This document shows positions 1-39,777 of a DNA stretch of 39,777 nucleotides, piece by piece. Position 1 is the stretch's first letter. Every line of letters starts with the position of its first letter. The translations under genes and the position numbers were made by a program. The notes under the pieces were generated by a model. The model made no database searches. It was given only the letters and a program-made list of their open reading frames with translations, and was not told the DNA's origin. This DNA comes from a virus. The stretch is taken from positions 1 through 39,777 of IMG/VR virus record IMGVR_UViG_3300009610_000026; one strand, 5' to 3'.

Positions 1-123
1 AACTGGAGAAGTAGCAGAAAGTTATGGTGCAGGACCAAAGACTAAAACGGCTACTGAGATGGGAATGTTATTCCTGACTGGAATGATGGGCCAGAAAACA
101 GCTGATCAGTACATTTCGGAGAA
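1..123. repeat. Terminal direct repeat, copy 1 (identical to 39655..39777); marks circular closure of the genome
   Basis: Base-by-base comparison of both window ends gives 123/123 identity. The repeat is internal to a coding frame. Confidence 0.95.
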
Positions 124-811
124 ATACCAGCAATCAAAACGAGCTATTCCTCAAGGCGATATAGTCCCTACAAATAAGCTTTTGAACAATCTTGAGAAAG
201 TCGAACAAGAGTTAAGTAAAGGTGTGAGCACTCCTACAAAGAATGAAGTTCTTATTCCTCTGCAAGAATTGAAGGCTAAGGCTTCGGGCGGTGGAATGCT
301 CACAGAGGATCTTGTACAGTCTTACCATGATATCAATGAAAGGCTGAATGCTAAAAAGCTTTTCGATGAGCTGAACAAGGGCGAAAGACAAGTTCTCCGT
401 AAGCGTTATGATATGTTACGTGATGAGGTACGTAATACTATACAAGACTACGGCAAAGGTAATCCAGCATTTCTTAAAGAATGGCAAGAAGCCAATCAGG
501 GCTATGCAGCAATAGCACAAAGTAAAAAGGTAAGTAATTTTCTAGATAGACATAAAGGCAAGATACCATCTCATCTAGCAGCTACAGTCGCTGGAGAACT
601 GTTCTTCGGATATCCTCAAGTAGCAGCAGCGACTGTAGGCGCAGCAGCAGGAAGCTTCGGATTAGTTAAAGCAGGCGAGTTGTTGCATAGAGTAATCAAA
701 AGTCCAGTATTAAGAAAACATTATTTGAATGTAATCCAGGAAGCTTCAAATGAAAATCTTCCTGGTGTGATAAAGAATCTAGAGATATTAGATAAAGAAC
801 TTAGTAAATAA
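1..811 (+). CDS. 3' portion of a junction-spanning gene (5' part at 39140..39777); internal virion/ejection-like protein, 441 aa when joined
   Basis: The frame is open from base 2 and in phase with the ORF running off at 39777. It is the third of three consecutive large non-enzymatic proteins after the tail genes, comparable in size to the P22 gp7/gp20/gp16 series. Confidence 0.6.
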   Translation, partial: TGEVAESYGAGPKTKTATEMGMLFLTGMMGQKTADQYISEKYQQSKRAIPQGDIVPTNKLLNNLEKVEQELSKGVSTPTKNEVLIPLQELKAKASGGGMLTEDLVQSYHDINERLNAKKLFDELNKGERQVLRKRYDMLRDEVRNTIQDYGKGNPAFLKEWQEANQGYAAIAQSKKVSNFLDRHKGKIPSHLAATVAGELFFGYPQVAAATVGAAAGSFGLVKAGELLHRVIKSPVLRKHYLNVIQEASNENLPGVIKNLEILDKELSK

Positions 812-1183
812 TCTCATCTTTGTCTCTAAGTATCCACATTGATCCGAAATAAACTAATGGGACTAGTAACCATATCATTTTATTACCACCCGTATCTAAT
901 GTAATTATTCATATTTTGCTGATTCTGCATTTGCTGTCTTTGGATTTGTAGTTGCTCTCTTTGCATCTGCATTTGCTCTTGTTGCATATTGAAATTGTTT
1001 ACTCTTTCGCGTTCATATGAATCAGCAAATGGTCCTGGTCTATGTATAATTTGTACAGCTGAAACTTCAGTAAATAAAATCTAGCCAAAATCGATAAAGT
1101 CTTTGGCAGAGTTTTCCTTTTCGCCTTTAATTATCCAAAAAACTAAAGCTATTAAACAGATAACAGCTACAAATATAGGCATC

Positions 1184-1612
1184 TTATTCTCCGTGTTTTG
1201 TGTCTAAAATCTCTTCTATTGTCCATGGACATACTTTAGGAAAAGTTCGAATATCAATTCCTGTTTCTCTACTTGCCTTTCTAGAGGCCGCTTCATAAGT
1301 TTTACATAAAATTTCTGGAAGCGTTCTCTTAAGACTTGAGTTTTCTTCCAATATATCCTCTACTTGTTCTCTTGCTTCTGCTATGGAACAAGACCAAGAT
1401 CTACTTCTTAGTTCGGGCTGAAATGTATATTTCAAGAGATGCATAATGAGATTTTTTAAATGACTCCGAAGCGCATGTTTAGTAGAACTTCTCAAATCTA
1501 TAACCTCTTCCACTAAATGTTCTATGTCGATTTCATCCCATCGTTTATCCAAAAGCAGCTTACTTTGCTGCTCACTCCAAGCACAAAAATCCTTTTCGTA
1601 TAAGGTAGTCAT
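1184..1612 (-). CDS. DUF29 family protein
   Basis: The N-terminus LYEKDFCAWSEQQSKLL..WDEIDIEHLVEEV..L matches the hallmark opening of DUF29 helical-bundle proteins. The size (142 aa) is typical. Confidence 0.75.
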   Translation of the reverse strand: MTTLYEKDFCAWSEQQSKLLLDKRWDEIDIEHLVEEVIDLRSSTKHALRSHLKNLIMHLLKYTFQPELRSRSWSCSIAEAREQVEDILEENSSLKRTLPEILCKTYEAASRKASRETGIDIRTFPKVCPWTIEEILDTKHGE

Positions 1613-1968
1613 GGAATAGTCTCCTTATTCTTTTTATTAATTTCTTCAATAAGTTCATTGCCAAGCTCAGTGTTAAGTCTAAGTCTAGCATAATTCAATT
1701 CGTCTTTTACCTTTGTCGTTAAGTCAAAATAAAATCCTTCGTCAATGTTTAATTCTTTGCATAGACAATAGATTTTTTGAAGTTTATTTACATATGCTGC
1801 ATGCCTTCGTGTCTCAAAACCACATTGATTTAACTCAACTTGCTCAAGTTTTTCTCTATAAATAAGATCGATTATTCTCCCTTTATTTACCATGACGACA
1901 CATACTGTAGGTATAAATAACATACCTACGATTGACCAAGTAACTTTAACAATATCATCATAAGTCAT
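1609..1968 (-). CDS. Hypothetical protein with N-terminal transmembrane helix
   Basis: 119-aa ORF with a 4-nt overlap with the downstream gene and the hydrophobic segment WSIVGMLFIPTVCVVMV. Confidence 0.55.
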   Translation of the reverse strand: MTYDDIVKVTWSIVGMLFIPTVCVVMVNKGRIIDLIYREKLEQVELNQCGFETRRHAAYVNKLQKIYCLCKELNIDEGFYFDLTTKVKDELNYARLRLNTELGNELIEEINKKNKETIP

Positions 1969-2038
1969 AATTTCCTCTTCATTTGCCTATATAATACCAC
2001 GCTTGACGATATATTGTCAAGGCGTTAGGATAGCTCAC

Positions 2039-2407
2039 ATGATCAATAGAGCCAAATGTAAATTATGTTTAAGCACAGTTGAGAGCCTACATGATACCGA
2101 TTATGTAGCCTGTAAGTGCGGTGAGATAGCCGTTGATGCAGGCCAAGCTATGAAATGCTTCGCTATTCGATGGGAGAACTTCATACGTGTAGATGACCAG
2201 GGCAACGAGATCCTAGTCAAACTAAAGGAAGAAATTATAGAGCATTCCGATGCGCCAAGACCAACAAAGAAGGAATTGATTGATATGCTTAATGAAATGA
2301 CTAAAACCCTCGAGAATCTGCCTCCCAATGCTATGTCTACGCCAGTTAATCATTATGACTTACTTTCGTTCATGTTGCTTGTTTCGGCCATTTTACGGGC
2401 TGAATAG
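2039..2407 (+). CDS. Small zinc-ribbon protein (CxxC...CxC)
   Basis: ORF 2003..2407. I prefer the ATG at 2039, which has AGGA 9 nt upstream. Cys pairs CKLC and CKCG are present. The 3' end overlaps the convergent gene 2353..2787 by 55 nt. Confidence 0.45.
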   Translation: MINRAKCKLCLSTVESLHDTDYVACKCGEIAVDAGQAMKCFAIRWENFIRVDDQGNEILVKLKEEIIEHSDAPRPTKKELIDMLNEMTKTLENLPPNAMSTPVNHYDLLSFMLLVSAILRAE

Positions 2408-2787
2408 GCTGCTTGCTGCTCTTCAAACCAATTAAACGTTGCATCTAGTCTTGGTGCAAAGGCTTCCTGATTATTTGTACTTTCACCCCATCCTCGATCT
2501 TTACCTCTCTTATCAAGAACATACATCGCAGCTTTTAAACCATGACCTGGCTTATCCTTTCCTAGTGCTAGAGAATACCAAACGTTCTTTTCTGCTTGAT
2601 CAAGCCATTCATTAGCCAACGACTGTTGCACATCATCAAACTTCTTTTTCAGTTCTGGATCAGATTTAAGATGAACGTAAAATGTATCTCTATGGATGTT
2701 TAAAGCACGAGCAATATCAGTGATACAACATTTATACTTGAAAAATACGTCGGAAACGTCGGGAGGAGGAATCCAGGCTTCTGCCAT
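2353..2787 (-). CDS. HTH protein resembling P22 gp3 / Sf6 gp1-type small terminase subunits (or a regulator)
   Basis: The pattern ITDIARALNIHRDTFYVHLKSDPELKKKFDDV...LKAAMYVLDKRGKDRGWGE parallels the HTH plus oligomerisation core of gp3-type TerS. The location is far from TerL. Confidence 0.45.
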   Translation of the reverse strand: MAEAWIPPPDVSDVFFKYKCCITDIARALNIHRDTFYVHLKSDPELKKKFDDVQQSLANEWLDQAEKNVWYSLALGKDKPGHGLKAAMYVLDKRGKDRGWGESTNNQEAFAPRLDATFNWFEEQQAAYSARKMAETSNMNESKS

Positions 2788-2795
2788 TTCATTTC

Positions 2796-2933
2796 CTATT
2801 TCTTCTTTTTCTTCATCATTTCTTTACCGTAATCGCAGACTTTGTCGCGTTTCTTATCAGCTTTCTGTAAACCTTTCAAAGATTTACCTTCCTTCTTGTT
2901 TTCTTTTACTATCTTTGATATGATTTTATCCAT
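2796..2933 (-). CDS. Lys-rich 45-aa peptide (hypothetical)
   Basis: ATG-initiated ORF below the track cutoff, MDKIISKIVKENKKEGKSLKGLQKADKKRDKVCDYGKEMMKKKKK. It ends 8 nt before the 2787 start. Confidence 0.3.
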   Translation of the reverse strand: MDKIISKIVKENKKEGKSLKGLQKADKKRDKVCDYGKEMMKKKKK

Positions 2934-2947
2934 TGGAATTCCTTTTT

Positions 2948-3580
2948 ATGAATATTTGCCCAGTCTGTAAAAAACCTAGTGGATTTAAAACAAATGGTAC
3001 ACAGAGAGTTTTTTGTTCTAACGAATGCAAGTTTGTAGGTAGAAAAAATGGCGAGAAAATCACATGCTTGCATTGCAATAAAGAAATTTATGTTAGACCT
3101 TGCGAAAAGCCGCTTAAAAAGTTTTGTTCCCCAGTATGCTCTTCTAAATATCATTCTGTAGGCAGTTTGAGAAAGAATGGTACTACTTATGAATGTCCTA
3201 TTTGCCATAATCAAATGTATGTTCAACCCAGCATTTTGAAATCTAAGAAAAATGGAATAAAATATTGTTCTATGATTTGCAAGACAGAAGCAATGAAAAG
3301 GGGTGATACAAACTTTGGATTTAAGGACGAAGGAGCTGATAAAACTCCTAATATTCGGAAGAGAATTCAAGTTAACAAACAGAGAGTCTATGAACATAGA
3401 TATATCATGGAGCAACATATTGGAAGGAAAATAGAAAAAGGAGAGCATGTCCATCATATAAATGGGAATCCAAAAGATAATCGAATTGAAAATCTCCAAG
3501 TACTTACAGCTTCTGAACATTCTAAACTTCATAAATCTCATTATTCCGGGTTATACTCAAATCTGGGTATAACTGTCTAG
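2948..3580 (+). CDS. HNH endonuclease with three N-terminal CxxC...FCSxxC zinc-finger repeats
   Basis: The C-terminal HVHHINGNPKDNRIENLQVLTASEHSKLH is a classic HNH motif. There are three repeats of CPxC...(F/Y)CSxxC. The ATG at 2948 is preferred over the TTG at 2933. Confidence 0.85.
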   Translation: MNICPVCKKPSGFKTNGTQRVFCSNECKFVGRKNGEKITCLHCNKEIYVRPCEKPLKKFCSPVCSSKYHSVGSLRKNGTTYECPICHNQMYVQPSILKSKKNGIKYCSMICKTEAMKRGDTNFGFKDEGADKTPNIRKRIQVNKQRVYEHRYIMEQHIGRKIEKGEHVHHINGNPKDNRIENLQVLTASEHSKLHKSHYSGLYSNLGITV

Positions 3581-4035
3581 AGCTTCTCTCCACAATGCGG
3601 GCATTCTTTCTCTTTCTTGGGCTTATCTTCACCATCAATTTCATCTTTGTCTAAATGCAGATCATCAGCTGTAAATCCCCAGTCAAAAAGATCTTGTACT
3701 TCCCACTCATTTCCGAGTAAGTCCCAGTCCCATTCACCGGTATTCTTGTTGAATCGAATACACGCTTCATCAACTTCCTCAGGAGTCATTAACCGGTCAG
3801 GTACATTACATTCGACTTCATTATTGCCAAGTTCTTTCCAAACTTTAATACGCATATGGCCACCGATGATCTGACCATCTATGTTGACTTCAGGTTTAGC
3901 AGCCATCCCAAACTTGTTTAGATTATATCTAAGATGCGCGTGTTGTTCTTTTGTCAAGCGACGAGGATTCTTTGGATGCGGTTTAAGAGAGCTAATCTTT
4001 CTCGTTTCTAAATGCCATTTAATCATAGGCGCCAA
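3577..4035 (-). CDS. ParB-like nuclease domain protein with C-terminal zinc ribbon
   Basis: ISSLKPHPKNPRRLTKEQHAHL...GQIIGGHMRIKVWKELG matches the ParB N-terminal/sulfiredoxin-like domain signature. The C-terminus has CPHCGEKL. Confidence 0.75.
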   Translation of the reverse strand: MAPMIKWHLETRKISSLKPHPKNPRRLTKEQHAHLRYNLNKFGMAAKPEVNIDGQIIGGHMRIKVWKELGNNEVECNVPDRLMTPEEVDEACIRFNKNTGEWDWDLLGNEWEVQDLFDWGFTADDLHLDKDEIDGEDKPKKEKECPHCGEKL

Positions 4036-4068
4036 CTTATATAACCTCTCAAAACTTGTAAAGCGGTT

Positions 4069-4581
4069 TTACTTTGGTAGTTGCTCACTCGGCATGGAAG
4101 AGAGTCTAGCCGGTAACGCTGAACTTGCTGCCGCAGAAGGCAAAGGTACATCATCTTCTCCAGGTGTTTCATCGATATACTTATATCTTCCACGGTTTAA
4201 AAATTCCTTTTCGAGTACCGCTAACCTTTCCATAAGAGACGATGGGGTTATTTGATTTTTTTTCAGTTCGTTGACTTCGTTTTTCAACTCTTCTATTTCT
4301 TCTTGTAAAAAGTGAGTTGCACGTTGAAATTCTTTTGAAATATAACGAATGTTATGACGATGAGCAAATATCGCACTCAATGCTGTAAGTCCTAACATAG
4401 AAAAAGCGCCTATCAAAAGGCTGAATTGTAGAAGAATGGCAGAAGCTATAAGCATAACCATGCTTGCCGCACTACCAAATACAATAATGGTTGTAATGTT
4501 TCGGTCAGAGATTTTTGCTTCTCTCCTTTTACTGGCTGGAGATAGCGGAATAGGTACGTGAGAAATTGCAGGAACAGACAT
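4069..4581 (-). CDS. Membrane protein with a 45-residue uncharged bilobed hydrophobic hairpin followed by a coiled coil (Inc-like topology; class II holin-like alternative)
   Basis: Residues 29-73 (ITTIIVFGSAASMVMLIASAILLQFSLLIGAFSMLGLTALSAIFA) contain no charged residue. They are followed by EEIEELKNEVNELKK heptads. The gene has its own TATAAT (4606..4611, minus strand) and an AGGAGG SD. Confidence 0.6.
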   Translation of the reverse strand: MSVPAISHVPIPLSPASKRREAKISDRNITTIIVFGSAASMVMLIASAILLQFSLLIGAFSMLGLTALSAIFAHRHNIRYISKEFQRATHFLQEEIEELKNEVNELKKNQITPSSLMERLAVLEKEFLNRGRYKYIDETPGEDDVPLPSAAASSALPARLSSMPSEQLPK

Positions 4582-4679
4582 AACTCCTCCTGATATGCAT
4601 TATTTATTATACCATGGCCTTAAATTTACCTTATAATAAAAGATGATTAAAATAAAGTGCTCACGCATTTATTCTAAAA

Positions 4680-5000
4680 TCAAAATGGAACTTCTTCCTG
4701 AACAGATGGTTGATTTACTTTTGCTTGCATTTCAGCACATTTCTTGTCTATAGCCTTCAATGCAAGATCGGTAAACATATCTTTATGGGAATTTTCTCGA
4801 TAACGAATGTATGGCGCAAATTTCTTTTCTCCTTGATCATTTGTATATTCTCTGGCTGGCATGTTGATCCAACGTTTGCCATCCTTTTGAAAAAGCTGGC
4901 ACCCATAAATTTCTAGACCCGTTTTGGGTATATAAAAATCAGCGAATCCTACGAATGATCCTTTGTTAACACTTTGGAATTTTAAACATTCGATTGACAT
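4680..5000 (-). CDS. SpoVG-like small protein (tentative)
   Basis: Aligns by eye with SpoVG: VNKGSFVGFADFYI...GKRWINMPAREYTNDQGEKKFAPYI against VNTDGRMKAIASITL...[23 protein letters not shown]. Confidence 0.4.
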   Translation of the reverse strand: MSIECLKFQSVNKGSFVGFADFYIPKTGLEIYGCQLFQKDGKRWINMPAREYTNDQGEKKFAPYIRYRENSHKDMFTDLALKAIDKKCAEMQAKVNQPSVQEEVPF

Positions 5001-5200
5001 ATCTTGTCCTTTATGGTCATTTTCATCAGAAGGTAAATAAACAGTAACAAAAAGTACACCAAATTGTTTGCCTTGGATATTCTGACTTATATTTATTTCC
5101 GCAGAAAGGACATACAGCTATGTACATAAAAAAATCCCCTTATCAATCGGCACCCTGTACGCATAATAGAAATACCTGTTTATTTGAGAAGGGGTAAAAT

Positions 5201-5401
5201 TTATTCCTTTTTCTTTCGAGCGCATTTTTTCTCAGGTTTTGGTTTATCTTTTTTTTTCAACTCGAGGATGATCTCATTAAGCTTAGCGTAATTATTTTCA
5301 AGATTTGCTATGCGTTGATTTGCTTCATATATTTCCCCTTGCTGCATTTCTTTTTGGATATGAAGAATATGGAGACCCAACCATTTTTTTATGATGTTCA
5401 C
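5201..5401 (-). CDS. Small coiled-coil protein with basic C-terminus
   Basis: 66-aa ORF with an ATGA-type overlap with the upstream gene. It is the last gene of the membrane-protein operon. Confidence 0.5.
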   Translation of the reverse strand: MNIIKKWLGLHILHIQKEMQQGEIYEANQRIANLENNYAKLNEIILELKKKDKPKPEKKCARKKKE

Positions 5402-5997
5402 TTATTACCATCCATTTTTTGGAGATGATCATGGAATGCATCGGCTAATCTGAAGTGGTAAGATGCCATTTTTAAGTTATGCTCTATGTCATAATATTCA
5501 TCAATACAACATATTCCATACTGTCCAAGCAAAGATAACGTTGCAGCTGCTAGTCGAAAACTCCAAGGACCTGGAACGGCAGCTATTGCTGTAGTAAAGG
5601 CCATTTTCGCTTTCTCTCGTTGCTTGAGTGTAGGCATATACCAGCATCCTTCTTCACCCTTCTTATAAAAATCTCTTCCTTTATCTCTATGAAGACGAAA
5701 AGACATTCTGGCGGTTTGCCTATCGGTATTTCTGACAACTTTTAAACATGCTTTGGAAAGAGAGTTGTCATCGTTGATATAATAATCTGGAGTCCCGTCT
5801 GGGACAAATTTCACTGGAGCATGGTAGTAAGCAACTTCACAGTCTTGATAGCAATAAGCTTTAGAGAAATACATACTTCCAAGAATGACAAAGAACCACA
5901 TGATATAAGAGGACCAATCACGTCTTCTTTCTCCGAAGAAAAACTCAAGTGTTGCAAATAAGACAACAATTGAAAATGCAGCTAATATGGTTATCAT
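5398..5997 (-). CDS. Cys-rich membrane protein (two N-terminal TM helices)
   Basis: 199 aa, with TM segments ITILAAFSIVVLFATLEFFF and IMWFFVILGSMYF. Coupled by 4-nt overlaps on both sides. Confidence 0.6.
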   Translation of the reverse strand: MITILAAFSIVVLFATLEFFFGERRRDWSSYIMWFFVILGSMYFSKAYCYQDCEVAYYHAPVKFVPDGTPDYYINDDNSLSKACLKVVRNTDRQTARMSFRLHRDKGRDFYKKGEEGCWYMPTLKQREKAKMAFTTAIAAVPGPWSFRLAAATLSLLGQYGICCIDEYYDIEHNLKMASYHFRLADAFHDHLQKMDGNK

Positions 5998-6302
5998 TTT
6001 TGTTCCTTACAGCAATCACAATCTAGATCGTGGATATTCAGACCATCCGGACTCTTATCCCAGATAATCTTTGGTTTATTTTGACAATCACAATCCGGAT
6101 CATGAACTATGCAATCACTGAGGTTTTGGTGCCAAATTATATAACGATGGCCTGAAAATTCCGTCTTAGATGCTTTACCTAATCCTAGTTTTTCGATCGG
6201 ATAGAGTTTTACATAATGTTTTTCATCATAAATGATCTTGTAAGTGATGAATACTGCGATTAAAATGACACAGATGAAAGGAAAAATTAAATAGCTTCTC
6301 AT
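5994..6302 (-). CDS. Single-pass membrane protein with duplicated HDxDCDC motif
   Basis: The N-terminal TM is YLIFPFICVILIAVFITY. The C-terminal part has HDPDCDCQ and HDLDCDCC. Confidence 0.6.
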   Translation of the reverse strand: MRSYLIFPFICVILIAVFITYKIIYDEKHYVKLYPIEKLGLGKASKTEFSGHRYIIWHQNLSDCIVHDPDCDCQNKPKIIWDKSPDGLNIHDLDCDCCKEQK

Positions 6303-6544
6303 TTCTTACCCTTTCCTTCAAGAGTACATACTCTTCCATGAAATTGCATCATAGCGTTGTGAAATTGATTCATATCCTCACGAATGCCTTTTAGGATTTC
6401 ATTAGTTTCTTTTCTGCTTTCCTCTATTTTTTTATCATTGTGAAGATATAGGGCAATAACAGTTCCTAAATTGGTAGCAATTATTGCAAAAACTGTAATA
6501 GCTTGTGTCCAATCTAGACCGTGAACAACTTGAGTTGGTTCCAT
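6299..6544 (-). CDS. Small single-pass membrane protein, FHxR[LV]CxxE family member B
   Basis: TM AITVFAIIATNLGTVIALYL, then a helical tail ending QFHGRVCTLEGKGKK. Paralogous to 6573..6815 and 13803..14039. Confidence 0.65.
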   Translation of the reverse strand: MEPTQVVHGLDWTQAITVFAIIATNLGTVIALYLHNDKKIEESRKETNEILKGIREDMNQFHNAMMQFHGRVCTLEGKGKK

Positions 6545-6572
6545 AATTTTTTCCTGTAGCTAGTGTATTTTA

Positions 6573-6815
6573 TCATTTCTTTTCTTTTTCTATTAGGCAA
6601 AGACGATTATGAAAGTCTTTCATTTCCATATGAATTGCATGAGTAAGTTCACGAATAGCATCAAGTTTGTTATCCATATGCCTAATATCGGATCGAGTTT
6701 CAGTTCTTACCCAAAAAAATAATGGAACAACAATCGCAAGATTGGCAATAAAAACACCACCCACCGTACCTAAAATCGTAAGAATTTCAGTTGAAATTAC
6801 TGCTTCATTTGACAT
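6573..6815 (-). CDS. Small single-pass membrane protein, FHxR[LV]CxxE family member A
   Basis: The ATG at 6815 is preceded by GGAGGAAAAAATC. TM ILTILGTVGGVFIANLAIVVPLFFW, with a tail ending DFHNRLCLIEKEKK. Confidence 0.65.
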   Translation of the reverse strand: MSNEAVISTEILTILGTVGGVFIANLAIVVPLFFWVRTETRSDIRHMDNKLDAIRELTHAIHMEMKDFHNRLCLIEKEKK

Positions 6816-6854
6816 GATTTTTTCCTCCGGCTTACAGCTTATCATAGATAGGCA

Positions 6855-6883
6855 TTGAAATCAAATCCCTAACGCCTTAGACT
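6855..6883 (+). promoter_or_regulatory. Sigma70-like promoter candidate (TTGAAA-17-TAGACT)
   Basis: The hexamers and spacing were read directly from the sequence. Confidence 0.3.
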
Positions 6884-6889
6884 GATTGC

Positions 6890-6955
6890 GAAAATACAGC
6901 ATCAATGTTTTTTCTCCACGACATCGGAGGCTGTCGAAAACTGCCTCCGTTTTTT
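6890..6955 (+). ncRNA. Candidate ~65-nt small RNA, antisense to the 5' leader of the membrane-protein operon
   Basis: Predicted from the promoter-like TTGAAA-N17-TAGACT (6855..6883) and the terminator at 6925..6955. No ORF is present. Confidence 0.3.
6925..6955 (+). terminator. Plus-strand intrinsic terminator inside a minus-strand block
   Basis: CGGAGGC-11 nt-GCCTCCG followed by TTTTTT. There is no T-run in the minus-strand reading. Confidence 0.55.
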
Positions 6956-7046
6956 AATAATAAGTAATTTCAAACATTCTTTTGCTAGTTATGGATATAA
7001 GTCCATAGGCTGCTTTTAAATATCGTTAAAAACATATATAGAAATG

Positions 7047-7075
7047 ATTTTAATGGAAACGTAACATAAGAGCAA
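7047..7075 (-). promoter_or_regulatory. Sigma70-like promoter candidate for the membrane-protein operon (TTGCTC-17-TAAAAT on the minus strand)
   Basis: Read directly from the sequence. It lies about 230 nt upstream of the 6815 start. Confidence 0.3.
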
Positions 7076-7102
7076 TTATCAGACATTGACTTCTAGCGCT
7101 CT

Positions 7103-7648
7103 CTACCCAGACAAATGTAAGGTCTCAAATAGTGAAATAAAGTATTGACTGACTGGAGGAAACTTGGTTTTCTTTCTTCTTTTGCGTTTTTTCTTGCATG
7201 GGGCGGGTATTTCTGGTCTTCCCATTAAGAAAGTGATGGAGTCATCGACTTTTGTGCCGTAATTTAAACGAGAAGCTTTTTCAGCGTTTATTTTAGGTTC
7301 AAGATATTGTAGGTTGGATAAACGATGCAGTCCTCCTTTGGACAGGGGGATTATGTGATCTACGTGAAATCCTTTTGGAGTATTTTTATAAAATTCATCT
7401 ACTAGATAAGTCTCTTCTTCTGAAAGGTCAATCGAAGCTTTGACTAAACGATCTTTTCTTCTAGCAACTATATCTTCTCTAGCTTTCTTGCCTTTTTCAG
7501 AAAGCTGGTATTTCTTTCTTCCTTTCTTTGCGTTATCATAAGAATTGTAAAGTTTGCGCCTAACTCGATTGTGTTCTTCGAGTAGGGGTCTCATTTTCTC
7601 GCCAAACTCTTTAAATCGCTCTATATCAAATCTAGATGCATTTTCCAT
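7103..7648 (-). CDS. HNH endonuclease
   Basis: Motif HVDHIIPLSKGGLHRLSNLQYLEPKINAEK (DHIxP..GG...NLQ.L....N..K). Confidence 0.85.
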   Translation of the reverse strand: MENASRFDIERFKEFGEKMRPLLEEHNRVRRKLYNSYDNAKKGRKKYQLSEKGKKAREDIVARRKDRLVKASIDLSEEETYLVDEFYKNTPKGFHVDHIIPLSKGGLHRLSNLQYLEPKINAEKASRLNYGTKVDDSITFLMGRPEIPAPCKKKRKRRKKTKFPPVSQYFISLFETLHLSG

Positions 7649-7811
7649 GCATAGAGTATATCATCTGTACGCTTTTTGCGTACACTTGCCAAATTTACTT
7701 AGCACTCCGGTGAAATTGTGCTTATTTTCCTGGTATAAGTATAGTATGCTATTACAGAATCGTTGAATAACGCCCTTTTTTTCTTGTCGCTATTCATCGA
7801 AACAGTAATAA

Positions 7812-8006
7812 CTACTCAACATCATCCACCATTTCAAGAAATCGCTCAACTTGAAATTGGCACTCTTCTACCCAATCTTCGGAATCACAAAATTCCACCC
7901 AAAGATCGCGCGCCTTGCGTCGATCCGTTAACGCGGCCCTAAGCTCAGATTTTGTAAGATCTCCTTCCTCATAGCCCGATATGAGCCACTCCTTCATGTC
8001 AATCAT
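7812..8006 (-). CDS. Small acidic protein (hypothetical)
   Basis: 64 aa, D/E-rich with an acidic tail MVDDVE. 4-nt overlap with the upstream gene. Confidence 0.5.
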   Translation of the reverse strand: MIDMKEWLISGYEEGDLTKSELRAALTDRRKARDLWVEFCDSEDWVEECQFQVERFLEMVDDVE

Positions 8007-8233
8007 TTCTTTCTTCCTTTGACTTCTCTTATTTTTTCGTCAATCAAGGCGTTTTCGTGTGGATAGTATTCGCAACACTTTCCCTTATAATGAAAACGTT
8101 CATATTCCGAATCTTTTAGTCTAAGTCCAATGATCTGGCCATTGCCACACATGGGACACTTAAACTTCCATAGTCTTTCCGTTGCAGGAATTAGATTTTT
8201 CATAAATAACAATTCTATAACTAGGACTTGCAT
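8003..8233 (-). CDS. Small zinc-ribbon protein
   Basis: Contains CPMCGNG...KGKCCEY. First gene of the leftward operon. The start is uncertain (8233 or 8203). Confidence 0.5.
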   Translation of the reverse strand: MQVLVIELLFMKNLIPATERLWKFKCPMCGNGQIIGLRLKDSEYERFHYKGKCCEYYPHENALIDEKIREVKGRKK

Positions 8234-8258
8234 TCCTGCGCAAATATTTTCCTTGCTT

Positions 8259-8285
8259 TGTATTGTATGTTAATTATACAATACA
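8259..8285. promoter_or_regulatory. Perfect 10-bp inverted repeat (TGTATTGTAT-7-ATACAATACA) in the divergent promoter region; operator candidate
   Basis: It lies between the leftward (8233) and rightward (8371) operons and shares the 9-mer TACAATACA with 11500..11508. Confidence 0.45.
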
Positions 8286-8370
8286 GTCATAACAAGCATG
8301 TCTCCCTGGTGACTGCCCACCAAAGCAGCAGGTTGTAGCAGTGAGTTATAAATACAAATGGAGGAAAAAT

Positions 8371-8565
8371 ATGACGCAAATAACCGTTAAAGAGGCTTTT
8401 AAGATGGGTGAAGAGGCTTTTCTTAGTGGACTACCTGAATCTGCGTTTTTAAACCACTCATTTTGGTCGCGGTCTAATACGATAGATGGCCATGCGGCTT
8501 GGAAAGAAGTGATTAAAGCATACAGTGAAGGATGGAGAAAATCAAAAGGGAGGGCTGTGAAATGA
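8371..8565 (+). CDS. Hypothetical protein (64 aa)
   Basis: The ATG at 8371 is preceded by GGAGGAAAAAT. First gene of the rightward early operon. Confidence 0.55.
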   Translation: MTQITVKEAFKMGEEAFLSGLPESAFLNHSFWSRSNTIDGHAAWKEVIKAYSEGWRKSKGRAVK

Positions 8566-8729
8566 TTACAGACCTTATTTTTAGGCAAATCCAAGAATTG
8601 AGGAAAAACATTACTTCCCTCGAGATCTCAATCTCTGAAATCAATAATGCTATTTTTCTTTTAGAAGAGCATATGTATGACATCGATGATCGTAAAGCCG
8701 CTTTACATGAGTTTGAAGATGCATATTGA
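8562..8729 (+). CDS. Small coiled-coil protein (55 aa)
   Basis: ATGA overlap with the previous stop, with GGGAGGG upstream. Confidence 0.5.
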   Translation: MITDLIFRQIQELRKNITSLEISISEINNAIFLLEEHMYDIDDRKAALHEFEDAY

Positions 8730-8946
8730 AAAATATTCAACGGGGGATAATTGGAATGAACCCTACACTTCAGGCTATGATAATGTTTGGGAAATGATTA
8801 TGGATGACATGGATAAGCGGCCACATGCCTATGACAAGGATGAAAAGGCCCTTTTTGAGATGGATTGCTCTACTATGTCACAAAAAGAGCTAAAAAGGCT
8901 TCGTCAATATATTGAGGGATGGATTTCAGTAGGTGACATTTTGTAA
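8677..8946 (+). CDS. Hypothetical acidic protein; start uncertain (8677-8719)
   Basis: ORF overlapping the end of the previous gene, followed by a hairpin at 8961..8982. Confidence 0.45.
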   Translation: MTSMIVKPLYMSLKMHIEKYSTGDNWNEPYTSGYDNVWEMIMDDMDKRPHAYDKDEKALFEMDCSTMSQKELKRLRQYIEGWISVGDIL

Positions 8947-8960
8947 TTACCTGAAAAGTA

Positions 8961-8982
8961 AAGGGGGATTTTAACCCCCCTT
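8961..8982 (+). terminator. Hairpin AAGGGGG-8-CCCCCTT after the 8946 stop (weak terminator candidate)
   Basis: The stem is GC-rich but the T tract is poor. Confidence 0.3.
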
Positions 8983-9196
8983 CGCTCTTGATTTAAAATG
9001 GAGTGAGTAATGAAATGCACAACTCGTTTCGAACGTTATCAATGTTAGAAAATTCTTGCAAGCGTGAAAATATTTTTTTAGAGCTAAGCTTGTTAAGATT
9101 TAAGACTTTAGGTGCGTAAGTGATTAAGGCTAAAAGGTAAGGGCCAAGGTTTCCCTTGACCCTTTTCCCCAGAAATGGTTATCTGTTGAACGTAGT

Positions 9197-9234
9197 CTCT
9201 AGTTTGTCTCCCGACCAAAGTTGCCAAACTAGAG
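9197..9234. promoter_or_regulatory. Perfect 10-bp inverted repeat CTCTAGTTTG-18-CAAACTAGAG upstream of the initiator-like gene
   Basis: Read directly from the sequence, within the 380-bp non-coding region. Confidence 0.4.
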
Positions 9235-9325
9235 AGAAGAAGTAAATCTACAACAGGAAGCCTAACATAGGCCCCAACTTCTTCACAATAGCAAAAAAGC
9301 AATATGGTCGAAAGAAGTTTGGTTC

Positions 9326-9973
9326 GTGCAAAAGAACTCCCTTATAGAAACCTTCAAAGAACTTTGGTTCCTTTTCACTAAAAAACAAAAGAGAATTTTT
9401 GAATATCTTTGGTGGATGTGCCGCAATCTCAGACATGTATTTCCAGACCTGCAAACCATTGCTAAGGCCGTAGATGTAAGTAAACGAACTGTTCAAAATG
9501 CCTTGGAAAAATTTGCGGAACTAGGATTTATAACCTGGATCCAACGCCCCTACCTTTCCAACCTATATTTGATGCCTGAAGAGATCAAGGCTTTGGACAT
9601 AAAAAATCCAAAAGTCATAAATGCAAAACCACAGAGAAATTGCCATCAATTTTGCCACGTATTAGAGGAATTAAATACTAGATCTAAAGAAACATATGTG
9701 AGCGATGTACCTAAATCTCTTGAAAAAAGGAAAATAAAACCTCTCTTGAGCTATGAAACTCTTCCTCATATCCTGAAACATCCTTTTATGCAAAAATTCG
9801 ATTATGCTTATTCTCCTGTCATCCTTGCAGCACCTGAAGTTGTTCTACAAGAAGTCATCGATTGCATGAAGTGGTATGCAAAAAAGCACAAAGTTAGCGA
9901 CTATTGTAAGCTTTTGGTAAGCTTGTTGAGACAAAAGACAAAGGAATATAGGGAAAAGGTCTATAATGTTTGA
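9326..9973 (+). CDS. HTH protein, replication-initiator-like
   Basis: TKKQKRIFEYLWWMCRNLRHVFPDLQTIAKAVDVSKRTVQNALEKFAELGFI fits the winged-HTH pattern of phage/plasmid replication proteins (HTH_36-like). It is preceded by a 380-bp non-coding region rich in repeats. GTG start. Confidence 0.5.
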   Translation: MQKNSLIETFKELWFLFTKKQKRIFEYLWWMCRNLRHVFPDLQTIAKAVDVSKRTVQNALEKFAELGFITWIQRPYLSNLYLMPEEIKALDIKNPKVINAKPQRNCHQFCHVLEELNTRSKETYVSDVPKSLEKRKIKPLLSYETLPHILKHPFMQKFDYAYSPVILAAPEVVLQEVIDCMKWYAKKHKVSDYCKLLVSLLRQKTKEYREKVYNV

Positions 9974-10217
9974 CAAATGCGAAACCATACATGACATGCT
10001 AAAAAGACTTTTGGAGTTATCTAGAAGCTTTCCTGATCATCAAATGTCTAATGTTATCATAGATGTTTGTGCCAACAAAATTGAAATCAAGTTTCGTGAT
10101 CAGATTGCATCCGAACTCTATCGTGAACATAAGGAAGAAAACATTTCAGCTTTGGATAGAGATGTTCCATCACGAAATCCTCTTTTGATAAATGTAAAGC
10201 AGGATTTACATGGCTGA
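9966..10217 (+). CDS. Hypothetical protein
   Basis: 83-aa ORF overlapping the upstream stop by 8 nt. Confidence 0.5.
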   Translation: MFDKCETIHDMLKRLLELSRSFPDHQMSNVIIDVCANKIEIKFRDQIASELYREHKEENISALDRDVPSRNPLLINVKQDLHG

Positions 10218-10325
10218 ATATTTTCAGATTCACACAAATTATCAGATTGTGGTTTCATGCGGTAATTGGGCTTTTATGATGCAAAGAAGATCAGGAAAAA
10301 AAGATTATTGGGCTGTCATAGCCAC

Positions 10326-10721
10326 ATGGAAACAATGAAACATATTTTAGAGATACCTATGCGTCTCATGTCTGAGGCCAATACTCATCAACATTGGAGG
10401 AAAAAATATGAAAGAAATAAACGACAACAAAAAGGAGTTAAACTCGTTTGGCTCAGCAAGAATCCTAACGTGGGCCTCCCTTGTAGAGTCTGTCTCACAA
10501 GAATTGGCCCTCGAGCGCTTGACTCAGACAACCTCGCCTACTCCTTTAAAGCAATCAGAGATCAAGTCGCAGATCTCATCATACCTGGAAAAGCTGCAGG
10601 ACAGGCAGATGGCGACGACCGAATAACGTGGGAATACAGTCAAGAAAAAGGCCTCCTAGGCATTAGAATTGAAATAGACGGCGTGACGAATATAGCAGCA
10701 ACCGGTATGGCTCTATGTTAA
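10326..10721 (+). CDS. RusA-like Holliday junction resolvase (probable)
   Basis: LEIPMRLMSEANTHQHWRKK...RIGPRALDSDNLAYSFKAIRDQVADL...GDDRITWEYSQ follows the RusA-family pattern (S.aN..HW; D.DNL..K...D; DD..I). ATG at 10326 preferred. Confidence 0.55.
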   Translation: METMKHILEIPMRLMSEANTHQHWRKKYERNKRQQKGVKLVWLSKNPNVGLPCRVCLTRIGPRALDSDNLAYSFKAIRDQVADLIIPGKAAGQADGDDRITWEYSQEKGLLGIRIEIDGVTNIAATGMALC

Positions 10722-10776
10722 CCTTTACAGTAAATTACCGCCGCGTTATCAAGTATATAAAAGGGCGAATGAAACT

Positions 10777-11001
10777 GTGAACGATCAGCTGAAATATGTT
10801 CAGACAATAGTCAGGGTAGCTTTGGCATTTCTTGGGTTATTGTTGATCGTTATTGGAGTTTTGGTTTGTATGACGTCGTGTACTATCAATCAGATTATGA
10901 CACATACTGAAGGTAGTGCTACAGATGTTGTAGATTCTGATCCAACGAACAGCCCTAAAATTAGTCCTAAAATTAGTGTTCCTCTTAGTTCAATTCCTTA
11001 G
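10777..11001 (+). CDS. Small membrane protein / possible lipoprotein
   Basis: Hydrophobic N-terminus VALAFLGLLLIVIGVLVCMTSC. GTG start. Followed by a terminator. Confidence 0.45.
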   Translation: MNDQLKYVQTIVRVALAFLGLLLIVIGVLVCMTSCTINQIMTHTEGSATDVVDSDPTNSPKISPKISVPLSSIP

Positions 11002-11028
11002 TTGTCCTTGGTTCTATATCAAAAATGT

Positions 11029-11062
11029 CTAGCGGGCCTTAAAACCCGCTAGTTTTATTTTT
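11029..11062. terminator. Bidirectional rho-independent terminator between convergent genes
   Basis: CTAGCGGG-ccttaaaa-CCCGCTAG is flanked by AAAAA on the left and TTTTATTTTT on the right. Confidence 0.7.
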
Positions 11063-11308
11063 CTATTTCTTTTTAAGACAGCAGTTTAAACTTTTACATT
11101 TTGGGCATCTTTCTTGTTTTTCATAAGTTATTAAGTCCTCCACGGTTACCTCACCATTACAAAATTCTGATACTTCCTTGGCCCTTCTATAACTCATTTT
11201 TTGATTCCCATTAACAGCATGCAAAAAACCTACAACAGAATATCCTAAGTTTTTAGCAATTGATGACATACTTATACCCTCTTTGAGGCAATAATCTTTA
11301 AGCTTCAA
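11063..11308 (-). CDS. Cro/YdaS-like HTH DNA-binding protein with C-terminal CxxC
   Basis: GISMSSIAKNLGYSVVGFLHAVNGNQKMSYRRAKEVSEFCNGEVTVEDL resembles YdaS/Cro-type HTH proteins. It sits next to a divergent promoter region that carries inverted repeats. Confidence 0.6.
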   Translation of the reverse strand: MKLKDYCLKEGISMSSIAKNLGYSVVGFLHAVNGNQKMSYRRAKEVSEFCNGEVTVEDLITYEKQERCPKCKSLNCCLKKK

Positions 11309-11462
11309 GTGTTCCCCTTCGTTTTAAAATTTCCTTATTGATCTGAGAAATTGACATATTACGCATACTGGCTTGCAGGATTCTTTTTCGTGCTGCTGAC
11401 AATTGCTTTCCTAAAGCTGTTTTGAACCTGGTATGTTGTTCTAAACGTAAATTTGGTGTCAT
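11298..11462 (-). CDS. 54-aa basic peptide (hypothetical)
   Basis: ATG ORF below the track cutoff, MTPNLRLEQHTRFKTALGKQLSAARKRILQASMRNMSISQINKEILKRRGTLEA. It overlaps the TTG start of the HTH gene by 11 nt. Confidence 0.35.
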   Translation of the reverse strand: MTPNLRLEQHTRFKTALGKQLSAARKRILQASMRNMSISQINKEILKRRGTLEA

Positions 11463-11496
11463 GTTTACCTCCTTTTAAGCATACTTTATCACAAAG

Positions 11497-11532
11497 CACT
11501 ACAATACACAAGACAAAACTGTAGTGTATAAT
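11497..11532. promoter_or_regulatory. Inverted repeat CACTACA-16-TGTAGTG abutting a consensus TATAAT; contains TACAATACA
   Basis: It lies in the divergent region between the Cro-like operon and recT. The -10 hexamer is at 11527..11532. Confidence 0.4.
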
Positions 11533-11565
11533 TCTTGTATATGATATACTGGTCTCAAGTCAAAC

Positions 11566-12447
11566 ATGGAGAAAAAAATGACTGTTGCATTAGCTAACCA
11601 AAAAAACGAAATAATCATGGACTCTTCTAAAGAGCAGCTAGACATGATCAAAGATATGTGGTTTAAAGGATATGGATCGGATGTTGATCTTGGTGTCTTC
11701 TGGCATGTATGCAAGCACAAGAAGCTAGATCCTTTCAGCCGCCAAATATATCCTGTTTTTAGAAATACAAAACAAAAAGATGGTAGTAAAATTCAGCAAA
11801 TGACCATCCAAACTGGAATTGACGGGTTTAGATTAATTGCGGATAGGACAGGGAGATATTGTGCTGGAAGAGAGCCTTCTTTCCAGTATGATAAAAATGG
11901 GCAGCTGGTGAGCGCTACAAGCTATATCAAAAAACAGACACAAGATGGTACATGGCACGAAGTGTCTGGAGTCGCTTTTTATGCGGAATATGCCCAAAAA
12001 AACTATGATGGAACGCCCACAAAATTTTGGCAGCAAATGCCGCACGTAATGCTTGCAAAGTGTGCTGAAACTATAGCACTTCGCAAGGGTTTCCCAGAAG
12101 ATTTATCAGGAATTTATACAAATGAAGAAATGGCACAGGCGGACACAGTCGAAGTAAATCCCATTTCTCCTCAAGTAAATGTAAAGCGGGTTGACATAGG
12201 AATGGCTCAAGTTATTTCATCTGAACAGATAGCCGAACTAGAAGCCCTAATCTCACAAATACCTGAAGAAGCGAAAGAAAAATTCAATGAATGGATAAAA
12301 CAAAGAGGATTTAATAGCTTATCAGAAATATCCTTGCACTTTTTCGATGAAGTTAAGCCTAAATTGCGCATAAAAATAGCCCAAGTTAAACAGGCGTCTG
12401 CTATATCGAGGGAAAAAGAGGAGGATAAAAATGATGGACAAGAATAA
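11566..12447 (+). CDS. recT: RecT/Bet-family single-strand annealing recombinase
   Basis: VFWHVCKHKKLDPFSRQIYPV...QTGIDGFRLIADRTGRY...MLAKCAETIALRKGFPEDLSGIYTNEEM is the canonical RecT core. Confidence 0.85.
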   Translation: MEKKMTVALANQKNEIIMDSSKEQLDMIKDMWFKGYGSDVDLGVFWHVCKHKKLDPFSRQIYPVFRNTKQKDGSKIQQMTIQTGIDGFRLIADRTGRYCAGREPSFQYDKNGQLVSATSYIKKQTQDGTWHEVSGVAFYAEYAQKNYDGTPTKFWQQMPHVMLAKCAETIALRKGFPEDLSGIYTNEEMAQADTVEVNPISPQVNVKRVDIGMAQVISSEQIAELEALISQIPEEAKEKFNEWIKQRGFNSLSEISLHFFDEVKPKLRIKIAQVKQASAISREKEEDKNDGQE

Positions 12448-12610
12448 CGAGCTACTTCAGGAAATACATGAGGATTTTGGGGAATGGATAGAAATGGATT
12501 CGAGTGGGGAGGTTTTAACGAACATTCTATGTTCATTATTGATTAAAGAAAGAGACAAGGCTAATCAATATAAAATGGCACTTAAACGCTGTGAGCTTAC
12601 ACATAGATGA
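12431..12610 (+). CDS. 59-aa hypothetical protein
   Basis: ATG ORF below the cutoff that overlaps the RecT stop. It fills the otherwise empty gap between the recombinase and the exonuclease. Confidence 0.4.
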   Translation: MMDKNNELLQEIHEDFGEWIEMDSSGEVLTNILCSLLIKERDKANQYKMALKRCELTHR

Positions 12611-12780
12611 ATGAAAATAGAAGAAGTATAACTCATTGTAAACTGGAAATTGATCTTCTGACTCGAAAAGCAAAAGCTCTCGAGTCAGAAATTCAAACTT
12701 TAAGAACACAAAATAAAACCTACAAAGAACTTATAGACGCAATAATGAATGAAAAAAGTAAATTCAAGGACATGAAATGA
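12607..12780 (+). CDS. 57-aa coiled-coil protein
   Basis: ATGA overlaps on both sides (12607 and 12777). Contains the heptad-like LTRKAKALESEIQTLRTQNKTYKELI. Confidence 0.4.
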   Translation: MNENRRSITHCKLEIDLLTRKAKALESEIQTLRTQNKTYKELIDAIMNEKSKFKDMK

Positions 12781-13628
12781 AAATCATTGAAATGGTCCAG
12801 AATACTCCAGAATGGTCGCTTTACCGAAAAAATCATATAGGCGCAAGTGATGCTTCTGCGATTTTAGGTTGTGGGTTTATGACGGCCAATCAGCTCTACT
12901 TAAACAAATTAGGCCTTTACGAGCCCGTGCAGACAAAATTGATGTCTAGAGGGCATGAGCTAGAGGGTGCTGCACGATGGCTTGCTATGGATGTGCTAGG
13001 TTTCGCATTAAAGCCGCTGTGTGTTGAACATGATAAACGTTCATGGCAAGCCGCCAGCCTCGATGGGATTGACGATAAGCATTCTGTGATAGTAGAGATC
13101 AAGACAGGTGGAGCTGCTGCCCTGGAACGGGCAAAAAAGGGCATTATTCCTGACTACCATCATTGTCAGATTCAGCACCAATTAGAAGTCACTGGGCTAG
13201 ATAAATGTATCTATTTCTTTTTTGATGGAGAAAATGGATATCCTATTGAAGTTTATCGCGACACCAAATATATTACTTATCTAAACGAGGCCGAAGAACG
13301 ATTTTGGACGAATCTTCAAGACTTTGTTCCTCCACCTTTATGCGGTAAGGACTACGAGACCCATGAATCTGAAATGAGACTGAAGCTTGCTCAGGAATGG
13401 CTCGAAGTCAATGGAAACTTATCAGTTCTGGAGAAGCGCGAGAAAGAACTTAAAGAAGCCTTAATAGCTGATGCAGGAGAAAGGAATACCATAGGTGGGG
13501 GCATAAAGATATTGATGTCTGGAAGGGCTGGGAGCGTGGATTACAAGATAATCCCTGAATTGAAGAAGGTAAACCTGGAAGAATATAGGAAGCCAGCCGT
13601 GAAATTCTTTAGAATAACAAAAGGATAA
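12777..13628 (+). CDS. YqaJ/lambda-exonuclease-like PD-(D/E)xK recombination exonuclease
   Basis: Has the EWSLYRKNHIGASDASAILG N-terminal YqaJ signature and the catalytic-type SLDGI...VIVEIKT motif. Adjacent to RecT. Confidence 0.8.
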   Translation: MKIIEMVQNTPEWSLYRKNHIGASDASAILGCGFMTANQLYLNKLGLYEPVQTKLMSRGHELEGAARWLAMDVLGFALKPLCVEHDKRSWQAASLDGIDDKHSVIVEIKTGGAAALERAKKGIIPDYHHCQIQHQLEVTGLDKCIYFFFDGENGYPIEVYRDTKYITYLNEAEERFWTNLQDFVPPPLCGKDYETHESEMRLKLAQEWLEVNGNLSVLEKREKELKEALIADAGERNTIGGGIKILMSGRAGSVDYKIIPELKKVNLEEYRKPAVKFFRITKG

Positions 13629-13633
13629 AAATT

Positions 13634-13816
13634 ATGAAATATATCACCTGTGCTTTATCAGCAATTTTATTATCGAGTTGTGCTGCAGGTTCAGCTACGG
13701 CTGGATATGCACTAAAAGCACAGTCGGCAGATTCTTTAACAGTTAAAGCCGAAAGAAGTCTCATTGATAGGGTAAAAGAAGAGCTTTCCAAGGAGAACAA
13801 GAATGGAAAAGATTGA
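13634..13816 (+). CDS. Small lipoprotein
   Basis: MKYITCALSAILLSSC has a signal peptide plus the lipobox LLSSC. The mature part is about 44 aa. Confidence 0.65.
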   Translation: MKYITCALSAILLSSCAAGSATAGYALKAQSADSLTVKAERSLIDRVKEELSKENKNGKD

Positions 13817-14039
13817 TGTAATTTCTACGAAAATAGACATGATTCTTTTGATTATACAATTTGGTTTTGGTATATTTTTTGCTCTTCTCTTGATTGTTTG
13901 GGGTACATTATGGAGATCCATAGGCAAGCTAGATGAAAAATTAACCGATGTTGATCGTCGCCTTTGTCGTATGGAAGGAGCATTTTCAATGAAAGAGTGT
14001 TGTAGGCTTAGTCCAGATGAAATCAAAAAGGTGGTATAG
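13803..14039 (+). CDS. Small single-pass membrane protein, R[LV]CxxE family member C
   Basis: TM ILLIIQFGFGIFFALLLIVWGTLW, with tail LDEKLTDVDRRLCRMEG. Overlaps the lipoprotein gene by 14 nt. Confidence 0.6.
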   Translation: MEKIDVISTKIDMILLIIQFGFGIFFALLLIVWGTLWRSIGKLDEKLTDVDRRLCRMEGAFSMKECCRLSPDEIKKVV

Positions 14040-14255
14040 ATGACAACAATGCAACTAGAACTCCCATTCCTTTTCGAAGATGTAAACTTACGAGCTGCAA
14101 GAATTGAAGAAAAATTCAGCGCATACCAAGATAAAATGAGAAAAGCTATGTATGCAAAACTTGGTGAAGAGAAAAAGAAAAGAATGGAGCTAGAAAATAG
14201 ACTTAATGTTATTGAATCTGCTATATGTCAAGGTAAATTGGAATTTAAGCTTTGA
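14040..14255 (+). CDS. Hypothetical coiled-coil protein
   Basis: 71-aa ORF starting immediately after the upstream stop. Confidence 0.5.
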   Translation: MTTMQLELPFLFEDVNLRAARIEEKFSAYQDKMRKAMYAKLGEEKKKRMELENRLNVIESAICQGKLEFKL

Positions 14256-14479
14256 ACCAAAAAGAGCTTAAAAACAAGCTTGAACTTCTTCTGCGCGGTC
14301 GCGAAATTTATACAGCAGCCGAGCTAGTTAAAATGGGTTTATACGGTGGTAAATCTTCGGTATGGAATCTTGTGTTAAAAGGTCACCTTGAATGTCTAGA
14401 AGTCTCTGAAAGAAGAAGAGTGATTACCAAGGAAAGTATCATCAAACATATTTTAAATTTAAATGAGGATTTACAATGA
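14252..14479 (+). CDS. Excisionase-type (HTH_17-like) DNA-binding protein, tentative
   Basis: YTAAELVKMGLYGGKSSVWNLVLKGHLECLEVSERRRVITKESIIKHI resembles the MerR/excisionase-like HTH pattern. TTG start in a TTGA overlap. Confidence 0.4.
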   Translation: MNQKELKNKLELLLRGREIYTAAELVKMGLYGGKSSVWNLVLKGHLECLEVSERRRVITKESIIKHILNLNEDLQ

Positions 14480-14667
14480 TGCTTATTTGTGATGTTTGTA
14501 ATAATGGCTATGCTCTATATAAGCAACATGAAAAGGTATGCGATTCGTTTTCATATAAAACCGAAGGGCAAAAAACGATTTTTAGACCTCAAGTATGCTA
14601 TCAGTGTGCTCGTAAAATTCACGATGTAACAAAAAGAATTTTTTGTTCAGGGATTAAGGAAGAATAA
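14476..14667 (+). CDS. Small zinc-ribbon protein
   Basis: Contains CDVCNNG...CYQCARK. ATGA overlap with the upstream gene. Confidence 0.5.
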   Translation: MMLICDVCNNGYALYKQHEKVCDSFSYKTEGQKTIFRPQVCYQCARKIHDVTKRIFCSGIKEE

Positions 14668-14726
14668 TGTGTGCTGAATGTTGCCCGAAAATATGGCCTC
14701 CTAAAATCATATAAGACAACAAATCA

Positions 14727-15029
14727 TTAAACCAAATACTCAGTAGACTTCTTATAAAGAGTATGGATAGGATTCATAAATGGAACCAAACCCGATCCAT
14801 CAATATTGTGATCTTTTGGTTTATATTTTTTTCTTTTCGTAGGGACCTTTTTTTCAGGTGAGTTAGGTGTAAGATCAATATTTTTTCCTGATTGAATCTT
14901 TATACCCTCTTCAACTACTTCCTCGAGAAAATTATCATCTATTTGTCCAAGATCTTTATTAGCTTGCGAACATGCCGACAAGCCAACTAGGAGGCAAATT
15001 AGCCGATAAATACAAATAAAATTACCCAT
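14727..15029 (-). CDS. Lipoprotein
   Basis: The ATG at 15029 has TGAGG upstream. MGNFICIYRLICLLVGLSAC carries the lipobox LVGLSAC. Confidence 0.6.
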   Translation of the reverse strand: MGNFICIYRLICLLVGLSACSQANKDLGQIDDNFLEEVVEEGIKIQSGKNIDLTPNSPEKKVPTKRKKYKPKDHNIDGSGLVPFMNPIHTLYKKSTEYLV

Positions 15030-15121
15030 AAGAACCTCATAAATCGACTGTAGCAAAGCGACATTATTTATTGTAAAAAATGTAGTAAATCCATACTCTT
15101 TACAGAAAAAAAGAGGGAAAC

Positions 15122-15439
15122 ATGGCTATAGCAAGCATTGCTACATTTATGATGGCGAACATTTCCGACATCGATGATCCAGATGATGAACCAGCATGGA
15201 ATTCGTCTTTTTTTGACGGCAGTATAGAATTACATTTGATAGAAAAAAAAGAGCTAAGCAATGTCTACGACATTTACTTGTTCGTTACATCATCTAAAGC
15301 AATTTATATGGCTTGGTTAGCTAGCAAAGATGAAGAAGGGAATCCTGTTGGCTGGCAGTTTGTTGAATATGACTTGGCAAAAAAAATATTTCCAAATTTA
15401 AAATCACATAAATTTGAATATATGGGGCCTACTTCTTAG
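15122..15439 (+). CDS. Hypothetical acidic protein
   Basis: 105-aa ORF with AGAGGGAAAC before the ATG and an acidic stretch DIDDPDDEP. Confidence 0.5.
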   Translation: MAIASIATFMMANISDIDDPDDEPAWNSSFFDGSIELHLIEKKELSNVYDIYLFVTSSKAIYMAWLASKDEEGNPVGWQFVEYDLAKKIFPNLKSHKFEYMGPTS

Positions 15440-15605
15440 GGATTTTTGCCCCAGCTTTTCTTGCTTCGGAAAGAGCAATAGCTATTCCTTGCTTGTGATT
15501 CGTTACTAAAGGACCTTTTTTTGATCCTGAGTGAAGAGTTCCTTCTTTCAGTTCATGAAGGACCTTTTTAATTTTATTTTCGCCTTTAGATACAGATTTT
15601 TTCAT
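15429..15605 (-). CDS. DUF6496-like small basic protein
   Basis: VLHELKEGTLHSGSKKGPLVTNHKQGIAIALSEARKAG matches, from memory, the conserved HE(F/L)K.G.L.SG...V....QAIAIALSEAR family. Confidence 0.5.
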   Translation of the reverse strand: MKKSVSKGENKIKKVLHELKEGTLHSGSKKGPLVTNHKQGIAIALSEARKAGAKIPKK

Positions 15606-15607
15606 TT

Positions 15608-15742
15608 TTACCACACATAGTTTATGCTACCAGTAGGAAGCTTTGGTTCAGGTTTTTCTAAAATTGGACTTTCAGAAGTTTCAATAACGATCGGAAGAAG
15701 TACTGGCAACTGATAAGGGGTTTGAGGAGGAAGAGGATTCAT
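15608..15742 (-). CDS. 44-aa Pro-rich peptide (hypothetical)
   Basis: The ATG overlaps the stop of the paralogue gene (TAATG). Sequence MNPLPPQTPYQLPVLLPIVIETSESPILEKPEPKLPTGSINYVW. Confidence 0.3.
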   Translation of the reverse strand: MNPLPPQTPYQLPVLLPIVIETSESPILEKPEPKLPTGSINYVW

Positions 15743-16236
15743 TATAATTCTTTTGTTTCCATTATAGTCAACCAGGCTCTCGAAACACCACCCATGAGTC
15801 TTCCTGCAGCTGCATCTCCATTAACCGCATAGTGTCTATTTGCTCCGTTTGTTTCAGCTTGACCAATCCTAATCTTGAATGTTGTGGAACTTGTCGTTCC
15901 AGATGTCATGACATGTTTAACATAATAAAGACCGCCTGAACTTGAACCATATCTTAAATTCTGTGCAGCAAGTGCATTAGATGTTGTGTCTTGAAATAAA
16001 GCACAGCCAGCTGAATTTGAAGCACTACCAAAAGTACCACAACAAAAAAATTCTATAGTTAAAATAGATGTTGCCGACTTAGGCGTTATAGCTAATGTTA
16101 TTACTTCTGTACCTAATGTATTTGTAGGGATTGCATCTCCATCAGCCATTTGATTATTGCAGGTGATTACACTTGCTGTAGAATTGCTAACAAATTGTAA
16201 AACAGGATTTAATGAGTCAACACTATTTTGAGTCAT
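15742..16236 (-). CDS. Fibre-operon paralogue 1 (164 aa), putative receptor-binding/tip protein
   Basis: Shares conserved blocks with the two upstream genes (ALFQDTTSNALAA, MTSGTTSSTTFKIR, GGVS..LTI.E). ATGA coupling. Confidence 0.6.
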   Translation of the reverse strand: MTQNSVDSLNPVLQFVSNSTASVITCNNQMADGDAIPTNTLGTEVITLAITPKSATSILTIEFFCCGTFGSASNSAGCALFQDTTSNALAAQNLRYGSSSGGLYYVKHVMTSGTTSSTTFKIRIGQAETNGANRHYAVNGDAAAGRLMGGVSRAWLTIMETKEL

Positions 16237-16715
16237 AAATACTCCGTAATCGTTAACGAAGCCTTAGAAACACCACCCATGAGTCTTGTTCCAGAAGTGT
16301 TAGCATTGATATATGAAGTTCCCGAAACTATACCACCTCTAATCCTGAATGTTGTGGAACTTGTCGTTCCAGATGTCATGACATATTTTAAATATTGATA
16401 TCTTCCTGCGCTAGTTGTTCCAGAAATAGATGAGGATGCAGCAAGTGCATTAGATGTTGCATCTTGAAATAAAGCAACTATTAAAGAATTAGCTCCTGCT
16501 GTAGTATCTTTAATCATAGGAGCGATAAAAACAATTTCTAAAATAGAAGTAGAAGTTTTAGGAGTTATTGTAGCTGTTATTATTTCAGTTCCTTCGCCAA
16601 TCTGAGGAATACTATCATCAGATGGAATATTTCCAGTACACGCAATAACGCTGGCTGTTGTAGAAACAACTTTCTGGATTATAGGTTGTGTTGTATTTAT
16701 GGTATTCTGGGTCAT
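16233..16715 (-). CDS. Fibre-operon paralogue 2 (160 aa)
   Basis: Contains SIPQIGEGTEIITATITPK, ALFQDATSNALAA, MTSGTTSSTTFRIRGG. ATGA overlaps on both sides. Confidence 0.6.
   Translation of the reverse strand: MTQNTINTTQPIIQKVVSTTASVIACTGNIPSDDSIPQIGEGTEIITATITPKTSTSILEIVFIAPMIKDTTAGANSLIVALFQDATSNALAASSSISGTTSAGRYQYLKYVMTSGTTSSTTFRIRGGIVSGTSYINANTSGTRLMGGVSKASLTITEYL
16333..16379. repeat. 47-nt block identical to 16815..16861 (39 nt also identical at 15877..15915)
   Basis: ccacctctaatcctgaatgttgtggaacttgtcgttccagatgtcat is present in paralogues 2 and 3. Paralogue 1 differs by one base at the edge. Confidence 0.9.
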
Positions 16716-17194
16716 ATATATTCTATAATTGTGAACGAAGTTGCTGAAACACCACCAAATGATCTATTGGTCGAAGCTGTTACACTGTTTCCATATAGTG
16801 GATCAACTGTTGATCCACCTCTAATCCTGAATGTTGTGGAACTTGTCGTTCCAGATGTCATTGTATGTATAAGGGTAGCCGAAGGACCAAGTGTTGAAGT
16901 AACAAGGTTATCAGATATCGCGCACAATGCATTAGATGTTGCGTCTTGAAAAAGAGCAAGAGTCATAGGCGTTGAACCACCAGAAGTAGGATGTATATTT
17001 CCTGTATAAACTATTTCTAAAGTTGATACTGAATATTTAGGTGTAATCGCTAGTGTAATTATTTCAGTTCCTTCACCAATCTGAGGAATACTATCATCGT
17101 ATGGTATTGTTCCAGAACATGTTATTAATGCACCTGTCGATGTGGTAACATATTGAATAATATTCGATGCTGCATTTATTCGATTTTGAACCAT
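16712..17194 (-). CDS. Fibre-operon paralogue 3 (160 aa)
   Basis: Has the same blocks and a 47-nt identity with paralogue 2. AAGGA SD. Confidence 0.6.
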   Translation of the reverse strand: MVQNRINAASNIIQYVTTSTGALITCSGTIPYDDSIPQIGEGTEIITLAITPKYSVSTLEIVYTGNIHPTSGGSTPMTLALFQDATSNALCAISDNLVTSTLGPSATLIHTMTSGTTSSTTFRIRGGSTVDPLYGNSVTASTNRSFGGVSATSFTIIEYI

Positions 17195-17203
17195 AATTAT
17201 TCC

Positions 17204-17872
17204 TTATGCAACTGTCAAGTTTCCTTGAGAGACGCCCGTGCAGGTCCACACACTATTTGCCGTTGTTCCTATAATCTGAATTGTATCAAAAGCATTTGTT
17301 CCAGTTATTGTACCACCAGATGAAGTTACCTGATTACCAAATTGGATTGTGTCGCCTGTGCTGGCTGTTATTCTCCATAAACCTGCACCTTTACCAACGA
17401 TATGGATAATATCCCCTATAGCGAATGTTGCAGGTAGGTTAAATGTTAGGAGTGATCCTAGATTTGCGATATAACCATGATTTATAACAGCTGAAACTGG
17501 GCTAGCTGTTTCTTCCGTCCAAGCCATGCCACCCGATACATTGATAGTTACCGTATTTCCAGATCCTGAAGTCGTAACATTTGATCCACCTAAAATATTT
17601 AATATATTTGCAGATGGTATCGCATTTCCAGAATCAGTCGTAAAAGTAGTTGGAACGGAAGCACCTGCCGCAATAGTAATAGTGCCTGAACCATTGGTAA
17701 TGGTAACGCCTGATCCAGCAGTTAAAGTAGATTTAACGACATGAGGTAATGCTGATGATCCTATCCAAAGTTGACCATCAACAAGAAGTCTTCCAGCTCT
17801 TTCTGTTCCATCAAAACTAGCATTGTCAGCATGCACAACGGTTTCTTGACCGGTAATGAAACTAAATCCCAT
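17204..17872 (-). CDS. Tail fibre/spike-associated protein
   Basis: 222 aa, Gly/Thr/Ser-rich and beta-strand-like. It has the motif VPTTFTTDSGNAIPSANILNILGG, shared with the upstream gene. Confidence 0.5.
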   Translation of the reverse strand: MGFSFITGQETVVHADNASFDGTERAGRLLVDGQLWIGSSALPHVVKSTLTAGSGVTITNGSGTITIAAGASVPTTFTTDSGNAIPSANILNILGGSNVTTSGSGNTVTINVSGGMAWTEETASPVSAVINHGYIANLGSLLTFNLPATFAIGDIIHIVGKGAGLWRITASTGDTIQFGNQVTSSGGTITGTNAFDTIQIIGTTANSVWTCTGVSQGNLTVA

Positions 17873-18414
17873 TATGTTACCATCCTAAATTCTAATAGTG
17901 AATTCCAGTTTATAGAAAGAGCTGGATCTCCTTGAACTTGTAAGAGAGCATTGTTACCACTTACATTAAGAAAAATATCGGATAATGCTAAGGCTGCTTC
18001 TTCGAACTCATCATGATATGCAGCAGAAATTAATGTTGCAGATGCTCCATCTGTTCTTACAGCTCCAGCGAAGGCATAGCTTCCACCAGCTGGTGTTGAT
18101 GAATTAAATGCTTGGACATTACCGTAAACCATATATGTTGCTGGTGTGGCACCCAAAGGAAGAGTAATAATAGTAGTCAAGGCATCAGCTGGTGTTGTAA
18201 CTGTTCCTGTGGCTCTATTAGTCAAAACTACATTCAGAGTGTTTCCTGAACCAGTTGTTCTTATTCCATTATCGATATCTATAGTATCATCTATACCCAG
18301 AACATTTAAAATATTTGCCGCTGGAGTTGCTGTTCCTGAGTCTGTAACGAAATCTGTTGGTACATCTGGTGGAGATGGACCACCACTCGTACTAATAATA
18401 CCTGCTTGGCTCAC
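17872..18414 (-). CDS. Tail fibre/spike-associated protein
   Basis: 180 aa with a GTG start. It has the motif VPTDFVTDSGTATPAANILNVLG. TAATG junction with the downstream gene. Confidence 0.5.
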   Translation of the reverse strand: MSQAGIISTSGGPSPPDVPTDFVTDSGTATPAANILNVLGIDDTIDIDNGIRTTGSGNTLNVVLTNRATGTVTTPADALTTIITLPLGATPATYMVYGNVQAFNSSTPAGGSYAFAGAVRTDGASATLISAAYHDEFEEAALALSDIFLNVSGNNALLQVQGDPALSINWNSLLEFRMVT

Positions 18415-18417
18415 GAT

Positions 18418-18750
18418 CTATCCTTGTATGATATATTGAGACACAAGGTAGACGCTTCCTGTCCCAGCACTACCTTTAACCATAATCTGAGTTCCTTCTG
18501 GAAGAGCAGGATAAGCGCTAGAAAGTCCAACTTTTCCTTCATCGTATAGCCAAAATGAGCTAGCTGGTGCAACATCCATGTCATTAATACCATCTATAGA
18601 TATGGTTACTAGGACAGTGGAGTTATTGACAAGTTTACAAATATATGACGGATATAACAGAGGTGTTCCTAAATTCTGATATGATCCTGTAAAGGTAGCT
18701 GAATCAATACTTCTAAGCGTTTCCCAAGCAATTCTATTTGTGAAGGCCAT
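18418..18750 (-). CDS. Hypothetical fibre-operon protein
   Basis: 110-aa ORF tightly packed between fibre genes. Confidence 0.5.
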   Translation of the reverse strand: MAFTNRIAWETLRSIDSATFTGSYQNLGTPLLYPSYICKLVNNSTVLVTISIDGINDMDVAPASSFWLYDEGKVGLSSAYPALPEGTQIMVKGSAGTGSVYLVSQYIIQG

Positions 18751-18751
18751 T

Positions 18752-18946
18752 TTATTCCTGTTCTGGTTGTTTTTCTACAACTTTAGGTTTGGATGCTTCG
18801 TTTTCAGCATTTATTCTTTCAACTACATATCCTCTAATCTGTGACAAAGCATCATAAACTTCACCTAAAGGACTCATAGGATCTAATTCCAACGTATATG
18901 TTCTTTCACCGATCTTTACTTCTAAAACTGTTTTCTGCTTAAGCAT
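18752..18946 (-). CDS. Hypothetical small protein
   Basis: 64-aa ORF, 1 nt from the downstream start. Confidence 0.45.
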   Translation of the reverse strand: MLKQKTVLEVKIGERTYTLELDPMSPLGEVYDALSQIRGYVVERINAENEASKPKVVEKQPEQE

Positions 18947-19007
18947 GCTTCTCCTTAGGGTTTTTCACGCAGAAATACACCCTAAGTATTATTTAATCAA
19001 TCAATAT

Positions 19008-21335
19008 TTAGGTCTGACGTATGATCACATAATCGAATACTGAAACGTCAGTTGCAACCGCAGCTCCTAGCGCACTGTATGAGGCTATAGTAAACGAAGC
19101 ACCTGCACTTATTGTCGTTATTGGAAATCCAAGAGCAGGGGACCCATTTAGCGAAGATCTCGTTACGAAGATTCTGTCTCCAGCTGCAATGTTTGTGTTA
19201 TTTACCGTTACGCTACCTGCAATAAGAGTTGCACGACCGATAAAGTCTGTTACGGCACCCCCGTTCATGCTGATTTTTGTTGCAACAGAAGTTAGGTTAA
19301 AGTCAGTAGCACAGTTTACAGCTCCAGATCCAGCAGTAATGTTAACTGCTGTAGCACCTGTTGTGTTACCTATTGTTATAGTCTTTGCAGCTGCGTCAGC
19401 ACCGATATTGATCGCTCCAGTTCCTGTGACAAGTCCGAATGATCCATTGGTGGTAGTCCAAGCACATGCTCCAGTACCACTGTTCACATTAACTGCTGTA
19501 GCACCTGTTGTGTTACCTATTGTAACCGTGTGGGCTATCGCATTCGTTCCGATATTAAGTGCACCAGTACCACAGTCAACTACGACGCTAGTAGCACCTG
19601 TACCATTACCTATTGTTATAGTCTTTGCTGCGGCATCTGTTCCTAAAGCGATTGCTCCTGTTCCGGTTATAAGACTAAATGTACCGTTAGTAGTCGTCCA
19701 AGCACATGCTCCAGTACCACTGTTTACGTTTACAGCGGTTGCCCCAGTCACGTTACCAATGGTCACTGTGTGCGCAATTGCGTTAGTTCCTACATTCAAG
19801 GCTCCAGTTCCGCAATTCAAAACAAGGCTTGTTGCGCCTGTGCTATTACCCATCGTAATAGTATGGGCGGCTGCATCGGTACCGATATTGATCGCACCTG
19901 TGCCCGTTACCAACGCAAGAGTAGCGTTAGTCGTAGTAATGGTTGATCCACCAGAACCAGTATTGATATTGACAGCAGTAGCACCTGTGATGTTACCAAT
20001 CGTAATGGTTTTAGCAGCTGCGTCAGCACCAAGGCTTATTGCGCCGGTTCCTGTAACTAAACCGAAAGTCCCGTTAGTAGTCGTCCAAGCGCAGGCTCCA
20101 GTACCACTGTTTACGTTTACAGCGGTTGCCCCAGTCACGTTACCAATTGTGATAGTGTGAGCCGCAGCATCCGTACCCAGGTTAATGGCACCCGTTCCAG
20201 TTGCAAGTGCAAATGCACCGTTGGTTGTCGTCCATGTCGAACCACCCGTACCTGTATTAACATTCACTGCTGTTGCACCTGTGATATTGCCGATAGTGAC
20301 AGTATGAGCTATCGCATTCGTACCAATATTTATAGGTCCAGTTCCAGAATCCAGAACTAGAGAAGTAGCACCTGTACTATTACCTAAAGTAATCGTATGA
20401 GCTATTGCATTTGTACCAATGTTTAAAGCACCTGTTCCACAGTTTAGAACGACGCTAGTAGCTCCTGATGAGTTACCGACAGTTATCGTTCTAGCAGCTG
20501 CCCCAGTACCTATGTTGATTGCTTGAGCTACGGCATCATTACCGATTCCAATTACGCCAGCTGAAGAATTAAGTTCAAGGACGCCTGCTGAGTCAATCAA
20601 AACTGTATCAGCTGAATTCAAGACGATGTCGCCAGCTCCAGTGCTTGTGACTGTAAAGCTTCCTGTACCTGTATTCACCGCAACCGCAGTAGCACCAGTG
20701 ACGTTACCTACAGTAATTGTACGAGCACCAGCACCTGTACCAATATTAACAGCACCTGTAGATGCATCTGAAGCAAGGTTAAGGGCTGTGGCACCCGTTG
20801 TAATTGTAGCGCTAGCCGTAGCCGTAAGAAGTCCACTAGCTCCAAGTGTTGTAAACGCACCGGCAGCTGGAGTTGTTCCACCAATCGCTGGAGGTGTTGT
20901 CAGAAGAGTTGTTAGCTTAAGCGGTGTAACGATTCTAGCATCGTCTGTACCTGTATTCGTTTCGGCTTGTGTTGCGATCTCGGCTATACCGGAGATGAGT
21001 TCTGTAGCAGCAGGAATGGCCCCGACAACAACACCTGCGATAACGGTTGCTACATCATTAGAAGTAGGAACGGCGCCAGCAGGAGCTGTACCCGCTTGCA
21101 ATTCCGCTAAAGTTGCCAACTCTACGATACCGGGAGTTGTCGTAGTAGCTAAACCGTTACCTCCGACTACCCATGTAGTACCATTAAATGTATAACCCGT
21201 AGCAGGAGTGGTAGATTTATCAAAATATAGTTGACCAAGTTCTCCTATTAGATTGGATGCAGGTGCTCCAAATCCTGATAAAGGACCTGATGTAACTGAT
21301 ACTAGACCGCCGATTCCGTAAACTGTTTTTGGCAT
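19008..21335 (-). CDS. Tail fibre with internal periodic beta-helix-like repeats
   Basis: The N-terminal motifs GIVELATLAELQAGT and GIAEIATQAETNTGTDDARIVTPLKL are the AT.AE...G.....VTP..L fibre motif. There are eleven copies of the core IGxxAxAxTITIGNxTGATxVxxN. Confidence 0.75.
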   Translation of the reverse strand: MPKTVYGIGGLVSVTSGPLSGFGAPASNLIGELGQLYFDKSTTPATGYTFNGTTWVVGGNGLATTTTPGIVELATLAELQAGTAPAGAVPTSNDVATVIAGVVVGAIPAATELISGIAEIATQAETNTGTDDARIVTPLKLTTLLTTPPAIGGTTPAAGAFTTLGASGLLTATASATITTGATALNLASDASTGAVNIGTGAGARTITVGNVTGATAVAVNTGTGSFTVTSTGAGDIVLNSADTVLIDSAGVLELNSSAGVIGIGNDAVAQAINIGTGAAARTITVGNSSGATSVVLNCGTGALNIGTNAIAHTITLGNSTGATSLVLDSGTGPINIGTNAIAHTVTIGNITGATAVNVNTGTGGSTWTTTNGAFALATGTGAINLGTDAAAHTITIGNVTGATAVNVNSGTGACAWTTTNGTFGLVTGTGAISLGADAAAKTITIGNITGATAVNINTGSGGSTITTTNATLALVTGTGAINIGTDAAAHTITMGNSTGATSLVLNCGTGALNVGTNAIAHTVTIGNVTGATAVNVNSGTGACAWTTTNGTFSLITGTGAIALGTDAAAKTITIGNGTGATSVVVDCGTGALNIGTNAIAHTVTIGNTTGATAVNVNSGTGACAWTTTNGSFGLVTGTGAINIGADAAAKTITIGNTTGATAVNITAGSGAVNCATDFNLTSVATKISMNGGAVTDFIGRATLIAGSVTVNNTNIAAGDRIFVTRSSLNGSPALGFPITTISAGASFTIASYSALGAAVATDVSVFDYVIIRQT
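19332..20744 (-). repeat. Coding tandem repeats inside the fibre gene (24-aa core, spacing alternating 31 and 49 aa; last two 80-aa super-repeats nearly identical)
   Basis: The cores start at residues 198, 275, 306, 337, 386, 435, 484, 515, 564, 595 and 644. A block of at least 50 nt near 19721..19770 is repeated near 20108..20157. Confidence 0.85.
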
Positions 21336-21365
21336 AACAACCTCTTTATTTAAAATCTGACAATG

Positions 21366-21404
21366 CCTAGATAAAACAAATGTTGAAATTATCTAGGTTT
21401 GACA
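21366..21404. promoter_or_regulatory. 9-bp inverted repeat CCTAGATAA-14-TTATCTAGG followed by TTGACA, between the fibre and packaging operons
   Basis: Read directly from the sequence. TTGACA is at 21399..21404, with GTAAAT 16 nt downstream. Confidence 0.35.
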
Positions 21405-21437
21405 ACATTTAACGATTAAGGTAAATGCTGGTTATAT

Positions 21438-21671
21438 ATGGAAAAAATTGAGGTAGAAGAGGGATATTATTCGGTAAAAGAATTCGCAGTTAAGCTTAGC
21501 ATTCACTCTAATACAGTGAGAAGAGCCATAAAAAGTGGTCGTATAGTTGCTTTTAAGGTGGGTTCTGGTAAAAAATCAATTTACAGAATAGCTCATAGTG
21601 AGATTGGAAGAATAGCTTTATTTGACATGAAAGAATTGATTAGAAAGATGCTTAGAGAGGAAAATGAGTGA
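21438..21671 (+). CDS. Excisionase-type HTH (HTH_17-like) protein immediately upstream of TerL; candidate small terminase/DNA-recognition subunit
   Basis: YSVKEFAVKLSIHSNTVRRAIKSGRIVAFKVGSGKKSIYRI is present. The gene overlaps the TerL start by 8 nt. Confidence 0.55.
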   Translation: MEKIEVEEGYYSVKEFAVKLSIHSNTVRRAIKSGRIVAFKVGSGKKSIYRIAHSEIGRIALFDMKELIRKMLREENE

Positions 21672-22944
21672 TCTTTTAGCTCCTAAACAACTAGAATTCA
21701 TCATTGGCAGCACAAGTCATTGGAATCTTGCCCATGGGTCGGTTCGTTCAGGTAAAACTGTCGGTACTTTATTTAGATTCATGCAGGCTGTAGATCAATG
21801 TCCTGATTCGCAAATATGGATGGTAGGACATAGCTCAGATACTATTTATCAGAATGCTATCAGATTATTGCTTGAAAGTGATCAACTTGCTATCTTTAGA
21901 CCCTTTTGCACCTGGCAGTCAGGGAAAAGACAACTTTTATTTAGAGATAAAGTAATCTCAACTCTAGGTGCAAAAGATGAGGGGGCTATTGGTGGTTTTC
22001 AAGGTAAAACATTTTCCCTTGTATATTGTGATGAAATGACTCTTTATCCAGAGTCTATCATAGACATGATCGACACACGGTTGAGTAATCCCCATTCGAT
22101 GGGTTTTGCTTCTATGAATCCTTCACATCCCAATCACAAGATAAAGAAATGGATAGATAAAGCAGAAAAAGGTGACCCTAATTATTATTCCCTTCACTTC
22201 ACCTTGGATGATAACCCTTATGTTGATAATACATATAAACAACGCATACGAGACTCTTTGTCAGGTCTCTTTTACAAGCGCAATTACTTGGGGCTATGGT
22301 GTCTTGCTGAAGGTGCTATATTTGATTTTTTTGATCGTAATATACACGTTGTGGATCGTCCTCCTATTGCTGCGGAATATTGGATCGCTGGTATTGATTA
22401 TGGTAGCGTTAATCCTTTTTGCTGCATCCTCATTGGTGTTTCTACTGGCAAATATACGCAAACAGGCAAGAAAATGTGGGTGGAGAAAGAATATTTCTGG
22501 GATCCCAAAGTGACAGGAAGACAAAAAACTAATTCAGAATTTGCAGAAGCTGTCCAACAATTCTTAGAGCCTTATAGTGTAAGAAACATTTACGTAGATC
22601 CAAGTGCCGAAGCTTTTCAGATCGAACTCAGAAGAAAAGGCATTCATATTGTTCATGCTAACAACTCAGTAGATGACGGAATTCAGATGATGACTTCCGA
22701 GATGAAAAAAGGCAATCTCTTTGTTTGCTCAGAATGTACAAACACTATTCGTGAAATTGAATCCTATGTTTGGGATAGCAAAGCCGCAGAAAAGGGCTAT
22801 GATGAACCAATGAAAAAAGATGATCACGCGATTGACTGCCTTAGGTACTGTGTAGCGACGCATAAAGCTATTGCATACGATCAACATGCGCACAATCCTA
22901 ATCAATACCTAAAAGATAGGTTTGGCAGGCAACAAAACTTTTGA
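21664..22944 (+). CDS. terL: Terminase large subunit
   Basis: Has Walker A GSVRSGKT, Walker B LVYCDE, and nuclease-type acidic motifs IAGIDYG, YVDPSAE, DDHAIDCLRY. Confidence 0.9.
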   Translation: MSDLLAPKQLEFIIGSTSHWNLAHGSVRSGKTVGTLFRFMQAVDQCPDSQIWMVGHSSDTIYQNAIRLLLESDQLAIFRPFCTWQSGKRQLLFRDKVISTLGAKDEGAIGGFQGKTFSLVYCDEMTLYPESIIDMIDTRLSNPHSMGFASMNPSHPNHKIKKWIDKAEKGDPNYYSLHFTLDDNPYVDNTYKQRIRDSLSGLFYKRNYLGLWCLAEGAIFDFFDRNIHVVDRPPIAAEYWIAGIDYGSVNPFCCILIGVSTGKYTQTGKKMWVEKEYFWDPKVTGRQKTNSEFAEAVQQFLEPYSVRNIYVDPSAEAFQIELRRKGIHIVHANNSVDDGIQMMTSEMKKGNLFVCSECTNTIREIESYVWDSKAAEKGYDEPMKKDDHAIDCLRYCVATHKAIAYDQHAHNPNQYLKDRFGRQQNF

Positions 22945-23012
22945 AGCGAGTAGTTTGCTAAAATAAGCACTATTATGTATCTTGCGTTTTAATCAGCGCA
23001 TAGGTATTTTAC

Positions 23013-25148
23013 GTGTCTTTATATTTACCACCTTGGAATGGATCTATAGAACCCAACCAGGGGAATGTGAGGCAGTGGCTTGATAATTTGTATAGCAAGT
23101 TTCAACCAGTCGAACAGTCGCGTTGGAACCAAAGTAACATCGACACTCTCTTCTACGCTGGATCACAAACCTTCGTAAATCGATACTTTAACTTTAGTCC
23201 AACGACTTCTTATCAACAATACTACTTCAACCTAGTCCAACAACCAGTAAACATGTTGACTGGCTATCAAAGACAACACCGGAAGAGCATAAACTTTGTT
23301 CCTACGGAAGGCGCAGATCCAATGACAACGGATCAGTATACTCGACTTATGACACATGTTTGCCAAAAAGAAGGCATAAACGAAGTTTTCTCTAAGTCTT
23401 GTGAGCTTTCAGCAATTGCTGGCATGAACTTACTGCAGCCCTATCTAGACTATACTGGAGATGACCCTGCACAGGGACAGTTAAAGTTGAAAGTTTGGGA
23501 ATATAACTCATTCCTTGTAGACCCCTATTTCCGTAATCCCGATATGTCAGATGCTCAATTCGTCTGGTGTCAGGAATATATTAGCAAACAGGAAGCAGAA
23601 AGCCGTTTTCCAGATAAAGTTACTACTGTTAAGCCTATGTCAGGGACTCCACAACGATATGGTAACTTCTACTTCTTACCTGAAAACTATAACATGGCTC
23701 GTAATGATCTCATGGTCCTTTCCTATGTTTGGTATAAATGGAAAAAGAAGAAGAAACGACTCTATAGCCGTAAGAGAAACCAATTCTTTGATTTTGCTGG
23801 TGGTGATGGTCAGTTAGAACAAATCCTCTACCATATTGACGATATGGAAGTAGTGATGGTAGAAAGTCCTTGCTGGAAACTTGCTACTATCTTAAACGAT
23901 CAACTTATGTATCAAGGTGATAATCCACTATGGGATGGTCCAGAATGCCCATTTGTGCCTAATTATTGGAACTATGACCCTCACATAAATCACTTTGATT
24001 TACGCGTTAGATCTCTTGTCAGAACAATGAGAGACCCACAATTTCTCTTTAATTATAAAGTAATCACTAACAATGATATAGCTGCAGCTACCATCAATGC
24101 TGGATGGAAACGTAAAGTTGGTGCTGTTGCTAATGAAGATAATCTTAAGAAGGCTGGACAAGGCTGGGATGTTTTGATTAATGAAGGTTATGAGATGACC
24201 GATGTGGAAAAAATCATTCCTTCAGCTGTACCAGAATCAGATTTAGCTTTAGCGCAACAAATGGCAGACCTCATTTACAATACCTCAGGGATCAATCTTG
24301 AAAATTGGTCTGGTCAAAATGATAAGCAGACATCAAGCCTCACAGTATTGCTTAAACAGGCTGCCAACCTAATGGTTTTCCAAAAGTACTTTGATCAGTG
24401 GGATCATGCGCTTAAGCTTGTTGGCGAAAGAATGCTTCAAATTGCTTTAAATAACTGGAATGCTGAAAAAGTAGGCCTACTTATAGGCGAAGATCCTTCA
24501 CCTCATTTCTATAGCAAAGTATTTGCAAAGTACCAAGTTGTCGTGGAAGAAGGAATATTAACACCAACACAGAAAAACTTCCAAGCTCAGCAAATGCTTG
24601 AGATCAATGAACGGTTCGGTAGAGAAGTATTGCCCGCTTCAATGATCATTAAAGATATGAATATTCAAGGAAAAGCTGAGATTATGGCTTACTTACAACA
24701 ACAAGAGCAACAACAAGCGGCTATCCAAGCAGAAGCCACAAATATTCAACATGCCTTTGAGTCGGCTAAACTACAAGAAATGATGTCTAAAGCGACAAGC
24801 AACTTGGCAACAGCTAGAGAAAGACACGGACGAGCTGAGGCCGATATCGGTCTATTTGAAGAGCGCTTAAGTGAAATTACACGCAATCGAGCTCTTGCTA
24901 CAAAAGATAAGATGGCAGCATTAGCTCAACTCGTTGAAACTATCCAGAAATTTGGTGAAGTAGAGACTTTTCTTAAAGCTAACCAACTAGAATCAGTCGA
25001 GAATAATCAGATTGAAGAAGAAAATGTAGAAAAGGCGCATGCCAGAGCAACTGCTGAATCAAGCAAATTTGTACAACAGATTATGCAGGGATCAGGAATG
25101 AATCAACAACCACAACCACAGATGGCTCAACAAGAAGCTAGTTTTTAG
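23013..25148 (+). CDS. Portal protein
   Basis: 711 aa, directly after TerL. The long C-terminal Gln/Ala-rich coiled coil is reminiscent of the P22 portal barrel. GTG is the first possible start after the in-frame stop. Confidence 0.75.
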   Translation: MSLYLPPWNGSIEPNQGNVRQWLDNLYSKFQPVEQSRWNQSNIDTLFYAGSQTFVNRYFNFSPTTSYQQYYFNLVQQPVNMLTGYQRQHRKSINFVPTEGADPMTTDQYTRLMTHVCQKEGINEVFSKSCELSAIAGMNLLQPYLDYTGDDPAQGQLKLKVWEYNSFLVDPYFRNPDMSDAQFVWCQEYISKQEAESRFPDKVTTVKPMSGTPQRYGNFYFLPENYNMARNDLMVLSYVWYKWKKKKKRLYSRKRNQFFDFAGGDGQLEQILYHIDDMEVVMVESPCWKLATILNDQLMYQGDNPLWDGPECPFVPNYWNYDPHINHFDLRVRSLVRTMRDPQFLFNYKVITNNDIAAATINAGWKRKVGAVANEDNLKKAGQGWDVLINEGYEMTDVEKIIPSAVPESDLALAQQMADLIYNTSGINLENWSGQNDKQTSSLTVLLKQAANLMVFQKYFDQWDHALKLVGERMLQIALNNWNAEKVGLLIGEDPSPHFYSKVFAKYQVVVEEGILTPTQKNFQAQQMLEINERFGREVLPASMIIKDMNIQGKAEIMAYLQQQEQQQAAIQAEATNIQHAFESAKLQEMMSKATSNLATARERHGRAEADIGLFEERLSEITRNRALATKDKMAALAQLVETIQKFGEVETFLKANQLESVENNQIEEENVEKAHARATAESSKFVQQIMQGSGMNQQPQPQMAQQEASF

Positions 25149-25220
25149 TTGCGAAGGAATTTCTCATAGTTATAATGCAAATTTAACAACACGAGCTTAA
25201 AAAGCTCAATAGAGGTAATT

Positions 25221-25475
25221 ATGGTAGATAGTCAAAAGATGGGTAAAGCATCGTCAGGCGGACAGCGCATCGATGATCATTCATTCTGGGCAGGCGCTAA
25301 AGGGAAAGACTCAGTATTTCCTGATGGTCCTCATAAAACTAAAGCTGAATCTAGCGCAGAAGGTGCTGGAAGCCTTACAAAATATGATGACACGACAGAA
25401 AGAGTTAAATCAATGCAAGTAAAAAATACAAGCATGGCTAAGTCACGTCCTCTAAAAGATACTTTTAGAAATTAA
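25221..25475 (+). CDS. Small low-complexity protein
   Basis: 84 aa, Gly/Ser/Lys-rich, with AGAGG before the ATG. Confidence 0.45.
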   Translation: MVDSQKMGKASSGGQRIDDHSFWAGAKGKDSVFPDGPHKTKAESSAEGAGSLTKYDDTTERVKSMQVKNTSMAKSRPLKDTFRN

Positions 25476-25519
25476 TTCTGGGATAGCGTTTCGGCGCTAT
25501 ACCCTATTTACGAGGAAAT

Positions 25520-25846
25520 ATGAAAAGTACTAAGACCGTGCAGAGTTATAAAAATACTGCTGCCGAGACGAATAGAACTACGCTTAAAAATACTAAATCA
25601 GGATTTCCTGATCCTGCTCGTATAAAGGATCAAAATCCAAAGGATAAACCCAAAGATGGGTTGAATACACCTTGGGATTTTAGATGTCCTCAATACGATC
25701 AGCGTTCAAGCAACTTTGTCAATGCTGGCACGCATTATGGTGTAGGCCATAGACAACCTGTAGGGCATAAAGGTAACCCTAAAGATGAAGTAGATGTTCT
25801 ACCATGTGAAAGAAAGAATACATTGCAAAACGATGATTTAGGCTAA
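25520..25846 (+). CDS. Small low-complexity basic protein with YGxGxxxPVG motif
   Basis: 108 aa, containing GTHYGVGHRQPVGHKGNPK. Confidence 0.45.
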   Translation: MKSTKTVQSYKNTAAETNRTTLKNTKSGFPDPARIKDQNPKDKPKDGLNTPWDFRCPQYDQRSSNFVNAGTHYGVGHRQPVGHKGNPKDEVDVLPCERKNTLQNDDLG

Positions 25847-26017
25847 ATGAAACCTCTTAAGAAAACTCGAGAAGCGCATGCTATGAATACAAAATATGGC
25901 ATGGGAGATTTCTATGGTCAAGGAGTTAAAAATCCTGTAGCCAAAATTAGAGAAAGTTTTATGGCTCCTAATACAACGGGTAAAAAGCTTAAGAAGCCTC
26001 CAAAATCTCTGGCTTAA
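25847..26017 (+). CDS. 56-aa basic peptide with a related FYGxGxxxPVA motif
   Basis: The ATG abuts the previous TAA. Sequence MKPLKKTREAHAMNTKYGMGDFYGQGVKNPVAKIRESFMAPNTTGKKLKKPPKSLA. Below the track cutoff. Confidence 0.4.
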   Translation: MKPLKKTREAHAMNTKYGMGDFYGQGVKNPVAKIRESFMAPNTTGKKLKKPPKSLA

Positions 26018-26510
26018 AGACTTTTCTTGCTGCAATGTTTTCTTCCATTTCTCTTGCTATATCAAGCAAAATTCTCTTACATTTTTCATCTGATAAGTCA
26101 TCCGCAAATGGCAAACCAAGTTCCTCACGGTTGTTGTGATATTGGTAGATACTCCAAGAAACATCATTACTATCTACTACATTTCCCTTTTTATATTGCC
26201 CCCATGTTTCTTGTGGAGGAAGTACCCAGCAAACTTCCATATTGTCTGTTTTTGAAATAGCTCTAAAAAGAAATGAATTTGGTTCAGGTTTTGGCTTTGT
26301 TAGACGAGGTTCCCATAACAATCTTTTATCTATTCCATTGTCATGCGTTCGCGCATGTCCATAAATATAAATATAAGGAGATCTTTCTTGATAAGCCAAT
26401 GAAAGTGGATTTTTTCTAAGACAATCTTCGGCTCCTTGTTGAACAGCATCAGATTGGTCTTTGATGAGATGTAAAAGCCGATCATGGGTTTCTAATCTAT
26501 TTAATTTCAT
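25989..26510 (-). CDS. Hypothetical protein, reverse-oriented inside the head module
   Basis: 173-aa ORF with normal amino-acid composition. It is the only minus-strand gene between the portal and scaffold genes. Confidence 0.55.
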   Translation of the reverse strand: MKLNRLETHDRLLHLIKDQSDAVQQGAEDCLRKNPLSLAYQERSPYIYIYGHARTHDNGIDKRLLWEPRLTKPKPEPNSFLFRAISKTDNMEVCWVLPPQETWGQYKKGNVVDSNDVSWSIYQYHNNREELGLPFADDLSDEKCKRILLDIAREMEENIAARKVFKPEILEAS

Positions 26511-26589
26511 CTATTGCCTTAAATTATCTGTTTACATTAAATGACGGTAAATCCTAACCGCCACCCTGCGTCACGGGTTAAAGGACAAT

Positions 26590-27240
26590 ATGACCGCACA
26601 GACACAAGAAAGTCAACCCCAAGAAATAAAACCAAACGACAAAGAGCTTAACTTTCGTGCTCTTGAAGCCAAGTATCAAAGAGAATTAGCCAATGAAAGA
26701 GCAGCTCGCGAGCAAGTCGAAAGAGAATTAGCCTCTAGAAGTCAAGCCGCTTTACATGAAGATGAAGATGATGACGAACCTTATGTCGATAAAAAGAAGC
26801 TAGAAAAGAAACTAGCCAGATTTGGCGAAACCACTATGAAACAAACCCAATCCGAGATTCAAAGTGCGGTTCATGCTGCATTAAGAGAGGAGAGGAAACA
26901 AAACTGGATCAAATCAAACCCAGATTTTTATGAGGTACTTCAACATGCTGATAAATTTGCTCAAAAAGATCCGGAATTGGCTGAGTCAATCCTGGAGATG
27001 CCCGAAGGTTTCGAGCGACAAAAGCTTGTGTACAAAAATATCAAGGCGCTCGGTATCCATAAGCCCGAAATCAAAACCCCAGGCATTCAGGAAAAGATCG
27101 ACGCGAACCGTAAAGGACCCTACTATCAACCAACAGGAGTAGGTTCTGCTCCATATGCGTCTCAAGGTGATTTTAGTGCTAGTGGACAAAAGCAAGCTTT
27201 TGAGAAAATGCAGGAGTTAAAAAATAGATTGAGGATTTAA
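26590..27240 (+). CDS. Scaffolding protein (probable)
   Basis: 216 aa, highly charged and helical (ELNFRALEAKYQRELANERAAREQVERELA). Positioned between the portal and capsid genes. Confidence 0.55.
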   Translation: MTAQTQESQPQEIKPNDKELNFRALEAKYQRELANERAAREQVERELASRSQAALHEDEDDDEPYVDKKKLEKKLARFGETTMKQTQSEIQSAVHAALREERKQNWIKSNPDFYEVLQHADKFAQKDPELAESILEMPEGFERQKLVYKNIKALGIHKPEIKTPGIQEKIDANRKGPYYQPTGVGSAPYASQGDFSASGQKQAFEKMQELKNRLRI

Positions 27241-27470
27241 TGAATACATGTGCCAAATGTAAAGATGAGTGTAAAGCTGGCTCTTTTTTTACTGAAGGTG
27301 GTCAAACTTATTGGTTTTGCTTACCTTGTTCAAATGTTCTTAATCAAATGCCAACTGGTAATGTTGAGGCTTTTCTAGGACCCAAGAAGAAAGAATCTTG
27401 GGTCGCTAAAAATATGAGAGAAGCCAAAGAACGAAGAGCAAGAGGAGAAAGTCTTTGGATTGATCAATAA
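27240..27470 (+). CDS. Small zinc-ribbon protein
   Basis: Contains CAKCKDEC...CLPC. Its start overlaps the scaffold stop. Confidence 0.45.
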   Translation: MNTCAKCKDECKAGSFFTEGGQTYWFCLPCSNVLNQMPTGNVEAFLGPKKKESWVAKNMREAKERRARGESLWIDQ

Positions 27471-27641
27471 CATTGAAGTAAATCAATTCATTTTGTTATA
27501 GATAAAATTTCGCCAGTCCTGTGTTATGGACAAATTCGCGTATGGGAAGTCGCACCCCGCTGGATATGATCGAGAATTGACGTAATTAGGCTCGTCTACC
27601 GATCGTCATGTCGTTTTTAGCATACACCTATAAAGGTTGTT

Positions 27642-28622
27642 ATGACGATTACTACTACCGGCAATTTGGGGCCGATGATCCTCCAGTCGCTTGCGCCTGC
27701 GATGCTCTATGTCCCTACGCCGACAATGAACTATATCACAGTCTGCGATAAAGTGTCAATGCCAGCTAATGGTGGCACCACATGCAGATTTATGCGCCCA
27801 CGCGCACTAACACCGCCCACTATTCAGTTGGGTAACTCAGGGATTGACCCTGCTGCACAAGTACCACAAAGAGACATCATCGATGCACAGATGGCGTTCT
27901 TCGGTACAGGTTGCATTATCAATGAACAAGTCATTCTCCAAGACCAAGAAGGCGTACTAGCCTGGGTTTCTGAAAGATTGGCTGTAGCAATGCGCCAAGC
28001 TGAAGATTTGATCCTAAGAGACTATATCGTTTCTGCGGCTTCACAAATCAATGCTGGTGGAGGGACTAATGGATTCAATCCAACGAACTTGGGTATGTCT
28101 GATTTCTCTCTTGTGGCTACTACTCTTGATACGAATAATGCTTACAAATTTATGAGCGGTATCGAAGGTATGGACCGTTTCGGCACAGGTCCTGTACGTT
28201 CAGCATATTTTATGTTGTCGTCTACAGAACTTCAATCCGACTTCGATGCTCTAGTTGGCTCTGGAATGTTAAACAACTGGAACTATCCTACCAATGCTTC
28301 TGCATTGCCTAGCGAATGGGGTTCAGCTTTTAACATCCGTATTTTGACCAGCTCGGAAGCTCCGGTCGCAAGAAACGCTGCTACAAATAATGCAGGCGTT
28401 ACAAGCGATGTTTACTACAATACAGTATTGGGTAAACAAGCGATCACGCATATCAATCAGGATGGATATTCCATGAATCTGATCTATCGCGATCCTTATT
28501 ATTCCGGCATGTTAGCACAAAACGCTACTCTTGCTGTCAAGTTTGCTCAAGCGCAAGCGATCACTCAAGATACAGCCATCAGAAACCTCTTAAGCACACG
28601 CTTAAGCAATTTGGGGGTGTAA
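27642..28622 (+). CDS. Major capsid protein (HK97-fold; N4-gp56-like by recollection)
   Basis: 326 aa in the position after the scaffold, with higher GC and a strong-expression context (AAAGG SD, downstream terminator). The composition is typical of capsid proteins. Confidence 0.7.
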   Translation: MTITTTGNLGPMILQSLAPAMLYVPTPTMNYITVCDKVSMPANGGTTCRFMRPRALTPPTIQLGNSGIDPAAQVPQRDIIDAQMAFFGTGCIINEQVILQDQEGVLAWVSERLAVAMRQAEDLILRDYIVSAASQINAGGGTNGFNPTNLGMSDFSLVATTLDTNNAYKFMSGIEGMDRFGTGPVRSAYFMLSSTELQSDFDALVGSGMLNNWNYPTNASALPSEWGSAFNIRILTSSEAPVARNAATNNAGVTSDVYYNTVLGKQAITHINQDGYSMNLIYRDPYYSGMLAQNATLAVKFAQAQAITQDTAIRNLLSTRLSNLGV

Positions 28623-28623
28623 C

Positions 28624-29772
28624 ATGAGCGAATATAATAAAATGGCAAAAGGAAAATTCATTTCAACTGGCGAAGCACAGATTATTAATCTGCCTTTCCA
28701 GCCTGATTATATTGAAATGATCAACTACACAGCTACTTTTACAGCACCTACAACACAAAAAGTTGTATCTGCAAAATGGGATAGCAATATGGGCCAAGGA
28801 TTTGCCGTAGAACAAGTTTACGACGCAACTCCTGACTTAGTAGTTGATGCAGTTATTGCTAGTGGTTTTAGCACATTTGCAGCAGGACAAATGCTTCAAT
28901 TTGGGCCAACTCTGGCTATTAGTGGTATCACTAAGGCAAGTGCTGGCGTGGTAACAACTACAACTAACCACAATTTAAAGAGTGGCGATGTAGTTATGTT
29001 TCAAGGTCTTTATCAGTCTTCAACCACTGGTATGCCTCAAATCGCAGGTATTCCTTTCACAGTGACTGTAACAGGTGCTACAACCTTTTCAATCCCTTGG
29101 AATACTAACCAGTCTAATTATACTGCTCTTTCAGGTTCTCCTTCAGGCGCTACAGTTAAAAAGGTTTTATACCCTTACATATACTTCCCTGGAGTAACTG
29201 TAATCAGTGCAATTACACTTGGTACGACCACAACAATTGACACAACGAGTGCTCATAACTTTGTCGTTGGACAAGAAGTGGCATTCCGTATCCCTGCCGG
29301 CTCAGGCTATAACTGGGGTACAACTGAATTGAATTCATTACCAAATACACTCGTTCCTGGTTCACCAGTTTATGGGTATGTCATCGCGGTCACGGATTAC
29401 AATACAGTTATTGTAAACATTGATTCGAGTGCCTTTACAGCCTTTAACAGCAACCCAACTGTTGCAAGCGTCCCTGGCCTAAATTGGGCACAGATTCTTG
29501 CTGTTGGTGATGTTAATACAGGTGGCGTGGCGATCTACAGTGGCTCTCCATTGTATCCTTCTCCACAGTTTGGACCTATAGGCACAACGCTTGTAAGTAC
29601 AATCAATGGCCCTGCTATCAAAGGTGCTTTTGTGAATAACACAAGCCAAGGCTTTATCATCGGTAATGGATCAGGGGTTAACCAGACTTCATCTGTTTTA
29701 GTTGGTACTGCTGAAGATGTCATTTACTGGAGAGCTATTCTCCATGATTTGAATCAACCTGCTATTCCTTAA
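28624..29772 (+). CDS. Capsid decoration / head-fibre-like protein with two copies of the recurrent ~70-aa module
   Basis: Starts 1 nt after the capsid stop and lies upstream of the terminator at 29783. Modules are at about 28915..29163 and 29191..29472. Confidence 0.45.
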   Translation: MSEYNKMAKGKFISTGEAQIINLPFQPDYIEMINYTATFTAPTTQKVVSAKWDSNMGQGFAVEQVYDATPDLVVDAVIASGFSTFAAGQMLQFGPTLAISGITKASAGVVTTTTNHNLKSGDVVMFQGLYQSSTTGMPQIAGIPFTVTVTGATTFSIPWNTNQSNYTALSGSPSGATVKKVLYPYIYFPGVTVISAITLGTTTTIDTTSAHNFVVGQEVAFRIPAGSGYNWGTTELNSLPNTLVPGSPVYGYVIAVTDYNTVIVNIDSSAFTAFNSNPTVASVPGLNWAQILAVGDVNTGGVAIYSGSPLYPSPQFGPIGTTLVSTINGPAIKGAFVNNTSQGFIIGNGSGVNQTSSVLVGTAEDVIYWRAILHDLNQPAIP

Positions 29773-29782
29773 TTGAATAATT

Positions 29783-29812
29783 GGCCGGGACTAAATATCC
29801 CGGCCTTTTTTT
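29783..29812 (+). terminator. Rho-independent terminator after the capsid/decoration genes
   Basis: GGCCGGGA-ctaaata-TCCCGGCC followed by TTTTTTT. Confidence 0.75.
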
Positions 29813-29820
29813 GGAGAAAT

Positions 29821-30477
29821 ATGGCTTCAACTGGAACAGTTTTAAGTTACCCAATACCTGCCTATCAGAATTTACCGATTCATGCTGATTTTTATCAGCC
29901 TAGTCGCTTTGTTATAACGGATATCACAAGAGGAAATACGACTACGATTACGACTAGCGTAGCTCACAATTATGTAATTGGTCAAAATATTCGTCTTATC
30001 ATTCCCGTAGATTATGGATCTTTTCAGCTTAACGAAACTCAAGGCTATGTCATTAGCATTCCTTCAACCACGCAAGTAATTGTTATGATCGATTCTACAA
30101 ATGTAGATGCGTTTATAACTAACCCTTATGTTTCTACAATAACAAATTCTACTCAAGCTGATCCTGTAGTACTAACGACAAATAACGTATTCCTGACAGG
30201 AGCATATATACGAATAACAGATGTAGGAGGCATGACTGAATTAAACGAAAACACTTATCAAATTCTCGCTGCCAATCCCATCTCTCTTACAATAAATGCA
30301 GATGGCGCTGTATTTAGTGCTTATACAGGTGGTGGGACTGCCACTTTAACCAACCATCAAAATACACAACCTCAAATATTAGCTATTGGCGATTGCAATG
30401 GCGGACAAATTAATAGTTCTGGTAGAAGTCAAAATATTACCTATGTAGAGGGTAGTTTTATAAATGTTTCGCCATAA
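29821..30477 (+). CDS. Virion protein made of two copies of the recurrent module
   Basis: I prefer the ATG at 29821 (GGAGAAAT upstream) over the TTG at 29773, which would place the terminator hairpin inside the gene. Confidence 0.55.
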   Translation: MASTGTVLSYPIPAYQNLPIHADFYQPSRFVITDITRGNTTTITTSVAHNYVIGQNIRLIIPVDYGSFQLNETQGYVISIPSTTQVIVMIDSTNVDAFITNPYVSTITNSTQADPVVLTTNNVFLTGAYIRITDVGGMTELNENTYQILAANPISLTINADGAVFSAYTGGGTATLTNHQNTQPQILAIGDCNGGQINSSGRSQNITYVEGSFINVSP

Positions 30478-30486
30478 AGGAATATC

Positions 30487-31080
30487 ATGACAGACAAACC
30501 AAAAGTAACGAACTCTCTCGCTGAAAAAGAACTTGATAAAGCTCAAGCGCAGTTCGATGCATTTGACAAAAACGTTAAAGAAATGACTTTAGATCGCATG
30601 AACCATGCGCCTAAGCCAGAGACAGAGCCCCAAACTAAATTAGCTAGCTCTGAAATCTCTAAAATGAAAGACACCTATTTGAAACCAGAGAAAACCATTT
30701 CATGTGGCGCTAAAGACAGATTCAACGAAGATTATCGCTCACAATATAATTTTGACAAAGAATACGTGCAATTTATCGCAGAAAACAAAGAAATCATAGG
30801 CGAAACGATCGAGTTATGGACACGTCCTTACGGTGGAATGCCAGCTGAATTCTGGAGAGTTCCTTGTAACAAGCCTGTATGGGGTCCAAGATATCTAGCC
30901 GAGCAAATTAAAAAATGCTCTTATCATCGTTTGATTATGCAACAAAATGTCGTTACTTCTGTTGATACTGTTGGTCAAATGTATGGTGCACTTGCTGTAG
31001 ATACGACAATTCAACGTCTGGATGCTAGGCCTGTAAGCAATAAAAAATCTATCTTTATGGGGGCTAATAGCTTCGCATGA
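30487..31080 (+). CDS. Hypothetical virion-module protein
   Basis: 197-aa ORF with an AAGGA SD. Confidence 0.5.
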   Translation: MTDKPKVTNSLAEKELDKAQAQFDAFDKNVKEMTLDRMNHAPKPETEPQTKLASSEISKMKDTYLKPEKTISCGAKDRFNEDYRSQYNFDKEYVQFIAENKEIIGETIELWTRPYGGMPAEFWRVPCNKPVWGPRYLAEQIKKCSYHRLIMQQNVVTSVDTVGQMYGALAVDTTIQRLDARPVSNKKSIFMGANSFA

Positions 31081-31119
31081 TTGATGAATTTGCTTTATGA
31101 TGTTACAATATCTTCCTAA

Positions 31120-31731
31120 ATGGAGGATATTGTGCAATTATGCAAGAAGTGCGGACTACATAAAGATTTTGAATGTTTTGGGTTAGATAAACAGAAAACT
31201 GATGGATTGAATAGTTACTGTAAAGAATGTATACGGAAAAGAAGTGATCAACAAAGGAAAAATGATCCTAAGTATGTGATGAATTATGCTAAAGCATATA
31301 GAGAACAAAACACAGAAAAACTTAGAAAAAAGGCAAAGCTTACATTTTGGCGAGATAGAGAAAAACGTTTAAGACAGGGTAGAGAGTCATATTATAGGCA
31401 CAAAGAAGAAATAGCCCTTAGCAGAAAAATAACTCGAGAAACAATTGAGGGTCGAGAAAAAGAAAGATTAAGACAAGCTGAATGGCGAAGAAAGAAGCCG
31501 GAAAAATTCAGAAAAGCAGTAAAGAAGTGGCAACAGACCTACAAAGAAAGACACAATGCTCACCAAAGAGTTCATAGAGCAATAGAAGAAGGAATTTTAG
31601 TCAGAAATGAAAAATGCGAAGAGTGCGACAAAAAATGCAAAACAGAAGGACATCACAAAAACTATAGTGAACCACTTATTGTCAATTGGCTATGTAGAAG
31701 ATGTCACGCAAGTAAACATTCCAAGTTATAG
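31120..31731 (+). CDS. HNH endonuclease, free-standing inside the structural module
   Basis: The C-terminus CEECDKKCKTEGHHKNYSEPLIVNWLCRRCHASKH has the HH..Y..PL.V.WLC..CH..H pattern. There is an N-terminal CKKCG...CKEC zinc knuckle and an Arg/Lys-rich middle. Confidence 0.75.
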   Translation: MEDIVQLCKKCGLHKDFECFGLDKQKTDGLNSYCKECIRKRSDQQRKNDPKYVMNYAKAYREQNTEKLRKKAKLTFWRDREKRLRQGRESYYRHKEEIALSRKITRETIEGREKERLRQAEWRRKKPEKFRKAVKKWQQTYKERHNAHQRVHRAIEEGILVRNEKCEECDKKCKTEGHHKNYSEPLIVNWLCRRCHASKHSKL

Positions 31732-31758
31732 AGGTGGGTTATCAATTTATTATCAGAT

Positions 31759-33147
31759 GTGATCACCTACGTCCGTAGGATAATTAAAAGTCCTTCAAAT
31801 TCTGTAATAACTGATGATTTGATCATAGATTATATCAATCGTTTTTGGATCATGGATGTTGATGCTCGCATGCAACTGTTTGATTTGAAAACGAAATATA
31901 GCTTTCAAACGTCCCCTGCTGTTGATCGATACAACATGCCCTTATATGATGTTCAAACACAACAAGGTGGTCAGAATATCAATTTCTATCCTGTTTATCA
32001 AGGATTCACATCGCCAGCTTATGTAAATGGAGTTCAAGTCCCTTTACAGACTTTAAAAGGTTCTTTTTTTAATCTTTGGCCAAACATTGTACAAAATATA
32101 GTGGTTGGAACAGGAGATGGAGGTACTACTTATACCCTGCAAGTTCCAATCATAGGTAATACTTCGCCTCCTAATCCTCCTTTACAAGGACTTTTAAGAG
32201 GTCACGTTGATATATCAGGCATAGTTGCTACAGGAGCTAACCAAGATCCACCGTCGGGAAATACATTGAATACTCTGATCCCTTCAACAAGCATTGACGC
32301 TGCAGTTTATATAACCACATTAGACGAGAATGGAAATAACGTTGTAGTTTCAGATTCAGGTCAATTCTTAGATAACGGCATTAGTTTCCCAAACTATGGT
32401 CTCCTGATGACACCAGGAACCGCTCCATTTGGATATTCAACCTTACCTGGTGGATACAGCACTGTAGCAGTGATCACAAACGTAACTCAAGCAAATCCTG
32501 CTGTTGTTACTGCTGCAAACGGCTTTCAGATTGGCCAGACAGTCCATATAGACGGTGTAAATGGTATGACTGAATTAAACGGGAATTCTTATATCATCAC
32601 AGCATCTTCTCCCACTTCATTCACAATTAACGTAGACTCATCAGCTTTTACACCCTATACCTCATCAGGAAGTGCCTCGAGTCTAAATAATGTGATTAAC
32701 TATTTGACAGGTGAAATACAGGTAACCTTCCCTGTTGCTATACCATCAGGTCAAAATATCAGTGTTCAGTGCTACTACTTCCAAACAGGATTACCTAGAG
32801 GTATGTTGTATTATAACAACACATTAACTCTTCGTAGCCCACCTGACAAACAATATTTGGTTGAAATAGATGCTTATCTTTCTCCTGCTGCATTCTTGAA
32901 TACTGCAGCGGCAGTTCCTTTTGGATATATGTCCGAATATATAGCTCGTGGTGCTGCTAGAAAGATACTTTCAGATACTGGAGATATCGAACAATTCCAG
33001 TTCTATGAACCTTTATTCAGAGAACAGGAGCTGCTAGTTTGGAAACGCAGTCAAAGGCAATGGACTAACAATAGAACAGAAACAATCTATTCCCAAGGTT
33101 TTGGGCATGGTGTAAATGGTACAGGTTTCACCGGAGGAACTCTATGA
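31759..33147 (+). CDS. Head-to-tail adaptor / tail tubular A-like protein carrying one inserted recurrent module
   Basis: 462 aa, positioned before the nozzle-like gene. The module lies at about 32464..32679. GTG start. Confidence 0.4.
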   Translation: MITYVRRIIKSPSNSVITDDLIIDYINRFWIMDVDARMQLFDLKTKYSFQTSPAVDRYNMPLYDVQTQQGGQNINFYPVYQGFTSPAYVNGVQVPLQTLKGSFFNLWPNIVQNIVVGTGDGGTTYTLQVPIIGNTSPPNPPLQGLLRGHVDISGIVATGANQDPPSGNTLNTLIPSTSIDAAVYITTLDENGNNVVVSDSGQFLDNGISFPNYGLLMTPGTAPFGYSTLPGGYSTVAVITNVTQANPAVVTAANGFQIGQTVHIDGVNGMTELNGNSYIITASSPTSFTINVDSSAFTPYTSSGSASSLNNVINYLTGEIQVTFPVAIPSGQNISVQCYYFQTGLPRGMLYYNNTLTLRSPPDKQYLVEIDAYLSPAAFLNTAAAVPFGYMSEYIARGAARKILSDTGDIEQFQFYEPLFREQELLVWKRSQRQWTNNRTETIYSQGFGHGVNGTGFTGGTL

Positions 33148-33773
33148 CTTTCACTTTCAATAATGCTATTCCTGCTAGTGGGAACAATCCCTCTGTGGAT
33201 CAGCCTGGAATGCTTAGCAATAACATAAGTACCGCAAATATCATTAATGTTGATCATGTAGGTTTCAATCAATCTTCAGGTGGTAAACATAAAGTAATAC
33301 GGGCTCGCTCTTTGCAAACACTAGGTATAGCATTGCCACCCGGTGTTTCAGGCGAAGGAAGCATCTATACAAGAACAGCAAGTGCAGTAACAAATCTCTT
33401 TTACCGTCCTGATGCGACAGCGAACGAATATCAGTTAACAAGAACAATAGCCGCTTCTTTTGCTACATTTGGTACAGATACCAATTATAATGGGAATAAT
33501 ATAGGTGGATGGACTTTTCTTCCAGGAGGCCTTCTTTTTCAATATGGATTTATAACACCAGTTGTTAATCAAGGAAATACAGCTATAGTTTATCCTGTTG
33601 CATTTTCTTCTGGCCCAGCATTTAGTCTTACTGTAAGCGCAGTAGTAACCTCATCATTGGGAGATCTAACATCTGCCATTAGAACAGGAACAAGCGGTAG
33701 TACTGGTTTCAGTATATCTACAAGCTCTTCTGGAAATGTTACTTCATTTTATTGGATGGCAATAGGTGTTTAA
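33144..33773 (+). CDS. Tail fibre/collar-like protein with gp53-like C-terminal beta-sandwich (tentative)
   Basis: VDHVGFNQSSGGKHKVI and WTFLPGGLLFQYGFITP...IVYPVAFSSGPAFSLTVS resemble the conserved ends of short fibre proteins (LPxGlxxQWG...vxFPxxF). Confidence 0.45.
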   Translation: MTFTFNNAIPASGNNPSVDQPGMLSNNISTANIINVDHVGFNQSSGGKHKVIRARSLQTLGIALPPGVSGEGSIYTRTASAVTNLFYRPDATANEYQLTRTIAASFATFGTDTNYNGNNIGGWTFLPGGLLFQYGFITPVVNQGNTAIVYPVAFSSGPAFSLTVSAVVTSSLGDLTSAIRTGTSGSTGFSISTSSSGNVTSFYWMAIGV

Positions 33774-36718
33774 TGCCTAATAAAATTGTCGTAGGGCCTA
33801 TCAGTCGAGGATTACGTAAAGATGTTACAGCATTTAACATTGATAATGACAACTTTCCTACACTTATTAACGCCTACCAATGGCGCAGTCGTGTCAAGAG
33901 AAAAAGGGGCACATCGTTATTAGGTAGGTTATCTAGATATGTTGGAACTACTGATGTAGCTGGCAATCTAGTTGTTACAATTTTACCTATACCAATCGCT
34001 ACTGCGAAAGCATCTTTTATTATTGATACAGATATCTTTGTTGATGGCGGAGGAGCTAACCCCGTTGCTTTAACAACAAATAGCTCTGGTACAGGTACCC
34101 TAAACAGGACTACAGGTGTTTTAACGATCACAGGATCTATTGCAAACACTGCCGTTATCTATTATCCTACACTACCGGTAATGGGTCTTGAAGATCTAAT
34201 TTTAACAACGAATCAATATCCAGGAACCTTAGCCTTCGATACGGATTATTCTTACAACATAAGCACATCATTTCCATATACCATATATGACGTAAGCTTC
34301 TACAAGAATCCTCCGACAGGTACTTACACTAACTATGTTCAAAAAGCCACAGTCACTTCTACCTGGTGGAACGGTCAAGACTATCAGCAGTTCTGGACAG
34401 TAAATTATCAAGGAGCACTCTGGGCTACTAATGGCATTACTGTTCCTTTCAATACGACTAACATCGGTATGCAGTTCAAGGCTATAATCACTGTAACTGT
34501 TCTAACCCCTACTACCGCATCTTTACAGATAACAGGACATGGGTTAGTCGTTGGCGACTTTGTTTTCATCAATGAGGTTTCAACTACAACAGGAATTAAC
34601 TTTCAAACTGGCTATGTGACAACTGTTACTGATGCCAATAACATTATTGTCACATTCCCTAATGCAACATTAGCCACAAATGGCACCGGTGGCATAGCTC
34701 AATACTTAACAAATCGCGCTGATTCCACTTTAGATGGTATCCGCTGGTATGACGGAGATCCTACTAATGGAAGTGCTACGGCTCCGGTATATAATGGCAT
34801 GAAAGGATGGGTAAACTTTGCCCCTCCCCTTTCTCAGAGTGCTTATTCAATAGGGGATGCACCAGCAGCTATTTATTACTTAGTAGGCGCTAGGATAATA
34901 CTGCCATTCAAAGATAGACTTTTGTTTATAGGACCTGTGATCCAGACATCATCAGTTGGTGCAATTCCAATATACCTACAAGACACTGTTATTTATAGCC
35001 AAAATGGTACACCGTATTATACTGCATCATTTACAGGCGATGTTGATTCTGCGACGACAGTATTTAATGAAATCCTTGTGCCAATAAATCAGACTGCTTC
35101 TGCTGCTGCATATTTCGAAGATGTCACGGGATTTGGTGGATTCATTCAGGCTGGTTTTGATGCTCCTATCTTAACAGCTTCGGCAAATTCCGATGTTCTT
35201 ATCCTTGGTTTTGATGGAGGATTTCAAACACGTTTAGTTTATACGGGTAATGATGTCGTGCCTTTCAACTTCTTCACAGTTAATTCCGAGTTAGGATCAT
35301 CAAGTACTTTCTCGGTTATTAATATGGAAGAAGGCGTTCTCACGCGAGGAAATCGTGGTTTTATCATTACTAATCAAACTGTTGCAAAAAGAATCGACCT
35401 AGATATACCAGATGAAGTCTTTCAGATCAGTTTGATTAATAATGGTGCAGAACGTGTTACAGCACAAAGAGACTTTATTAATGAATGGGTATATTTCACT
35501 TATCCAGCTGATCAAATAGAATATAAGTTTCCAAATCAGACCCTACAATATAACTACAGGGATAATTCTTGGGCTATATTCTATGAAAGCTATACTGCTT
35601 ATGGGCAATTCCGAAAAAGCACAGGTTTCACTTGGGCTACAGTAGGAACTGTTTATCCTTCTTGGTCAGTTTGGAATGATCCCTGGAGTGCTGGCGTTAA
35701 CACTCTTGAACAACCTGAAGTGATAGCAGGTAATCAGCAGGGCTTTGTTATGGTTCGAGATGACGGAACGGATGAAGGAACGTCATTATATATACAAGAT
35801 ATAACTTCAGGTGTGATAACTTCACCTGATTATAATCTAAATACTGGCGACTATATCATTATTTCAGGTGCACTCGGGACAATAGGGGCTCAAGTAAATA
35901 ACAAAATATTCTCTATTCTAGCCCTAACCACAAACACCTTTTCCCTAAATCCTCCAATATCCACAGGCACTTATCTTGGTGGTGGGTATATTACGAGAAT
36001 GTATATTCCTCTAATACAAACCAAACAGTTTCCTGTGGCTTGGGATATGGGTAGAAAGACGCGTATTGGCGTACAACAATACTTAATGTCCTTTACACCA
36101 AAAAGCCAAATTCAACTCTTGATATTTCTTAGTCAGAATTCGACAGGCGCATATAATTTAGGCCCTATAGAACCAGCCGCAGGATCTACTAACAATAGTT
36201 TGGTGTATAGCACTGTTCTTTACACGTGTCCTGAAAGCACTAATTTAGGACTTACACCAGCTAATATCAACTTGAATATGGTCACAAGTCCTGAGCAAGA
36301 ACAGATTTGGCATCGAATAAGCACTTCTCTGCTTGGAGATACGATTCAACTAGGATTTAGCCTTTCCGATTCCCAAATGCGCTCTCTAGATATTTCAGGG
36401 TCATCATTCTCCATTACGGGTGTAACATTAGGAACAACGACGATAATAACTACAACTGGTGAATTTTCAGCAGGACAACTTGTTAGGATATCTGGAATTG
36501 TAGGCACTACAGAGCTAAATTATACGGAAGATGCAAATAACAACTACAGTGTACTTTCTTCCACTTCTACAGATGTAACCATTAACGTGGACTCTACGGC
36601 ATTCACTGCTTATGATTCAGGTGGTTCAATTGTACAGGTTTCACCACTAAATCAATTCGCAGAAATTGAACTTCATGGATTCATCATTGATGTTTCACCA
36701 AGTATGGTCTTAGCATGA
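33773..36718 (+). CDS. Large tail protein, tail tubular B/nozzle-like, with three recurrent modules
   Basis: 981 aa from the ATG at 33773 (TAATG junction). It is the largest virion gene, in the position between the adaptor-like and ejection-like genes. Modules lie at about 34478..34702, 35789..35998 and 36404..36637. Confidence 0.45.
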   Translation: MPNKIVVGPISRGLRKDVTAFNIDNDNFPTLINAYQWRSRVKRKRGTSLLGRLSRYVGTTDVAGNLVVTILPIPIATAKASFIIDTDIFVDGGGANPVALTTNSSGTGTLNRTTGVLTITGSIANTAVIYYPTLPVMGLEDLILTTNQYPGTLAFDTDYSYNISTSFPYTIYDVSFYKNPPTGTYTNYVQKATVTSTWWNGQDYQQFWTVNYQGALWATNGITVPFNTTNIGMQFKAIITVTVLTPTTASLQITGHGLVVGDFVFINEVSTTTGINFQTGYVTTVTDANNIIVTFPNATLATNGTGGIAQYLTNRADSTLDGIRWYDGDPTNGSATAPVYNGMKGWVNFAPPLSQSAYSIGDAPAAIYYLVGARIILPFKDRLLFIGPVIQTSSVGAIPIYLQDTVIYSQNGTPYYTASFTGDVDSATTVFNEILVPINQTASAAAYFEDVTGFGGFIQAGFDAPILTASANSDVLILGFDGGFQTRLVYTGNDVVPFNFFTVNSELGSSSTFSVINMEEGVLTRGNRGFIITNQTVAKRIDLDIPDEVFQISLINNGAERVTAQRDFINEWVYFTYPADQIEYKFPNQTLQYNYRDNSWAIFYESYTAYGQFRKSTGFTWATVGTVYPSWSVWNDPWSAGVNTLEQPEVIAGNQQGFVMVRDDGTDEGTSLYIQDITSGVITSPDYNLNTGDYIIISGALGTIGAQVNNKIFSILALTTNTFSLNPPISTGTYLGGGYITRMYIPLIQTKQFPVAWDMGRKTRIGVQQYLMSFTPKSQIQLLIFLSQNSTGAYNLGPIEPAAGSTNNSLVYSTVLYTCPESTNLGLTPANINLNMVTSPEQEQIWHRISTSLLGDTIQLGFSLSDSQMRSLDISGSSFSITGVTLGTTTIITTTGEFSAGQLVRISGIVGTTELNYTEDANNNYSVLSSTSTDVTINVDSTAFTAYDSGGSIVQVSPLNQFAEIELHGFIIDVSPSMVLA

Positions 36719-37185
36719 GTAGCAATATCGCTAATCAAGTGGCTTTCCTGCGGACAACATGGCAATTTCCTGAAGATATCTCGTCGTTAAAAGAAGAATT
36801 AGACCGCAGTTATCTCGAAACAGCCAGCTGCGTAAACGCTAGAATCATTGGGATTTTTACAGTCAATAAGCCTGCCATTAATGGCGAGTCGTGGTTTATA
36901 ACAAAAAACCAAAAGCAACAAGGATTGCGACAAGTTTATGATGTGACAAGTACTTCACCAATAAACCATGGAATTAATTTCTCTAGAATATCTAGATTTA
37001 CCCGAGCTTATGGCGCTTATACCGATGGAACTAATTGGTATGGATTTATATTCGGAAGCAATGTCGCTATCGCTGGCCAAATCTCATTCTATATAACGCC
37101 CACCCAGATAGTATTTCTTTCTGGTGGTGGTGAACCATCTTTAACTTTAGGAACGGTTGTTTTAGAATGGATAAGTTTTCCATAA
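36715..37185 (+). CDS. Hypothetical virion protein
   Basis: 156 aa with an ATGA overlap with the upstream gene. Confidence 0.5.
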   Translation: MSSNIANQVAFLRTTWQFPEDISSLKEELDRSYLETASCVNARIIGIFTVNKPAINGESWFITKNQKQQGLRQVYDVTSTSPINHGINFSRISRFTRAYGAYTDGTNWYGFIFGSNVAIAGQISFYITPTQIVFLSGGGEPSLTLGTVVLEWISFP

Positions 37186-37213
37186 GTATGTATTTTGAAT
37201 TAAGAGGTGAACA

Positions 37214-37906
37214 ATGACGTCATTGACTGGTAGCCGAGGACCAACCGGCGGAAATGTAGGCCCAACAGCATCGGCTAAATGGGCTGGGGATAAGATTCCT
37301 AGAGGCTATAAGATGGGACAAATAGCCCAATATACTCCTGAGCAATCTGAACTATTTTCGCAGTCCTTAGGTAATGCTGGTGAAGGTTCATATTTATCAA
37401 GGCTTGCAGGTGGAGATCAATCTCTATTTGATGAGATGGAGGCACCGGCTTTAAAGCAGTTCGCAGGTCTTCAAGGAAATCTAGCCTCGCGCTTTAGTGG
37501 TATGGGTTCAGGTGCTAGACGCTCTAGTGGATTTCAAAATACAGTAAATCAAGCTGCCACAGATTTCGCAGGACAACTTCAATCACAGCGTCAAGGCCTT
37601 CAAAGACAGGCTATAAGCGATTTACATACTATGAGCCAACAATTATTAAGCAATAGGCCATACGAACGCAGTTTAATCAAAAAGCAAGAAAGCCCTTGGG
37701 CTGGCTTGGTAGGACAGTTAGGTGGCGCCGTTCCAGGATTGATTACTTCTGCTTTGGGTGGAGGATCTCCTCAATCGGCTATACAAGGTGCCACAAGTAT
37801 ATTTGGTGGCGGTGGTGGCTGGGGAACTGCACCAGCTCATAATGCACCTTTAACACAAGGCTACAATCAAGAGCTTCGGATGAATCCAGCAGCTTACGGT
37901 TATTAG
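37214..37906 (+). CDS. Gly/Gln-rich internal virion/ejection-like protein
   Basis: 230 aa of low complexity with an AAGAGGTG SD. First of three consecutive such genes. Confidence 0.45.
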   Translation: MTSLTGSRGPTGGNVGPTASAKWAGDKIPRGYKMGQIAQYTPEQSELFSQSLGNAGEGSYLSRLAGGDQSLFDEMEAPALKQFAGLQGNLASRFSGMGSGARRSSGFQNTVNQAATDFAGQLQSQRQGLQRQAISDLHTMSQQLLSNRPYERSLIKKQESPWAGLVGQLGGAVPGLITSALGGGSPQSAIQGATSIFGGGGGWGTAPAHNAPLTQGYNQELRMNPAAYGY

Positions 37907-37913
37907 GAGATAT

Positions 37914-39143
37914 ATGGTACAGATAATCGACGAAAATAGACCTAGAAGCTTCGCACAAAGTATTGTAGGTGGCCTCACTGAAGGTGGTATAAATGCTATT
38001 CAAGGTCACCTGCAACAACAAAGAGCGCAGCAGCAGATGCAGCAAGAGAATGCTGCCTTAAGACAACTTACAGGCCAGGATTTCTCAGGTATTCAAGATC
38101 CTAAGACCAGACAAGAAGCTTTTAAACAAGCTTTCCAGACTAAGCAAGAGCAAGATTATCTTAATCAGGTCATGGGTGATAGAAGATCGACAGGAATGCA
38201 GCAATCTGGAGTTGATGAACTTCCTATGGATTCAGAAGATAGAATGGGCGCTTCTCAACGTTCAGGTGGTGGATTGGGCACCTTATCAGATGATAAATTA
38301 CAGCAATTACTTGGTACGAAACGCTTTAAAGAACCAGCTAAAGCGGAAATTGACAGACGCAAACAAGAAAGACAAAAGAAAGAAGTCTTCCAAATCTACA
38401 AAGACGCTGGATTTTCTGATGAAGAATCCGCAGAAAGAGCCGAAACAAGTTCACCTGCAACAGCAAGGACTATCTTTCGTGAGAAAACAGAGAAGCCATT
38501 GTTTGAAGCCGAAGGAGAAAAACTAGAAGCTAAAAGAGTTTCCGAACTGGCTACAACTATTGAAAAAGACTTTGCTACAGCTCGCAATGAAGATGTCCGT
38601 CTTGATAGGATGGAAGAACTTTCCAAAAAAGACGAAGTCTCAACCCCGTTAATGATAGCATCGTTAGATAAAATTGGTCTTCCAATTGGTATTCTCTCTA
38701 ACCCAGACACTGAAGAATACAGAAAACTTGAGACAGACTTTATCCGTGATGCTAGAGATATATTCCCAGGTGGGAGAATCACAAACTATGAGATTCAGAG
38801 TTATTTAAAAACCATTCCTACCCTGCTGAATAGCAAAGAAGGTCGTGCGGCAATCATTCGTAATCGTAAACTTTTAAACGAAGCTAAAAAAGTACGATAT
38901 AAGGAATATAAGAGTATCCTTAAGGAAACTGGCGGTAAAAAACCGGCAAACATGAGCATTCTTCTTGAAGAAAGAACTGCTGACAAGATCATGGATATTG
39001 AAGATAAATTCCGTGAAGGTATTGATAATGTCTTGGATAAACACAGTCAAAAGATAAAGATGTATAGCCCAGATGGAAAAGCATATGAGATCCCTGCTCA
39101 TTTAATTCCTCAAGCACAGCAACAAGGATTGATCTTCCAATGA
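37914..39143 (+). CDS. Internal virion/ejection-like protein
   Basis: 409 aa with a Gln-rich N-terminus and a charged helical remainder. No enzymatic motif recognised. Confidence 0.45.
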   Translation: MVQIIDENRPRSFAQSIVGGLTEGGINAIQGHLQQQRAQQQMQQENAALRQLTGQDFSGIQDPKTRQEAFKQAFQTKQEQDYLNQVMGDRRSTGMQQSGVDELPMDSEDRMGASQRSGGGLGTLSDDKLQQLLGTKRFKEPAKAEIDRRKQERQKKEVFQIYKDAGFSDEESAERAETSSPATARTIFREKTEKPLFEAEGEKLEAKRVSELATTIEKDFATARNEDVRLDRMEELSKKDEVSTPLMIASLDKIGLPIGILSNPDTEEYRKLETDFIRDARDIFPGGRITNYEIQSYLKTIPTLLNSKEGRAAIIRNRKLLNEAKKVRYKEYKSILKETGGKKPANMSILLEERTADKIMDIEDKFREGIDNVLDKHSQKIKMYSPDGKAYEIPAHLIPQAQQQGLIFQ

Positions 39144-39777
39144 CACTCGATCTTAGCAAGTACATGATACAAGATTCGCTTCAAAGAGATCAGCCAACGC
39201 AACAACAAGCGCCCCTTAAACCTTTAGAGTTAGACAAATATTTGTCGCCTACAGAATCTACCGCTTTTGATACTTTTAAACGCCATGCAGCACGTACTGG
39301 ATCTAGAATAGGTGAAACGGTCGTTGGATTTCCAGGTGACTTTGTTAAGTTCGTCCAATTTATGGCTGATAAACTTCCACATGTGCCCACTGGCAAGCCT
39401 AATGAACTACAAGAGCTAGGAAGAAAGGGTTTGGAGAAACTCCCTACCAGCGAGGATGTAAAGCAATTTTCTGAGCAATACACAAAAGGATACACAAAAG
39501 CCCAAGGACCTGGAGAAGAATTTAGCGATGAAATAGCTTCTTTAGCTGGAGCACTAGCTATCCCTGCTCGTGATCCAAGAAAGTTTGTATCTTTTCTTGG
39601 TGCATTAGGTAAAAACCTACCAAAGGCAGCAGTAAAAGCTGCCGCTGTCAAAGGAACTGGAGAAGTAGCAGAAAGTTATGGTGCAGGACCAAAGACTAAA
39701 ACGGCTACTGAGATGGGAATGTTATTCCTGACTGGAATGATGGGCCAGAAAACAGCTGATCAGTACATTTCGGAGAA
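39140..39777 (+). CDS. 5' portion of the junction-spanning gene (continues at base 1, stop at 811)
   Basis: The ATG at 39140 is in an ATGA overlap with the previous stop. There is no stop before the window end. The frame is not in the supplied track because it is unterminated. Confidence 0.6.
   Translation, partial: MTLDLSKYMIQDSLQRDQPTQQQAPLKPLELDKYLSPTESTAFDTFKRHAARTGSRIGETVVGFPGDFVKFVQFMADKLPHVPTGKPNELQELGRKGLEKLPTSEDVKQFSEQYTKGYTKAQGPGEEFSDEIASLAGALAIPARDPRKFVSFLGALGKNLPKAAVKAAAVKGTGEVAESYGAGPKTKTATEMGMLFLTGMMGQKTADQYISE
39655..39777. repeat. Terminal direct repeat, copy 2
   Basis: Identical to 1..123. Confidence 0.95.

Follow-up and report, generated by a model that had tools for sequence, protein, structure and literature searches.

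A family of small, predicted single-pass membrane proteins with a conserved C-terminal FHxRLCxIEE motif in uncultured phages

What do the small membrane proteins encoded in a five-gene, minus-strand string of an uncultured phage genome do to the host cell? The genome, analyzed here as a single stretch of 39,777 nt (the window; IMG/VR record IMGVR_UViG_3300009610_000026), is complete and circular, and as the initial annotation had pointed out from the sequence, no endolysin was detectable in it, in our case by Pfam. The string had accordingly been put forward as the best candidate for a system of lysis, membrane remodeling, or superinfection exclusion.

All five open reading frames are present (Table 1). 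They run head-to-tail, and the last four are linked by 4-nt overlaps as first described, with junctions ATGA (6302/6299), ATGA (5997/5994), and GTGA (5401/5398); a 28-nt gap separates 6573..6815 from 6299..6544. The start of the first gene is backed by its GGAGG Shine-Dalgarno sequence, giving the 80-aa form. Hydropathy analysis agreed with the earlier reading that all but one of the five proteins have an N-terminal membrane helix, the exception being the 66-aa protein. Upstream, the block TTGAYTTCAA...TA(A/C)nnT is kept in the window and in three related loci (L016, L001, and L017). Because a promoter consensus scan did not flag this block, it is on its conservation that we infer a putative promoter here, at which the transcription unit would start. 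A hairpin farther upstream is kept in the same three loci, where changes in the stem are compensatory and the loop is conserved; on the plus strand, it looks like an intrinsic terminator with a T-run, and Rfam gave no match in the window. The operon also carries HNH, ParB-like, and TerS-like genes. Neither Pfam nor PHROG gave a significant match for any of the five proteins or for their neighbors.

Table 1. Features of the five-gene string and of related regions in the window
Coordinates	Strand	Feature	Remark
4069..4581	-	170-aa protein, two adjacent membrane helices (residues 32-73) and coiled-coil tail	Same gene string; conserved in relatives
5201..5401	-	66-aa soluble coiled-coil protein, very basic tail (KKKDKPKPEKKCARKKKE)	GTG start
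5398..5997	-	199-aa polytopic membrane protein, narrow clade	11 homologues
5994..6302	-	102-aa single-pass protein, Cys-rich C-terminal part (HDPDCDCQ ... HDLDCDCC)	Variable slot
6299..6544	-	Family member, subtype A, 81 aa	127 bits against family HMM
6573..6815	-	Family member, subtype B, 80 aa	97 bits against family HMM
6836..6864	-	Promoter-like block TTGATT-17 nt-TAAGCT	Directly upstream of GGAGG (6828..6824) and ATG 6815
6925..6949	-	Hairpin CGGAGGC-AGTTTTCGACA-GCCTCCG, A-run before stem	Hairpin scan
13634..13816	+	60-aa predicted lipoprotein, LLSSC lipobox	Overlaps start of 13803..14039
13803..14039	+	78-aa single-pass coiled-coil protein of another family (C-type)	Distantly related to the FHxRLC family at most

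The first two genes are paralogues, as had been supposed: their products share 28% identity, ungapped over 64 residues (pairwise E = 1e-8), and both match one family profile over the full length, from N-tail through membrane helix to C-terminal motif. Subtype B consists of a short acidic N-tail, one membrane helix, a juxtamembrane WVRTETRSDIRHMD, a helical spacer, and a C-terminal KDFHNRLCLIEKEKK, while in subtype A the membrane helix ITVFAIIATNLGTVIALYL is followed by DKKIEESRKETNEILK and the protein ends in QFHGRVCTLEGKGKK. The two genes spell the motif with different codons (Arg, cgt versus aga; Cys, tgc versus tgt), which indicates that selection acts on the protein and not on the DNA. The tail motif that had drawn attention to the pair is strongly conserved in homologues. 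KDFHxRLCxIEE marks a family of 3357 database proteins at E<=0.01, in 604 clusters at 50% identity, and FHxRLC is present in 112 of 140 unique family ORFs, with the His more strongly conserved than the Cys. The end of the motif is about 5 residues from the C terminus, and the spacer that separates the motif from the membrane helix varies (C-terminal part, 22 to 91 aa). All are 47 to 147 aa long, and there are no fusions among the best 150 of the 604 clusters.

The impression that this family was unrecognized was borne out. A Pfam scan of 40 diverse members found no consistent family, the PHROG scan of 40 members gave only weak matches to families of unknown function (phrog_1009, 1863, and 6664), and no relative of the family profile was found among PDB sequences. 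Members lie on 30- to 42-kb uncultured phage contigs related to the window, and such contigs occur in the samples SRR5738921, ERZ27267614, and JGI 3300027533. In IMG/VR, 264 stretches encode a family relative, the sampled IMG/VR loci having been chosen for containing the family, so that universality within the clade is not readable from them. We take these small single-pass membrane proteins to form a large family, confined to one phage clade, that has not been described before.

A third member had been assigned at 13803..14039, next to a lipoprotein gene, and this assignment did not survive. The protein matched the two family members at a BLASTP E value of about 0.1 and the family HMM at 5.8 bits (E=0.18, in a search of the window ORFs alone). 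Its orthologues read RLVAVE or RLFAVE, so the Cys of "RLC" is not conserved there, and they have a conserved element of their own, LHMK[ED]CC..SPDEIKK. We therefore rejected it as an FHxRLCxIEE protein and count two members in the window. An hhalign comparison with the family (67% probability over 33 columns) is a moderate hint that the two groups are distantly related. The orthologue in L017 has sub-threshold matches to XhlA (E=0.003) and DUF2730 (E=0.07), and PHROG matches for the neighboring lipoprotein were all insignificant.

The proposal that the five genes form one system also failed, because they are not conserved as a unit. Relatives include family genes without the 199-aa gene and the 199-aa gene without an upstream family gene; unrelated genes occupy the second slot of the string, and the syntenic operon of L017 has no family gene. 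The 102-aa protein was found only in near-identical contigs, with no Pfam or PHROG match and no relative in IMG/VR, and its slot is taken by a 74-aa soluble protein in L001 and L002 and by a Band_7 protein in L012. The one fixed element is the 199-aa/66-aa pair, and the family genes move independently. Homologues of the 66-aa gene directly follow the 199-aa gene in L001, L002, L016, and L017, and its GTG start agrees with homologue N termini (MNFIKKWLGI...). Homologue alignments of the 199-aa protein give the invariants KFVPxGTP, C84, C118-W119, YGICCIDE, and HF..DAF; the protein is absent from GTDB genomes and from IMG/VR. Its AlphaFold2 (AF2) model is all-helical (pLDDT 66), and Foldseek found no match below E=1 in the PDB. 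The idea of a hidden lysozyme-like enzyme was dropped rather than excluded, given the mediocre model and the lack of a Foldseek match. From this pattern, the 199-aa/66-aa pair reads as a separate narrow-clade module and the 102-aa gene as a filler.

Family genes occur in 1 to 5 copies per locus, and 33 of 62 consecutive family-gene pairs are directly adjacent. Their positions vary relative to tail, recombination, and packaging genes, and one stand-alone copy, on an 80-kb bacterial contig, adjoins a transposase-type HTH gene. Across about 90 loci, most neighbors are genes for DNA metabolism, for regulation, or for other small membrane proteins, among them those for other single-pass coiled-coil proteins, HTH proteins, resolvase, ERF/RecT, YqaJ, ParA, methylase, and RNA ligases. 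Directly downstream of the family gene are a Band_7/SPFH protein in L012 (Pfam-confirmed) and a Gly-zipper/U-box-like protein in L056; a related cluster of 135- to 140-aa proteins beside family genes in other loci has no Pfam match. In L002, the operon continues straight into the small and large terminase genes.

Charge distribution suggests how the proteins sit in the membrane. Over 140 members, the mean number of K plus R is 0.14 in the N-tail versus 3.3 in the 15-residue segment that follows the membrane helix, and the positive-inside rule, the sole basis for the assignment, predicts an N-out/C-in topology. The AF2 model of the 80-aa protein is one continuous helix (residues 3 to 79; pLDDT 86). 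The invariant Cys had been taken to indicate disulfide- or metal-linked oligomers. With the predicted topology, the Cys would be cytoplasmic, which makes disulfide-linked oligomers unlikely; metal binding through His-x3-Cys is possible, but the His is the better conserved of the two residues.

We favor the interpretation that the tandem pair encodes accessory adaptors tethered to the membrane, which change the physiology of the host membrane during infection much as host takeover or exclusion proteins do, and assign it a probability of roughly 0.35. An acidic N-tail of 3 to 5 residues (MDWTQ-like) would lie outside and the remainder inside the cell, as one long helix that may oligomerize via the polar-lined membrane helix and the cytoplasmic coiled coil. 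The nearly invariant C-terminal helix, KDFHxRLCxIEE[RK]xKK, would thereby be placed at the inner face of the host membrane, where it could serve as a docking site or switch that engages a conserved partner or, possibly, a metal via His-x3-Cys. The proteins would not be half of a canonical holin-endolysin cassette, and the five genes would share a promoter-proximal, translationally coupled string yet not be one conserved machine. PspB (PF06667), a bacterial phage-shock protein of about 75 aa, has a comparable N-out/C-in single-pass layout, with a cytoplasmic leucine zipper that docks partners at the membrane. One family member matches it weakly (E=0.03), without significant similarity, and the family differs in being phage-encoded and multi-copy. 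Against the adaptor interpretation, the gene context fits several roles, and neither experiment nor homology links the family to any function.

The main rival is a role in lysis timing, which we regard as unlikely on balance but still a serious contender. Here, the proteins would be of the holin/antiholin or releasin-like type and would permeabilize or depolarize the cytoplasmic membrane at the end of infection, either sufficing alone if host peptidoglycan is scant or working with an unrecognized lysin. Candidates for the missing lysin are the conserved unknown proteins encoded at 17204..18414, 26590..27240, and 10266..10721, together with the 199-aa protein. Some means of lysing the host is required, and the complete genome has no other recognizable lysis gene, which keeps this role alive. 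Like holins, the family proteins are small and combine one or more membrane helices with a C terminus that is hydrophilic and charged, but their genes do not lie beside an endolysin: none was recognizable adjoining family genes in about 90 loci, and Pfam endolysins were absent among 58 same-strand neighbor representatives. The A-plus-B pairs are reminiscent of holin/antiholin pairs, and the course of the L002 operon into the terminase genes corresponds to a classical lysis-cassette position. Up to five copies per genome, in variable positions and mainly among DNA-metabolism and regulatory genes, argue the other way. Single-helix holins and XhlA-type proteins (PF10779) resemble the family in small size, a coiled-coil "RLxxxE" segment, a charged end, and related gene pairs. 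In XhlA, however, the membrane helix is C-terminal, the family has neither a Pfam match to it nor an endolysin partner, and the nearest XhlA match, far below the cutoff, is that of the unrelated C-type protein of L017 mentioned above. A few sub-threshold PHROG matches to Rz-like spanins would also fit a lysis role, as would a weak tblastn match (E=2e-3) of the A-type protein to the N-terminal membrane anchor of a "cell wall hydrolase" of a Salinibacter phage, its one match among 50,697 GenBank phages.

By architecture, the closest analogue of the family is the Mu gp25 releasin (DUF2730, PF10805), which has an N-terminal membrane helix, N-out/C-in topology with few residues outside, and a helical cytoplasmic domain and whose gene lies shortly before that for the small terminase (PMC9239132). 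The family shares with it a length of about 100 aa or less, the N-terminal membrane helix, the predicted N-out/C-in membrane-tethered cytoplasmic layout, and a position upstream of the small terminase gene, all of which speak for lysis control. In contrast, gp25 lacks the His/Cys C-terminal motif, and the family is multi-copy, with an endolysin not within 5 genes. Homology to gp25 was rejected: hhalign gave a probability of 0.2%, and PF10805 had no match at E<=0.1 in 40 members and none at E<=1 for the window proteins.

A more doubtful alternative is that these are superinfection exclusion proteins (morons), which in the inner membrane of an infected or lysogenic cell would block DNA entry by related phages, with paralogue arrays broadening the range. 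The family genes of many IMG/VR loci make up short islands between oppositely oriented tail operons, a layout known from exclusion morons such as HK97 gp15, and the variable copy number and position and the stand-alone chromosomal copy also fit. Morons of the gp15 type are likewise small single-pass inner-membrane proteins of variable presence encoded in islands beside tail genes. However, the family has no homology to them or to other known exclusion proteins, and its conserved element is C-terminal and predicted to be cytoplasmic, whereas the usual site of action of entry blockers is the periplasmic or membrane side. In addition, no integrase that would point to a temperate lifestyle was found in the window.

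Searches for relatives and hosts were largely negative. Among the 50,697 GenBank phages, megablast and tblastn brought up nothing related to the genome, the portal, or the B-type protein; GTDB scans for a host gave no match, nor did a tblastn search of plasmids with the Pgp3-like and Inc-like proteins. A literature search on tailed phages of Chlamydiae and on DUF2608 found nothing pointing to a host. Features that hint at intracellular hosts poor in peptidoglycan, Chlamydiae-like ones for example, are tail proteins carrying a Pgp3 domain, Inc-like proteins in which two membrane helices adjoin, and the U-box-like neighbor.

It is improbable, though conceivable, that the FHxRLCxIEE proteins are membrane-lesion or lysis-timing effectors of a very large, endolysin-less clade of uncultured phages of 35 to 42 kb infecting intracellular bacteria with reduced peptidoglycan, e.g., Chlamydiae-like hosts, with the His-x3-Cys helix as a metal or redox switch that triggers oligomerization. 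Such hosts would then be the reason why the clade has no endolysin. If true, lysis here would proceed by a new system that needs no endolysin, and these would be the first tailed phages assigned to hosts of this kind.

Two further readings carry very little weight. Type I toxin-like membrane peptides under antisense RNA, in tandem arrays like hok, ldr, and ibs, would match the small single-pass proteins, the arrays, and the plus-strand (antisense) terminator-like hairpin just upstream of the first gene. However, this hairpin is present in the window's subclade only, and across the family, antisense terminators upstream of family genes are not enriched relative to other genes (7/147 versus 62/1946); the hairpin is also kept in L017, where the downstream gene is unrelated, and the proteins, with their conserved soluble helix, exceed the usual length of type I toxins. 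Least probable of all is an i-spanin-like role, N-in/C-out with a periplasmic coiled coil and Cys disulfides between molecules as in lambda Rz (phrog_214, phrog_739): the N-terminal membrane helix, coiled coil, conserved Cys, and sub-threshold Rz-like matches (3 of 40 members) recall it, but charge predicts the opposite topology, the extramembrane part of 22 to 91 aa is far too short, copies are multiple per genome, and there is no adjacent or embedded lipoprotein (o-spanin) partner, with no lipobox ORF at 6299..6845 and the only lipoprotein, 13634..13816, lying upstream of the C-type gene.

Small phage membrane proteins set the time and manner of cell death and decide which further phages get in, and most are unannotated. 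The adaptor interpretation and its rivals concern a family characteristic of a large clade of uncultured phages, with hundreds of sequence clusters and no Pfam entry. Its sharply conserved 12-residue motif, predicted to be cytoplasmic, offers a concrete handle, as a peptide bait, for point mutations at the His, Arg, Cys, and Glu, and as an annotation profile. If the family were proven to be a lysis or exclusion device, an annotation gap would be filled in thousands of metagenomic phage genomes.

The FHxRLC proteins form a genuine family, widespread and previously undescribed, of single-pass phage membrane proteins whose tail helix, predicted to be cytoplasmic, is sharply conserved; the window carries them as a tandem A/B pair. 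The two window proteins, proposed as paralogues in the initial annotation, give an ungapped alignment of 64 residues (28% identity; pairwise E=1e-8). Conservation of the tail motif was confirmed: all 15 metagenomic homologues found with the 81-aa protein end in DFHGRLCxIEERxKK, and FHxRLC is present in 112/140 unique family ORFs. Related contigs contain two subtypes, A (...ATNLGTVIALY..DKKIEE.RKET...) and B (...LFLW[NV]R[ST]ESRAD.RH.D...), which have in common an MDWTQ-like N-tail as well as the C-terminal motif. A profile built from the two subtypes matched 3357 proteins (E<=0.01), none of which carries a name; among the 120 family matches listed, one had a precomputed Pfam domain and 119 had none. 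An exhaustive HMMER scan, covering 1.84 billion cluster representatives, matched 604 clusters, the best 150 of which are 47 to 147 aa long with no fusion to another domain. IMG/VR holds 264 relatives. Since the 79 loci fetched were mostly 30- to 42-kb viral contigs encoding the window's tail, head, and recombination proteins, we consider the family a hallmark of a single large clade of uncultured phages. GenBank phages yielded no relatives, save one Salinibacter phage "cell wall hydrolase" whose N-terminal membrane anchor gave a weak match (E=2e-3). A lone typical A-type gene also occurs on an 80-kb bacterial chromosome-like contig (ENA ERZ25039472 contig_13061; G+C, 0.40), near genes for RHS/YD-shell, PIN/Phd, McsA/McsB, NifS/NifU, DUF2608, and Myb-like proteins.

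Coordinates of features in the window and in related contigs (L numbers)
Feature	Sequence	Coordinates	Strand	Description
Hairpin	Window	6925..6949	-	Compensatory (covarying) stem changes, conserved 11-nt loop
Promoter-like TTGAYT-17 nt-TA(A/C)nnT	Window	6864..6836	-	Directly 5' of Shine-Dalgarno; conserved in window, L016, L001, L017
First gene, subtype B	Window	6573..6815	-	80 aa
Second gene, subtype A	Window	6299..6544	-	81 aa
Third gene	Window	5994..6302	-	102 aa
Fourth gene	Window	5398..5997	-	199 aa
Last gene	Window	5201..5401	-	66 aa
Lipoprotein gene	Window	13634..13816	+	60 aa
Coiled-coil gene	Window	13803..14039	+	78 aa
Soluble-protein gene	Window	14040..14255	+	70-aa family
~160-aa paralogues and 775-aa protein region	Window	15742..17194, 19008..21335	-	
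Elevated G+C	Window	18000..22000		Tail-fibre gene and terminase gene start
Inc-like, two adjacent membrane helices	Window	4069..4581	-	
Inc-like, two adjacent membrane helices	L001	11597..12010		
Inc-like, two adjacent membrane helices	L012	348..746		
Inc-like, two adjacent membrane helices	L017	11508..12050		
Inc-like, two adjacent membrane helices	L088	106..978		
Band_7/SPFH gene	L012	1096..1944		
U-box-like gene	L056	5723..6745	+	340 aa

Across the 140 unique ORFs, a short N-tail (median, 3 residues; 0.14 K/R on average) precedes a single membrane helix, the 15 residues after it average 3.3 K+R, and a helical spacer of highly variable length leads to a motif ending ∼5 residues from the C terminus (C-terminal part, 22 to 91 aa). 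The positive-inside rule predicts an N-out/C-in topology, which would place the motif Cys in the cytoplasm and makes the disulfide-linked oligomers suggested earlier unlikely. Because the His and Cys lie on the same helix face at i/i+4 spacing, a putative metal half-site is possible; Cys-less variants keep the His (e.g., FHYRLLEIE and FHGRLERQD). The AF2 model of the window B-type protein is one continuous helix (residues 3 to 79; pLDDT, 86). Codon usage for the motif differs between the two window paralogues, indicating that selection acts on the protein.

The supposed third family member, the coiled-coil protein encoded beside the lipoprotein gene, fails the family profile (5.8 bits, E=0.18 in a window-only search). 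Its L016 orthologue reads RLFAVE and its L017 orthologue RLVAVE, and they conserve LHMK[ED]CC..SPDEIKK instead; profile-profile comparison with FHxRLC gave 67% probability over 33 columns. On these sequence comparisons, we assign it to a different single-pass coiled-coil family, at most distantly related to FHxRLC. Several other such families (neighbour clusters 0, 3, and 4) accompany FHxRLC genes elsewhere. The lipoprotein gene overlaps the start of the coiled-coil gene by 14 nt, the coiled-coil protein has a conserved C-terminal Cys pair, and the two genes lie in the early operon, after YqaJ. They may form an exclusion pair; a spanin pair was rejected, as the gene order is reversed and both proteins are too short. 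The adjoining soluble protein belongs to a family (including neighbour cluster 5) that ends in RL(N/E)(V/I)IE..IC[QR]GK, recurs beside the membrane families, and shares the "RLxxIE" coiled-coil signature.

All five ORFs described as running head-to-tail are present on the minus strand, and a 19-residue hydropathy scan bore out N-terminal membrane helices in four of the proteins, the 66-aa protein having none. Coupling by four-nucleotide overlaps holds at three junctions (ATGA at 6302/6299 and 5997/5994; GTGA at 5401/5398); the first two genes are separated by a 28-nt gap (6573 to 6544). A GGAGG nine bases 5' of the ATG at 6815 supports an 80-aa product for the first gene, and the GTG start of the last gene agrees with the N termini of its homologues. 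Conservation does not extend to the five genes as a unit. Only 11 homologues of the 199-aa protein were found, with no relative in IMG/VR or GTDB genomes, and a small basic coiled-coil protein is invariably encoded 3' of it. The slot between this gene and the family gene is variable, holding a Cys-rich 102-aa protein in the window (no relative in IMG/VR), a 74-aa soluble protein in L001 and L002, a Band_7/SPFH protein in L012, and, in L016, several soluble proteins. The 20.6 kb of L017 include the 199-aa module and lack a family gene. Structure prediction for the 199-aa protein gave an all-helical model (pLDDT, 66) that matched no PDB fold, and no sign of enzyme character was found.

The block 5' of the first gene, with its hairpin and promoter-like element, is conserved in the window, L016, L001, and L017. 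As the gene downstream in L017 is unrelated, the block belongs to the operon, not to the FHxRLC family. On the plus strand, the hairpin reads as a terminator; such antisense terminators show no general enrichment upstream of family genes (7/147 versus 62/1946). The block may consist of an insulating terminator and a late promoter, or it may act as a signal of the antitermination type.

Loci carry one to five family genes, and 33/62 consecutive pairs are directly adjacent. These genes head a leftward operon in the window (with HNH, ParB-like, and TerS-like genes), lie just upstream of TerS/TerL in L002, and form short islands between oppositely oriented tail operons in many IMG/VR loci. Same-strand neighbours encode other small membrane proteins, HTH proteins, resolvase, ERF, YqaJ, ParA, methylase, and RNA ligases, with no endolysin among them. 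The L012 Band_7/SPFH gene (PF01145, E=5e-29) lies directly downstream of, and overlaps, a family gene. Its neighbour cluster 6 (135 to 282 aa) follows a family gene directly in 3/4 loci; the 140-aa representative has no Pfam match.

A 123-bp direct repeat at the ends and a 439-aa ORF spanning the junction show that the window is a complete circular phage genome of ∼39.65 kb. It encodes TerL, a P22-type portal, major capsid protein, RecT, and YqaJ and has no relatives among 50,697 GenBank phage genomes. G+C reaches 0.42 to 0.47 across the tail-fibre gene and the first part of the terminase gene, versus 0.35 to 0.39 elsewhere.

From architecture and context, we favour, at a probability of roughly one in three, an accessory membrane-tethered adaptor. 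Lysis control, raised in the initial annotation, is a doubtful but serious competitor: neither Pfam nor PHROG detected an endolysin, holin, or spanin anywhere in this complete tailed-phage genome, and by architecture the closest protein is the Mu gp25 releasin (99 aa, N-out/C-in, four periplasmic residues), encoded two genes upstream of TerS (PMC9239132). Releasin membership was rejected, with no PF10805 match, an hhalign probability of 0.2%, and no endolysin nearby. Superinfection exclusion, also proposed initially and argued from the same architecture and context, is unlikely. On those grounds a type I toxin is highly improbable and a spanin slightly more so; resemblances to spanins, XhlA, and PspB are sub-threshold or contradicted by topology and length.

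Other genes bear on the host of these phages. Of three tandem ∼160-aa paralogues, two match PF05475, the C-terminal domain of the Chlamydia plasmid protein Pgp3 (31.9 bits against a cut-off of 25, and E=4e-4). The paralogues share an operon with a 775-aa protein similar to the proximal subunit of the T4 long tail fibre (PDB 9x3r_M, E=6e-9). They are probably receptor-binding proteins, which suggests that Pgp3 and phage tail adhesins are linked. The Inc-like proteins here have a "bilobed" hydrophobic domain, built from two neighbouring membrane helices, between a polar N terminus and a coiled-coil or Pro/Ser-rich tail, which is the architecture of chlamydial Inc proteins; they have no Pfam IncA or plasmid match. 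Directly downstream of two family genes, L056 encodes a protein in which a Gly-zipper membrane segment accompanies a U-box-like domain (PF04564, E=6.5e-4; 20.2 bits versus a cut-off of 21.4). The presence of an E3 ligase domain of eukaryotic type would suggest that a phage infects intracellular bacteria, and together these side observations hint at intracellular bacteria as hosts.

What the first reader, a model, noticed from the sequence alone, without database searches (positions are those of the whole stretch)
15742..17194. Three translationally coupled, equal-length paralogues with a conserved scaffold, three hypervariable segments and identical nucleotide blocks
The last three genes of the fibre operon are joined by ATGA overlaps, which suggests equimolar synthesis. 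They encode 160, 160 and 164 aa. Alignment by eye gives five conserved blocks:
- the MxQN N-terminus;
- SIPQIGEGTEIITxAITPK;
- ALFQDATSNAL;
- MTSGTTSSTTFRIRGG;
- GGVSxxxLTIxE.
These blocks are separated by three 15-25 aa segments with almost no identity.

At the DNA level the fourth block is a 47-nt perfect identity between copies 2 and 3 (16333..16379 = 16815..16861). Thirty-nine of those nucleotides are also identical in copy 1 (15877..15915). The flanks have diverged heavily, which points to gene conversion or recombination among the copies.

Two readings are possible. One is a cassette of alternative receptor-binding tips. The other, given the equal size and coupling, is a heterotrimeric jelly-roll (C1q/TNF-like) tip built from three different chains. 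That would be unusual, because phage fibres are normally homotrimers.
Basis: partly seen in the sequence, partly recalled or inferred. Interest (0 to 1): 0.7.

Follow-up and report, generated by a model that had tools for sequence, protein, structure and literature searches.

The report
Three coupled Pgp3-like phage fibre heads
An uncultured short-tailed phage encodes three back-to-back, co-translated copies of a small TNF-like receptor-binding "head" that is related to the Chlamydia virulence protein Pgp3; it matters because Pgp3 was reported to have no definite relatives, and because the three copies may form one mixed trimer rather than three separate ones.

Summary
Three minus-strand genes (17194-16712, 16715-16233, 16236-15742; 160/160/164 aa) are joined by ATGA overlaps. 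They share five conserved blocks, three hypervariable segments and a 47-nt exact repeat.

They are stand-alone TNF-like jelly-roll domains homologous to the Pgp3 C-terminal domain (Pfam PF05475; AF2 pLDDT 91; Foldseek TM 0.73-0.78). The family is large: 12,003 cluster representatives. In most sampled loci the domain is the single C-terminal tip of a fibre protein. No cultured phage in the collection carries it.

The window is a complete ~39.65-kb genome with a P22-like portal. Twelve related genomes keep the overlapping triplet behind a fibre protein with a conserved C-terminal domain. Two have doublets. No locus has more than three genes.

Synonymous codons in the conserved blocks match within genomes but differ between genomes (p<=2e-4). 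Elsewhere they do not. This indicates short-patch gene conversion.

Best reading (~0.5): three different homotrimeric receptor-binding heads mounted on one fibre. A 1:1:1 heterotrimer (~0.33) is not excluded.

The parts
16712..17194 (-). Head gene A (160 aa): stand-alone TNF-like / Pgp3-CTD-family domain, first of the triplet
   Evidence: ORF. Alignment. Family HMM score of 280 bits. No direct Pfam hit, but 56% identical to B.
16233..16715 (-). Head gene B (160 aa): stand-alone TNF-like / Pgp3-CTD-family domain
   Evidence: Pfam PF05475, E=1.3e-7, 31.9 bits against a cutoff of 25. AF2 pLDDT 91.2. Foldseek top hits are Pgp3 entries 4jdn/4jdo/6gjt, E~1e-9, TM 0.73-0.78 normalised by query.
15742..16236 (-). 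Head gene C (164 aa): 'type 3' paralogue with the signature GGVS.A[W/Y]L
   Evidence: Pfam PF05475, E=3.8e-4, 20.7 bits, below the cutoff. Position-3 signature shared with 8-9 of 10 other genomes.
16712..16715 (-). ATGA stop/start overlap between A and B (translational coupling)
   Evidence: All 24 junctions of the 12 related triplets overlap: 20 by 4 nt and 4 by 1 nt.
16233..16236 (-). ATGA stop/start overlap between B and C
16333..16379 (-). 47-nt block in B identical to 16815-16861 in A (encodes MTSGTTSSTTFRIRGG); gene-conversion tract
   Evidence: Codon table across genomes. Permutation test.
16815..16861 (-). 47-nt block in A, identical to the block in B
15876..15914 (-). 39-nt block in C identical to 16346-16384 in B; 15876-15909 is shared by all three copies
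16476..16556 (-). Segment V1 of B, residues 54-80 (the conserved TS.L.I stretch plus the hypervariable CD region). Equivalents: A 16958-17035, C 16003-16077
   Evidence: Entropy profile. Coordinates. Mean identity 0.28-0.31 in every class of comparison.
16380..16442 (-). Hypervariable segment V2 of B, residues 92-112 (EF region). Equivalents: A 16862-16924, C 15910-15969
16278..16331 (-). Hypervariable segment V3 of B, residues 129-146 (GH region). Equivalents: A 16757-16813, C 15793-15861
17204..17872 (-). Upstream fibre protein (222 aa). Its C-terminal ~128 aa (nt 17207-17590) form the conserved 'upC' domain, the proposed docking platform for the heads
   Evidence: Weak tail-fibre PHROG hits. 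upC is conserved in all triplet and doublet loci. TNF-like and upC domains are fused in one chain in L005. upC lies directly upstream of most multi-copy stand-alone sets but of few single-copy genes. Marginal match to the CBA120 TSP4 XD1 domain, E=0.009.
17872..18414 (-). 180-aa small fibre-like protein; shares the motif TDSG.A.P.ANILN.LG with the 222-aa protein
   Evidence: Translations. No family or PDB hit.
19008..21335 (-). 775-aa fibre protein with gp34-like repeats; first gene of the fibre operon
   Evidence: PDB 9x3r long-tail-fibre proximal subunit, E=5.9e-9. Five internal tandem repeats.
11566..13628 (+). RecT (11566-12447) and YqaJ exonuclease (12777-13628): phage recombination module, a candidate driver of the short-patch conversion
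   Evidence: Pfam PF03837 E=1.4e-24 and PF09588 E=1.5e-15. Relatives carry RecT or ERF, most of them with YqaJ.

Best explanation
The three genes encode three diverged copies of one small module: a stand-alone TNF-like jelly-roll 'head' of about 155 aa. The head belongs to the same sequence family as the C-terminal domain of the Chlamydia plasmid protein Pgp3. In most other sampled loci from uncultured phages it is the extreme C-terminal tip of a tail-fibre protein.

In this lineage of phages with a P22-like portal, the head is a separate gene present in three copies. The three copies sit directly behind a fibre protein and are translated with it from one message through overlapping or tightly spaced stop/start codons. 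The fibre protein's conserved C-terminal domain is the likely platform that carries the heads.

My preferred reading is that each paralogue trimerises with itself, as Pgp3 does and as single-copy relatives must. A fibre or virion would then display three different receptor-binding heads. The three hypervariable segments (CD, EF and GH loops) lie on the face opposite the N- and C-termini and would make up the receptor-binding surface. The conserved blocks lie on the proximal face and core.

Short-patch gene conversion keeps those conserved blocks uniform among the copies. The phage RecT/YqaJ system plausibly mediates it. The loops between the blocks are left free to diverge. This resembles the conserved-motif / hypervariable-segment design of T-even gp38 adhesins.

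Shown: the genes, the overlaps, the fold and family, the tip position in relatives, the conserved triplet and gene order, and the block-restricted concerted evolution.

Inferred: virion incorporation, docking on the upstream domain, the distal position of the loops, the homotrimeric state, and the role of RecT.
For: Fold and family:
- PF05475 hit above the gathering score for B.
- A family profile finds only Pgp3 among PDB sequences, E=3.7e-5.
- AF2 pLDDT 91.2. Foldseek top 18 hits are all Pgp3, followed by the trimeric TNF-like lectins BC2L-C-Nt and PLTL.

Tip role:
- In 260 of 296 non-redundant loci the domain is in one gene only. It usually ends 1-4 residues before the C-terminus of a 170-1239-aa protein.

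Fibre context:
- A gp34-like 775-aa fibre protein lies upstream.
- The next gene upstream has weak tail-fibre PHROG hits.
- P22-like portal, large terminase and capsid genes are present.

Conserved arrangement:
- 12 related triplets, all with overlapping junctions.
- For 23 of 32 genes the best between-genome match is at the same position, against about one third expected.

Homotrimer preference:
- Single-copy relatives and Pgp3 are homotrimers.
- Doublets without a third-copy remnant occur inside the clade, in L070 and L154.
- Two-gene sets of full-length mini-fibres exist (L089, L142, L212).
- Single chains with 2 or 4 tandem domains exist (P0126-P0130, P0133; P0121), so 'three' is not obligatory.
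- L002 has three upC-bearing small fibre proteins before its three heads.

Docking:
- upC is conserved in all triplet and doublet loci.
- The TNF-like and upC domains are fused in one chain in L005.
- An upC-ending gene lies directly upstream of most multi-copy stand-alone sets but of only a handful of the roughly 210 single-copy genes.

Gene conversion:
- Codon table.
- Identical-codon fraction in block 4 is 0.65 within genomes against 0.43 expected (p<=2e-4). Blocks 2 and 3 are also significant. The rest is 0.42 against 0.42, p=0.6.
- RecT and YqaJ are present.
- No DGR-type template repeat was found.
Against: - No oligomer prediction or experiment exists. The only attempt, a concatenated A+B+C single-sequence AF2 run, gave pLDDT 36.5 and is uninformative.
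- The number of genes is three in 12 of 14 genomes of the stand-alone clade and never exceeds three in 296 non-redundant loci.
- Two other lineages independently carry exactly three genes: L114/L183/L188 and L110/L178.
- A 478-aa single chain made of exactly three domains exists in two samples.
- Positional signal sits in the N- and C-terminal strands. Those strands lie in the inner sheet that forms the subunit interface in TNF-like trimers.
- Homogenising the scaffold by conversion is not what one expects if mixed trimers had to be avoided.
- All of these points fit a defined heterotrimer at least as well.
- Virion incorporation is not demonstrated. No cultured relative exists.
- The loop placement is derived from strand parity, not from coordinates.
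Confidence: 0.5

Rival explanations
1. The three chains assemble 1:1:1 into one asymmetric TNF/C1q-like heterotrimeric head. Translational coupling supplies equimolar chains. Gene conversion keeps the shared interface and proximal face compatible. The nine distal loops, three from each chain, form one composite asymmetric receptor-binding surface.
For: - Three genes in 12 of 14 genomes of the clade, and never more than three in 296 non-redundant loci.
- Independent three-gene sets in L114/L183/L188, whose copies are monophyletic, and in L110/L178.
- A natural 478-aa chain of exactly three domains joined by short linkers of about 8-10 residues between domain matches, found in two samples directly behind a fibre gene.
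- All junctions overlap and the lengths are equal.
- Conserved gene order with position-specific N- and C-terminal segments, and the type-3 signature GGVS.A[W/Y]L.
- Scaffold homogenisation by conversion.
- Precedent: three consecutive tail proteins of virophage DSLV2 co-purify as a heterotrimer, in a different fold (PMC12724248).
- From general knowledge: C1q A/B/C and lymphotoxin alpha1beta2 show that this fold tolerates heterotrimers.
Against: - L070 and L154 have only two genes, with no remnant of a third and no type-3 copy.
- Two-gene sets and two-domain chains are at least as frequent across independent lineages. A four-domain chain also exists.
- Clade support in bootstrapped NJ trees is poor: type-3 monophyly in 1-6% of replicates. 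Several genomes show within-genome sister copies: window A/B, L073 2/3, L156 1/2.
- Every solved relative is a homotrimer.
- No structural test could be run.
Confidence: 0.33
2. The three proteins are not stable virion parts. They could be assembly chaperones or caps for the upstream fibre, in the way Tfa or Pam3 gp25 are encoded downstream of fibre genes. Or they could be released Pgp3-like proteins that act on the host surface, for example in superinfection exclusion or as receptor decoys.
For: - Small genes immediately downstream of a fibre gene are often chaperones. Pam3 gp25 forms a 3:3 cap on the fibre tip (PMC9608196).
- Pgp3 itself is a secreted protein (PMC6370636).
- There is no direct evidence here of virion incorporation.
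Against: - The same domain is covalently the C-terminal tip of fibre proteins in most other sampled loci.
- It has hypervariable loops, as expected of a receptor-binding surface.
- No match to chaperone families in Pfam or PHROGs.
- Nothing in the translated N-termini (MxQN...) looks like a signal peptide; no signal-peptide predictor was run.
Confidence: 0.07
3. The similarity pattern is only purifying selection on a conserved motif plus codon bias. There is no recombination among the copies, and the triplet is a recent, neutral duplication.
For: The motif MTSGTTSSTTF is almost invariant at protein level across the whole family.
Against: - Synonymous codons in the block differ between genomes but agree within genomes.
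- The excess is restricted to the conserved blocks and absent elsewhere, which excludes genome-wide codon preference.
- The triplet is old: copies are only 42-56% identical, and gene order is shared by phages whose orthologues are about 50% identical.
Confidence: 0.03

Closest known systems
Pgp3 C-terminal domain (Chlamydia plasmid virulence factor; Pfam PF05475; PDB 4JDN, 4JDO, 6GJT)
   Same: Sequence-level homology: Pfam E=1.3e-7, and family profile against PDB E=3.7e-5. Same TNF-like jelly-roll fold (TM 0.73-0.78 normalised by query, 20-24% identity). In most phage relatives the domain also sits at the extreme C-terminus of an elongated protein, as in Pgp3.
   Different: Here the domain is a free-standing 160-aa protein with only about 11 extra N-terminal residues. 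It is present in three coupled copies in a phage structural operon. Pgp3 is a single 264-aa chain with an N-terminal domain and a coiled coil; it is secreted by a bacterium and is a homotrimer. The motifs most conserved in phages (IPQNTEG, ALFQD, MTSGTTSSTTF) are degenerate in Pgp3.
Receptor-binding head of lactococcal phage Tuc2009 (BppL), and the TNF-like lectins BC2L-C-Nt and PLTL
   Different: The similarity to these is structural only (about 10% identity, TM about 0.5-0.6). All are homotrimers from single genes. No triplication and no stand-alone heads.
T-even gp38 adhesins (conserved glycine-rich motifs separating hypervariable segments)
   Same: A small protein at the fibre tip. Hypervariable segments are separated by highly conserved motifs, and recombination tends to occur within or near those motifs (PMC3157838). 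Here the conserved blocks carry the within-genome nucleotide identity.
   Different: Unrelated fold and sequence. gp38 is described as monomeric and single-copy. Here the exchange partners include paralogues in the same genome.
Tripartite tail proteins of virophage DSLV2
   Same: Three consecutive, similarly sized paralogous fibre-tip genes, conserved across a lineage. A heterotrimer is proposed and the chains co-purify (PMC12724248).
   Different: Collar / gp37-tip fold (PF07484), not TNF-like. A virophage, not a tailed phage. The heterotrimer here is untested.
Branched tailspike complexes anchored on T4 gp10-like XD domains (CBA120 TSP4, G7C gp66)
   Same: One fibre or spike protein provides a beta-sandwich platform that carries further trimeric receptor-binding proteins (PMC8825819). 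The upstream protein's conserved C-terminal domain gives a marginal profile match to the TSP4 XD1 region, and the whole protein a weak PHROG hit to a 'baseplate wedge tail fiber protein connector' family.
   Different: The match is marginal (E=0.009) and is to XD1, which that paper regards as a spacer rather than a docking domain. The partners here are 160-aa heads, not large tailspikes.
Complement C1q globular head (A, B and C chains)
   Same: Jelly-roll fold of the TNF/C1q class. Three paralogous genes, tandem in the genome, give one heterotrimeric head (general knowledge).
   Different: No sequence relation and no collagen stalk here. Heterotrimer unproven. Foldseek did not rank C1q among the top hits.

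Membership tests
Pfam PF05475 (Chlam_vir, Pgp3 C-terminal domain) | Sequence match at or above the curated gathering score (25 bits) | tested here: met
   B: 31.9 bits, E=1.3e-7. C: 20.7 bits, below the cutoff. A: no hit, but 56% identical to B. Many homologues carry a precomputed PF05475 hit.
Pfam PF05475 (Chlam_vir, Pgp3 C-terminal domain) | TNF-like jelly-roll fold superposable on Pgp3 CTD | tested here: met
   AF2 pLDDT 91.2, pTM 0.85. Foldseek 4jdn/4jdo/6gjt E~1e-9, TM 0.73-0.78 normalised by query and up to 0.85 normalised by target.
Pfam PF05475 (Chlam_vir, Pgp3 C-terminal domain) | Homotrimeric assembly | not testable with these tools
   No multimer predictor was available. The concatenated single-sequence run failed, pLDDT 36.5.
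Pfam PF05475 (Chlam_vir, Pgp3 C-terminal domain) | Domain at the C-terminus of a longer trimeric protein (N-terminal domain plus coiled coil) | tested here: not met
   The window proteins are stand-alone, with only about 11 residues before strand A. The feature is met in most relatives elsewhere.
Heterotrimeric TNF/C1q-type head (C1q A/B/C-like) | Three distinct paralogous chains encoded together | tested here: met
   Conserved in 12 related genomes.
Heterotrimeric TNF/C1q-type head (C1q A/B/C-like) | Obligate 1:1:1 assembly of the three chains | not testable with these tools
   Indirect evidence is mixed. Against that, doublets and 2- or 4-domain chains exist.
Heterotrimeric TNF/C1q-type head (C1q A/B/C-like) | Collagen-like (Gly-X-Y) stalk preceding the head | tested here: not met
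   No Gly-X-Y repeats in A, B, C or in the upstream 222-aa protein (translations).
Diversity-generating retroelement (DGR) target protein | A template repeat matching the variable region, and a reverse transcriptase nearby | tested here: not met
   A whole-window repeat search finds no second copy of any hypervariable segment and no inverted repeats. No RT appeared among the ORFs scanned, but not every ORF was scanned.
Tail-fibre assembly chaperones (Tfa, T4 gp38 type, Pam3 gp25) | Sequence or profile match to a chaperone family | tested here: not met
   No Pfam or PHROG chaperone hit for A, B or C. The position downstream of a fibre gene is shared.
gp10-like XD adaptor domain (CBA120 TSP4, T4 gp9/gp10), tested for the upstream protein's C-terminal domain | Significant profile match to an XD domain | tested here: inconclusive
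   Profile A4 against PDB: 7rfv, 7rfo and 7rej TSP4-N residues 76-127, E=0.009-0.013. PHROG 677 'baseplate wedge tail fiber protein connector', E=0.002. No Pfam hit.
DSLV2-type tripartite tail fibre | Phage tail collar domain (PF07484) in all three proteins | tested here: not met
   No Collar hit in A, B or C. The resemblance is in organisation only.
T-even gp38 adhesin | Glycine-rich motifs forming the core, and an N-terminal gp37-binding domain | tested here: not met
   The conserved blocks are Ser/Thr- and Asp/Gln-rich, not Gly-rich. No family hit. The resemblance is in design only.

The most novel reading that the evidence does not exclude
The three co-translated chains form one asymmetric 1:1:1 heterotrimeric TNF/C1q-like head on a phage fibre. 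Its nine hypervariable loops would build a single composite, antibody-like binding surface. Short-patch gene conversion among the paralogues would act as the mechanism that keeps the three subunit interfaces mutually compatible. The same family would also be the source of the Chlamydia virulence factor Pgp3.
Probability: 0.33. Interest if true: 0.8.

Novelty: new variant of a known kind. Interest (0 to 1): 0.6.

Why it matters
1. Pgp3 is a major Chlamydia antigen and virulence factor. Papers read here say it has 'no definite homologues' (PMC6038952), and no paper in the held library mentions PF05475 or 'Pgp3-like'. This locus belongs to a family with 12,003 cluster representatives. In the loci sampled, the domain is almost always the tip of a phage fibre protein. 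That suggests a phage-fibre origin for the Pgp3 C-terminal domain and a receptor-binding role for it.

2. The family is abundant in contigs from many different metagenome projects, yet absent from 50,697 deposited phage genomes. A common receptor-binding module of uncultured phages is therefore uncharacterised.

3. The conserved, overlapping three-gene set with block-restricted concerted evolution is a clean natural example of a stable scaffold kept uniform while binding loops diversify. That is useful for engineering receptor-binding proteins.

4. If the chains form a heterotrimer, this would be a rare asymmetric phage receptor-binding protein. It would also be a prokaryotic-virus parallel to C1q.

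Tried and rejected
1. A concatenated A+B+C chain was submitted to AF2 as a substitute for a multimer run. It went in without an alignment and gave pLDDT 36.5 and pTM 0.31, which is uninformative.

2. DNA and protein searches of cultured phages, using the region, paralogue B and the portal, gave no match. No host or characterised relative was found.

3. DGR-type mutagenesis was rejected. There is no template repeat and there are no inverted repeats.

4. Nucleotide-level functional constraint on the 47-mer (an RNA element or site) was rejected. The block's synonymous sites differ between genomes.

5. Genome-wide codon bias as the cause of the within-genome codon identity was rejected by the 'rest of gene' control.

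6. NJ phylogeny for positional orthology gave a type-3 grouping in 9 of 11 triplets, but bootstrap support for type-3 monophyly was only 1-6%. I relied on best-hit position counts instead: 23/32 overall and 26/32 on scaffold columns.

7. I looked for two-domain chains next to a one-domain gene (2+1=3). IMG/VR scans with P0122 and P0130 returned only single-domain relatives, and the context look-ups were exhausted.

8. Cluster look-ups for provenance returned no names or accessions.

9. The Pgp3 structure paper (Galaleldeen 2013) is not held, so it is cited only through secondary sources.

10. tRNA scan: no tRNA genes. Promoter and terminator scans were at or below shuffle expectation.
Full report
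**1. The observation**

The window carries three consecutive minus-strand ORFs: A 17194..16712 (160 aa), B 16715..16233 (160 aa) and C 16236..15742 (164 aa). They are joined by two ATGA stop/start overlaps.

- A/B are 56% identical and A/C 42%.
Three high-entropy segments lie between them.
- The 47-nt identity 16333-16379 = 16815-16861 is exact.
- The 39-nt run is also real, but it lies at 15876-15914 = 16346-16384, between C and B. Only 34 nt are common to all three copies.

**2. Genomic setting**

- The first and last 123 nt of the window are identical, so this is a complete, circularly assembled or terminally redundant genome of about 39.65 kb.
- It encodes a large terminase, a P22-like portal (PF16510, E=3.7e-59) and a major capsid protein.
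- It also encodes a RecT/YqaJ recombination module.
- No tRNA gene was found.
- The minus-strand operon begins with a 775-aa protein carrying repeats like those of the T4-type proximal long-tail-fibre subunit (E=5.9e-9). Small proteins of 64, 110 and 180 aa follow.
- Next comes a 222-aa protein with weak tail-fibre PHROG hits, and then the triplet.
- Neither the region, nor paralogue B, nor the portal matches any of 50,697 deposited phage genomes. The lineage is uncultured and its host is unknown.

**3. What the proteins are**

- Paralogue B matches Pfam PF05475, the Pgp3 C-terminal domain, above the curated cutoff (31.9 bits against 25). C matches below it.
- A profile of 109 family members finds Pgp3 as the only credible PDB relative (4jdn E=3.7e-5, 6gjt E=4.7e-4). 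The next hits are noise.
- An AF2 model of B built with that alignment is confident (pLDDT 91.2, pTM 0.85) and all-beta.
- The 18 best Foldseek PDB hits are all Pgp3 chains (E~1e-9; TM 0.73-0.78 normalised by query, up to 0.85 normalised by target).
- The trimeric TNF-like lectins BC2L-C-Nt and PLTL come next.
- The receptor-binding head of lactococcal phage Tuc2009 was reported to have Pgp3 and BC2L-C as its closest structural neighbours (PMC4742702). This fold therefore has a precedent as a phage receptor-binding head.

**4. The family**

- A word-indexed search returned more than 2,057 homologues.
- An exhaustive profile search of 1.84 billion cluster representatives returned 12,003 at E<=1e-3 and 4,004 at E<=1e-30.
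- I fetched 369 loci from IMG/VR, JGI/ENA metagenomes, Logan assemblies and one MAG. After removing duplicates, 296 remained.
- In 260 of the 296, the domain occurs in one gene only.
- In those genes it typically ends 1-4 residues before the C-terminus of a 170-1239-aa protein, which is the position of a fibre tip.
- Papers on Pgp3 state that it has no definite homologues (PMC6038952). The held library has no paper mentioning PF05475 or 'Pgp3-like'.

**5. The triplet is a conserved lineage feature**

- Stand-alone heads of 152-166 aa occur as three consecutive genes in the window and in L001, L002, L004, L067, L068, L071/L072, L073, L153, L155, L156 and L157.
- All 24 junctions overlap, 20 by ATGA and 4 by one nucleotide.
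- Two relatives, L070 and L154, have two genes and no remnant of a third.
- No locus has more than three genes with the domain.
- Two other lineages also have exactly three. In L114/L183/L188 (204/208/205 aa) each copy has a short fibre-like N-terminal extension, and the copies are monophyletic. In L110/L178 (169/168/165 aa) the copies are scattered across the family tree.
- Other multiplicities exist. Two-gene sets of longer mini-fibres occur (L089, L142, L212, and others). About six cluster representatives of ~320 aa have two tandem domains. One 1412-aa protein has four. One 478-aa protein consists of exactly three, and it was found in two samples directly after a Collar-domain fibre gene.

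**6. Age and order of the copies**

- The NJ tree groups position-3 copies from 9 of 11 triplets, but bootstrap support is very low (type-3 monophyly in 1-6% of replicates).
- A simpler test is more robust. For 23 of 32 genes, the most similar gene in another genome sits at the same position, against about one third expected. On scaffold columns the count is 26 of 32.
- The positional signal is carried by the N-terminal and C-terminal segments (23/32 and 22/32).
- The hypervariable segments are saturated in every comparison (0.20-0.37 identity) and carry little positional signal (14-15/32 each).
- Position 3 has a recognisable signature, GGVS.A[W/Y]L.
- Some genomes show within-genome sister copies: window A/B, L073 2/3 and L156 1/2. 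This implies occasional replacement of a copy.

**7. Concerted evolution confined to the conserved blocks**

- In the MTSGTTSSTTF block the synonymous codon choices are nearly the same among the copies of one genome but differ between genomes.
- The analysis used 11 non-redundant genomes and compared the fraction of identical codons at identical residues within genomes with the mean obtained by permuting genome labels.
- Block 4: 0.65 against 0.43, p<=2e-4.
- The IPQ..ITP block: 0.54 against 0.44, p<=2e-4.
- The ALFQD..NAL block: 0.58 against 0.48, p<=6e-4.
- All remaining columns: 0.42 against 0.42, p=0.6.

The control excludes genome-wide codon preference. The between-genome differences exclude a conserved nucleotide element. 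The pattern is short-patch gene conversion, or an equivalent recombination, among the paralogues. It is limited to stretches where enough homology remains.

The phage's own RecT/YqaJ system is a plausible agent. Relatives carry RecT or ERF, most of them with YqaJ. This step is inference. No DGR-type template repeat exists.

The design of conserved motifs flanking hypervariable segments, with recombination at or near the motifs, parallels the T-even gp38 adhesins (PMC3157838).

**8. Where the blocks and loops sit (inference)**

- The model has the strand order A, A', B, C, D, E, F, G, H.
- I assume the N- and C-termini lie together at the proximal face, as they do in TNF-like domains attached to a stalk.
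- Strand parity then puts the three hypervariable segments (CD, EF and GH connections) on the distal face.
- It puts ITPK, FQD..NAL and the SGTTSS turn on the proximal face.

**9. The likely partner**

- In every triplet or doublet genome the gene immediately upstream ends in a conserved ~128-aa domain, which I call upC (consensus ...GNLTVA). The N-terminal part of that protein varies from about 50 to 750 residues.
- In L005 one 1239-aa chain contains a head (residues 969-1120) followed directly by upC (1127-1239). This is a domain-fusion argument for physical association.
- An upC-ending gene lies directly upstream of most multi-copy stand-alone sets, but of only a handful of the roughly 210 single-copy genes counted.
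- The upC profile gives a marginal match (E=0.009) to the XD1 domain of CBA120 TSP4. The 222-aa protein has a weak PHROG hit to a 'baseplate wedge tail fiber protein connector' family. This is a lead towards a branched-fibre adaptor, not a demonstration.
- L002 has three upC-bearing small proteins before its three heads.

**10. Homotrimers or a heterotrimer?**

For a defined 1:1:1 heterotrimer:
- the cap at three genes;
- independent three-gene sets in other lineages;
- the single chain with exactly three domains;
- universal translational coupling;
- conserved gene order with position-specific terminal strands;
- scaffold homogenisation by conversion;
- the DSLV2 virophage precedent, where three consecutive tail proteins co-purify (PMC12724248).

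For three separate homotrimeric heads:
- every solved relative and every single-copy relative is, or must be, a homotrimer;
- doublets occur inside the clade without pseudogenes;
- two-gene sets, two-domain chains and a four-domain chain show that multiplicity is not locked to three;
- L002's three upC proteins pair naturally with three heads.

No multimer prediction was possible. My one attempt, a concatenated chain without an alignment, failed.

Starting from a prior that phage receptor-binding proteins are nearly always homotrimers, I put three homotrimeric heads at about 0.5 and the heterotrimer at about 0.33. A non-virion role gets about 0.07. A chance or neutral explanation of the pattern gets about 0.03.

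**11. Verdict**

The finding is real and more interesting than a routine paralogue cluster. The locus has four notable properties:
- It is a previously undescribed arrangement of an uncharacterised but very abundant phage fibre-tip family.
- That family gives Pgp3 its first clear relatives.
- The three-gene, translationally coupled set is conserved.
- It shows statistically supported, block-restricted gene conversion.

It belongs to a known kind (modular phage receptor-binding proteins with TNF-like heads, multi-RBP sets, motif/hypervariable mosaics), so I class it as a new variant of a known kind. The heterotrimer, the most novel reading, remains open and is directly testable.

Noticed in passing
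window 1-123 and 39655-39777: Identical 123-nt direct repeat at the two ends of the window. The contig is a complete circularly assembled or terminally redundant genome of 39,654 bp. A second assembly of the same phage (L235, contig length 39,643) exists in another ENA sample.
   Followed up: partly
window 19324-20346 (inside the 775-aa gene 19008-21335, minus strand): Five diverged tandem repeats (periods 240 and 147 nt, 63-73% identity) in the first fibre gene. The region has locally raised G+C (0.47 against about 0.37-0.40 elsewhere). The protein matches repeats of T4-type proximal long-tail-fibre subunits (E=5.9e-9).
   Followed up: partly
window 28624-29772, 29773-30477, 31759-33147, 33752-36718 (plus strand): Four consecutive or near-consecutive structural proteins each hit Pfam PF16190 (ubiquitin-activating enzyme E1 FCCH domain) above the gathering score (36.8-47.8 bits). 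This is an odd annotation for phage structural proteins, and suggests a shared small beta-barrel module. A 37-nt repeat, 30222-30258 and 32556-32592, lies within two of them.
   Followed up: no
window 11566-12447 and 12777-13628 (plus strand); relatives L002, L067, L070, L071, L153: The recombination module is RecT plus YqaJ here and in L156, with weaker RecT and PDDEXK hits in L001. It is ERF plus YqaJ in L067, L070, L071/L072 and L153. L002 shows an ERF hit without a YqaJ hit. This looks like non-orthologous replacement of the annealing protein within one phage group.
   Followed up: no
window 15429-15614 (minus strand): A 61-aa DUF6496 protein (PF20106, E=3.1e-14) lies just downstream of the triplet on the same strand. 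The same family follows the triplet in L001 and L235. Function unknown.
   Followed up: no
window 17872-18414 and 17204-17872 (minus strand): The 180-aa protein (GTG start; its stop overlaps the next start by one base) and the 222-aa protein share the motif F.TDSG.A.P.ANILN.LG but have different C-terminal domains. They may be two small fibres sharing a common attachment motif.
   Followed up: no
L002 1185-2886: Three consecutive small proteins (168, 200 and 177 aa), each ending in the upC domain, precede that genome's three head genes. The putative platform is also triplicated there.
   Followed up: partly
L369 6001-7437 and L370 4086-5522 (protein P0122); P0121; P0126-P0130, P0133: Single polypeptides carry 3 (478 aa), 4 (1412 aa) or 2 (~320 aa) tandem Pgp3-like domains. 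In P0122 the linkers span roughly 8-10 residues between successive domain matches. P0122 occurs in two samples directly after a Collar-domain fibre gene. The same phage also has a long (annotated 1131-aa) protein, with a faint beta-helix hit, that ends in the same domain.
   Followed up: partly
L067 10932-11753 and L153 6938-7783 (opposite strand, abutting the triplet): A family-25 glycosyltransferase (PF01755, an LPS/LOS-type enzyme) is encoded immediately after the triplet in two relatives. This is a possible hint that the receptor is a surface glycan, or that these phages modify the host surface.
   Followed up: no
L005 18-3737: A 1239-aa fibre protein in which the Pgp3-like domain (residues 969-1120) is not terminal but is followed by the upC domain (1127-1239). 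This is the reverse of the order implied by gene order in the window.
   Followed up: partly
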